Source: Malacoraja senta
Lineage: Eukaryota
Length of the DNA: 64,000 nucleotides
Direction of reading: 5' to 3'
NCBI GenBank assembly: GCA_038087875.1
Contig: CM075988.1
Coordinates: 15,068,001 to 15,132,000 of the forward strand
Shown here: positions 1 through 64,000 of the stretch, piece after piece
Layout: each line of letters starts with the position of its first letter
Numbering within the stretch: position 1 is the stretch's first letter
The notes under the pieces: model-generated
Told to the model about the DNA's origin: nothing
The model's database searches: none
The model's input: only the letters and a program-made list of their open reading frames with translations
Program-made: the position numbers and the translations under genes

Positions 1-870
1 CTCGGTAATCATAAAGGGTATATTTGTTTACAATCCTTTCAGTATTTTCATAAGAGCCAATGTCAGACTGATAAACCTGTGGCTTCCTGGCTTAGGATTG
101 GTTTCCTTTTGGAACAGCCAGGTGCCAGTTTAAGGAAGCATTCTGCTATCCATCTCTATTGAAGTTGTGGGCATAGGTCTCAGCAAATCTATGTCCCATA
201 TCTTTAATCAACTTTGGAAGGATATGTGGACCCAGAGTCACATCAAGTATAAACTGCTTATTTTGTCTAAATTACATTACTTTTCTCTTTATTAATTTCA
301 ATAATAATAATAATACAGCCAACCCAATCTGAAATACTAAGTATCATCTACCAGAGTATTGTCAGGCCAGATAAGTATTTCATAACTCTGTCATAACTTA
401 TCTGTCTTTTTTTGTCAATGTCTTCTTTCCACTCTGCTTTGACTTGCTTGGTTTGTTCCTTTGGTAGTCCCAAAGGCTGTGCTGACAGGTATGGTTAGGA
501 TGCTTCTATCATCTGTACCTGAATCTATCTCTTCCAGTGCAAGAGCTGCAGACTTGTTCTCAAAGCCTAAGATACAATCCATAGTTCAGAAGGAAGTGAA
601 GTCAATTGGAAAATAAGATTTGCCCATCGTCTAATTGGATTTTTCACCAGGTATTTTGAATTCTCCACTTCTTTTACTTTGCAAGTTGTCTGCGTAACAG
701 ACTCGGGGCTCGAAATAATTAGAGCAGATGAAGGAACAATAATGTCTAATGTTGATTTTTTTGTTTTGTTTGCAAACTTAAATATATTCTAATTTTATAC
801 CGGAAATGCTCTTCTCCAGAAACTGGTTTGGATCTACGATATATTAAAGTATAAGAGAAATAAAGCGGAT

Positions 871-2167
871 ATAATAATAATAATAATAATATAATAATAT
901 CTTTTATTGTCAGTGCAACGAGATTTAGTATGCAGCTCCACCGATGTACAAGAAAAGTAAAATAAATAAATAAGCAAGCATGCTGAGTGACGTGACCATC
1001 CGAGGGAGATTGTCCAGGGGGGGTGGGTGGGGGGGGCACTCAGCAGGGCCGGTTCAGAGCCGCTATAGCTCTTGGAATAAAGCTGTTTCTGAGTCTGGAG
1101 GTTCGGGCGTAGAAGGCCTTGTAACGTCTGCCGGAGGGAAGTAGTTCAAGCAGTCCGTTACAAGGGTGTGATGAGTCCTTATGGATGCTGACGGCCTTCC
1201 TGAGGCACCGTGTGTGGTAGATGCCCTCCAAGGCTGGTAGCTCTGTCCCAATGATCCTTTGCGCTCTGTAGACGACGCGCTGAAGAGCTCTCCTCTCCGC
1301 CTCCGTGCAGCTGAGATACCACACAGCATACGTTAATATGCTCTCTGTAGTGCAGCGGTAGAACGTTGTCAGCAGCTGTTGGGGCAGACCAGTCTTTTTT
1401 AATGTCCTCAGGAAGAACAGTCGTTGCTGTGCCTTCTTGACCAGCGCAGCGGTGTTGGTGGACCATGTGAGGTCCTCTGAAATGTGAGTGCCCAGAAACT
1501 TAAAGCTGGACACTCTCTCCACACTTTCCCCGTAAATGGAGATTGGGGCGTATTCTCCATTATGGGACCTCCTGAAGTCAATAATCAGCTCCTTGGTCTT
1601 GGAGGTGTTTAGTGACAAGTTGTTATGAGCGCACCAGTTCGCCAGGTTCTGCACCTCCGCTCTGTATTTTGTTTCATCACCGTTGGTGATCAGCCCAATC
1701 ACTGTTGTGTCGTCTGCAAACTTCACGATGGTGTTGGTGTCGAATGCAGGGACACAGTCGTGAGTGAAGAGGGAGTAGAGCATGGGGCTTAGTACACAGC
1801 CCTGTGGTGTGCCGGTGCTCAGGGTGATAGTGGAGGACAGGTGCGGGCCCAGTCTCACTGCCTGCGGTCGCTCCGTCAGAAAGTTCAGGATTCAATCGCA
1901 TATCGGCGAGCTGAGGCCCAGCTGGTGGAGTTTGGTGGTGAGCTTGGTGGGGATGACTGTATTGAATGCAGAGCTATAGTCAATGAAGAGCATCCTCACA
2001 TACGTGCCCTGTCTGTCCAGGTGAGTCAGGACAGTGTGAAGAGCCAGAGAGATGGCATCCTCTGTTGATCTATTTGCCCTGTATGCAAATTGATGGGAGT
2101 CCAGTGAGGCAGGGATGCTGGATTTGATATGGGAGAGGACCAGCCTTTCGAAGCACTTCATTGGGAT
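871..2167 (-). mobile_element. Rex1/Babar-type non-LTR retrotransposon, 5'-truncated
   Basis: RT fragments MKCFERLV...[13 protein letters not shown]...[10 protein letters not shown] and GTPQGCVLSP...KFADDT...RLRNSFIPRAI with one frameshift near 1890; (ATT)n-type tail at 871-900. Confidence 0.88.
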
Positions 2168-2227
2168 ATCATACTGAGCACAGAAAACTGCAAAGATATG
2201 GAGCTCACCTGACATTGAATGCAGCTT

Positions 2228-2394
2228 TGCAGGTCAGGCAACATCTCTGGAGAAAAGGAATAGGTGATGTTTCAGGTCGAGACCCTTCTATTCACCTATT
2301 CCTATTCTCCAGAGAGGCTGCCTGACCTGCTGAGTTACTCGAGCTTTTTTGTGTCTATCTTCAGTGTAAACCAACATCAGTAGTTCCTTCCTAC
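2228..2394. mobile_element. Penelope pLTR-derived inverted-repeat mini-element
   Basis: Fold-back of the pLTR motif; 16-bp TSD acattgaatgcagctt at 2212-2227 and 2395-2410. Confidence 0.75.
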
Positions 2395-3879
2395 ACATTG
2401 AATGCAGCTTGCTCCATTCTTGGTTCTCAGAGCAATTGCATTGCATTCTTTTGGACAAAAGCTGTAAGTTGTTGAGGAGAGCTGGATTCAATAATGATTA
2501 GATAAAGAGAAAAAAGCTTGAATTGAGAGAAAACAAAGGGAATTCAAGGCTATCACACTTAATCATGGTTATAATTAAATTAAAGGATATTTTTATGACT
2601 GATAGGGTATTGTGCAATGTGCAATTTCACAGGTGCGAATAGATGATAAAATAAGGGATGACAAGACTTTGAGTGAAGTTTAGAAATTAGGTGATGGGTG
2701 TTAATGAAGAAAAAGTGTTTGCTCATCAAACTGTACTAGATGTCAAGTTGCCAGTCAAGAATGCTGTGTATTTATAAACATGATTGTGCCCCTGTGATTG
2801 CAAGAACTATTGGTCTTGGAAGAGATAAACTTGGTTAATAATTTCAAAATCTGTGACAAATGTGCACACTCTCAGGGTTAAGTAGTGTGCTCTGGCAAGG
2901 AAGATTCTAGTAACTATTGAGTTCTTTTGTTGTGCTCTAGTTGCCTTTGGAGACCTGACAATTGTGGTTGTTGGATTCCATTCTGGAGCGGTTCTATAGA
3001 CTCAGCAGTTTTAAGGTTATCATAAATAAAAATACATCAATTTAATCTGTCTCTGGACATTCCAATAGTAGGTTAATATTTTATATTTCCTTTATAAAAA
3101 TAGTTCACTTTGCAATTATCCTTTGTGCTGTAGCTCTTGAGCTAGGAATAAGAAAGAAGCTTTGAATGTGTTTTTTAGTGGTTGGAGCTGGTCAATATTT
3201 CCTCTCCTGTTATAAGCTATTGGGAAGGATTTACCACAAAATACTTTCACCCATTTTGTGCTCTTCTATTTCAATTGTTGCTTTTCATATTTCATGAACA
3301 TAATCCTTAGTTTTAATGTGGAGGCTGGCCAGTATCATTAGAGGATTATAGATTTTACTGATTTTAAGTCACTTTGCCTAAAAGCTAGTTTTGTTTGCCA
3401 TAACATGTATTTTCAATGGTTTGATTCTTTTAAAAGGGGCCACTTGCCCTTCATGAATACTTTACCTGTTCAACAGCAGTCTCAAAAATCAGCACTGCAT
3501 CTGAAATTGTCTTCCAGTAAAATATCTATAATATGATTAATTATCTGCTGCTTTGGAAATTTTATCTGATGTATTAAGTTTCCAATTGCAAAAGCCTGCT
3601 CCTGATTCTTAAGGAACACAGCAGGGGTTATCTGTAAGCCATCCAGAGCTGTATTTCTTTTTTTAACCAGAGCTTTCTCATTCTTTAACCACCTTCTCAC
3701 ACTCCAGTTGTCCTTGATGCAAGGATGCTGCCCAGCGATAGTGTTTCTCCCGATTATACACTGGAGTTACGGTAGCTCCAGTTGTATGTGGATACAAGAA
3801 AGATTTTGATTAGTTGTGATATTTTCAGTCTGGAGTTTGATCAGAATTGTGCATGCCTTTTCAATTGCATATCCATTTG

Positions 3880-4536
3880 AATAAGCGAGTTCGGTATTCC
3901 GAAAAACGCAAGGAATCATGGGATTTGTCAAAGGTCATTCGCGATAAAGAAAAAGCGAACGAATTATTGGCTGCATAAGCTATGTATGAATTATCTTTAT
4001 TCATAATTTCTGAGTAAAAATATATTTAATCTGAACGGGGGTACCAGGTAGCCGGAGAGCGGGGTGTAACAGCGAGAGAGGGGGGGCAGATGCGAGTGGG
4101 AGACGGGAGAGACTGGACCGGCAGAGAGACATTCTCGCTGCTGCGCGCATGCAGACCCGAGCCTCATCAGCAGCCAGGATCGAGCCCGGCGGCGCAAGCG
4201 CATGGAGCCAGCGCCGGCTGCAAGCCCGGGGCCGCCACCACTCTGGGTTGGCACCCCGCCAGTCATCCCCCGCGCCGGATGCAAGCCCAGGTCCACCCCG
4301 GGCCATGCCCCGCCAGCCCAGATCCACCCCGGACACCTCCGGCTGCTCCCGGACAGGGACGGGACACCCAGGAGGGGACAGGGACGGCCCAGCAGCAACT
4401 CAACAGCGACCGACCCAGGCCCGACCACGGACGAAACGCAGGCCTACACACACGCAGCAGCACAGCTGCCGAGAATGTTTATAGCGAGTGACCTATGACC
4501 TGAGCATGCACAGTCGGAATACCAAACTCGCTTATT
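3880..4536. mobile_element. Non-autonomous DNA transposon (MITE) with CpG-rich core
   Basis: 23-bp inverted repeats aataagcgagttcggtattccga / tcggaataccaaactcgcttatt (1 mismatch); 2-bp TSD could be TA or AT. Confidence 0.75.
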
Positions 4537-4884
4537 TCTACTGTTATGGATCCATTGGCATATACTTAAAGATTCCTTTGTCCTCCAGTTTTTCTTTAGG
4601 TTCCTATTAATTGTATATATTTTGTCTAGTTGTATGTCGGCAAATGCATTAACTCATAATTTAGATAAAATTCCATGTGCCACTTAGCTGCTCAACCTAC
4701 TGGGCCTTCTTTTGGCTTTGGAAGATAACTTTGCAGCTAAATATGGTGGTTCATTATTGTAATGCGTAGCAAGATATAGTGAAAAGCTTTGCAGGCTATC
4801 CAGGCAAATCATACCATTCACAAATACATCAAGTAGTGCAAGAGAGAGAAAAAAAATGCAGAAAATAGTATTGCAGCTGCAGAG

Positions 4885-5370
4885 AAATGTCTAACTGTTT
4901 CTTATGTTGGGATAGTCCCTGCCTCAACTACCTCCTCCGGCAGCTTGTTCCATGCACCCACCACCCTTTGTGTGGAAAAGTTACCCTTCAGATTCCTATT
5001 AAATCTTTACCCCTTCACCTTAAACCTATGTCCTCTGGTAAACAATTCACCTACTCTTAGCAAGAGACTCTGTGCATCTACCCGATCTATTTCTCTCATG
5101 ATTTTATACACCTCAATAAGATCAGCCCTCATTTTCCTGCTTTCCACGGAATAGAGTCCTAGCCTACTCAACCTCTCCCTACAGTTCAGACCCTCTAGAC
5201 CTGGCAACATCCTTGTAAATCTTCTCTGTACCCTTTCCAGCTTGACACCATATTTTCTATAACATGGTGCCCAGACTGAACACAAATCTCTAAATGTGGC
5301 CTCACCAATGTCTTATGCAACTGCAACATGCCTTCCCAACTTCTATACTCGATACTCTGATTGATGAAGT
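4885..5370 (-). mobile_element. CR1 LINE ORF2 3' fragment
   Basis: WAP...LERVQRRFTRMLPGL...RADLIEVYKIM...TRGH motif. Confidence 0.85.
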
Positions 5371-5469
5371 CTTACCAAAGTTTATGTAAACTACATTAAA
5401 TTCTTTCTCATCGATCCTCTTTAATATCTCTTTAAAAAAAATTCAACATTTCTTGACAAATCTATTAAA

Positions 5470-7045
5470 AGTCAAGAATGTTTTATTGTCATATATCCCA
5501 GTTAGAATAATGAAATTCTTACTTGTTGCAGCACAACAGAATATGTACACATAATATACTGTAAACAATATGATAAACGAGAGAGAAAAAACCCTTCAGC
5601 GTGCGTATATACTTACAAGTACACACACATATATGTGCTATACACACATACTCAAAAAACAAACAATAGTAGTGCAATAATAGTAATAATAGTCTATTGT
5701 AGTTCAGAGCTTATTTGAGGTTGTCGTGTTTAATAGCCTGATGGCTGTAGGGTAGAAGCTGTTCCTGAACCTGGACATTACAGTTTTCAGGCTCCTGTAC
5801 CTTCTTCCCGATGGCAGTGGTGAAATGAGTGTGTGGCCAGGATGGTGTGGGTCTCTGATGATGCTGCTTGCCTTTTTTGAAACAGCGACTCCGATAAATC
5901 CATTCAATGGAGGGGAGGTCAGAGCTGATGATGGACTGGACAGTGTTCACAACTTTTTGCAGTCTTTCCAGCTCCTGGACTTTCAAGTTATCGAACCAAG
6001 CCATGATGCAACCAGTCAATATGCTCTCTACTGTACACCTGTAGATGTTCAAGAGAATCCTCTTTGACATACCAAATCTCCTTAATCTTCTCAGGGAGTA
6101 GAGGCATTGATGTGCTTTATTTATAATTGCATTAGTGTGCTGGGTCCAGGAAAGATCTTCGGGAAATATGCACGCCCAGGAATTTGAAGTTTTTGATTCC
6201 ACCATCGTCCCATTGATATAAACAGGATTGTGGGTCCTCATCCTTCCTCTTCCAAAGTCCACAATCAGTTCATTGGTTTTACTGATATTGAGAGCCAGTG
6301 GTTGTGCTGGCACCATTTGGTCGATCTGTCGATCTCACTTCTATACTCTGACTCATCACCATCTGTAATTCGCCCAACAATGGTGGTGTCGTCGGCGAAC
6401 TTGAAGATGGAGTTCGCACTATGTCCGGCTACACAGTCATGAGCATAGAGTGGGGGGGGGGGGGGGGGGCTGAGCATGTAGCCTTGAGGTGCTCCCTTAT
6501 TGATTGTTAATGAGGAAGAAGTATTTCTGCCAATTCGAACAGACTGTGGTCTGTGGATGAGGAAATCAAGGATCTAATTGCAGAGGGATGCACAGAGACC
6601 CAGTCCCGTGAGCTTGGTAACCGGCTTGGAGGGGATAATGGTATTGAACGCAGAGGTGTAGTCTATAAACAACTGCCTGGTGTAAGTTTTTATTGTCCAA
6701 ATGGTCCAGTGCGGAGTGGAGAGCCAGTGAGATCGCATCCTCCGTTGACCTGTTGTGATGGTTGGCAAACTGTAGTGGGTCGAGGTTCTTGTTGAGTATG
6801 AGTTGATATCCACCATAACCAAACTCTCAAAGCATTTCATCACCACAGACGTTTGTACCACTGGTCGATAATCGTTGAGGCACGTCACCTTACTCTTCTT
6901 GGCCTCCGGTATTATTGATGTCCTCTTAAAGCAGGTTGGAACCTCAGTGGTGAGAGGTTGAAAATGTCTGCAAAAACTCCAGCCAGTTGGTCTGCACAGT
7001 TTTTAAGAACTCGACCGGGTATACCATCAGGTCCAGGCGCTTTCC
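5470..7045 (-). mobile_element. Rex1/Babar-type retrotransposon (second family), degraded
   Basis: [36 protein letters not shown] and SRFRNSFYP fragments in several frames. Confidence 0.85.
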
Positions 7046-7049
7046 GATG

Positions 7050-7195
7050 GTTCCCCCCCCCCTCCGACTACATTCTATCTTTTTCCCACCCCCTCTCTGA
7101 CATCAGTCTGAAGAAGGGTGTTGACCCGAAATGTCACCCATTCCCTCTCTCCACCGATTGCTACCTGAATTATTCCAACATTTTTTTGTCTCTAC
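7050..7195 (+). mobile_element. Penelope pLTR fragment
   Basis: ctgaagaagggtgttgacccgaaatgtcacc motif shared with the 3' end of the GIY-YIG-bearing fragment at 22252. Confidence 0.65.
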
Positions 7196-7783
7196 ATTCT
7201 CAATCTCTTCACCTACTACTCCAGTTCCCATCTGTTAAACCTTTTCCAAGTAGCACAAGCAAAGTTCCCTGCAAGGATGTCTGTGCCCTTTTGGTTTAGG
7301 TGCAATCTTTCCTCCTTGTGCAGGTCCCACGTGCCCTGGAAGAGATCCCAATGATTTGGGCATTGGATTTGGGCATCTGAAGCCCTCCTTCCCTCTATAA
7401 CAGCTCCTTGGCCAAATATTTAACTGTACTCTTTCCTATTTCTTACCTAGCACCTGGTACAGGGAGTAATCCCAAATTGACAATGCTTGATTAATCTATG
7501 TCTTTTTAAATGGTTTATATTTCTCTCAGCATTGATTCCAATAATTTGTCTGCCACTGAACTTTAATTGGGCTTTAATTATTTGGTTATCTCTTCCTTGT
7601 TTGAACAACAGTACATTAAAAAAGCTTCAATCCTTTGTTAACTGTGTTTTGTTTTTTTAAACATCCTGGATATATTACATTTAGGACTGGTGGTTTATTC
7701 ACTTTAAGATAGCAACCTCCTTGATCATTTCACTACATGTTTATCCCATCTAATATTTCAAATATATTGAAGTTTTCTGTACA

Positions 7784-7920
7784 GGAAATAACTGCAGATG
7801 CTGGTTTAAATTGAAGATAGACACAAAATGCTGGAGTAACTCAGCAGAACATATAGAATCTCTGGAGAGAAGGAATGGCTGCCTGTCCCGCTCAGTTATT
7901 CCAGCATTTTGTGTCTAAAG
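7784..7920. mobile_element. Penelope pLTR-derived hairpin mini-element
   Basis: tagacacaaaatgctggagtaactcagc ... gctcagttattccagcattttgtgtcta; 12-bp TSD gttttctgtaca (7772-7783, 7921-7932). Confidence 0.75.
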
Positions 7921-9167
7921 GTTTTCTGTACATCGGCATGCAATTTATAAGGTGACAAATAGGGAACTCAAATATCCGTGTTTGCACATTTTTTTGACAT
8001 GCATTGGATACATTAAATGAGTGTAATTATTAACTGTATTTTCCTTATAGTGTCACAGGCAGGTGCATGCATGGGTTTTGTGATAATTTGTATGCAAAGA
8101 TAGAGTTAACTAAGAATTTGTTAACTTCCGCAAGAATTTGTTAACTTCCTATTTTTAGCTTATGGCTTCAGTAGCTGATAGGAAAATGCCAAATTAAATT
8201 GAGTTGGTTTATGGAATTAAAAAACATCTAGTTGAAGCATTTGTTCAATATTTACTTGATGACCTGCCAGTCCCCATGTCAAATAAATGGAAACACAAAG
8301 CCTTAATTATAAACAGTTGTCAGCCTTGCCCTCACGGGATGCCAGGAATTTTGAAGCCATGGTTATAAAATAGTTTAGAACATCTTGAGAACAAAATCGA
8401 CACTATATAAATGCAAGTTCTTTATCTTGTTTTGCTTTTTGAAATAAATACGACTACCTCTTTATTATACACAAGATAAAGGTTCTACATTTTGACATCA
8501 TTTTTTAACATACATAAATAGTTAATAATCTATTAGCTTGGCTAATAATACACACAATTGTTTCTCCAATGTTGAAGGTCTAGATTTGTGTGGGATTGTA
8601 GGTACTTTCCAATCATTTCCTATGATGCAGATCCTATCATTAATTAGTTGGTATTGCTACATGGGACTTCCATTTCGGGGTCGCAGTAGATCTACCACAT
8701 TTGAGGGAACCTAATTATTTGCAAAGCAATGGTGGTTCTCAAAGCTAATATATTTTATGCTGCAGCATTCCACTCAAATGAAAGATTGTTCCGAATGCAA
8801 ACTTTCTCGTGCTTCAGATTTTACAGCATATTAAATGCATGAAAACATCCTGAAGTGGAAGAGTAACCATGTAAATGCAGTGAAATGCATGATGAAAAAA
8901 ATTAGTTCCAATATTATAAAGACAAATGAGTAGGGTCCACTCTAAACTTGGGTTAGACAATTTTGTATGATCTCAAACAACTTCAATTAATTATATAATT
9001 TATGTCATTATTATGGGTGTTTTGCATGCCTAGATACCGTACAAAATAGGATTAAGCATAACTTGGTCTTATTTTAATACTTTGCCTGCATTCCTCTAAT
9101 CTATTTGTACAGGAATAAGTTTAATTATTTGCCTCTATCTCTGCAGTCTGCTCTTGTCAATTGAAAG

Positions 9168-9300
9168 ATGAGTGACACACGTGGACGCAGTTTTGTTGAG
9201 GTTATTTGTGAGAAGTACAGCCCAGAAAACTTCCCGTGTCGACGAGGAATGGGTATTGGCATTCAAATCGCTTTTAGGCCCCAGGGCTCACCTGTGAAAG
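9168..9300 (+). CDS. TBCEL: TBCEL coding exon 1 (MSDTRGRSFVEVICEKYSPENFPCRRGMGIGIQIAFRPQGSPVK)
   Basis: Acceptor tctctgcag at 9146, ATG 9168, donor AAG|gtgagt at 9300; matches the TBCEL N-terminal CEKYSPENFP motif. Confidence 0.95.
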
Positions 9301-9679
9301 GTGAGTTAGCCTCTATCTGCCACAAAACCTAGTTCTTGCTTGTTTTCTTGCAGAAAATCACCAATTTACCACTTATGTGGTCCTGAAGTAAAATGGATGT
9401 GATGATTGCAGACCCCAAGCAATTCCTTACATGTTTTAATGTTTCCCATGCATTTGAACTGCAAATTCTGTTGATGTGTATTTATGCATCAAGGCTTCAA
9501 CAAACCTCAGAATGAAAGCTTCACTCTTTTATATATTTTTTCTAGCATTTGGGAGAATTATCAATATGAATCTAGAACCAATTTGCAAAGAAATCCATAC
9601 CTTTAGGCGGGTTTTGGTATGGCACTATGGAAAAGGTCCCTTAATGGTCACCGTTACGTTTTTGAATTCTGAAAGAAGG

Positions 9680-9815
9680 TTCTTCAGTCTGAAGAAGAGT
9701 CCCAATTCAAAATGTTGCCTATCCTTGTTCTCCTGCGATGCTGTCTGACCTGCTGAGTTACCCCACCACTTTTTGTCGTTTTTTGTAAACCAGTATCTGC
9801 AATTCCTTGTTTCTA
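9680..9815 (+). mobile_element. Penelope pLTR fragment
   Basis: ctgaagaag...gatgctgtctgacctgctgagttac motif. Confidence 0.6.
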
Positions 9816-10360
9816 CCTTTAACTTTTAGATGTATAAATCCAAAGTATGAAGGTACATTTCTCATTACTTTTAATCGGGATTTCTCCTGGGGCAGGGATG
9901 AGCTGTACAAAAGGGATGGGTTGCATCTTAACTGGAGGGGAACCAACATCCTAGCGGACCAACATCCTAGCTAATGCTACACGGGAGGGTTTAAAATAGA
10001 TTGGCAGGGGGGTGGGATCCCGTACAGGACAGAGGCACATGAGAGGCTAGAAGTTGGTATGGAGGGTGGTGTGTGAAAGGTTATTGGAAAGAATAGGCAG
10101 GTGAAAGGCAGGGAGCGAGGAAGGAGGGTTGGTTTAAACTGCACGTATTTTAATGCAAGGAGCCTGACGGGTTAGATAGAAGAGATTAGGGCATGGATAG
10201 GTACGAGCGACTAGGACATTGTAGCCATGACTGAAACCTGGTTAAGGGAGGGGCAGGACTGGCAGCTCATTGTTCCGGGGTACCGGAGAGACGGGTGGGG
10301 GGGAAAAAAGGAGGGGGGGTTGCATTGTTTTTTTAAGGAGAATGTCACGGCAGTGATCAG

Positions 10361-11352
10361 AGTCAGTCACATCAGTCACATTTATTTATATAGCACATTT
10401 AAAAAACAACTCTCGTTGGCCAAAGTGCTTTACATTTGTTATAAGAATAATATAAACAAACAAACTACATACATATATACATATAGCCCCCGCTCAGAGG
10501 ACGTCAAGAAAGGCTTGGGAGTATAGATAAGTTTTTAGTCTTGACTTAAAGGAGTCGATGGAGGGGGCAGTTCTGATGGGAAGGGGGATGCTGTTCCACA
10601 GTCTAGGAGCTGAAACCGCAAAAGCGCGGTCGCCCCTGAGCTTATGCCTAGACTGCGGGATATTCAGCATCCCCAAGTCGGCCTTTCTGAGGGACCTGGA
10701 GGTCGAGTGGTGGGTGAGAAGACTTTTAATGTAGGTGAGGACAAGCCCATTGAGGGCTTTGTAGACAAAGAGGAGGATCTTGAAATGTATACGGAACCGC
10801 ACAGGGAGCCAGTGGAGAGAGGCCAGGATCGGGGTGATGTGGTCCCTTTTTCGGGGTGCCCGTCAGGAGTCTCGCTGCGGCGTTTTGGACCAGTTGCAGG
10901 CGGGACAGGGACGATTGGCTGATGCCAGTGTAAAGGGAGTTGCAGTAATCTAGGCGGGAGGAGATAAATGTGTGGATGATCTTTTCGAGGTCATCAAAGT
11001 GTAGGAATTGTTTTATTTTAGCTATCGTCCGAAGCTGAAAGAAGCTAGCTTTTACCATGGCATTGACTTGTTTGTCAAATTTCAGTGCTGAGTCAAATAT
11101 CAAGCTAAGGTTTTTGACGTGAGGTTTGAGTAGTTGGGTAAGGCTTCCAAGGCTGCCTGCTATCATTTTGATTGAGTCCGAGGGGCCGAGAAGGATGACC
11201 TCAGACTTAATCTCGTTTAGTTGGAGGAAGTTCTGGGCCATCCAACACTTTATATCCTCGAGGCAGCGTGTAAGATTAAGCAGATTTGATTGGTTTTTGG
11301 GCTTCAGGGGGAGATAGAGTTGTGTATCGTCTGCGTAGCAATGGAAGGAAGC
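10361..11352 (-). mobile_element. L2-clade LINE 3' fragment nested in CR1
   Basis: HCYADDTQLY, SRLDYCNSL, LQLVQNAAARLL, RAFAVSAPRLWNS; CR1 sequence resumes on both sides. Confidence 0.88.
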
Positions 11353-12159
11353 CACCTTAAGAGGTGACATTACAGACGGATCATCTAGTGAGGCTATATA
11401 GGTGGAGCTAAGGAACAAAAAAAGGGATGATCACCTTGTTGGGGGTGTACTACAGACCCCCGAATAGTCAACAGGAATTAGAAGAACAAATATGCCAGGA
11501 GATTGCAGACAGCTGCAGGTCAAATAAGGTTGTTGTAGTAGAGGATTTTAACTTTCCCAATATGGACTGGGAAAATCATAGTGAAGGGTTTAAATGGGGT
11601 GCAATTCCTCAAAAGTGTTCAGGAGAGTTTTCTTAAGCAGTATGTAGAGGCCCCCACATGTGAGAGGGCAATGCTGGATCTAGTATTGGGAAGGGCAAGT
11701 TAATGAAGTGTTTGTGGAGGAGCCTTTTGGGACCAGTGACCACAGTTCGATTAGGTTTAAAATAATTACGGAGAGGGTCCACGTGTTAAAATGCTCAACT
11801 GGGGTAAGGCCAGCTTTGAGGGTATGAGAGAAGGTTTCGCTCAAGTTGACTGGAGCAGGTTATTTGAAGGGAAAGGAACATCGGCCAAGTGGGATGTTTT
11901 TAAAAGTGTGCTGACGAAAGCTCAGGATATGTATGTCCCAGTTAGAGTGAAGTGCAAAGCAGGCAAACGTAAGGAAGTTTGGCTGACGAGGGAAATTGAG
12001 GTGTTGGTCAAAAGCAAGAAGGAATCATGGGACAGGTATAGGCAGCTGGGCTCAAGTGCATCCCTGGAGGCGATTCGGGAGCTAAGGAATAAACTGAAAA
12101 AAGAGATCAGAAGGGCAAAAAGGATCCAGAAGATAGCTCTGGCGGATAGCATTAAGGAC

Positions 12160-12993
12160 TTCTTCTTCTGTCGTGTCTTTTAGACCTGCAGCTCCGTTGA
12201 GGCGAGCCAGGCCAACGTGTCATCGTCCAGGTCAATCAGACCTCGTTCACCATTCGGTGGCCGGTGTTTGGGGCAACTGGTGACTATGTGCTCCACTGTC
12301 TGTGTTGGGTCCCCACACTCGCAGGAGGCGCAGTCCACGAGGCCCCACCTCTTCATCGCTACTCCATAGCGTCCGATGCCTGTCCTCAAGCAGTTGAGGG
12401 TTGTCCACTGCTTTCGGGGCAGGTCCTGGCCAGGGACGTCCATGGGGTCATCGATGTAATGGTGTAGCCTAGATGGTTCCGCTGACTTCCACTGGTCTCG
12501 CCATCTCGTCTTGACCCAGGCAGCCTTAGAAGCTTCAGCCGGTGTTGTGTGGAGCAGCTCTTGGGCTTGCGTGGGATTTACTGGTCTGTGCCTTTCGAGA
12601 GAGGGCCAGCGTGGCTGCTTCTCGTCTGATGTTGGCTGGGGCGATGCCAGCGAGGACGGGCAGTTGGTTTACTGGGGTGGCTCATAGGCATCCGGAGACA
12701 GTCCGCAGGGTGCTGTTGAGGGCAGCATCCAGCTTCTTGGCGTGAGGGCTACGGCACCAGACTGGGGCGCAGTACTCGGTGGCTGAGAACACCAGGGCCA
12801 CTGTGGACATGTACAGTGTCTTTGTCGTGGCTCCCCATGTGGTGCCGGCTAGGCGGCGAATCAGTGCGGCATGGGCGCTTGTCTTTGCCTTGGCACCTTC
12901 CAGGTGTTGTTTGAATGACAACGTTCTTTCGAGCTTCACACCGAGGTACGTGGGGACAGGCTGGGACCGTAATCGGGCGTTATCCAATGTTGA
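12160..12993 (-). mobile_element. Ingi/Vingi-like non-LTR retrotransposon 3' fragment nested in CR1
   Basis: PTYLGVKL...LAGTTWGA...EYCAPVW...LRTVSGCL, then LNCLRTG and zinc knuckle CECG...EHIVTSC; (GAA)n tail; 12-bp TSD agcattaag(g/a)ac at 12148 and 12994. Confidence 0.75.
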
Positions 12994-13341
12994 AGCATTA
13001 AGAACAATCCCAAAAGATTTAATAAATATATAAGGGGGAAAAGGGTAACGAGAGAGAGTGGGACTTCTCCGGAATCAAAGCGGTCACCTCTGTGTGGAGC
13101 CACAGGAGATGGGCAAGGTCCTCAATGAGTATTTCCCCTCTGTATTTACCGAGGAGAAAGACAGTAGGACGGAGGAACTTGGGGCAGTCAATGGAAGTGT
13201 CTTGAGGGCAGTCAGTGTTACTGTCGAATAAGTACTGAAGGTACTGTCGTGTATGAAGGTGACAAATCTCCAGGGCCTGATCAGATATGTCCGAGGACAT
13301 TGCGGGAAACTAGAGAGGAAATTGCGGGGGCCCTGGTTGAA

Positions 13342-13635
13342 GTTCAGATTCAGATTCAGAAAACTTTATTGTCTGTCGTAACAGAAAATCTTCTTTGGCG
13401 TGGCTCAACATACAAACAGGACAATGTACTGATAAGCAGTCATACAACACAGATTTCTGCGAGCACACACCGCGTGTATAGATCTTAAAAGCAAGTATAA
13501 GGATTAAAAACTGTAAAAATAGATAAGATGAAAGTTGTGGATACGTGTAAAGTGACAGTGCGTCAGGGTTAATTTGTCCATTGTTCATTTTTTATTTAAG
13601 CTGTTTATGGCAATGGGTATGAATGAGTTTTTGTG
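13342..13635 (-). mobile_element. 3' end of a third Rex1-like retroelement nested in CR1
   Basis: (TCTGAA)n tail; minus strand encodes KNSFIPIAINS, like the Rex1 C-terminus RNSFIPRAI. Confidence 0.55.
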
Positions 13636-15124
13636 GATGTTTATGAATAGTCCTTAAATACAGGAGAGGTGCCGGAAGACTGGAGGGTGGCATATGTTGT
13701 GCCTCTTTTCAAGAAGGGCTGCAGGGAGAATGCTGGGAACTATAGGCCGGTAAGCTTAACATCTGTAGTTGGAAAGTTGCTAGAGAGTATTCTGAGGGAT
13801 AGGTTATACAGGCATTTGGATCGGCACGGGATGATTAGGGATAGTCAGCATGGTTTTGTACGTGGGAGGTCGTGTCTCACAAATCTGATTGATTTTTTTG
13901 AAGACGTGACCAATAGGGTCGAAGAGGGCAGAGCTATAGATGTGTACATGGATTTCAGTAAGGCATTCAACAAGGTTCTGCTCTGGAAGGTGTGATCGCA
14001 TGGGATCCAAGGAGAGATAGCTGAATGGATAGCAAATTGGCTCTATGGAAGGGAGCAGAGGGTGATGGTGGACGGTTGCCTCTTGGACTGGAGGCCTGTG
14101 ACTAGTGGTGTGCCTCAGCATTCGGTGCTGGGCCCGTTACTGTTCGTCATGTACATCAATGATTTGGATGAGAACATACAGGGCAAGATTAGCAAGTTTG
14201 CTGATGATACAAAAGTGAGTGATTTTGCAGATAGTGAAGATGGATGTAAAAGATTGCAGCAGGATCTGAATCAATTGGCCAGGTGGGTGGAGGAATAGTT
14301 GATGGAATTTAATACAGAGAAGTGTGAGGTGTTGCATTTTTGGACTTCGAACAAGGGCAGGACCTACACAGTGAATGGTAGGCCTCTGGGTAGTGTTGTA
14401 CAGGTGCATGGTTCCTTGAAGGTCGAGTCGCGGGTTGATAGGTGGTAAAAAAGACTTTTGGCACTTTGGCCTTCATCAGTCAGAGTATTGTGTGGAAGTT
14501 GGGAGGTCATGTTGTAGTTGTGTAAGACGTTGGTGAGACCGCATTTAGAATATTGTGTTCAGTTCTTGGCACCATGTTATAGTGTCAAGCTTAAAAGGGT
14601 TCTGAAAAGATTTACGAGGATGTTGCCAGGACTAGAGGGTGTGAGCTATAGGGAGAGGTTGAGTAGGCTGTTTCTCTATTCTATGGATAGCAGGATAATG
14701 TGGGGTGATCTTATAGAGGTGTACAAACTCATGATAGGAATAGATCGGGCAGATGCACAGTCTCTTACCCAAAGTAGGGGAATCGAGGACCAGAGAACTT
14801 GGGTTCAAGGTGAAGGGGAAAAGATTTAATGGAAATCTGCGGGGTAACATTTTCACACAGAGAGTGGTGGGTGTATGGAACAAGCAGCCAGAAGAGGTAG
14901 TTAAGGCTGGGACTATCCCATCGTTTAAGAAACAGACAGGTACATGGATAGGACAGGTTTGGGGGGGATATGGACCAAGTGCAGGCAAGTGGGACTAGTG
15001 TAGCAGGGACATTGTTGACCGGTGTGGGCAAGTTGGGCAGCAGGGCCTGTTTCCACAATGTATCACTACGACTCTATGACTAAAAAGTTTACCTACCTTA
15101 ACACTGATAAGAGAATTTGTTAAT

Positions 15125-17203
15125 GCTAAAGGATCAGTTCCTGTGGATTGGAGAATAGCTAATGTTATCCCACTTTTCAAGGAAGGAGCGTGAGAGAAAA
15201 TGGGGAATTATAGACCAGTTAGCCTGACTTCGGTGGTGGGAAAGATGCTGGAGTCAATTATTAAAAAGGTAATAATGGGGCATTTGGATAGCAGAAGAAG
15301 GATTAGTCCAAGTCAGCGTGGATTTATGAAAGGAAATTCATGCTTGACTAATCTTCTGGAATTTTTTGAGGATGTGACAAGTAAAATGGATGAAGGGAAC
15401 CCAGTGGATGTAGTGTATCTAGACTTTCAGAAAGCCTTTGATAAGGTCCCGCACGGGAGACTGGTGACTAAAATTAGAGCACATGGTATTGGGGGTAGGA
15501 TGTTGACGTGGATAGAAAATTGGTTGGCAGACAGGAAGCAAAGAGTAGGAGTGAACGGGTCCTTTTCAGAATGGCAGGCAGTGGCAAATGGAGTGCCGCA
15601 AGGCTTGGTGCTGGGGCCGCAACTGTTTACCATATATATTAATGATTTGGAAGAGGTAATTAGGAGCAACACTAGCAAGTTTGCGGATGACACGCAGCTA
15701 GGTGGCAGTGTGAACTGTGAAGAGGATGTTAGGAGGTTGCAGGGTGACCTGGACAGGTTGAGTGAGTGGGCAGATGCGTGGCAGATGCAGTATAATATAG
15801 ATAAATGTGAGGTTATCCACTTTGGCAGCAAAAACAAGGGGGCAGATTATTATCTCAATGGGGTTAGGTTAGGCAAGGGGGAGGTGCAGCGAGACCTGGG
15901 TGTCCTTGTACACCGGTCACTGAAAGTTGGCATGCAGGTACAGTATGCAGTGAAGAAAGCTAATGGAATGTTGGCCTTCATAACAGGAGGATTTCAGTAC
16001 AGGAGTAGAGAGGTTCTTCTGCAGTTGTATAGGGCTCTGGTAAGACCACATCTGGAGTATTGTGTACAGTTTTGGTCTCCTAATTTGAGGAAGGACATCC
16101 TTGTGATTAAGGCAGTGCAACGTAGGTTCACGAGATTGATCCCTGGGATGGCGGGACTGTCATATAAGGAAAGATTGAAAAGACTAGGCTTGCATTCACT
16201 GGAGTTTAGAAGGATGAGGGGGTATCTTATAGAAACATATAAAATTATAAAAGGACTGGACAAGCTAGATGCAGGAAAAATGTTCCCAATGTTGGGCGAG
16301 TTCAGAACCAGGGGCCACAGTCTTTGAATAAAGGGGAGGCCATTTAAGACTGAGGTGAGAAAAAAACTTTTCACCCAGAGAGTTGTGAATCATCCCTTGC
16401 ACGTCTCCAGTTGGTTCAGAATGCTGCTGCTCACCTTTTAACTGGAACACGTAAGAGGGAGCACATAACGCCTATTCTGGCCTCCCTCCACTGGCTGCCT
16501 GTGTACTTTAGAGTTCATTTTAAGATTCTTTTATTTGTTTTTAAATCTTGAAATGGTCTCGCCCCGCCTTACCTCTCTGAGCTGCTTCATCCCTACGCTC
16601 CTGCTCGGTACCTCAGGTCAGCTGATCAGCTGCTCCTGGAGGTACCGAGGTCTAAGCGGAAGCTCAGAGAGGATAGAGCCTTCTCTGTTGCTGCTCCGAC
16701 ATTATGGAACACTCTACCTTTGCACATTAGACAGGCCCCTTCACTGTCCATTTTCAAAACTAGTCTTGAAACCCTTTTCTATTCCTTGGCTTTTGACCCT
16801 GCATGAGACTTTGCTCCTGTTTTAGTGTTTCTATTGTTTTTTATTGTTTTTACTGTCTTTTAATGTTTTTATTGTTTTGATTTATGTTTATGATTAGTCA
16901 TGTACAGCACTTTGTTGCAACAGTGGTTGTTTTTAAAGTGCTCTATAAATAGTTTAAATTTTTTTATTAAATTGTGGAATTCACAAATTCCACAATTCCC
17001 AGAGGGCAGTGGAGGCCAAATCACTGAATGGATTTAAGAGAGAGTTAGATAGAGCTCTAGGGGCTAGTGCAATCCAGGGATATGGGGAGAAGGCAGGCAC
17101 GGGTTATTGATTAGGGACGATCTTCCATGGTCACAATGAATGGCGGTGTTGGTTCGAAGGGCCTAATGGCCCCCTCCTGCACCTGTTTTCTATGTTTCTA
17201 TGA
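15125..17203 (+). mobile_element. CR1 LINE, 5'-truncated, with uninterrupted 375-aa RT ORF (15200-16327)
   Basis: NYRPVSLTS, YLDFQKAFDKV, GVPQG, SKFADDT, RPHLEYCVQFW; 3' tail ttctatgtttctatg. Confidence 0.93.
16391..16970 (+). mobile_element. L2 LINE 3' fragment nested in CR1 3' region
   Basis: RLQLVQNAAA..EHITPILASLHWLPV motif; flanked by ttgtgaat/ttgtggaat, where CR1 resumes. Confidence 0.85.
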
Positions 17204-17631
17204 AACATTTCCCATGATGGTCATTCATTAGAGAGTTGAAGATCAAATTCTGATCTTCATGACACAAAGGAGTTATTGAGCTTATCACCATCAAAAATGC
17301 TTGTAACAGGCCATCATATAACAAATTCAACATTTTAATATACTAGATCTACACAATGAATTGACATTGAATCTGCCCCATTTCTTGCTTCCTTGTATAT
17401 CGGCTCTTGTGTACTTTGGTTGCCTGAATGTATTGTGCTTTTGAACTAAGGAATGATTTCCTTGCATGCAAACTTTGATATCAGAAAGGAATAACTTAAC
17501 CATTAATAGGGCAATTATGTCCTTCCCATCTATTGTCTCTGAGGGGAAAATATGCAAAATAATTATCTGTTAAAGTTGGTCTATTATTTACTCCATTGTT
17601 GAGAATTAAACAGAGTATATGTTTCCTTTAG

Positions 17632-17771
17632 CACGTCTAAACCTTCCAGCTATCCTCGTGCTGGATGGTTGTGGAATTAACACTGCTGGAGAGGAAAGTG
17701 ACATTGCTGCCTTCTGCACACATGTTTGTGAACTCGACTTATCCAATAACAATCTACAAGACTGGTACGAG
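17632..17771 (+). CDS. TBCEL: TBCEL coding exon 2 ([20 protein letters not shown]...[14 protein letters not shown])
   Basis: ttcctttag acceptor, GAG|gtaaat donor; phase 1 to 0; first LRR. Confidence 0.95.
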
Positions 17772-18292
17772 GTAAATAGGTTATGATCCAAGAATTGCAA
17801 AGTACAGATGGTAGGTTTTACACACATTGCATGTGCCGCTATGTCTTTGGTACGCCATTTCACTAACAAGGTTTAAGAAAACTTGGTCTTTATTCGTGAA
17901 ATTGATTAGCTTTTTCTCCTGTTTCATTTATGGCGTAATCAATTTTTTTCTCTATTAGTCTTCTCTACTTACCTCCTTTTGCAGGCATTGTCTTGTTAAT
18001 GGCACGCAGTTCTAAGGTAGTTACCGTACACAACAGAAAACTCTGGAAACATGATTGAGATCAATCAGCAATTCAGGAGAAAACCAGCAAGCTAACTTTT
18101 TGGGTGCAGCTCTTTCCTCAGAACTATTTTAATCTCGTGCTTCTCCCAGTAAATAATGTTGGCCAGCAATTTAATGCCATATTGGCATCACGGATAATAT
18201 CAGTTCTCTCTTCTGATGTTGATCAAACTCTTTCCAGTAGAGATCACTGGGTCAGAAATAAGAACTTTGAGATTTTTCTCTTCAAGCACAGT

Positions 18293-18595
18293 GGGCGGCA
18301 CAATGGCGCAGTGGACGAGTTGCTGCCTTACAGTGCCAGAGACCCAGGTTCAATCCTGACTACGGGTGCTGTCTGTAGGGAGTTTATGTTTTCTCCCCGT
18401 GACAGCATTGGTTTTGTCCGGATGCTCCGATTTCCTCCTACAATTCAAAGACGTACGGGTTTGTAGGTCATTTGGCTTTGGTAAAAATTGTCCCGAGTGT
18501 GTAGGATCGTGAAAGTGTGCGGGAATTGCTGGTCTGCGTGGGCTCGGTGGACCGACGGGCCTGTTTCCACACAGTATCTCTAAACTAAACTAAAC
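18293..18595 (+). mobile_element. tRNA-derived SINE (HE1/V-SINE-like)
   Basis: A-box tggcgcagtgg, B-box ggttcaatcc, central core, CR1-like tail gggcctgtttcc and (taaac)n. Confidence 0.85.
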
Positions 18596-18596
18596 A

Positions 18597-18895
18597 CGTG
18601 TATCTCTATTCAAGCCTTTCACTATTCGATAAGTTTCTATGAGGTCCCCCCTCATCCTTCTAAACTCCAGTGAGTACAGGCCCAGTGCCGTCAAACGCTC
18701 ATCATATGTTAACCCATTCATTCATGGGATCATTCTTGTAAACCTCCTATGGATCCTCTCTAGAGCCAGCACATCCTTCCTCAGATATGGTCCTCACAAT
18801 ACTCCAAACGCAGCCTGACTAGCGTCTTGTAGAGCCTCAGCATTGCATCCCTGTTTTTGTATTCTAGCCCTCTTGAAATAAATGTTAACATTGCA
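18597..18895 (-). mobile_element. CR1 ORF2 fragment
   Basis: Reverse complement resembles the 15950-16250 CR1 segment. Confidence 0.75.
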
Positions 18896-20489
18896 GATAT
18901 GGAGTAAACTCACTCAAATGTCATGGAGCTCGTAGATAAACATGAAATCTTTATTACCTCTACAAAGCAATCATTAAAAAGTAACAAATGAGATCCAAAT
19001 ATAAGGCAGGAACAGAGATTGGAAATGAATAAAGGGACACATGGATGTTGTATTGAAAGATAGACTTTCACTGTACCGGCCAGTCTTTTCATTATTTTTT
19101 GTTCCTGGCAGCGTGTCCCTTCACCACTCAATAACTAGTGGAAATATTTTATTGCCTGCAATTTAAGTATTCGGTACCATAAAGCAAAATGTTCGAATCA
19201 ACATAAGCAAAAAGATTTTAAGCATTGAAAAATGAATACTAGTGACTGAAATTTTCAGGTGTGTTTCGTATAAGAATTGTAAATTGACACCAAGTTTGCA
19301 AAAAGCTTTCAGATATTTTCGTTTGTCATTGTATTCTTAAAACTAAAAATAAATTGAATATCTAAAATAATGTGGAAAATCCCAGATGGTGTTTCCATGT
19401 CTCATCCAAATGTAGTGTCTACAAATTAAAGGTGTACTATGGCTAATCTCCTGCAAAACCCCAACCTGATTAGCCAAGAAGGAAGATAGTCTCGTTGGGG
19501 AATAACTCTAGCAACTGCAAGTTGATGTTGAGTACTTTTTAATGTGGTTCACTTAGATTGGTTGCAAGGGTAGCATTTATTACTGACCTTTATTTGCCCT
19601 GGTGCATTTTACAAATGTCACGGTAAGCAGGTCATGGAGGAAGTGAATATTTAGTGTGCAAGATTGTACATCAATTATGCAGGCTGCTTTGTTCTGGATA
19701 GTTTGAGACAACCAAAGTAAATGGCTTGTGTCTTGATGATGGAAAGTCTCTGGGGCGCAAGGCTACAGTATTTATGCAGCTGCAGCAGCAAAAATTAAAA
19801 CTGCATCAGTACGTATGGACCCATCCAACATTCTTCAGGGCACAAGGCTGACATTTACCCACACCTGATGCTGTAACATTGCGCCAAAACTTGGATCTCA
19901 ATGTAAATGTCACAACTACTACCATATAATTAGAATGATCCAGTTACGTTTCTAATCAATATTTAATTCTACCCCACCTCCAATCAGCAATTTTCTAGGA
20001 AATACAATGCCGGTAATGTTACTGGCAAGGGGAATTGGTTAGACACTCTTGTTGAAAATGGTCAAAAGAACATCATGTTATTTGCCAATCAACCCATGGC
20101 AAGTCTTGGAGGTAATATTTGAGAAGTTGCAAATAGATGAGGTTACTCATAGCCATTTGTGGCTTATGTTTGGGAGAGGTAAAATAATCGCCTGGGATCT
20201 GCATAGAAATGTTATCAGTACCAAGTAGAACTGCAGCTGTTTCCTTTTGAAAGTTGCAGAAAGTTTGGGAATTCTACATAAATGTACATAAATTACCAGT
20301 TATGTGATGGTGATCCTCCAACTGCATTTCACTACCAAACTAGAACCGATTGTGGAAGACAGAATTACTGGCTGATGTCCAGCATTTGCACCTGAGCAAC
20401 CAATGACCAATTTGGTCAACCAATAATCAGTCTCCAACATTTCTGCCAAGTTCAATGTGATCCCATAACCAGTTACATCTTCTGTCTGA

Positions 20490-21350
20490 CCTCCTTTTTG
20501 CTTTGCATGGAGACCACTATCTCCACAGCTCCTTGGTTTGTTTGTCCCTGTACACCCAACCCTTCCCCAGACAATTTCCCCTGCAACCAGGGGTAATCTA
20601 ACACTTGTCCCAAAACCTTCTGCTTCACTTCCATTCAGCAGCCCTGCCAGATGCAACAGACTTTCATGTGCACCTCTTTAACCATATCCATTGCATTTAA
20701 TGCTCCCGATGTGGCCTCCATTACATCAGCGAAACAGTTGGCAACTGTTTCACTGAAACCTTGTGCTCTATCTGCCAAGGCTTACTGAAGCTCACTAGTT
20801 ATAAGAGTAGAATTAGGCCATTCAGCCCATCGAGTCCACTCCTCCATTCAATCATGGCTGATCTTTGCATCCTAAACCCGTTTTCCTGCCTTCTCCCCAT
20901 AGCCCTTGACACCCGAAGCTGCTGGTTGTGAACCATTTTAAATCCCCATTGCAAAACCAATCTTTTTGTCATCTGTGTCCTCCATTGCCAGAGTGAGACC
21001 ACTGACAAACTCGAAATATAACACCTCATTTTCTGCTTGGGTAGCTTACAATCCTATTCTCCAATTTCAAGTAATACCCCTCAATTCTGCCCCACCCCCA
21101 GCCAACGTGCACATATTTATTTCACCGCCCAGTCACCCAGCTCCTTTCCACTCCTCAGTACACTATTCTCCTGTCCCGAGACCCACATTTGCCATCTGCC
21201 AATCAACCTCCCTCACCTATATTATTTGCATGGCTTTTCTCCTCCCCAATCTCCCTTTTCCAGCATACTCCCCTTTACACCATTCAATCTGAAGAAGAAC
21301 CCTGACCTGAAATATCATGTCCATTCCCTGCACAGATGCTGCCTGACACC
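20490..21350 (+). mobile_element. Degraded Penelope 3' fragment (GIY-YIG region + pLTR) interrupted by a CR1 3' tail (20799-20915, minus)
   Basis: Colinear similarity with 37170-37590 and 22252-22708. Confidence 0.65.
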
Positions 21351-22251
21351 GCAGATAATGGTCTTATGTCATCGGAATCTTGCCACTGAGGCTTGGAAAG
21401 TTATTGCTGGGAAATTACCCGACTGGAAAAGTTGGCCCAATAAACCAGCTGCAAATAAATTGGGCTTCAACCACTGCAGTGAAGTTGTAATTAATCTGCA
21501 GCCATCAATGGAGCAAACATAAATGGCCAAATAGCCTTTTGCTGCTTCTATTTATTAAGTGTCTTTCTTTGGGCTCATTACTCCATCGTTTGCAGATTTC
21601 TCGCTTTGATTCTCATTAATTTCTGTTGTACTAAGGCTTATTGATGGTAGGTTTTCTCATCTAATTTATTTAATTCAGTTCTTGTATCACTTTTGGACCA
21701 AAGCTGTAAGATCAGGAGCTGAGTGAACTAGAAGCCAAAAATTCAAGATTAACAAGGAATAGTGTAACTTAAATACCAAGCCTGTGTAAAAAAATAAATA
21801 AAAAATCCCTGGAGAGAAATTTCTGAAATATTTAACTCTTGTTTTCCAGCAATGTTCCTGGAAGACACAGGGAAACAAAATTGTGAAAGCGTGTGCTAAG
21901 GAGATTGAGATCAGAGACTTGTTGCTAGAGCAGTTATTGTTCTGGTTATTTTTCAGAGTTGATTGGAACCAGCCCAATTCCCAAATGACTGAAAATACCA
22001 AATATAAAGCCCATTTTCGAAATAGGAGCTAAGCTATCAAACCACATCTTTTAAGCCTTGTATATGGTAAACAGGATTACATTTTGTGAAAATTATTTAA
22101 GAACAATCAATTGTGGATGTTAGCTGCCTGAATTCCAGGAATGTGTTTAATACTGCCCCATGTTTTGTGTTAATGTATTCTGAGATGATATCTGATTTAT
22201 AAATATTGTCTAAAAATTGTTTGTTGAATGAGCAAAGAACATTGGCATCTA

Positions 22252-22708
22252 TACCTCCGCTCTGTTCGCAATAACCAACCTGATCTCCTGGTGGCTCAGC
22301 ACTTCAACCCCCCCTCCCATTCCGAATCCGACCTTTCTGTCCTGGGCCTCCTCCATGGCCAGAGTGAATTTCACCGCAAATTGGAGGAGCAACACCTCAC
22401 ATTTCGCTTGGGTAGTTTACACCCCAGCGGTATGAACATTGACTTCTCCAATTTCAGGTAGTCCTTGCTTTCTCCCTCCCTCCCTCCCCTCCCTCCCTCC
22501 CCTTCCAAGCTCTCCCTCAGCCTACTGTCTCTGCCTCTTCCTTTCTTTTTCCCGCCATCCCCCCCCCCCCCCCCGACATCGGTCTGAAGAAGGGTCTCGA
22601 CCCAAAACTTTGCCCATTCCTTCGCTCCATAGATGCTGCCTCACCCGCTGAGTTTCTCCAGCATTATTGTGTACCTTTGATTTTTCCAGCATCTGCAGTT
22701 CTTTGTTA
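22252..22708 (+). mobile_element. Penelope-like element 3' end (GIY-YIG C-terminus + pLTR)
   Basis: LRSVRNNQPDLLVAQHFN..HS...RKLEEQHLTFRLGSLHPSGMNIDF*; 14-bp TSD aacattggcatcta (22238-22251, 22709-22722). Confidence 0.85.
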
Positions 22709-23749
22709 AACATTGGCATCTAATTGGTTGGCAAGCAATTAACTAGATGTTTGGTATTGGTTCCACTTTTTATTTTAAATAAATAATTTTATGCTAACTC
22801 TTGGAAAGTGTCACAGGACTGTAGAATAGCTCTTTGCACAGGACTGTAGAATAGTTTTTTTAAGTATACATCCATGTGCCTTTAAAATTACAATTGAATC
22901 TGCATCCTTTACTCGTTCAGTGCAATTCAGATAAGTCAGTCTACTACAAAATAATGTATTTCCTCATCTCGCCTTTTGTTCTTGGCTTTGTATTTGTATT
23001 GCTGAAAATTTACTGCTTCATACTTCTTGGCATAAAATGTTATCAACTATATATCTGTCCATTTTATGCTCCTGAAGTATTCTTTGCTGTTTACCATAAC
23101 TCCATGTTTTGTGTCATCTACAGACTAAAGAATTAGGCAGGGTATAATCAAAGAGCGTGCCGTTTATGTTCATTAGAAGTAGCACGGTTTCAATATATGA
23201 GGTCACCACAATGTACTTCACATCTATCTGATAAACTGCCATTGACTGCTGCTACTATTTTTCTTATTTCTTTCTTGTCGGTTTTCCATTCATGCTGCCA
23301 CTTCCACTTAAATCTCATGGAGGTTTTGGTAATATCTGTCAAATGTTATTTGAAGGTACATATCTACAAAAGCAGCCATGCTGTCTTCAACAACTCTCTG
23401 TTGCTTCATTAATGAACTCATTGCGTTGGTGACTATGATTTCTCTTTATCAAATCAGCACAAGTTGTAATATAGTAACCCTTATTGAAGTGGCAGTTCAT
23501 TTGGTCTTGGGTGATTCTAAAATGTTCCCAACCTTCAATTGCCTGGCTGTATTTGTGCAATGTATCCTTTTTTTTTAGTTTGTCCTATAAACGTCTGACA
23601 CTTTTCCCATATCTAAAGGAAATTGAAAGATTATGAGAAAGTCCTCTTCAATTTCCACTCAGTTTCCTCTGGTAACCTGCTTGTGTGCTGTCCAGAATAG
23701 ATGTCGTTTTTACACGGTGAAGAGCCAAGCTTTAGAATTGCTTTGGAGA

Positions 23750-24070
23750 TGCAGGGAACTACAGATTCAGGAATCTTGAGTAAAACACAAAGTACTGGAC
23801 TAACTCAGCGGGTCAGGTAGCACCTGTGGCAGGGCTGTATTAGGGCTGGAAAATGGGTGGCGGCGGGACAAAGGCTGGCAATTGATATGTGAGGGACGTG
23901 GGGGTTGGAGATGCATAAAGGGGTGGGATAGTAGGAGAAATGTGCGCGCACTAGGATGGATGCGCCACCCCACCCCCTTCTGAAGAATGGTCCCGAACCA
24001 AAACATCACCTATCCATACCTTCCACAGATGCTGCCTGCCCTGCCGAGTTACTTGGGCACTTTGTGCTGT
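23750..24070. mobile_element. Inverted pair of Penelope pLTR fragments
   Basis: Minus copy acacaaagtactggactaactcagcgggtcagg followed by plus copy ctgaagaatgg...gatgctgcctg. Confidence 0.6.
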
Positions 24071-24687
24071 ATTTAAAATTGCTTTGCTTGTTTTCATTCA
24101 ATCAATTTGTGTTCTACTTCTATCATTTATTGGCATTGTCCTCGTCTTCATTTGATATCTTACTGATGCCTTCTGCCTCCGCGAGCAGATCTCCTTTTGT
24201 ATCCTAAATGCACAACTACTCCTTTAACTTTTACTATTCTACTTGTTCAGATGACATCTGGGTGTCTTTGCTCTTATTTCCTTGTCAAGTTCTTTGCACT
24301 TCATGCATTCAACGTGGTTCTTCACCATATTTATAATATTGTCTTTTATCATTAGTCTCCTGATTTATTTTAGTTTTTATACCATTACCCATCTCAAAAA
24401 TGTGGATGCTCTTTCTTTCCCTCGTGTTGGAAAATGCCTTATTTGTTCTTGACCCAAGTCTTCTTCAACATTCTGAGTCCTCCTACTGTTCACGAATTAT
24501 TTTACCTTCCAATCCACCTCAACCTATTCCCTTTGAAACCACTGAAATGACTCCTTAACGCAAAGAAAAAAACAGCAGGTGCTGAATATGTAAAATTAAA
24601 TGTTAGCAAACATCTATGGAGAGAGTGTTAATTTTGGGTTAATGACCTTTCATCATTAGACCTGAGCATCCTGATTCTTGATTGTTA

Positions 24688-25019
24688 AGGACCTGTCCCA
24701 CGAGCATGCGACTGCATGCGGCAAGCGCGACCAAACCGGAAGCGGGGGCCGCGCGGAGAGTGAGTGACGTGAAGTTCGAGCGAAGTCCGCGGGAAGTTCG
24801 AGCGTGACGTACGGCGTCGAGGCGGCTGCGGGCCGGCAGGCCTTTGCCGCGCGGAATTTTTGGACTGGGTCAGTTTTTCGGAGCCCCGCGCAATGTCTGG
24901 ACCAGCTCCGCACAACTCCATACGGCTCCGGCGATCGAAGTGGGACCGGCCCCGCGAGGCCGTACGGCTCAAGCGACCACGTTAGGTAGCGCTTGCCGCA
25001 TGCTCGTGGTATAGGCCCT
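24688..25019. mobile_element. PIF/Harbinger-type MITE
   Basis: Imperfect TIRs aggacctgtcccacgagcatgcg / cgcatgctcgtggtataggccct; 3-bp TTA TSD (24685-24687, 25020-25022). Confidence 0.8.
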
Positions 25020-25664
25020 TTACTTGCCTTTTTTTGTCAATATCCCAACAGTTATTATATTTCTCGTTGAATTTTCCAATACCAATAAAGCAAACAACAG
25101 ATTTGTAAATGCACTTAATTATATAGTTCTTGTTTTATTGCTAGCCTTGAGTAAGATTAAGTTTATGAAACACTTCCATGAAATGAATCAAACAGACCAT
25201 ATTTTATTCAAATTTGTTTAAATTTTTTGTGCTAATGTTTAGTGATCTAAATAATTAATGCAAAATTGGGACCCATAATAATGTAATGCCACAAATAATC
25301 ATCTGTGCCTGTTATCTTGAGAAGCCTCCCATGCACATCTGTCATTCATCATCTTTGCTGTTTGCTGAAATCACTGTCGCCCATTTCAGCTTCACACATC
25401 TGCATAATCCATATCCCATTGAACATCTTAGCAGATTTCAATGAGCCACTAACTTTTTTTTAAATTGGTTTCCATGTAAGTCACCAGCTTGGTTGGAATC
25501 AATAAAACTCTATGATGTATGTCTGCTGAAATAAAAGCATTCAAACTGCATTTTGATGGTACATTCATGCAACATAGAAAAAAGATTTTCTGCCGATCGC
25601 ACCTTTGCATTAGATACATAACATTCTTTTCACTCCCCCACTTTTTATCACAGAATTATAAAAC

Positions 25665-26450
25665 AATAAGACACAATCAGAAAATTCAGCTCATCGAGTC
25701 TGCTGTGCCATTCGATCATGGCTGATCTATTTTTCCCCTCTCAACTCCATTCTCCTGCCTTCTCCCCATAATCTTTGATGCCATCACTAATCATGGAGCT
25801 AAAAGCACTGAAAAAGGCCTTTTAGTCCATCTTGTTCATGCCGAGTTGGTATTCTTGGCTAATTCCATTTGCCTGCATTTGACCCGTAGTCCTATCCATA
25901 CATCTGACCAAACGTCTTAAAAATCGCAATTATATCTGCATCTTTAGCTTTCTCTGGCAACTCGTTCCAGACAAGGGCGATCCTCTGAGTGAAGAAGTTG
26001 CCCCTGAGGTTCCACTTCCCCACTCACCTTGTACTGTATCTATGCCCTCTAGTTTTTAAATCCTCAACCCTGGGGAAAAAGACTGAGCATTCACTTCATT
26101 CATGCCCCTCACGATTTTGTACATCTCAATAAGGTCACCCTTCAGACTTCTACATTCCATGAAGTAGTCTGAGCCTGTCCAACCTCTCAACTCAAGCCTG
26201 CCAGTCCAGTTAAAATCTTGGTGAATCTCTTCTGCACCTTTTCCAACTTAATGACATCCTTTCCTTTAGCTTGCCAACCAAAAACGCAAACAGTGTAATT
26301 TCACCAACAACTTGTGCAGCTGCGTTGTGTACAAACTTTAGTTCTCACTGCCATTTCCAATGAAGGCAAGCATGCCAAACGCTTTTTTCACTTTCTACCT
26401 GACTCCCCACTTTCAGCGAACTGTACTCCCAGATTCCTCTGTTCTGCAGA
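25665..26450 (-). mobile_element. Degraded CR1 3' fragments
   Basis: Similarity to the other CR1 3' ORF2/UTR copies in the window. Confidence 0.7.
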
Positions 26451-26940
26451 TTTTCCTTTTTAAGTACATAAATTTAATATGGAAAATCTCCTTTTAAATA
26501 TTTTAAATAATACACAAATAAATCAAGGAATTACGTAGACTCCCTGTATTTTTTTGTGTATTATTTAAATATGTTTCTCATTGCTGACCCTCTTAATTCC
26601 ACTTCTAAAATGTGAGGTGAAATCTGATCGCAAATGCCTTGTTAGTAGCTGAGCATAGGAGTCGAGCTTGTAATTGAATACGCAGAGTGGTAGTGTATGA
26701 AAATAGCAGCAGATTTTTATTCTTTTGCTGCACATTTCATTACTGGTAAGGCCATTAATTATCACCTTTCCTAAATGGGAAGAGGCAATGACAAGAATAA
26801 TAATATTACTTGGACCAATACAAATCATTCTTAGATTGATAAATTATGGGATATATCACATTTCATTTTAATAAATTAGCCACTGTTCACTTTTGATTCT
26901 AATTGCCCTATTCTGTTAAACTGTCCTTTTGCATTTACAG

Positions 26941-27122
26941 ATCAGTAAAATTGTGTCAAATCTTGCCAATCTGACCTTTCTGAATCTCACCTCGAATTCG
27001 CTGACTGAGGCCAAGTTAGACTCGACATGTGCTGCCTCTTTCTCCCAAATACAGAGACTCGTCCTCAACAATACCAAGCTTTCATGGGAAATCATTCACA
27101 CATTTCTGCAGGAGTTACCAAG
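26941..27122 (+). CDS. TBCEL: TBCEL coding exon 3 ([19 protein letters not shown]...LQELP)
   Basis: catttacag acceptor, AG|gtaaga donor; LRRs; overlaps ORF 26929..27126. Confidence 0.95.
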
Positions 27123-28726
27123 GTAAGAACAAAGGATGACTGCCTGTATGTCCCTGTGTCTATTCTCCCATTTGTCTTGGTTCCTTTCTTGCTTTACAAA
27201 TTTCTCATGATGTAACTGAAGACTTGAGTTAACTATTTTTTATTTGGATCCTCTGTCATCATAACCTTGAGTTTTGCTTTTTTCCATTCTTCTGGCGTTC
27301 AAAGGTTCAAAGGTTCATATTTTCATTACATATAAATCTCTGTGCCTCTCTTAAGCCCTCCAATCCACCAGCATCCAGTCATCAGCACTCCTCCCACACT
27401 CATCTTCTTCCCCTGCCCTTCACCCTGCTCTGTCTCTAAAAATAATGAAGGCTCAGTGGAAGTTTACTCATTTATAATTGATGTTTTGAGCTACGGTGCC
27501 TCACCACTGGAGGTCAGTGTGGTTTATTTTAAATAAAGTAATGACACGTCAATGGGATAAATCTCTGATTCTGTTGTTTGCTGTAGGGAAAAGGTTTTCC
27601 TTTGATTTTCCTTTTGTGCAGATTCCAATGTATGGTGCTTGAACACCTCTGCACAGAGTATTAGGAACTAAAAACAAATACATAAACCCTCATCCAACAA
27701 GATGTGGAATTTGCTCCAGATTTTTTAACTGACTGGGGGTTTCTAACTGAGCCCATAGGAGTCTCTGGGTGTTGGTACAACATGAGTCGCAGTGTATTAG
27801 TTTTATAATAATCTGGAGTGTGCATACATGCTGCCAGTTTACTTTCTAACTTAATCTTCATTTTTTGAACATTACTTGGGGCATTATTGTTTTATGTAAA
27901 TAGTAAGTTGCATGCAAAAGCTTTGATTAGCAGTTAATTTGCAAAGTGTACGATTAAATGTTCATCCATCTTATGTTCTGGTAGCAAGCTAGCATTCAGA
28001 CTTCAACCTTAGCACCCTTATGTATGAATACATTAGATGATTCAGATGCTGGGATTTAACTATTCACAACAGTGTCTGCTTCTTCAGTCAGGTGGCAAAC
28101 GTGTTTGATATCAAATGCCACCATTCTCCTCTACAAGTGATTTATTGAGTATTTATGAACCTCTTGGTATTTTTAATCTTCAAGTTGTTTTTTTTAAATA
28201 GAATTCTGTGTGAATCCATTCTCTATACTGCCAATGAAACAGCACAGAAACTGGTCCTTCAGTGCACAATGCCTGTGCAATTAGAATATATTTTATGCTT
28301 TTCAACATTTCTATTTTAAGAAATAGTGTAGTTTGTTCTTCCCTTTTCTTTGCTCTGTGTCGATGATGTATACAAAACTTGAATAGGAAGATGGATGAGC
28401 TTCCACCATCACCTGGAATACTACATAGTGGCAAATAAATGATTCCTCCAACAAGCGCCTGGTGTTTGAGCAATGTAGTGGGGAGATTAGTGCTGCACGC
28501 TATCATATTTGTTCCTTTGTGGAACTGTGCATTTGTATTACATTAAGCACTTGGTCCAATCTCCTTTCCTCAGCTGTAATACTTAAGCAATGAAGAGAAT
28601 TAATTGCCATGGCTCTGCGAGGAGAGATGATTGAGTTGCTACAGGTTTCATCTGCAGATAAAAACGATGACGTATAATTGTGTTGGATGGACTGCTAAGA
28701 TTTAGGAGTGTAATATGGCCTGATTC

Positions 28727-29758
28727 TAGGTATGTTACAATACTTACCTTCAGCAGCGCTGCAATTCTGCCACTGGCCGTGTGCGCGATTTGAGCGCCTT
28801 AAAGGGGGGGCGGGGTTAAAACGCGGGTTTCTCCTACCTTGTCCTGTATTATATTTCGTTGGAGTACAAGCGTTTGCTGAAAAATCGTTCCGACGGGCGT
28901 TTTGTGTATTTTTTATTTTTATTAAATCGACAATGTCAGCGCTGGAGTTATTTTAAAATCAGCTTCAAAAGCCGACAACGGGGATGGATTTCACACACGG
29001 GACAGGTAAACGAAAGTAGTTTATTTTAATGTATAAAAGTGCTTCTTAAGAAGCCTTTAATTCACATTTTTTTAATGCGAAACGGTGATTCTTTTCCCCG
29101 AACTAACGGCAGAATTTTTCATGCCGATACGGGGTTAAATTCACCGCAAATCAACGTTCCAAATGATCGCATTCCAGAAAACCTCACTCGCAAGATGATT
29201 TAAATGGCCATTAATTTACAGGTATTAAACATTAAATTCCTTCCATTTGGCCTGTAAATCCATGACAATGAGATTTAAAAATTATGTTTTATTGTGAATT
29301 CTTGTGTGAATGTTATTTGGACACTTAGGCTATTTAAAAATGTTAATCTATTCTTAAGAAATTGATAGATGTTTAGATCTAGTAATTGAATTTTGTAATT
29401 AGCTACAATTAGGTAACTAACTAATTATATGCTTTAATTTCATGTCATCTAAGTAAGATTGTTTCATATTTGTTTCAGAATGCTTCAATCTATAATAACT
29501 GAAAATTTCTTTCAGTTCTCTTAATTTTTAAGAAAGTTATGGGCTTTTGACTCCTCGATCACAGCTTTTGTGTTAAGTTAATGGAAAAGCAATGGGGAAC
29601 AAAATGCTAATTTCCGAGTATGAAAATGGCCATAACTTTTTTTATACTGAAGATATGAAAGTGAATTAGGTGTCAAATTAAACTTCATTTTATGCTTTAT
29701 CTGATGGGATAAATTGCAGACTTTATTTTTAAAATCTCAAAATTTTGTAACATTGCTA
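28727..29758. mobile_element. Non-autonomous DNA transposon, ~1.03 kb, short TIRs, 7-bp TSD
   Basis: Ends taggtatgttacaa / ttgtaacattgcta (12 of 14 complementary); ctgattc duplicated at 28720-28726 and 29759-29765. Confidence 0.7.
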
Positions 29759-30483
29759 CTGATTCATGTGTCTGTGTGCCATTTAGTGCAGTGATGAAGG
29801 ATATTTGTTTTTCTGCCTGCACTTTTGGTCTATTCTTCTTTCATTCCAATTATTAGTTTCTTCCTGTGTAGTGCATATCCTGCACTAAGCTGTGTTGTTA
29901 CCATAAGTATCAACAACCTGTTCCTGGATGTTGAAATTCTGAATGCATGTTCCAAATAACTGCATATAATGTAGAAAGAGATGAATTCAACACTTGAAAA
30001 TTCTGTTTTATTTCAAAATGTATTTCTAACGTAAACATATTACCTAAATAAGAAATGAAAAAAACCCTGCATATCTCATTCTATCATTTCATTTTTTTCC
30101 TATTTTGATTTTACTGTATGAAATGCCTATATGATTTCTAAACAATATCTTCAGAATCTAATAGAATGAGACAATTTATCTGCTGCTTGTTTATATGTGT
30201 GCATGTTACACAGGCACGATATGTAAAATGTAAAATTGTTATTCAGTATTTGTGTAAATATATGAGTTGTGCTGGTTTAGTGGAAAATCATAATTTTTCT
30301 GGTGACAATTCACATGTTTTGCAATGGCTATGTTAACGTGAATGTATTTCTAGAATGTCTCTGTTTATGAAACTAACTGTTCATCCCTGTGTATTCCCTT
30401 TTTTGATCTATTCCACACTTTTTCTTTGCTATATTCTTATTTTTGTGCTCTCTGGCATTTCTTTTATTCCCTTTCAAATGCAG

Positions 30484-30740
30484 GTTGGAGGAGCTCTTCC
30501 TGTGCTTAAATGACTACAGGACAGTTCTGCTATCGCCCTGTTCCTACCCATCACTGCGACTCCTCCATATTACTGACAATAATCTCACCGACTGGGCAGA
30601 GCTGCACAAACTTGGACAGATGTTCCCAGGTCTGGACACATTAATCCTGGCAAACAACCCACTGACCAGCATCATGGATTCACAGGCAACTTTGGCACGG
30701 ATTTTCCCAAACCTACGATCAATAAATCTTCATAACTCAG
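30484..30740 (+). CDS. TBCEL: TBCEL coding exon 4 ([11 protein letters not shown]...[12 protein letters not shown])
   Basis: tgcag acceptor, CAG|gtatga donor; LRRs; inside ORF 30443..30781. Confidence 0.96.
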
Positions 30741-32139
30741 GTATGAAATGGGATAGAATTATTTCACATCACTATGCTTAGAATGCAAATTAAATTTTTA
30801 TTTTGTCTACATTTGTTACGAGTGTCATTCTCGAGTCTGTAAAAATATTTTGAGTCATCTTGTCAGTTTTACAAATATTGGATTGGGCATGTTAGCTGTG
30901 GTTCTTATCATTGCTATTCTACTCGCTTTTGTCCTTTGGGAAATTCCACTGATGTAAGAGAAAGTTTCATGGATAAAAATAAAAGTTTCATTTATTCCAA
31001 CAAATCAGTATAGTGTATTCTGAAAATAATACCTTAATTCAAGAAAATTGGCGACCTTCCTGGAAATATAAATCCTTTAGATCATCCTCTGCAAAGTTTT
31101 GGAGCACTTAATATGAGGCCATGCTATACATTAGCACACATGATTTGGCTAAATGTAACCTGTACCAGTGTAAGCGATCTATATTGGAGTGATCTGTTCT
31201 AATGACTTTTCCTTGAACTCTTTTAAAATGATACTGTAGCATCTGTCTCCAAACCAATTGTGTTTAAAACATCTTCCAATAATCCTAAGCATGATTTATA
31301 AAAAATAAAAAATAAAAATCCCACTCCCGCCACCTTCCAGTTCAGGCATTATCTTATATCATTATCAGAATTTTCATTTCTCTGTTTCTCTTCTATTGGC
31401 ACTGTTAGCTCATTTCCGTTTCATTTTGGAATCATTTTTTGTTTTGTTTGTATTTTTTTATTCTTGCTTTTCCCCAAAATATACCAATTCATTCCTCCCC
31501 CCAACCCCTTCACGTACCTGCCCAACTCTCTGGTTATTTTCATCACCTGTATTTTTCTTGGCTTGCTATGCATGTAATGAACGAACCAAGTATCTGGATC
31601 TGTTGATTTAAGTGAGAAACATTCTCAGCACAACTAACTCCTTGAGCCTTTTATCCCAACCTTCCAAAAATCTGGTTGCTATTACTTGCCTTGTTTACTG
31701 AACATGTTAACATTCCCTTAATACGACCTGCTGCCTTCTTCAAAACATACCTTTTCAGTAAACTTTAACACACCTTATGAAAATTTCATAAACAAGAAAT
31801 TTGTATGATACATTTCACTTGAATCTATGCTGTGTGGTTTCCTTCAGCTACGTGCTCAGAAATTAGCACTTAGTCATTCAGGACTTGTTCTTAACATATC
31901 AGTTCTTCCTATCTCATATCTAACCCTTTTTCTTCCAGTTAATTTCATCCTGTGTAGTGTGTTACTATCAGAATTCCTCATGTTAGATCAAATCTGATTT
32001 GCCTTTTTGTTTCTTTATTCTTGCCACTTTGAACTCTACATACTTGTTTTGTACAACTATTCACTTTGCCCTTTTGAAAGTTCCTGTTCACTTTTGCAAT
32101 GTTATTATCTCTCCGAACTTGTCTGCTTTCTTGCATATT

Positions 32140-32380
32140 TAGAATTCAGAGATACAGCGGCCGTTTGTCCCACCGAGTCCACACTGCACACTGGGGGCAA
32201 TTTACAAAAGCCAATTGACCTACAAACCTGCATCTCTTTGGAATGTGGGAGGAAACCGGAGCACCTGGAGAAAATCCACGTGGTCACAGGGAAACCGTGC
32301 AAACTCCACACAGACAACACCTGTAGTCAGGATCATACCTGGGTCTCTCGCACTGTGCAGCAGTGACACTGTGCCGCCCT
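32140..32380 (-). mobile_element. HE1/V-SINE-like SINE, degraded
   Basis: Reverse complement resembles the SINE at 18293 (gggcggcacagtg head, ctccggtttcctcccaca core). Confidence 0.75.
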
Positions 32381-32887
32381 CTGTGTAGCTCTCGCATCTT
32401 CCAAGCTAAGAGATGATCATTTGGAAATATCCCCCCCACCCCCCTGCCACATCCATGAATTGGGGAACATTCCCTTTAGCCCAACTTTCAGTCTCCCATC
32501 TTCTAATCGTTAACCAACCTATGTCACAGATACCTCAAATTATATGCACTTTTATTTTGGTTTTCTACAATCTATTTCTATTATTTTTTATAATCTTTTC
32601 TAAAGAAAGTTTTGGAAATTGTGACTAGTTGGTATGCAGTTTCCTTACTGATTCTTTAATGCTCTCGGGTAGAGTTCATCATATCTGAAAGATCTGTATA
32701 AAAAATGTTCCATTTATTTACTTCATTACAATATGTTTACTTGGATCACATCCAGGCAACGTTTCTCTCTCTTCCCGTGGATAGATAGTAATCAATTTGA
32801 AATCAGGTGTAAAGTTTAGATATACTTTAAGTAAAAGCAAGATCAAATAGTAACTGCTGATGCTAATAGAGTGCTGTTATCCAATAG

Positions 32888-33014
32888 GACTAAGCTCATG
32901 GGATGACATTGATAAACTCAAAGCATTCCCTAAACTGGAGGAAGTGAGGCTTCTGGGAATTCGATTACTGCAAAATTATTCTGAGGAGGAACGACGCAAG
33001 CTCGTCATAGCTAG
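32888..33014 (+). CDS. TBCEL: TBCEL coding exon 5 ([25 protein letters not shown]...RRKLVIA)
   Basis: aatag acceptor, AG|gtaacc donor; translation matches TBCEL. Confidence 0.95.
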
Positions 33015-33544
33015 GTAACCAATCTTGAGAATATTCTGCGAGTCAGCTTCTGAGAATGTGTGTGATAAGTTTTGTATTCTGGTTGGGCTGTGGAGGATTC
33101 TCTGTCATCTGAGGGAAGGTTGTATTAGGCTGATGGTGCGGTACTTTGGGTGAGGTGTTTATTTTCCCGTGGTTGCACATATCCTTTCTTACAATGTTAA
33201 GATCTTTCTAAATTTGGCATTATTTTAGTAGTTCATTGGTTTGTTTCTTAGCCAGTTCCCCTGGGGTCAGGACAATTTCACTTACAAGCTGCTTAATATT
33301 TGGTGTACTTATGTAACTCAGATCTCAATGTGTAGTTTGCAAATGTCAATGTTGTTGTTTGGACATGGTTTTAAACATAAATTCTACCCTTCTCATCCTC
33401 CTGAACTGCCACTTCCACGTATAGTTATCTGAGCACACCTAAGATAATATGCTCCATCTCTAGCCCATCACGATCAATATCACCTCTCAACAGTGGACAA
33501 GCAGATAACAGCACCTTGTGAATCAGAAGATGATACTTTAAACG

Positions 33545-33930
33545 CACTCCAGACACTTGAGCATAAAAATCTAGGAGGATGCCTCAGTGGAGTATTGGGG
33601 ACTACTTCACCATCATAGACGTGGTGCTTTGGAGGAGATGTTGAGGTACATGGTTAATCCATGGCCCCATATGCCCTTTCATGTCATTGTAAAATATCCC
33701 ATGACACTCTTGGAGAAGAGCCAGGGAAATAGGAAATACCCTGTAACCTGGCCAGTATTTATTCATCAATCAACATTCCTTAAATTGTCTGGTCATTATC
33801 ATATTACTCTTGCAGGGACTTGGGCAAATTGACTGTCATGTCCTATGTTATAATAGACTACAATTCAAGTAATTTGACTGTAAAATGCACAGGGATGATA
33901 GACCGCTCTGAAAAGCAAGGCAATCTTTAA
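33545..33930 (+). mobile_element. Old Deu-domain-like SINE (SacSINE/AmnSINE-type)
   Basis: cactccagacacttgagc...aaaatatcccatgacact..gaagagccaggg...ctggccagtatttat resembles the recalled Deu core. Confidence 0.5.
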
Positions 33931-34346
33931 AATTATCCAGCAAGAAATTGACCATAATTAGCTCAGAAGTCTATGTTCTGCCCCCTTACAAAACAATCAT
34001 CCCACTTTCCTGCTTGCTTCATGCCATCTTCAATATCCTTACTTTGTTAAGCAGGATTTTAATTCCTTTTTAAAGGAATTTAAGGATTACACAGCAACAG
34101 CTTACATTTGTACATTGCCTTCAATGTTATAAAATAGCCCGAGCTGCTTCATGGGAGCATTAGATAACAGAAGCTGCCAAAGGTTTATGAAGACAGATGA
34201 CCAAAAGCTTGATTACAAATTTAAGTTTTAAGATCTATCCTTGAGGTAGAAAAACTGACACCTCTAGTGAGGGGGTTCGGAGCCCAGACTTTTCATGACT
34301 TCGGGCATGATCGCCAGTGGCCGGAGTGCAGAGACCTGAGTGGTGG

Positions 34347-34752
34347 CAGAAACATAGAAACATAGAAAGTAGGTGCGAGAGTAGACCACCAGGCCCATCG
34401 AGCCCGCACCGCCATTCGCTCATGGCTGAACACTAAACAGACACCCTTACCCACAAACAGTAGACACAAGACACAGAACACAAGACACTACCCTCCCCTT
34501 TATACCGCTATCACCCCTCTCCACCCCAAGAACCGCGTGATCTCCTGGGGAGGCAAAAAAACGGATAAAAACCCAGGTCCAATTCGGGAAAAAAATCCGG
34601 GAAATTCCTCTCCGACCCCAATCCAGGCGATCGACACTTGTCCAGGAGATCACTCGGGTCTTACTATACTAACCATACCTAGGTCCATATCCCTGCCCTC
34701 TCCCCGTAGCCCCTTATCCCCTTGGCAGCTAAAAAAACATCTATTTTAGACT
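34347..34752 (-). mobile_element. CR1 3' end variant with expanded, structured 3' UTR
   Basis: (ctatgttt)n tail and gaatggcggtgcgggctcga motif as in other CR1 tails, plus ~260 extra nt. Confidence 0.7.
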
Positions 34753-35234
34753 TGGTGTACTGCATTAGGTTAAAGATAAGGTGGAATAAGACCTTGGGTA
34801 CATTTAAAAACTACGGAGAGAATTTTTAAGCATGAACAATCCTTAAACAGGAATTAATTTAGATCAGACAGCATGGCTGATTAGGGAGTGGGACTTGCTA
34901 AAAATAAAGATAGGAAGAATTTTTGATGTGCTTAGTTTTAAGAGTGGAATAATTTCAATTCCTTGCTCTGACTTTTTACTTAAATTTTTAATGTTTTATT
35001 TTATATTTTAATGGTTATAAGCTAGAGATGTATGTTCAGCTCTCTAAGTCTGAACTAATTAGGTGAAACAAATCCCAAAAAGAAAAATGCCTGCTACAGC
35101 TCAGACAATATGCTACACTCAATCCAACAGGAAACTGTAAGTTTTGCATCCTCATGGGCAAAGTCATACGTTTGCTTCTAATGGTACATTAATTCATTAA
35201 ACCAAATTAAAGATAGACTCTTTTTTTTAAACAG

Positions 35235-35348
35235 GTTACCATCAATTATTCTATTAAACGGGAGTAAAGTTGCAGGAGAGAGGATGGATGCCGAACGATT
35301 TTTCATACGTTACTACTTAAAGCAGCCAGATGACGATTTACCAGAAAG
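35235..35348 (+). CDS. TBCEL: TBCEL coding exon 6 (LPSIILLNGSKVAGERMDAERFFIRYY...LPE), GC donor
   Basis: ttttaaacag acceptor; ends AG|gcaagt; phase 2 fits exon 7 (AG+A = Arg). Confidence 0.92.
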
Positions 35349-36321
35349 GCAAGTGATTCAAATTAAAGATTCTGCTCACTGCCACCCGTTCCCTACTACC
35401 TCTACTTTATTACTACCTTGTTGCTTCAAAGTCTACCTTTTTATACGTTTTAAAAATATAATTTCAAATGAATATGGTCTGACAAACTATGGCTTTGAAG
35501 AGAATATTGCTAATTTCAGTTGAAGTTTTATCAAGATTGAAACCTTGTCGTTCTTTGCATTTTGCACATTTAATTCCTTATCTAAATCGAACAGTCTGTT
35601 TCCCTGCCAACAATTTTACACTAGGAATTCAGGCATTGACATCATCCAGGCAATTCTAGAACACCATAATGGAACTCTAATCCTTATTAAGATGTTGAGT
35701 AGTAAAAGTGGAAAGTAAAAGAAAGAATATTATAGATTTTTTTTTAACATGCTTCCCACTGAGTCATGGAAAATGCTTCAGTTTAATCATGTGATCAGCC
35801 ATATGTGGTTTAATTAATTGACCGACCATATTTACAAGGTAGCCATAAAAGCAATTGAATAAACCAGAAGCTAAACCAAAACCAAGAACAAATGTAATTT
35901 TTTTTTGCATTTTCTTGAGCCTGGCTACCTAGTCATGTTCAATCCTAATCACTGAAATGTCCACTGTCAAAATAATTAAGTGGCCTAAATATTTTGACCA
36001 ATTTTTGAAATCTTCATGTGCAAAATATACAATCCCCATCACCATGTTTGAATGTGTTTGTTGAAGAATCTCAAAAGACTTGAAATATTTTCGTTTCCCC
36101 CCCCCCCCCCCCCCCCCCTCATCTCTAACTAGCCCTAGCCTCTCACTGTCTCGGCAGTCATTGATTAGAGGTGAGCCACACTCTTCATACCTGGTTCTGG
36201 GTTTGCCTCTATATTTTTTTGGCTCTCGGTCCTAGTTGACTCAATAAAATGTTACTTCTACAGAAAAGCTACTCCTCAGCTATTTTTGAGACATTTATTG
36301 TATCATCGCCAATGCTGTTGT

Positions 36322-37620
36322 ACGTAGACACAAGGAACTGCAGATGTTTGTTTACATAAAATAGACACAAAATGCTGGAATAACAGATTAGGCAGTATCT
36401 GGAGAACATGCATAGAAGACGTTTTGGCTTGAAGCCTTTCTTCAGACTGATAATGGTGAGGGGTGGGGGGGGGGGGAAGAAAGCTGGAAGAGAGGTGGGG
36501 GGGCAGGACAGTGATAGGTGGATATAGATGACGTTTTTTTAAATTCTCAATTATATGGATTACATGCAAACGTCTATTGGCACCATCCCTCAACTCTTTC
36601 TCTGCTACATTAACGACTGCATCAGGGCTGCCTTCTACAGAACCCATGCAGAACTCATTGATTTCATTAGATTTACCACAAAATTCCACCCTGCCCTCAA
36701 ATTCACTTGGACTCTTCCCTGACTCCCCTTTCCTGATCTCTGTCTCCATAACAGGGGATTATCAAGTGGCGTCTACTACAAACCTACTGACTCCCACAGT
36801 TATGTGGATTACACCTCTTCCCACCCTGCCTCTTGCAAAGATGCTACCCCCTACTGTCAATTTCTCTGTCTCTGCCACCTAAGTTCACAAGATGAGGCTT
36901 TCCATTCTACGTCATTCGAGATGTCCTTTTTGGTAGATGTCTTCTCACCTGCTATTATTGGTGGATCCTTCACTCGCATCTCCTTTGTGTCCTATATTTA
37001 TGTTCTTCTTTCTCCCCCCCCCCCCCCCAGATGGAACAAGGATAGAGATCCCATGGTTCTTACCTTTCCTTCCACTGGCCTCTGCATCCAACAATCATTT
37101 GCCAACTTTTATGCCACCTTCAATGTGATGTCACCACCAGTCACATCTTCCCATCTCCCGCTCTCTCCCTTTTCTGCCTTTTGCAGGGACCGCTCCCTCT
37201 GCAACTCCTTGGTTCACACAGCTTCCCACCCAGACCACCCCCTCCCCAGATACTTTTCCCTGCAACTGCAGGAGATGTAGCACCTGTCCCTTTACCTCCA
37301 CCCTCTCACGTCCATCCAGGCAGCCCAACAGTCCTTCCAGGTGAGACAGTGCATCTCCTCTAACCTCTTCTACTGCATACGGTGTTCCTGATGTGATCTC
37401 CTTTACATCAACGAGACCAAGCTAACCATTTTAATTCTCCTTCTCATTCCCCTATTATCCTTTCTGTCCTGGACCACCCCCATTGCCAGAGTGAGTCCAC
37501 ATACAAACTGGAGGAATGGCACTTCTTATTCCGCTTGTGTAGCATCCCATGGTCCAATGGATTGAACATTAAATTCTCCAAGTTTGGGTAACTAACCAGC
37601 AATTCTCTTCCCTGCCCCCA
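36322..37620 (+). mobile_element. Penelope-like element: inverted pLTR (36322-36530) followed by degraded RT-thumb and GIY-YIG region
   Basis: YINDCI (YIDD-like), PFLD-like and YYKPTDS..YVDYTSSHP motifs; GIY-YIG C-terminus as at 22252. Confidence 0.8.
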
Positions 37621-37869
37621 CCTCTATTCTCTCCTCTCTTCCCTGTGCCCAATCTGGAACAATTGTGTATTGAGCAACTTCCCACAGTTCTGTTTCATCA
37701 TCTATCTCAAATATTCACCCTTCAGCAGAATGTTTCTTACAAATTTTGAGTAAAAATGTTCAAAGTTACATACAAAATATTTAAATATACATATTGCTTC
37801 ATAATTTAAAAAAAAACTACTAGAGCGTCTTTTGTCTTTCCCGGTAAGAGTCCTAAAAATCTTCTCTAT

Positions 37870-38180
37870 TGTCTCCTTATAAATCTATTCTACAAGCTCT
37901 CTAACTTAATCATATCTTTCCTGCCCTGCTGTGTGGCAAAGAACTGCACACAACATTTCTTATGAAACCAAGCATACACCTGCTTCATCACCCTGTCTAC
38001 CTGTGTTGTCACCTTCAGGGATCTGTACACCATGGTCCAACTGGTCCACAACTCCTCTCAGGACTCCTGCCCTGGTTTAACTTGCCAAAATACATAAGTT
38101 CACACTTAACTTAATATGCCATTCCTTGCCCAATTTCCCAATTGTTCTAGATCCTGTTGTAACCGTAGATACCCTTCACC
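37870..38180 (-). mobile_element. Highly degraded CR1 fragment
   Basis: Patchy similarity to CR1 ORF2 copies. Confidence 0.5.
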
Positions 38181-38717
38181 GGCTGAAAAATAACAATTCA
38201 ACAATTTTTCTACTTACAGTATTCTTTAGTATTCACATAAAGTGACCCTTTAATCCATGCAGAACATCTTCTGCAGTACTTTTAGAAGTCTCTGTACTCA
38301 AATAGTCCACAAACTCTCCCTTGCATCAAGTCATTCCAATAAAATTTGGCAAACTTGATTGTCACAGAATTTGTTTTTTTCCTTGAATTCATCTTTGACC
38401 TTCCATTTTCTTATCTACTTGTTTCAGTGGCATCATTCTCAGACATGGATTGCACTTCCAGGTATATGTTGATGAAATCACTCCCAATGATCATATGACT
38501 GCCTCCATACAATTGAAATATATGACTGAATTTTAATGATTCAGTTTTTCATTTTGGATGCACATTGGGTGTAACTTTTTCATCAAACTACCAGGCTTTA
38601 TTTCAAAATGTTTGTTGGTCTGCCCTTACTTGTGATGTGAACCATGCATACCAACCAAATTCGGTTTGTAACTAGTTGCCCAACCATTGAGGTTGGAATG
38701 CGTAAAGCATCGATGTA

Positions 38718-40291
38718 CAGTGCCCTCCATAATGTTTGGGACAAAGATCCATCATTTATTTATTTGCTTTTGTACTCCACAATTTAAGATTTGTAATAGG
38801 AAAAAAAACACATGTGGTTAAAGTGCACTTTATCAGATTTTAATAAGGGCCATTTTTATACATTTTGGTTTCACCATGTAGAAATTACAGCAGTGTTTAT
38901 ACATAGTTCCCCTCCCCATTTCAGGGCACCATAATGTTTGGGACACAGCAATGTCATGTAAATGTATTCTTTGCATGCAATGACTGCTTGAAGACTGATT
39001 CATGAACATCACCAGTTGCTGGGTGTCTTCTCTGGTCATGCTCTGCCAGGCCTGTATTGTAGCCATCTTTAGCTTGTTTTGGGGGCTAGTGCCCTTCAGT
39101 TTTCTCTTCAGCATATAAAAGGCATGCTCAATTGGGTTCAGATCGGGCGATTGACTTGGCCACTCATGAATTGACCATCTTTTAGTTTTGAAAAAAATCC
39201 TTTGTTGCTTTAGCAGTATGTTTGGGATCATTGTCTTGCTGTAGAATGTACTGCCGGCCAATGAGTTTTGTTTGAACGAGCAGATAGGATGTGTCTATAC
39301 ACTTCAGAATTCATAATGCTACTACCATCAGCAGCTGTATCATCAATGAAGATAAGTGAGCCAGTACCTTCAGCAGCCATACATGCCCAGGCCATAACAC
39401 CCCCAACACCGTGTTTCACAGATGAGGTGGTATGCTTTGGATCTTGGGCAGTTCCTTCTCTCCTCCAAACTTTGCACTTGCCATCACTCTGATATAAGTT
39501 AACCTTCGTCTCATCTGTCCACAAGACCTTTTTTTCCAGAGCTGTGGTTGCTCTTTTAAGTACCTCTTGGCAAACTGTAACCTGGCCATCCTATTTTTGC
39601 AGCTAATCGGTGGTTTGCATCTTGCAGTGTAGCCTCTGTATTTCTGTTCATGAAGTCTTCTGCGGACAGTGGTCATTGACAAATCCACACCTGACTCCTA
39701 AAGAGTGTTTCTAATCTGTCGGACAGGTGTTTGGGGATTTTGATTTATTATAGAGATAATTCTTCTGTCATCAGCTGTGGAGGTCTTCCTTGGCCTGCCA
39801 GTCCCTTTGTGATCAGTAAGCTCACCAGTGCTCTCTTTCTTCTTAATGATGTTCCAAACAGTTGATTTTGGTAAGCCTAAGGTTTGGCTGATGTCTCTAA
39901 CAATTTTATTTTTGTTCCTCAGTCTCATAATGGTTTCTTTGACTTTCATTGGCACAACTTTGGTCCTCGTGTTGATAAACAGCAATAAAAGTTTCTAAAG
40001 GTGATGGAAAGACTAGGTGCTGAGAGCTCTCATATACCTGCATTAAGGAGGCATTTAAACACACCTGAGCAATTACAAACACATGTGAAGCCATGTGTGC
40101 CAAACATTATGGTGCCGTGAAATGGGGGAACTATGTATAAACACTGCTGTAATTTCTACATAGTGAAACCAAAATGTATAAAAATGGCCTTTAATAAAAT
40201 CTGACTATGTGCACTTTAACCTCAAAGTGTGGAGTACAGAGGCAAATAAATAAATGGTGGGTCTTTGTCCCAAACATTATGGAGGGCACTG
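38718..40291 (-). mobile_element. Tc1 transposon (IR/DR type), full-length, transposase frameshifted
   Basis: TA TSD; ~200-230 bp TIRs starting cagtgccctccataatgtttgggaca with internal direct repeat; GRPRKT, WTDETK, VMAWAC and [12 protein letters not shown] in broken frames. Confidence 0.95.
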
Positions 40292-40649
40292 TATCTCAAA
40301 GTGTAGTTGTACCTCCAGCCTGCAGTTCTCATGGAAGATCTGTGAAAGGCTTTTAGAGGACAAAGATGGCTTGAAGTGCAGTTTCCTACTAGAAGTGAAG
40401 AGAAGGCGGGGGCATCCGAGCTACAGTGCATGCTGTGCATTCAAATACCAGAATGAAGCAAGCCTGCATGAAAATGCCCAAGTGGTTAGAGCAGCAGTAT
40501 TGTCATCAGAACCTGGTTCCACTGAACTCGTGAGCACCAATGGTAAGTGTAGGTCTACACTACTTCCTCAAATCACCTTTATCATTCCTTTCACCTTTGC
40601 TTCCTGTCTGTACAATTCCTTCTTAGCTATCACTCTCCCCTCTTTCCCC

Positions 40650-41100
40650 CTTTGGAGAATGTGCAGATAAGGTCTACTAAAATGCTGCTTGGATTAGAGG
40701 GCATCATCTGTAAAGAGGTTAGACAAACTGGGATTGTTTCTCTATGGTATTGGAGATTGAGGGGAATCTTGATATGTATGCAGAGATAGAGTAGACAGTC
40801 AAAACCTTTTTTCCAGGTTGGAAATGTCAAAGATTAGGGGCATAGGATTAAAGTCACAGGGTCAAAGCTTAAAGGAGATGTGCAGGGCAAGTTTTTTTTA
40901 AACACGGATAGTGGTAGGTGCCTCAAAAACACTGCCTGGGGTGATGGCGGAAGCAGATATGATAGCAGCATTTTAAAGGCTTTTATTTAGGCACATGAAT
41001 ATGCAGAGAATGGAAGGATGTGGATCATGCAGATGGAAGAGATTAACTTGGCAACATGTTCGGCATGGACTTTGGGGGCTGAACTGCTGTGTTCTGTGAC
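40650..41100 (+). mobile_element. Degraded CR1 3' fragment
   Basis: Similarity to the 14600-15060 CR1 3' region. Confidence 0.7.
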
Positions 41101-43299
41101 TGGGAGATAGGTTGTCAGGGATGAGCAAGATGGACAAAATTTAAGATTAGATAATGTAGAGTTTGGAAGTGTAGCTAGGACAGCATCAACCTAATAAAGG
41201 TATGATGAGGATTTAATTGTCAGTTGATCTGAAGCAGGGTCAGAATTGGGCATTATTAGAGCACAAGGGATGGGAAATCACAGGGCATTATCCAAATCAT
41301 GAATATTCGTAAAAGGTTTACCTCAGAATGAATATCTAGCTATCACATTTCTTCACCTCAGCAAATATCAGCAACCTTCATATTTTCAAGCTGTATTGTC
41401 AAGAAAGACAAGGTGCTTTTTGTATCCTTTTTGTTCCTTTTCTCTTTTAGGTTCTCAGAAATGGAGATTCTTGCACAGGAGATATCCCCCTTGGGGCCAC
41501 ACCACCTCATCCACCTCTAGCATTCTCTGCATGTGTGTTAGAGGGGAGACTCTAACTCCTGATAAAACTTCAGATAACAATAGCAGGGCAGCTCAGGGAA
41601 GACCAGGCCCTTTCCCAGCCCCTGAGGATGAGAGAAATGCAGGCTTCATGGATAAGAAAACTGCTTTCCTCCCTGAAATAGTTGTGAGGGAAATGCCAAG
41701 GTGCTTAAACAACATGGCTAAGTGTGTAGAGGAATCTGCTTCAAGCCAATGTGGCATCAGTCCGTATGGTGTGAGCAATCTGCAGTTTTACTTTAGTCAG
41801 TTTGATCGCTCCAGGATAGCAGCAGTCGATTCCTCAGAAATTACGTCTATTACATTAATTTATTTGTTCATTTAATACAAAATTCAAAAACTATTTTGGA
41901 GTGATATGGTTACTGCAGTTGGAAGTTATGTTTTCAAGTGTTGTCTCAAGGGCTTAAAGCCTTGTAGATCAACTATAAACATTTTGGGATGGGAAAAGAA
42001 AGTGACCATTTTTTAATATTTGAAAGGGGCAGCATGCACAATCTGTCTCTGATAGTAATATCCTGCCACGTGAATTATTTACAAAGCACCTACTATTTAT
42101 ATGTGCATATCTAGACTTGGGGGCAACTAATAGGTGTTTACTTAACTCAAGAGACTAATACAAATTCTGCAGTTATCACAAAGAAGGTGTGACCTACATT
42201 GTACAAGTCAATTCTATTTTACATTATTAAGAAGCACAGTGAACAACATGCCAGCATTAATTAATACACTTACAGTGATAGAGTATCTTCCAAGCAATGA
42301 GAGTCTGATACAGTTTGAACAGATCAGACGTGAACCAAGGTTGACTTTGAAGCAACAGCTGCAGATGTTGACCTGGGTTGAACTTTAAATAGGTGAACAA
42401 ATTTTAATTTGTTTCTTACCTCGTATATTAACTGCAGTTGTTTGGCTGATTGATGCAAATGGAGAGCAATAAAACAATGTACTTCTGGTTACATTCATTG
42501 CAGAACTGCCGTAAAACTATGCATTGCGTAACAGTATCTAACAATTTCTAAGTATCCTAAAACTCAGGAAAATAAAGCCTTTAATAAGAGATCTCAGTTC
42601 CATTGTATCTTTTTTATGGTGCAGATTATGCCCGATCCTTTAAAGTTTGTATCTCATTATTTGCTTTGTCATTGTGTAGAATTGCACTGTAATTGGTTGA
42701 AGTAATGAATCCTGACATTTGCAGCTACTGGCTATTTGTAAGCTGCACAAAGAACCGATTCATTGTAAAATACTAGTGTCATCGTCTTCTGACTGACATT
42801 TAACTTTAGGAATGTGACTTACAATTTATCTTGGACTTTACTTGCAAATGTATGTTAAACAGGCTGCAATAGTTAGGAGGATAACTGGCTTCTTAGTGAA
42901 AAGTTTCATTATTAAACATTTTGATGTTTGATAGCTATCAGTATGGGTCATCTTTCTTGTGATTGGAACAAAATAATTGAATAATCATGCGATCTCAAAA
43001 ACGTCAATTGTCACTTAAATTTCAATAGTTAAGAAAATAAATCAGGACCTGGATATTGTATAAAAAGTTACATTAGTTGCTTTTGGCTAGAAGTCCCTGG
43101 TATGTGTGTAGTCTTGGAAAAACAGTATAGAAGAAGCCATGTAATCATTGATACTATGTAATCTAGCTACGCATCGGTATTTATTTAGTTCCATTCTAAC
43201 CACCTGAAATTTGTTTCCATAACAATTTGTGGTAAAATATTCCGTCACAAAAACCTAGTGAAATATTAGCCTTGTCTGTTGTAGGGATGAGGCATTTAG

Positions 43300-44290
43300 A
43301 ATTAGCGTTATACAGCACAGAAAGAGACTCTTTGGTTCAATTTGTCCATGCTGACCAAGGTGCCTGCCTGAGCTTGTCCCATTTGCCCCATGCGTCCCCT
43401 TTAAACCTTTCAAATTAAATCTATGCTCTCTAGTTTTAGACTCCCTTACCCTTGGGAATAGGTATGTACTGTCCACCTATGCTCCACATCATTTTATAAA
43501 CCTCTAAGGTTGCTTCAGAGAAAACAGTCCCAACATATCTAGTCTTTTCTTATAACTTAAGCCCCCCAGTCTCAGCAACATCCTTGCATCTTTTCTGTAC
43601 CCTTTCCAGCATAATTACATTCTTCCTATTGTGGTCTCACAAACATCTTGTATGCCTGTAATATAAGAGTACAAGAGTTGTACTCTTGCCCTGAGCGATG
43701 AAGGTAAACGCACTGTCCACTTTTATCACTACCCTGTCCGAATGTATCTCCACTTTCAGGAAACTTTTGTACTTGTACACCTAGGTCTCTCTGTTCTACA
43801 ACACTCCGCAAGACCCTGCTATTCACTGTGTATGTCCTTCCCTGATTTAACTTGCCAGAATGCATGTCTTTGCAATTGTTCGGGTTAAATTCTATCTATT
43901 ATTCCTTTGCCCACTTTCCCAGTTGAGCTGAATATTTTTGTAACCTTATACAACCACTGTCACTGTACCCCCTATTTTGCTGCCTCTGCAAACTTGCTAA
44001 ATATGCTATCTACATTCTCACCCAGATAATTAATATAGATGACAAAGAACGAGGGGACCCAGCACTGATCTCTGTGGCACACCCTTGGTCACAGGCCTCC
44101 AATCTGAAAAGCAACTCTCTGCACCACCCTCGTGCCTCTTACCGTAAACCCATTTTTGTAGTCAGTTGCTAGCTCACTCTAAATCCCAGATGATGTAACC
44201 TTCCAGACCAGTATACCGTGCCGGAACCGTACGTATCATGTAGAAATGTTACTGGAACTTTATCAAAGGCCTTGCTGAAGGCCATGTAGG
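43300..44290 (-). mobile_element. Degraded CR1 RT/3' fragment
   Basis: FSKAFDKV, NQGRTYTVN..EQRDLGVQV, ESKTREH fragments. Confidence 0.8.
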
Positions 44291-44974
44291 TAATTACCTT
44301 ATTTTTCAAGGATTTATTTTGTCTCCTGATTTCCTTCTTGAATGTAACCTGCATCGCTTTTCATCAATTCGCTGGCATAGTTGGTCCCAAGACCGTCCTT
44401 TGTATTATTAAGTACACATTTTAATTGAGAATCGAGCGCACATTACTGAATTTTACCCTGCTTACTCCAGGTGCAATACAGGCAAAAAAGTACTACCCCA
44501 ACATCTTATCCTAGTAATGCCCTGGTTATTATCTTAATTTTATTCCCTAAGTAGTCTAGTTAATTTTAAAATTAAGCAGTTTTAATTTTTTAAGTAATGG
44601 TCAGGAATTCAATTTCCTTCTGGCTGCATTCCAAGAAGTTCCTTTTCCTTATGAGTGTTCTACCATTGTGGAGTATTTCCATTCACTTCCTTTACAATCC
44701 AAAAGCATTGTTTCTTGCGATGAACAGCACCTGTCACTTGGTTCAGTGCTCTATCATCCTCCGTCAGAATTCTTTGACAGTTTTTATGCCTTGTGTTTTG
44801 TAATTAATAATGCATATTTGTTATCTTTCCAAACAAATTCCAGTAACTGATTACTTGTTTTGTCAAGCTAACAATTCCTTTTGTCTTTTCCATTTTATTA
44901 TCTCTCATTCTTTGGCACAAGTACAAATTGCTCCACTTATTGTATTTAGAAACAATCTCTAAATCTCTTTAGGA

Positions 44975-45254
44975 AGAGTCGAATTTTATTATCATATTTC
45001 CCAAACAGAACAATGAAATTCTTACTTGCAGCAGCCCAACAGAGTATCGTAAACATAGTACTCTATATGAAAAAAAGTTGTGAATAATTTATATACGCAT
45101 ACAACTTTTCTTCATATAGAGTACTATGTGTACTGCTGCTAGTAAGCATTTCATTGTGTGTGCGTGTGTATATATATGTGTGTGTATAGATATGTGTATA
45201 TATGTGTGTATATATATATATATGTGTGTGTATATATGTGTGTGTGTGTGTATA

Positions 45255-45311
<57 letters not shown>

Positions 45312-45660
45312 GTATGTATACATATGCGTGTGTGTATGCATACATACACATGAAAACAAAACCAGCAAATAGTGCAAGAAGACAAATCCAATGCCCCCAA
45401 GTCTATGATCGACAGTGCTGGAATAACTCAGCGGGACTCGCAGCATCTCTGGAGAGAGAGAATCCATTCCTTCTCTACAGAGATGCTGCCTATCCTGCTG
45501 AATTACTCCAGCACTTTGTGTATATCTTCGGTTTAAACCAGCATCTGCCATTCCTTCCTACACATTTCGTCTGCCGTTTATGTAGTTCAGAGCTTATTTG
45601 GTGGTTGTAGTATTTAACAGCCTGATGGCTGCAGGGAAGAAGCTGTTCCTGTACCTGGTG
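44975..45660 (-). mobile_element. Rex1-type 3' end with expanded microsatellite and nested Penelope hairpin (45412-45565)
   Basis: Matches 5470-5780 (aatgaaattcttacttg; gttcagagcttatttg...agctgttcctg). Confidence 0.75.
45155..45352. repeat. Compound (TG/TA/CA)n microsatellite
   Basis: Direct reading of sequence. Confidence 0.95.
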
Positions 45661-47604
45661 CTATAATTTTACACTTTCTAATTTCCATCTGAGGTGTAAT
45701 TCCTTTGTCGTCAGATCTGTTCAAGTGGTGCACTCAAACTAGAATGTCAAGGAATATCAGTAGAGACTGGCTAATGGAGGACCAGATTGCTTTTCAGGCT
45801 CAATTGGAGCTTGTCTATGAAAAAGCATTGGTGTTATGCCTGGGAATTCTTAGATCGTCTTTTCCTGCTGTAGCAATCCATTAACTACAGGGGCCACTTC
45901 TGAAAGGGAATCGTTCCCATTACTAATCAATGGAAGTGCCTATGATTCATTTAGATATTTACATTGCAGTAACTTGGCTGACTTATTCCACAGGCAACAT
46001 GACCACATTCAATCTTGTTAATTTTTTTTGTGTTTCACGCTTCAGATCTTACAGTAATGTCACTGCTTGGCCTTTCATCCAAGGAGCAAGTTGGCAATGT
46101 ACATCACCATCATGAAAGCAGTTGAATTATTTATATTAGTGAATGGTTCAGATATGAGGAGCCACCAGTCAATATTACAAAAGCAGAATATGAGGAATGT
46201 TTGTTTGGCTGATCTTTTATAAAAAGGTGTTAGCATTGTAACAGTGCATCTAGTAAAATAACAGTACAAATTGGCTTGGTGTACAATTGGATCTCTTTCC
46301 CAATAGAAAAGGTTGAGGCCTGCAGTGTGACAGTGGACAAGGGGGAATCTCTAAGGAATTATTTATTCTGCTGGATGGCATGTTCTGTTTTTGCCAAATA
46401 CTAATTATGCCTTGATCTCTACTGAAAGAAAACTCTTAATCGTTTGCGTCCAATACTTTGCATTAAACCTGGAGAGAAAAGGCCAAGATAATGCTGGAGT
46501 CTAGGTTTACTGACCTATTAGTTCTTCATAATACATTTGTATTCTCTGTCAGGGAAAGGTAAGCTCTTATTCCACCAGTAAGGAAACATCATACAATGAA
46601 TGCTGTATTTTACCCACTGCCCTAGGATTTAGATGCCATTGCCCTCTATAGAAACTTTGGTCTAATGTATTGAACCTACTTCTGTTTTTAAAGTTTTGTT
46701 ATCAATATTCAGATTGATTGTTTAATTCCTGCTATGATCCAGGATTTCTTGTTGTTCGAGATCTACATCTTGTTTCATGTGATTTTAATTATTTGGTGAA
46801 CTGAAATATTCTTATTTTAAGATTCTTCTGTCTGCATTGAATCAGTCTCTTAGAGTGCCTTCAGAATGTTTATGCATATACAACTAGAATCATTGCAGAT
46901 TTGCAGATTTTGCAGGCTGGGAAAGTGGCAATTAGCCAAGCGGCAAAGTGGATTTGATTAACAGAATTGGAAAGTATTCCTTGCTTAAGGTATCATTTCA
47001 GCTTCTGATTATCTCCATTTTGAGTTGGGAAGAAAGCTCATATTGTGCAGAACTGCAAATGGTTCTAACTGGGACCAACTCTGTTAGTGAAGCGCTGCTG
47101 GAGTGAAAGTGAAGCCGGTCAGGTTCAGATCTCCAGAGACACTTTCAGGTGCTGGAATGTCCCTTCCAAACAACAGCTTTCTGTTCCAGCTTTGTATGAG
47201 CCTAACTCTCCCATGAACTGCTCATATTGCCTTATTTGTTGACAGGGACAGTTCCAAATACTCCAGGGACAGCGTTTCATTCTCGCATTCATTCTTTAAA
47301 ACACACAGGAAATGAGCAACATTTGAGCTGTTATCTGGTTAATTACAAATTTATTGCTAAAATTATATTCTTTTCATAATCAGTTGAGCAATTTGTTTTT
47401 GCATTCTATATTGAACAAATCTTCTTTGATTTTTTTTTGTCTGAGATGATGAGCCTTGTCTAGCCGTGTATGTAGTAAGGCTCTCAAGAAGTAATTGATG
47501 TGGCTGCTAGAAGTACTTAGATGCTGCACACATTGTTGTTTTCTGCAGAGCCTCTTCAGTAATTTTATATTGCTCCTGTGTATTTCTTAATTAAAGTCTA
47601 CTTG

Positions 47605-48165
47605 TGGATAAATGTGAGGTTATCTCCATTGGAGGCAAGAAAGGAAAAGGCAGATTATTATCTGAATCGTGTCAGGTTATGAAAAGAGGAAGTACAGTGA
47701 GACCTGGGTGTCCTAGTACATCAGTCACTGAAAGTAAGCATACAGGTACAACAGGCAGTGAAGAAAGCTAATGGCATGTTGGCCTTCATAACGAGAGGAG
47801 TTGAGTTTAGGAGCAAAGAGGTCCTTCTGCAGTTGTACAGGGCCCTGGTGAGACCACACCTGGAGTATTATGTGCAGTTTTGGTCTCCTAATTTGAGGAA
47901 GGACATTCTTGCTATTGGGGGAGTGCAGTGTAGGTTCACGAGGTTAATTCCCGGAATGGCGGGACTGTCATATGATGAAAGAATGGAGCGATTGGGCTTG
48001 TATTCACTGGAATTTAAAAGGATGAGAGGGGATCTTATAGAAACATATAAAATTATTAAGGGATTGGACACGCTAGATGCAGGAAACATGTTCCCGATGT
48101 TAGGGGAGTCCAGAACCAGAGTGCTGGCTCGAAGGGCCGAATGGCCTACTCCTGCACCTAATTTC
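47605..48165 (+). mobile_element. CR1 ORF2 fragment, same family as 15125-17203
   Basis: KKANGMLAFI...RPHLEYYVQFWSPNLRKD nearly identical to the 375-aa ORF. Confidence 0.9.
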
Positions 48166-50584
48166 TTGTGTATCTCTTCCTTTTAAAATTCCATGATTAA
48201 TTTACCTATTATGGAACATCGCATTGTCAATATGTGTGTGAATTTTTCTTAACTGTATTTGCTCCAGTTTTCAAGACTCTTCTCTTGTCCAACAAACCTT
48301 TATAGAAGAGAAGAGATATTCTTACCTTCCTCAATTGCCTTGCATTGCTTTAATATCATAATTATATTACCCTTTTTTCCTTATCCTTATTTCTAAAAAA
48401 AAAATTCTAGTCTCTCCATAATTTCAATCATTCAGGTCAGATGGATGTTCTCCCGAGGTTAACATGACTTCGGGTCTGAAGGCATTGTCGTCCATTCAGC
48501 ACCAATTTTCTACATTCGTTATGTCCCGTGATAAAAAATCATGGGAGAATGTTACCCCTTCATGTTCTGAATTGCATTTTAATTTTAAGTCATCCTATGA
48601 TTCACGTTTAGTTCATACTTGTGTTTTAGTTTAGTTAACTTTCACAATTCTTACTCTTCCACCCAACTCGCAATTTACGACTGCCATTATTATCCCATGT
48701 TTCTTTCAACATTATAGTTAGTATCTTTACATTAAGTGACAGCATGAAAGAAATGGTGTCCCTTATCCTTCCTTGATGCCAAATCTTTCCACTGTCCGCC
48801 AACCCAGAACGTCTGTTCTTCCAATAATTCTCTGTCAATCGTGCGCTTCATGTCATATTCCAGCTAGTAACCTGTTATGTTGATCTTAATCATGTACATA
48901 AGATGTATCTCTGTATGTTGCATCAGTAATACCCATAGTAGTGTCCATATAATTTTGAATGGACAAGTAAAGCAATAAGAAATTTTATATATAAAAGCAA
49001 ATTACTGCGATGCTGAGATCAGAAATGGTAGAAGTGCCTGTTAGCCCACACAGCATCCTAGAAGGAACATCAAGTTCACCTGAAAAGCAAAGGAGATTTT
49101 CAATACTGAAAAGGGTGTATCAATTCTTAGGTGATAGGTAGAAGAACAAGATCATGAGTGTAGAATCCTTTGATTGATCTTGATAGTTGTTAGCATGGGT
49201 ATAATATGGCATTTACATGCATGGCTGAAAAGATGTCTCAAAGAGATGAGTTTAAATTCTTGGGATAATGAGAAAATCTGAGGTTGGACAAGCAAGTCAC
49301 AAGTGCTGTGAGAGGAGCACGTATCAAATTTGCAAGAAGATGTGGAAATAGCAGATCAGAGAATAAAAGGAACATATCAGAGTTGAAATAAACCAGATGA
49401 GAAGGATAAAAGTAAGATGGATAAACTGATTTCATGTTAATCATTTCAAATGCATAATGCTGTCTGTGCATGTTCTGAGTTTCCAGATGGTACAATATAG
49501 TGGCATTAGCAGAGGAATATTGTTGAGCTGTAGTGAATCACATATTCTATTACAGCATCTAAACAAACGTTGATTAGGTTCAAGTTAGGGAATGAAAAGC
49601 AAAGTGTAGCTTTGCTGAGATTATTTTAGATCGTAAGGGATTCAGCATTAGTGAAGCAAACTGATGCTGACTTGAAAGATCAGCCATGGTCTTATTAAAT
49701 AGTGGAGCAGACATAAAGGGCTGATTAGTGTACTCTTCCTAATTCTTGTGTTCTTGTGCAGAATTCTGAATGATGAAGGAAAACTTTGCATAATTTTCTT
49801 CTGTGATCCAAAATCGGAATTGAATTGTGTAATTGTATTAACTCCACAAGACACAATTGTGATATGTCAGTGTTTACTCTCCACACAAGCTAATCCTAAT
49901 AGGATATGTTTTTTTTAAAAAGTAAGACAGTGCAGATCTGAAATATAACAGAAAATGTAGGAAGTACTCCGCAGTTCGGACAGCATCTATGGTGTGGGAA
50001 GCATGGTTAATGTTTTCAGTTAATGACCATTCATGAGAACTAGGAACAATTCGAAAAGAAGCTTGTCTTGAGCTACAGAGAAAGGGTTATGATTAAGATG
50101 TGGTAACATGGAAACCAAGAGAAACGGAATAATGCAAGTAGTGTTGACCCCAGCACTCGCAGAGAGAATATGATGAAGGCCTGTTAATTGAAAGTGATAC
50201 CTCTAAAGGAACTCCAAATAGAAAGTGATGACTGGGGACAGTAAAGAGTGAGAAAATATGGTAAAAATGTGAGATGCAGAACATTGATGGAAGTCTGAAA
50301 TAAGACATTGCTGGTCAGGCAGCAGGTGTGGAGAAAACAAAGGTGGACAAAGAATAACATGATATCCAAATTGAAAACAAAACCAGATTTGATTTATCAC
50401 TTCAAAACATTACTGTTTGGACAGCAAAGATGATCTTGCCAAATGGTTTCATTCTCAATCCTCCCTATGATCCCTCCATTTTTTAATCTCTTACACTGAA
50501 CCAGCAGAACCCAATGTAAGCTATAAGAATATGTGGAGTGTCTCATCTTCTGATAGCTTGGTTTGACCATCTGAAAATAATGGT

Positions 50585-50728
50585 CTTAAGAAGGGTCTTG
50601 ACCTGAAATGTCACCCATTCCTTCTCTCCAGAAATGCTGCCTGTCCTGCTGAGTTACTCCAGCTTTTTGTGTCTATCTTTGATTTAAACCAGCATCTGCA
50701 GTTTCTTCCTACCTACCTACACATTTTG
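50585..50728 (+). mobile_element. Penelope pLTR mini-insertion next to exon 7 acceptor
   Basis: 15-bp TSD tctgaaaataatggt (50570-50584, 50729-50743). Confidence 0.8.
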
Positions 50729-50761
50729 TCTGAAAATAATGGTTGTCCATTTGTTTTCCAG

Positions 50762-51086
50762 ATATCATGAACTGGTAGCACAATATGGTGTGTTGGAACC
50801 GTTGGCTGTGGTTGACCTCCGGCCCCGGAGTGGTGCCAAGATTGAAGTTCACTTTGAGGGTAAAGTTGAAGTGATGAATATTCGTCTCGATCAGACTGTG
50901 GGTGATCTGAAGAAACACCTTCGGACTATCGTGCAGTTGTCAACCAATAACATGCGGTTGTATTACATTGATCAAGACATGGTAAACACATTTGGACCAG
51001 AAGAAATGAGATACAGCATGCGTGCTCTTCACTCGTTTAGTATTCGTGATGGAGATGAGATTCATGTAGAACCAAAAACAAAATAG
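50762..51086 (+). CDS. TBCEL: TBCEL coding exon 7, ubiquitin-like domain, stop TAG
   Basis: ttgttttccag acceptor; [21 protein letters not shown]...[11 protein letters not shown]...GPEEMRYS...EPKTK*. Confidence 0.96.
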
Positions 51087-54000
51087 TCTTGTGAATTTAC
51101 TCAATCTTTGCACTTTTTACACAAGTATTTTGTTTGCTAATGAAAGTGTTTCTCGGTTACAGTGCGTTTTCACAATTGTAACTGTTAAAGGGTTAGCGAT
51201 CCATGTATAGGTGCCGATTAATGCTGAAACTAGTTCACAAAAAAAGATCAAAGTTCCTGCCAGTAATGGAAGAAAGTTTCTAAGATGGACATGAGAAACC
51301 TGTCTGAGGCGACCCAGTAATAACAGAGCCCGAGATCGCCATCAATCTTCGGTCATTAGAGGCGTGGTGTGATGTGATTATTGAATACAATGGTATAAAG
51401 TATCGCTAACTACTTTACTGTGCGATGTATCAAATGAAAGCAGATATTGAGTGAGGTAACACAAATCTGGGGTTACGGCCTGTGGATGAGTTTGTTTATT
51501 TATCAATCACTCAAGGTTTTGTGAACATACAGTATGTCATCAGTGTCATGCAATAGAATTTCTTATAAACAGGTCTATGGATAATGGAAAGCTGTGATAA
51601 GATGCAGAGCACAAACTGTTCTTGCTCATAACAACATTGGATAATACCATGCCATATTTTGAATTGCAACACTCGCCCTCTCGCCATCAAAAATAGATTA
51701 TCCTTGGAAAATCACAGGTTTTTAAACACTCGACATTGTGTATTTTAGCAGCAACTTTCAAAAGTGTATTGGGTATATATATATTTAAAAAAATACAGGG
51801 CAGTGGGGAAAACACAGAAGTTGGATTAATTGGATTGCTCTTTCAAGGAGCTGGTCCAGACAAGATGAAGGAAATGTCCTCCACTGTATGATAGCTTTAA
51901 TATCACTAAAACAGCATTATGATTTTTGAAGCAATGACAAATCATTTCAGCAGAATCCATTTCTTCGCATTTGTAGTATCTGGTTCAGACTTGATTGAGG
52001 TGTTTATATGTTGTATGCAAAAGCGCTGAACTGCAGTCAGCACTTTGAATATAATTTTATACATCAAATGTCTTTGCACACTGGCCCCAGACTCTATATG
52101 CACTACCACAGCACTTTAATAGTCACCTGTGCAGTATGTGGCTTTTGCATTCCATTCAATGTGTTGACTGTACAATATACACTCCCACATATATATGTAA
52201 ATATGTGTGTGTGTGTATATATATTTGTCACAATTACTAATGCGGGTAGTAAAGCAGCAAAAGTATCAACTTATTATATGAGAGTTCAGAATACATTGCG
52301 TATTGTCTCATCTTTATTTTAAACCTGGAGATGTTAAATCTTTGCAACACGCTCCATGTTGCCTTAATTTCATTTCATGATGTTTTAGCAATTTGTGTAT
52401 ATGTTTAATGTATTGTTCACAGAACTAAATTATGTTTTTTTTTTTACCCTGCTGAGTTTAAGACTCTTGGTGTGCACAAAATCAAATTCTCCGGGTGCGA
52501 TTGCTGTGAACAACCCCATCTCGGGGTTCATTGTCTCTCATGGTTTATAATGCAATCCTTGGCTACTTTTGGAAGACCTTAATGCGGTGATACTCCCATG
52601 TAACATTTGTCAGAAGTGTGTGATTTAATCTATTGTTGGCTGCAATGGAAAGAATTGATTTGTATTCTGGACTGAGGCTGGTGTAGAATCAACACAAGAT
52701 GTGGTCTCGGTAAGCACTGTGATAAAAAGGACTTTATACCTTATTGCCAGTCCCCAACAGAAGCTGAATATGTCTGTATGTGGCAATTGGCTACATTCAA
52801 AGGGAAGTTAAATCTAAACGGTGTAATAACTAGTTGCCTGTAGTTTGCAAGATATTTGTCCAAGTTTAAAGTATCATACTGGTGTATCTGCATATATTGA
52901 ACTATGTCAATACTTTCAATTCTGTAACTTCGATAATTTATTGGTTGTTAAGGTGGAAATCGGGAACCTGGTTTATCTGATTATGGCTTTATTCTCTGAA
53001 TGATGTTTGCATTTATTTGATATTAGATAGTGATTAATATGGGACTGAAGATGAGTTGGTCTGTAAACTTAGATTGCTTGTGTGCAAATTTATATACGCA
53101 TAGGATTTCTGCTGTGGTGCAATAATGTTACTAGATAAACATTGTGGAAATGGTGATAGTGGAAAAAATGTGAATCTCAGTCTTCACAAGCAATGGGCAG
53201 TGACCATCTCCAGTCGGCATTCAGAGGCAGTCATAGCTGACTTTTTGCCCCTCGCCCACCCTTACCCCTTATCACTTATAATATTTTATCTCTTGGCAAA
53301 AAATGAAGGTGACGGAAGATGTCTGAATTTTTAAAAGCATTAGTTAATTTATAATGTTTCCTGGAGATTTATAATTCCTTGTGCAGGAGATTAAACCATG
53401 CAGAGTATCCACTGGCACAATGTGCAACTGCCTCTCTGACTTCTGTGAAAGTGGTGTTACTGAATAGTCTAACACCACCGTCCAGATGAAGCTCAATGTT
53501 ACTTGTGGCTGGCAGATTGTTAAGGGAAATGGCCACCATCCTCAAGAGCAAGTCAAAATGGGCTTTAGATGGTGGCCATGGCACCTATCCCAACAGCCTG
53601 TAAATGATGTTTTTAAGTGGTGGACAAAGGTGCATCTATCTTTTAATCAATCTCCATTTGTTCTTATTGCTGTACCATGAGATGGAATGCAATTATGAAA
53701 ATTGGGGTATGAGGACCACACCATTTTACAGTGTGAAGTTTGTAATTGGTTATTTAAACATTTGGTCCCAAATCTTAGTACGTCCAAGTTTGGGGCCCTA
53801 ATTTTAAGGAGTTAGTAACAGCCATACCGCATATGCCTTTTAGTAATATGTCTTTGCGAAGCCTCTTTAAGATGCCTTTAATGTTACTTCCATTGCTGCC
53901 TCGTGCTCAGTCTCAGTATCTTATGTTGCCATGTAATGTCATGTTAGAATCTGCATGTTGATCAAGTTTAATTCTGTGTCTGATATATTAATGGAAAGCT

Positions 54001-54156
54001 TTCCCTTAATGATTCAAATTCCACATTACTGAGTCAATCTCAATTATACTGCATGTAAATTTTTATTTTAGTAAGGGAGTGAGCATATAATAATTATTGA
54101 TGGAAAAATATATGGAATATTTTAAGTACTGTAAAGCTTCATGAATTATCATGGCT

Positions 54157-54162
54157 AATAAA
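54157..54162 (+). terminator. Putative polyadenylation signal of TBCEL
   Basis: AATAAA after ~3.07 kb of unique AT-rich sequence following the stop, followed by a T-rich tract (~54196); repeats resume shortly after. Confidence 0.6.
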
Positions 54163-55014
54163 ATGCTCAGTTTCAATACCAAAAATTGCAAGTGATTTTT
54201 TTTTTAACCTTAATTTTGAGTTTAGACAAAGCAAAGTTTCTCTTAGTGTAGATGCAGCAGATTGTACTTGCATTGCAGTGAGAGAACACAGAACATTTGC
54301 ACTCGTACATTTCTCTGTCCAAAATTAGCCTTTTCTAAATTAATTGGAACCTACAATATTATATACATAGAACCTTGTATTGGCAAATCCCAAAATTTAT
54401 GCGAGTGTTCCTTGTTGCATTGTGCAAGGCTAATGTACTATAATTTATCAATGTCAGCCAAAGGTGTTACTTTAAGGTAGACACAAAAAGCTGGAGTAAC
54501 TCAGCGGGTCAGACAGCAACTCTGGAGAAAAGGAATAGGTGACCCTTCTACAGATTTTACTGAAGGTGTTTGTTTTGTGTCATGTTTTATTGCCACAATG
54601 TTGTTTCCCATCTAGCCACTGCTGTTTCCCATCTAGCAATGTTGTTTCCCATCTAGCCACTAGTGGGGTGGCATTGATAGAATTTGGTTGAGTTCCACAG
54701 ATCTCGGTTCCCATATCAAGGAGAGATTGAAGCTGTTCCCACAGTGCTTTCCATTTCTTATAGGATTTTCAGTGAACTGTGCACTGGGTGACATTCAAGA
54801 TTGTACATTCAGGAAGTTTGAGATACAACTAAGGTGGATAAGACAAAGGTGAACATGCAATTAAATCGCAAATAAATGACTTTGCAATAATCCAAAATAT
54901 ATTTTGGTTCAAACATGGCATGAAGTCAACATGTAGATTCACAGATCAGCTGAGACTAGTTTATAGTCAAACCACAATCTACTTATTTCAATACGTCTGT
55001 AGGCAAAGCAAGTT

Positions 55015-56045
55015 ATTAGTCATAGAATCGTACAACATGGAAACAGGCCCTTCGGCCCAGTTAGCCCATGCTGGCCAACATACCCCATCGACAATAGTCC
55101 CACCTAGTACTCAACTACCTCCTTTGGCAGCTCGTTCTATATACCCACCACCCTATGTGTAAATAAAAAAAGTTACCTCTCAGCTTACTATTAAATCTTT
55201 CCCCCCCCCTCACTGTAAACCTATGTCCTCTTGTTCTCAATTCCCCTACTCTGGGCAAAAGAGTGCATTTACCTGCTCCATTCCTCTCGTTATCTTGTTC
55301 CCCTCTGTAGGATCACCCCTCATCCTCCTGCGCTCAAAGGAATAAAGTCCTAGCGTGCTCAACCTCTTCCTATAGCTCAGGCCCTCGAGTCCTGGCAACT
55401 TCCTCAATCTTCTCTGCATACTTTCCAGCTTGATAACATCTTTCCAATAATGTTGTGACCAAAAAGTATCACAATACTCTAAATGCAGCCTCGCCAATGT
55501 CTTGTACAGCTGTCAAATAACCTCCCAACTATATTCAGTACTCTGACTAATGAAGGCCCATGTGTCAAAAGCCTTCTTGACCACCCTATCCACCTGTGAT
55601 GCCCATTTCAAGGATCTGTGTACCTGCACTCCTAGATCCCTCTGCTCTACAACACTTCCCAGAGCCCTGCCATTCACTGTGTAGATCCTGCCCAAAATGC
55701 AACACCTTGCATTTCTCTGTATTACATTCCATCAAACTCAGCCCACCTGCCCAACCGATTAATATCCTGCTGCAATTTTGGATCTATAATACCACCCACT
55801 TTAGTGTCATCTGCAAACTTGCTAATCATGCCTTGATTATAGATGACAAACAGCAATGGGCCCAGCACTGACCCCTGAGGCACACCATTTGTCACAGGCC
55901 TCCAATTGGATAAGCAACCTTTGACCATCACTCTGCTTCCTTCCATGAAGCCAATTGTTATCCAGTCATCTATCTCTCCTTGGATCCCATGCAATCTAAC
56001 CTTCCAGGACAGCCTTCCATGTGGAATATTGTCAAACGCCATATA
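55015..56045 (-). mobile_element. CR1 RT/3' fragment
   Basis: GVPQGSVLGPLLF, SKFADDTK, LEYC..FWS fragments. Confidence 0.85.
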
Positions 56046-56107
56046 CAACGTCTACAGCTCTGCCCTCAAACTTCAAAAAGTGCAATCAGATTAATGGTAA
56101 GAAAAAT

Positions 56108-56330
56108 GGACACAAAGTGCTGGAGTAATTCAACAGGTCAGGCAGCATTTCTCGAGATGTGGATAGGCGAGCGGGTCGGGCAGCATCTCTGGAGAAGATT
56201 GATAGCTGAAGGGTCCTAGCCGAAACGTCGCCTATCCATGCTCTCAAGAGACGCTGCCTGATCCGCTGAGTTACTCCAGCACTTTGTGCCATTATTTTGT
56301 AAACACCATCTGCAGTTCCATGTTTCTACT
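56108..56330. mobile_element. Penelope pLTR hairpin element
   Basis: cacaaagtgctggagtaa ... ttactccagcactttgtg inverted pair; internal ccgaaacgtcgcc motif. Confidence 0.7.
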
Positions 56331-57419
56331 GTTTATTATAATGATGCTCGTTTTAAACGAGAGGTAGCCATACCGGACTAAGCAAATGACTTAACAGAAT
56401 AATCTCATGAACAAAATGAGAGTTCACGAAAAGATTTCAATTATTAGCGTCATCAGAAGAAACTATTGGAGAGGAACAACTGACCAATTGAAATAATTAG
56501 ATTTAGTGCAGATACTAAAGTCATTAGATTGAGCCTTTTGGAACAACAGGTGAAACTACTTTCCACCGACACGATCAACCTCGTTTGTCGGGTTACATTC
56601 GCAACAATTAAACGTTCAGGCAAAAGTGAAGTTGATGGTTTTAACAAGAGGGTCATAGATACATAGATACATAGAAAATAGGTGCAGGAGTAGGCCATTC
56701 GGCCCTTCGAGCCTGCACCGCCATTCAATATGATCATGGCTGGTCAGAGGAGAACAGGAGGGTGTCCTCACCAACATTAATGGAGTTATCAGAAACAGCG
56801 GCTTTGCGATCAAGCACCCTTAGACTTGGCTGACGAGCAGCTTTATAAACCGAATGACACCAAGGGTCGTGAACAGAACAGACAACCTCAGGCGCGGTTT
56901 CACTGACATGGTCAGAGGGAGCAGAAATGCAATCTGAACAACTTTAGACATGGCATATAGTGACATTGGTCCAGCCCACAAAGACGGGCTGAACCAATAT
57001 CAGAGGTTATGAGGAGAAGGCAGAAGAATGGGGTTGAGAGGGGAAGGTAGATCAGCCATGATTAAATGGCGGAGGAGACGACGGGCCGAATGGCCTCATT
57101 CTCATCCTACCAGGTATGAACTGACAGGAAGAGCTGTATCTCATGCGAGCTGAAATTAGCACCGATAGCGATATTCCAAAAGGTGTAGATATGCATTTTC
57201 CAGCATAACTGGAGTTCTTAGGAACAACATTGCAAGCAGCAGAATTGATCTTGCTCAACATGGGATCGCATGGGAAGAATCGAGGTGGTGGAACATGTGA
57301 GGGTGCAGAGATGAAGTTTGATGGTAACGGGGGTGGTGGTGAGAGAGAGAGAGAGAGAGAGATGGGCCGGGGGTTACAATTCTCCAGGAGAGGCTGCTAT
57401 TCTGCTGAATAAAGTGAAC

Positions 57420-57665
57420 GTGGGGGCGTCGTGTGGTCGCCATCCCCTCAGCCAACAATGAAACGTTCTACATTTCCTTGAGCAGCGTCTGCTTTGATCT
57501 GTCCTTTTTCACACCTTAAAAATTCACTTTGAACCTTTCCATATCTCTCGTTTCCCTCTCCGCTGACTCTCAGTCTGAAGAAAGGTTTGACCCGAAACGT
57601 CACCTTCTCTCCAGAGGTGCTGCCTGTCCCGCTCGCTGAGTTACTTCAGCTTTTTGTGTCTGTAT
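57420..57665 (+). mobile_element. Penelope pLTR fragment
   Basis: ctgaagaaaggtttgacccgaaacgtcacc...gctgagttac motif. Confidence 0.65.
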
Positions 57666-57689
57666 TCGCTGTTACAGAGAAGGTTGGTT

Positions 57690-58353
57690 GCGCGACGTCG
57701 GGTACCATTGAGGAGTGGCCGCTGCAACCTTGGACAGCAGGGACGCGCAGTTTAGGCTGTGGGGGATGTTTGTTTATGAAGGGATTTAGTTAAGAGAAAG
57801 AAGGCTGTGTGTGTGTGTGCGCGCTGAGGTATCTGTCCCAATAAACAATTGCAGAGATACTCTTTCCTGGCAATGGAAACTTTATCTCCCTTAGTTTGAA
57901 GTCTTCTGTTGTGAATCCTCTCTCCTCCTGGGAACCAATTCGTCCTTATCACCAATTATTTAATCAAGATGGAATTTCCGCCTCCAATTTCTGACAGCGG
58001 GGAATGCAAATTAAGAAACCAGAGCCAGACTGAGGGGAAAAAAGGGAATGCTTTTGTTTGCGGGGAAAAAAACTTTGAACGAGGCCCGGGAGCTCGCGTT
58101 ACAAGCCAGACCCTCATCCAAACCTGACTGAAAGTCACCAGCACCGACCGTGTCGTCAGCTCGCAATCAAACTGAAAGGAAGCTTTTTATTGTGGCGCCT
58201 CGCCTTCTGGCTTCGGGGGCGCATTTGGCAATCTGGAATAATTAGCTAAATTGGTCGATTTTAAACTCTGTCTGTTCCAGTTTCACCCCCCGTGCCACTA
58301 CAGCGGGTACTTCCACGCTGCAGGACATGCGCCGAGGCTGAGATCAGGTATGT
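57690..58353 (+). promoter_or_regulatory. CpG-enriched unique region; possible promoter/first exon of the next gene
   Basis: Elevated CpG, octamer ATGCAAAT at 58004-58011, donor-like CAG|gtatgt at 58347. Confidence 0.35.
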
Positions 58354-60139
58354 TCCTCTGTCCCAGTCCTCGCCGATTCAAACCTCGCATCTGAACTTCC
58401 AGGTGAAGTCAAGTCGCCTTTCACCCGCTGGAGTGCGCGGTTCTCTTTCGGCTTCCATCATTTTTCCCCCCAACGTTGTAGACCAAACGTCAATCTGTAG
58501 ATAGACACAAAAAAACGGAGTCTCTTCGTCAGATTGCATAAAGTAACAAAGGGCGTTAAGGTGATTCCCAAATCACCCACCTAATCGTAGTTCCACTTCA
58601 GAATGTTGGCGTGAGAAACCGGAGCTCAAGGTCCCAACGCGCTCTGATAGTTACCAGACCAGATGGAAGTTTATGCGCCCATTGAACCATTATGAAAATG
58701 CTCGAATTCCCATTCCCAGTTAACCTCTGCCGCTTGGACAAGTGCAAATTGTTGAGAGGCAACATGTGCCCAATTAAATTAATGATGCAGGTGTTGTGGT
58801 AAATGGACTTCCGAGAGGCATTTGCGAAAGTACTGTACTGTCATATGCACACGGCTACCTCGCCGGACTTGTGCATGTGACAGCACACAAGACTTAACGC
58901 AATTAGCTTGTCTTCAAGATTCAAGCCGATGGAATAAAGTTAGTAATATGTAGCGATATGGATAGTAAACTAGCCAACTAACTGAAGAGTGTTGAGTGAA
59001 AGGATATTTCTTAACTCAGCGGTCAAGCAACCCTTCCCTCCAATGGGTAAGAGACGGAACCCTTATTCAGACTGATTGGGGTGGCCGTTGGCAGAAAGTT
59101 GGACGTTTTTTTAAATATCTAAAGTCCCGGTAAATTTCTTCTATTTTTGGAAACCATATCTTTAGAAAGATGTCCCTTTGGAGAAGGCGCAGAAAAAAAC
59201 GCTGAAATGAATGGAGTGATGAGGGACTTTATGTGGAGAGGCTGTGGTTGTTCTCCAAGTTGATCTTGCAGAAAAACGTGTGGTTACAGGGAAAAGGCAG
59301 GAAAATGGGGTTGAGAGGGAAAAATAGGTCTGCCATGATTGAATGGCAGAGTAGACACGATAGGCTGAATGGCCTAATTCTACTCCTAGGTCTTATGGTC
59401 TTAGTATCTGATAAAACATATTTACAATTATGATGGCTGTTACTGTGGAAAGAGAAAAACCTGTTCCCTTTGGCAGAAGGGTCAAGAAACGGAAGACAAA
59501 TACAGTGACGTAAAAGAAGAGAAGTCACAAATGAGAAAGGAGAGTGGTTAGAATTTGGAGTGTAGTGCCTGGGATTGATCCCACTACAGTGTTCAAAAGA
59601 GAACTGCATAGATACGAAGTATATGAGGGCAATGGGAAGAGGTGGTAGTATTTGACAAGTTGGATTATTCTTCTACAGCCAATATGGACTCGATATATCA
59701 AATGGCCACCTTCTGTGCTGTAACCATTCTGTGCATTTGTGGTTGTATAAGTGATATGGTCCAAAATTCCAATCCCAATAAGTAGGAATTAGCTAAACCA
59801 TGTACCAGTACATGCTCCAATCACCCAATGAACCGGGATGTAAATATACCCAAGTCCTACTAATTCACAGTGAGATGGTTCATATACCCCAACACCCATA
59901 AGCAGCAGTCAGACGACCCATATTTCTCATCCCAGTGAATAGAGGTAATATGGTCTATGTACTTTCATCTCCGTGATTTGCAACGAGATGGTCCACACAT
60001 CCCCAACTTGGAAGTCAGGTTTAATCTGGACCATGTACTTTGGCCACTGTGGTCAACATGTGATGCCATTGACCCATCATGTGTGGCATCATCTCGTGCA
60101 AATAGCTATTCAGTGCACTCTTTAAACTGTTGAACAATA

Positions 60140-60505
60140 GGATTCAAGAGAGTTTATTGTCATGTGTCCCTGATAGGACAATTAAATTTTTGCTTTGCTT
60201 CAGCACAACAGAACATAGTAGGCATTGACTGCAAAACAGATCAGTGTGTCCATATACCATTATATACGTATACACACACATGAATAAATAAACTGATAAA
60301 GTGCAAATAACAGATATTGGGCTATTAATGTTCAGAGTTTTGTCCGAGCCAAGTTTAATAGCCTGATGGCTGTGGGGAAGTAGCTATTCCTGAACCTGGT
60401 CGTTGCAGTCTTCAGGCTCCTGTACCTTCTACCTGACGGTAGCAGAGAGATGAGTGTGTGGCCAGGATGGTGTGGGTCCTTGATGATACTGCCAGCCTTT
60501 TTGAG
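60140..60505 (-). mobile_element. Rex1-type 3' end
   Basis: Matches 5470-5880 (tttaatagcctgatggctgt; gagtgtgtggccaggatggtgtggg). Confidence 0.8.
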
Positions 60506-61639
60506 GTTGGTTCTGAGTCAGGATATGTGAATAAAAGTATCGGAAGGTATTTATGGAGCAGCAGCATACCTCAATTCTGAGAAAGTATCAGCCACTTAGC
60601 CCTGTTTCACTTTTCATTTCCCAAAAGACTTTCTTGATTTGTTCCAAACATCTGTTTATTTCCTTTTTAAGATTGGTGATTCCAATTTCAAAACTAGTTT
60701 AGCCAGCAATTTTTCTGGCTAAAGTTGTAGCTGAAGGTAACGTTCTTATGTTTTTGTTAGCATCTTAAACTGATCCAAATTAATTGACTAATCACTCATC
60801 AGTGTATAAAGGAGAAAGATGGTCCATGTACCCCAGTTCCAATAAACCCGAGGAGAGATTCGTTGTGCACCTCCTTCCAATAAACTGAAATGAGATACTT
60901 CAGTTGCCCAAGTCCTAGTGAACATGAGTGAGAATGTACCCAAGTCCTGCTAATTCACAATGAAATTATCCATATACCCCAGTGCCAGTCAGTAGCAGCA
61001 AACCGGTGCATGCTCCACAGTCTCATTGATGAGACTGCATTCCTAATTTAGTTAAACAAAATGTATTTATAAGATTTTCCTTTACTTGCTGTGTTATTAG
61101 CCAATGACATTTTTGCTCCAAACATAACTTAATACCATTAAATAGACTTTTGGGGTATTCTATCCAATAATTTGTGCTGGTTTAATGTGTAGTACATTAT
61201 CATTTTGATTTGCAGACGATCAGGTTGACCTTTCATATTTAAATATCTCTGTCGTTGAATCCCTAAGCAATTCTAGGTTTAGCATTGTATGATCTCACCT
61301 TATTCGTATCTTTAAATATATTGCCTTGCTAATTTATGCTATTGCACTAACAACCTATGTCTCGCCAGACAAGCAATAATGTTTTTCCTTTCTTGAAGCA
61401 CTGATCATAGACAATGTAGTTTATTGCTCTGTTTTTTTATTTAGGACAGGTTTGCTACATTTTCGGTCTACCAGACTTATAACTTCCATATCTGAGAATA
61501 TTTGGAAGATTGTTGCCAAAACCCCTGCTGGTGCTTTCTTCCCCACAATTTCTACAGTGTTTAATGATGCAGAAAGTTGATTACGTTATTTTAAATCGAG
61601 TTCCAACATTTTTCGAGACTACTGTTTTTAACTATTCCA

Positions 61640-63530
61640 TGACAGTGGGAGAGTCTAGGACCAGAGGGCACAGTCTCAGATTAAAAGGAGGTACAGTGCA
61701 TTCAGAAAGTATTCAGACCCCTTCACTTTTTCCACATTTTGTTACATTACAGCCTTATTCTAAAATAGATTAAATTCATTTTTTTAATCTTCAATCTACA
61801 CACAATACCCCATAATAAAAAAGTGAAAACAGGTGTTTAGAAATGTTTGCAAATTAATTATAAAGAAATAACTGAAATATCACATTTACATAAGTATTCA
61901 GACCCTTTACTCAGTACTTTGTTAAGGCATCTTTGGCAGTGATTGCAGCCTCAAGTCTTCTTGGGTATGATGCTACAAGCTTGGCACACCTGTATTTGGG
62001 TAATTTCGCCCATTCTTCTCTGCAGATCCTCTCAAGATCTGTCAGGTTGGACGGGGAGCGTCGATGCACAGCTATTTTCAGGTCCCTCCAGAGATGTTCG
62101 ATCGGATTCAAGTCCGGGCTCTGGCTGGGCCACTCAAGGACATTCACAGACTTGTCATGAAGCCACTCCTGCGTTGTCTTGGCTGTGTGCTTAGGGACGT
62201 TGTCCTGTTGGAAGGTGAACCTCTGCCCCAGTCTGAGGTCCAGAACGCTCTGGAGCAGGTTTTCATCAAGGGTCTCTCTGTACTTTGCTCCATTCATCTT
62301 TCCCTCGATCCTGACTAGTCTCCCAGTTCCTGCCGCTGAAAAACATCCCCACGGCATAATGCTGCCACCACCGTGCTTCACCGTAGGTATGGTATTGGCC
62401 AGGTGATGAGCAGTGCCTGGTTTCCTCCAGACGTGACGCTTGGCATTCAGGCCAAAGAGTTCAATCTTGGTTTCATCCGACCAGAAAATCTTGTTTAGGT
62501 GTCTTTTGGCAAACTCCAAGCGGGCTGTCATGTGCCTTTTACTGAGGAGTGGCTTCCGTCTGGCCACTCTACCATAAATAAAGCACTGTTGCAGATATAG
62601 TTGTCCTTCTGGAAGATTCTCCCATCTCCACAGAGGAACACTGGAGCTCTGTCAGAGTAACCATCGGGTTCTTGGTCAACTCCCTGACCAAGGCACTTCT
62701 CAGTTTGGCCGGGCGGCCAGCTCTATGAAGAGTCCTGGTGGTTTCATAGTCCTTCCATTTAAGAATGACGGAGACCACTGTGCTCTTCGGGACCTGCAAT
62801 GCTGCAGAAATTGTTTTATAGCCTTCCCCTGATCTGTGTCTCGACACAATCCTGTCTCGGAGGTCTACGGACAATTCCTTCGTCTTCATGGCTTGGTTTT
62901 TGCTCTGACACGCACTGTCAACTGTGGGACCTTATATAGACAGGTGTGTGCCTTTCCAAATCATGTCCAATCAATTTAATTTACCACTGGTAGACTCCAA
63001 TCAAGTTGTAGAAACATCTCAAGGATAATCAATGGAAACAGGATGAACCTAAGCTCAATTTTGAGTGTCATAGCAAAGGGTCTGAATACTTATGTAAATG
63101 TGATATTTCAGTTATTTCCTTTTAATTACTTTGCAAACATTTCTAAACACCTGTTTTCGCTTTTATATTATGGGGTATTGTGTGTAGATTGATGATAAAA
63201 AAATGAATTTAATCCATTTTAGAATAAGGCTGTAACATAACAAAATGTGGAAAAAGTGAAGGTGTCTGAATACTTTCTGAAGGCACTGTACCTTCAGAAT
63301 GAGATAAGGAGGCATTTATTTAGCAAGAGGGTGGTGAATCTGTGGAATTCATTACCACATACAACAGTGGAGGCCAAGTCATTGGGTATTTTTAAAGTTG
63401 AGATTGATAGGTTCTTGATTAGTAAGAGGGTTATGGTGAGAGGGCAGGAATATGGTGTTGAGAGGAAAACCTAGAAAAGCTATGATCAAATGGCAGAGCA
63501 GACACAATGGGCTGAATGGCCTAACTCTGT
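61640..63530 (+). mobile_element. CR1 3' fragment split by a Tc1 insertion
   Basis: VGESRTRGHSLRLKG before the Tc1 and F.NEIRRHLFSKRVVNLWNSLP after it. Confidence 0.8.
61694..63288 (-). mobile_element. Tc1 DD34E transposon (IR/DR type), full-length, transposase broken
   Basis: TA TSD; ~215-bp TIRs cagtgc(a/c)ttcagaaagtattcagac; MKTKELS..HTH..GRP ORF (62569-62889) and catalytic ORF (61911-62567) with WSDETK, QQDN-x-PIE (34 residues between D and E). Confidence 0.96.
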
Positions 63531-63639
63531 TTGTTTATGTTATCAATCTTCCTCATACCCACTGCACACTCTGGTGCCACTTTAGTGGCAATGAAAACAA
63601 TTAATCACATGGTAACCTTGGACTACTGCACCATGTGCC

Positions 63640-64000
63640 AAAGTAGAGATGTTGAAATTTCATGTTCTTAGGATTAAATATTACCAGCAATTTGGACTGG
63701 CCATATCAAAGCAATGGCCACGAAAGAACACCTATGCCTCTACTTCCTTAGAAGGCTTAAGAAGTTTGGCATGTCCGCACAATCATCACTAACTTCTGCA
63801 GATACACCGTAGAAATCATTTTATCGTGATTCATCACAGCATGGTTTGGGAACAGCTCCTTCCAAGACCGCAAGAAATTGCAGTCCAATTGCAAATTGGA
63901 CATAGCCCAGACCATCAAGCAAACCATTCTCCCTTCCCCTCCATCTATACTTCACAATGGTTCGGCAAGGCAGTCAGCATAATCAGGGACATGTCTCACC
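63640..64000 (+). mobile_element. Degraded Rex1-type fragment running off the window end
   Basis: CLYFLRRLKKFGMS motif, similar to the 5711-6316 ORF. Confidence 0.7.

Follow-up and report, generated by a model that had tools for sequence, protein, structure and literature searches.

The window analysed here, a stretch of 64,000 nucleotides of the Malacoraja senta genome, contains the TBCEL gene (Table 1). We located its exons using tblastn, with the RefSeq skate TBCEL isoform X2 (P0007) as query against the window. The alignment runs through residue 318 of P0007 to position 35349; the exact cut, after 35348, is required by the junctions of isoform X2 (LPE-R-F...) and of the canonical protein (LPE-R-YHEL). 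Canonical TBCEL is described as a protein with leucine-rich repeats (LRR) and a C-terminal ubiquitin-like (UBL) domain (PMC3789837). In the window, the exon at 50762 matched Ubiquitin_2 (Pfam, E 6.7e-8). The last intron thus delimited (35349-50761, 15,413 nt) is of the GC-AG type.

Table 1. Positions of TBCEL and of the features discussed, numbered from the first letter of the window.
Feature	Position	Strand	Remarks
TBCEL exons	9168-9308; 17631 onward; 26938 onward; 30482-30760; 32887 onward; 35235-35348	+	tblastn of P0007
TBCEL exon 6, last shared exon	35235..35348	+	end ...DDDLPE plus AG; acceptor ...aaacag|GTTACC
GC donor of the last intron, GCAAGT	35349..35350	+	direct sequence reading
Tc1/mariner (Sleeping Beauty-like) copy, decayed transposase	38716..40293	-	terminal inverted repeats 38716-38791 / 40218-40293
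Segment A ("exon A"), open and phase-compatible, GTAAGT donor	40319..40542	+	judged non-exonic
High-copy interspersed repeat between segments A and B	40650..41083	.	own-genome search, depth
190-codon stop-to-stop ORF, frame of the earlier note	41303..41875	+	probably mostly 3' UTR in this species
TBCEL alternative last exon (exon B + 3' UTR)	41451..42595	+	3' end placed from AATAAA signals
Predicted coding tail of the UBL-less isoform	41451..41520	+	23 residues, then TAG 41518-41520; script translation
Two AATAAA poly(A) signals	42468-42473, 42571-42576	+	script scan, sequence reading
Canonical TBCEL last exon, UBL domain and stop codon	50762..51086	+	acceptor ...ttttccag|ATATCA; ORF 50688-51086

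An earlier note on this DNA had proposed that two further exons inside the last intron, here called segments A and B, are joined to exon 6 and replace the UBL domain with 216 novel residues, giving an LRR-only isoform of 533 aa. What it had read from the letters was confirmed, and its interpretation is partly supported. Segment A spans 224 nt, with TTGTACCTCCAG upstream and GTAAGT downstream. Segment B (41451-41875) spans 425 nt, is preceded by a long pyrimidine tract and TAG, and ends with the TAA at 41873-41875; AATAAA was found at both 42468 and 42571, by a script scan and by reading the sequence. Once the two bases carried over from exon 6 are counted, the phases agree and the joined frame has no internal stop; the translation given in the earlier note was reproduced by script. 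The acceptor of segment A had been called only moderate, and it has eight pyrimidines in 12 positions.

The two segments had also been described as non-repetitive, and each is single-copy in the 1.94-Gb genome. The search with segment B returned one candidate, the segment itself. The search with segment A gave 39 non-self matches among the best 40 of 562 candidates, all confined to 40230-~40305, that is, to the end of the Tc1/mariner element, which thus recurs at 39 other genomic places with 95-100% identity (again among the best 40 of 562). The element itself matches the Pfam families DDE_3 and HTH_SB, both under the curated score cut-offs. Its end at 40293 lies 24 nt before the AG of acceptor A (40317-40318), so that the branch-point region of this acceptor is likely transposon sequence. 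The genomic contigs of three relatives start at 40268 or 40269, inside the same end, which suggests that they share the insertion.

For comparison we used four sequencing runs, one from the same species (X7) and three from relatives diverged by ~4% (X1, X9 and X10), all of them represented by genomic contigs. None of the 12 runs listed is recorded as RNA. The repeat between segments A and B had very high depth in all four runs; in the genome search, the 39 strongest of its 42 non-self matches (best 40 of 8915 scored) were 71-79% identical over query positions 451-898. Neither this repeat (40650-41083) nor the Tc1-like end at 40293 nor the GC, instead of GT, donor of exon 6 had been mentioned in the earlier note.

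A UBL-less TBCEL isoform in skates

A search with the peptide of segment B against longer proteins yielded a single match among 262 candidates: P0006, a protein of 439 aa with LRR Pfam families, encoded on a Logan contig of 2201 nt. Its cluster at 90% identity has seven members, namely five Logan contigs (1810-2466 nt) and two RefSeq proteins, XP_055516747.1 from Leucoraja erinacea and XP_032905718.1 from Amblyraja radiata, both of 355 aa and both named [quoted passage not shown]. All seven consist of TBCEL residues 1-317 (...DDDLPE) followed directly by the translation behind the 41451 acceptor, and the sequence of segment A is absent from every one of them. Over residues 1-317 they match P0007 fully or at all but one position, except for the Amblyraja protein, with eight differences. 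Six introns are missing from these sequences, so they stem from spliced RNA. We considered whether the spliced contigs could come from a retrocopy and rejected this within the scope of an own-genome search: of the 13 matches to P0006, eight were TBCEL exons on this contig, in their order, and the remaining five had E values of at least 0.6. In Pfam, P0007 matched seven LRR families and no UBL family, and neither the tail nor the 190-codon ORF matched any family. The part of the earlier proposal that concerned an LRR-only TBCEL isoform without UBL, with a terminal exon in the last intron, therefore stands, carried by the seven cluster members from relatives. The UBL-less alternative last exon was in fact already present in the automatic RefSeq annotation of the two skates named above.

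Aligned to the window with tblastn, P0007 covers 35188-35349 and then 41452-41505 at 94% identity, after which the alignment resumes in a different frame at 41505-41552. The window keeps both splice sites of the junction between exon 6 and 41451. Across this junction (35348|41451), it reads an Arg junction codon and 22 further codons up to TAG at 41518-41520, an in-frame stop within the terminal exon, with the poly(A) signals at 42468 and 42571 downstream; the relatives read A at 41518, so this TAG is absent there. The comparison identifies segment B as a genuine alternative last exon of TBCEL, apparently spliced to exon 6 and not to segment A. Its use at 41451 in this species we infer from orthology with the relatives and from the intact signals. 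The predicted UBL-less product would have ~340 residues, with the LRR kept and no UBL, and the 3' end of the exon probably follows 42468 or 42571, to judge from the intact AATAAA signals. The tail of 216 novel residues in a 533-aa product is thus replaced by a predicted tail of 23 residues, ending at the stop at 41518-41520. Neither did the proposed reading frame of segment B hold up, since the relatives join exon 6 directly to segment B, one frame off the long ORF.

Isoform X2 (XP_055516747.1 and XP_032905718.1) and the predicted form in the window thus share the gene, the end of exon 6, the orthologous acceptor, the retained LRR and the loss of UBL, and their first 18 tail residues are 94% identical. 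They differ in the tail, which has 38 residues in isoform X2 and 23 in the window, the latter being short by 3 nt and 7 nt and having its own TAG; none of the annotated proteins seen came from the window's own species. These differences, the two indels and the separate stop codon, would fit a case in which the alternative last exon is used in other skates and is silent intron in this species. We regard this as unlikely, however: the acceptor AG, the pyrimidine tract and both AATAAA signals are intact, we saw nothing disabling, and the identity over the first 18 tail residues also speaks against it.

A gene of its own, nested in the TBCEL intron, was another explanation to be weighed, and a stop-to-stop ORF at 40254 does open with an ATG. 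This ATG lies within the transposon end, though, for which reason the candidate was rejected; moreover, no homologues were found and the only transcripts seen across the region start in exon 1 of TBCEL. We consider the chance of a nested gene to be negligible.

We think it quite probable that the GC donor of exon 6 is spliced either to 50762, for the LRR+UBL protein, or to 41451, for an LRR-only protein of ~340 residues with a 23-residue tail. Under this model, splicing from the donor at 35349 to the distal exon at 50762 would give the canonical LRR+UBL protein. Splicing to 41451, with cleavage and polyadenylation within the intron behind 42468 or 42571, would give the LRR-only protein. Use of the proximal terminal exon, which carries poly(A) signals of its own, would compete with the splice to 50762, and segment A would be a chance open stretch of unique intron sequence beside a transposon end. 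Such competition between a proximal terminal exon and distal-exon splicing is a common source of C-terminally truncated isoforms. Donors of the GC type are weaker than those with GT and are enriched at introns subject to alternative splicing, which would agree with a splice choice at exon 6. The LRR-only form would lack whatever the UBL domain contributes, and could act as a competitor or be inert.

Segment A and the long open reading frame

The role of segment A as a TBCEL exon found no support. Besides its absence from the seven isoforms, none of the 20 scored candidates among proteins of 131-2000 aa contained it; these protein searches cover gene-caller records only, so that a rare transcript with segment A could be missed. 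We also examined the genomic contig of the relative X1, for which all 18 substitutions over 40268-40708 were listed. Eleven fall in segment A, nine of them non-synonymous and two synonymous (chance mean 3.1 synonymous); this test counts substitutions, and the contig also has five gap letters. The divergence of segment A from X1 (11 of 224 nt, 4.9%) is close to that of the next 107 nt of the intron (5 substitutions, 4.7%), a neutral pattern. The frame that segment A would feed into segment B does not appear to be conserved either. P0001, P0004, P0005 and P0007, all from relatives, shift frame against the window near 41500-41505. The underlying difference, apparently an indel of 7 nt, would move this frame out of the long ORF within a few codons in the relatives. 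Altogether, nothing in the sequences compared points to constraint on segment A, to its expression or to conservation of its frame.

The original three-part model (exon 6, segment A, segment B) nevertheless had points in its favour. The phases fit, both frames are open and GTAAGT is a perfect donor. Only in this species is the long ORF brought into phase with segment A, by the difference of 7 nt near 41500. Neither element is common by chance: a phase-compatible open AG..GTRAGT segment of at least 224 nt occurred in 2.5% of 200 simulations of 35349-41450, and an ORF of at least 190 codons in 0.7% of 300 first-order Markov simulations of the intron. For a single locus either one is thus out of the ordinary, although both were selected in hindsight. 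A match of phases by itself means little, since 188 phase-compatible open AG..GT segments occur in the real sequence and 145 on average in the simulated ones. Against the model stand the absence of segment A from isoforms and protein records, the 9:2 ratio of non-synonymous to synonymous changes, the moderate acceptor with a branch-point region in a transposon end, and the apparent loss of the joined frame in the relatives. Pfam, run on four peptides, returned no family for three of them and none for either candidate exon, and AlphaFold2, run without an alignment on the 140-residue peptide, predicted no fold (mean pLDDT 35.7; single-sequence prediction is weak evidence). We therefore hold the 533-aa isoform to be highly improbable.

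The long ORF of segment B is a separate matter. The 141-codon part that the earlier model would translate (codons from 41453) lies one frame off the frame that exon 6 gives when joined to 41451, and being off the used frame, it would be 3' UTR in this species. The whole 190-codon ORF starts 148 nt (49 codons) upstream of the 41451 acceptor, inside the intron. We additionally searched the segment B peptide against 1.84 billion representative proteins and obtained three matches at E <= 0.001. One is P0001, a mechanical ORF of 186 aa on a ~2.5-kb Logan contig of a relative, 90% identical over residues 17-140. The other two (E 6.5e-5 and 8.2e-4) are long repetitive proteins and were treated as spurious. 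Two further mechanical ORFs, P0004 and P0005, behave like P0001, matching residues 17-140 at ~90% identity with a frame switch upstream. Three of the seven isoform tails enter the long ORF, namely P0009 (144 residues), which shares its stop with the long ORF of the window, and P0006 and P0012 (122 residues each). When the P0009 tail (residues 312-461) served as query, the same cluster was the sole match among 173 candidates, and nothing outside skates came up. In Pfam, a 138-aa ORF gave two sub-threshold matches (E 0.16 and 0.78).

These observations bear on the possibility that the long ORF is a present or recently translated C-terminal extension, under some selection and switched on and off by indels among skates. 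Three of the seven isoforms read its frame, and the ORF is uninterrupted in the window, P0001, P0004, P0005 and P0009. Of the ten substitutions listed for X1 at 41497-41620, six are synonymous in the long-ORF frame (chance mean 2.7, P = 0.026), and an ORF of this length is rare by chance. The first three of these substitutions, however, lie near the indel and could stem from the alignment. The two RefSeq models built on genomes end after 38 residues, in a different frame, and an apparent 10-nt deletion shortens the ORF in P0006 and P0012. The amino-acid divergence from the window (12-13 of 124 shared residues) is roughly the neutral expectation at the 3.7-4.9% DNA divergence of the unique pieces of the intron. 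The run of 49 codons into the intron, the lack of a predicted fold and the lack of homologues outside skates also argue against translation. We judge such an extension very unlikely. The presence of a 190-codon ORF within a real exon of ~1.1 kb remains an unexplained coincidence.

In a related form of the idea, the long ORF would be no accident but a coding extension of the UBL-less TBCEL that arose recently and only in skates. It would be in frame with exon 6 in some of them (tails of 122-144 residues in three of the seven sequences), shifted out of frame by small indels in others, and reachable in this species only through an exon like segment A. We find this very unlikely; if it were true, the birth or death of a protein tail would be visible across living species.

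Tail variation and related systems

We return to the preferred reading, in which exon 6 is joined directly to 41451. The tails of the seven relatives measure 34, 38, 38, 40, 122, 122 and 144 residues. Compared to all seven, the window is short by ~3 nt plus 7 nt, which may be losses in the window or gains in the relatives. The differences among tails seem to come down to a stretch of ~25 nt, with one base change and deletions of 1 or 2 nt, and to a deletion of ~10 nt farther on, as read from the protein frames of the relatives. With lengths so variable and small indels, the tail sequence appears unconstrained. The variability in length and frame is equally compatible with a functional truncation and with a product that does little or nothing. 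Tails of 23 to 144 residues among close relatives make this a clear case of an unconstrained alternative C-terminus. The locus is also a warning that a long ORF and fitting splice phases are no evidence of coding. What is real here is an alternative last exon of an ordinary kind, by which TBCEL loses its UBL domain; its importance is small, and its value modest.

A full-text search of a limited part of the literature brought up no paper that describes a TBCEL isoform lacking UBL. Canonical TBCEL and the UBL-less isoform have exons 1-6 and the LRR in common; the UBL-less isoform ends before the UBL. A parallel exists in C. elegans, where the predicted effect of the coel-1 alleles nx110 and gk1291 is loss of the UBL domain and the animals are described as superficially wild-type (PMC3789837). 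Like the skate isoform, these alleles would yield a TBCEL-family protein without UBL, but they are engineered or mutant deletions, whereas the skate form is a splice form. As the animals are reported to be superficially wild-type, no function of the UBL-less form follows from them. The same source reports that TBCEL commits alpha-tubulin to proteasomal degradation (PMC3789837), and a natural LRR-only form could for this reason show what the UBL domain contributes. With respect to the mechanism, Kv11.1 is reported to have a C-terminally truncated isoform from intron 9 of KCNH2, an example of isoforms that arise through intronic polyadenylation or an alternative last exon (PMC7829756). The gene is different, but as described there the general mechanism is the same as that proposed for TBCEL, with a proximal intronic terminal exon and its poly(A) site.

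Splice donor and tail variation of the TBCEL isoforms

The donor of the last TBCEL intron, at 35349-35350, reads GC (GCAAGT) rather than GT. A cut after 35348 is needed by the canonical junction, leading to the exon that encodes the UBL, as well as by the junction of isoform X2, whose alternative last exon lacks this domain.

Seven isoform X2-type proteins from relatives (P0006-P0012) were nearly identical over their first 317 residues, yet had five tail forms. Judged from the protein frames, these differences probably stem from one base change and small indels inside ~25 nt, together with a deletion of ~10 nt further on. The sites are orthologous to ~41530-41560 and ~41785 of the window, and the differences may lie between species, be polymorphic, or reflect assembly errors.

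Repeats and transposon-like sequences

The last TBCEL intron also contains a Tc1/mariner element. A copy of its 65-76-nt end, at 95-100% identity, is present in each of the 39 other places scored (of 562 candidates), so this seems to be a young and abundant family. In three relatives, contigs start within this same end, which suggests that the insertion is common to the window and these relatives. The interspersed repeat of the same intron has at least thousands of genomic copies (8915 first-look candidates, of which 40 were scored, at 71-79% identity). By their translations alone, the first five long ORFs listed below look like reverse transcriptase fragments of retrotransposons, and the sixth long ORF looks like a second Tc1-like transposase.

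Repeats and transposon-like features of the window
Feature	Position	Strand	Remarks
Tc1/mariner element (Sleeping Beauty-like)	38716-40293	minus	transposase decayed; long terminal inverted repeats
Interspersed repeat	40650-41083		high copy number in genome
Compound microsatellite, TG/TA-rich	45157-45308		same intron as 40650-41083 repeat; perfect (AC) run, 22.5 copies
Long ORF	1040-2233
Long ORF	5711-7002
Long ORF	10494-11430
Long ORF	15194-16327
Long ORF	47701-48186
Long ORF	61911-62931	minus

Base disagreements with sequencing runs

At 42122 the window has G, whereas all four runs compared, including one of the same species (X7), have T. At 42697 it has T, against C in X7. These mismatches are either polymorphisms or assembly base errors.
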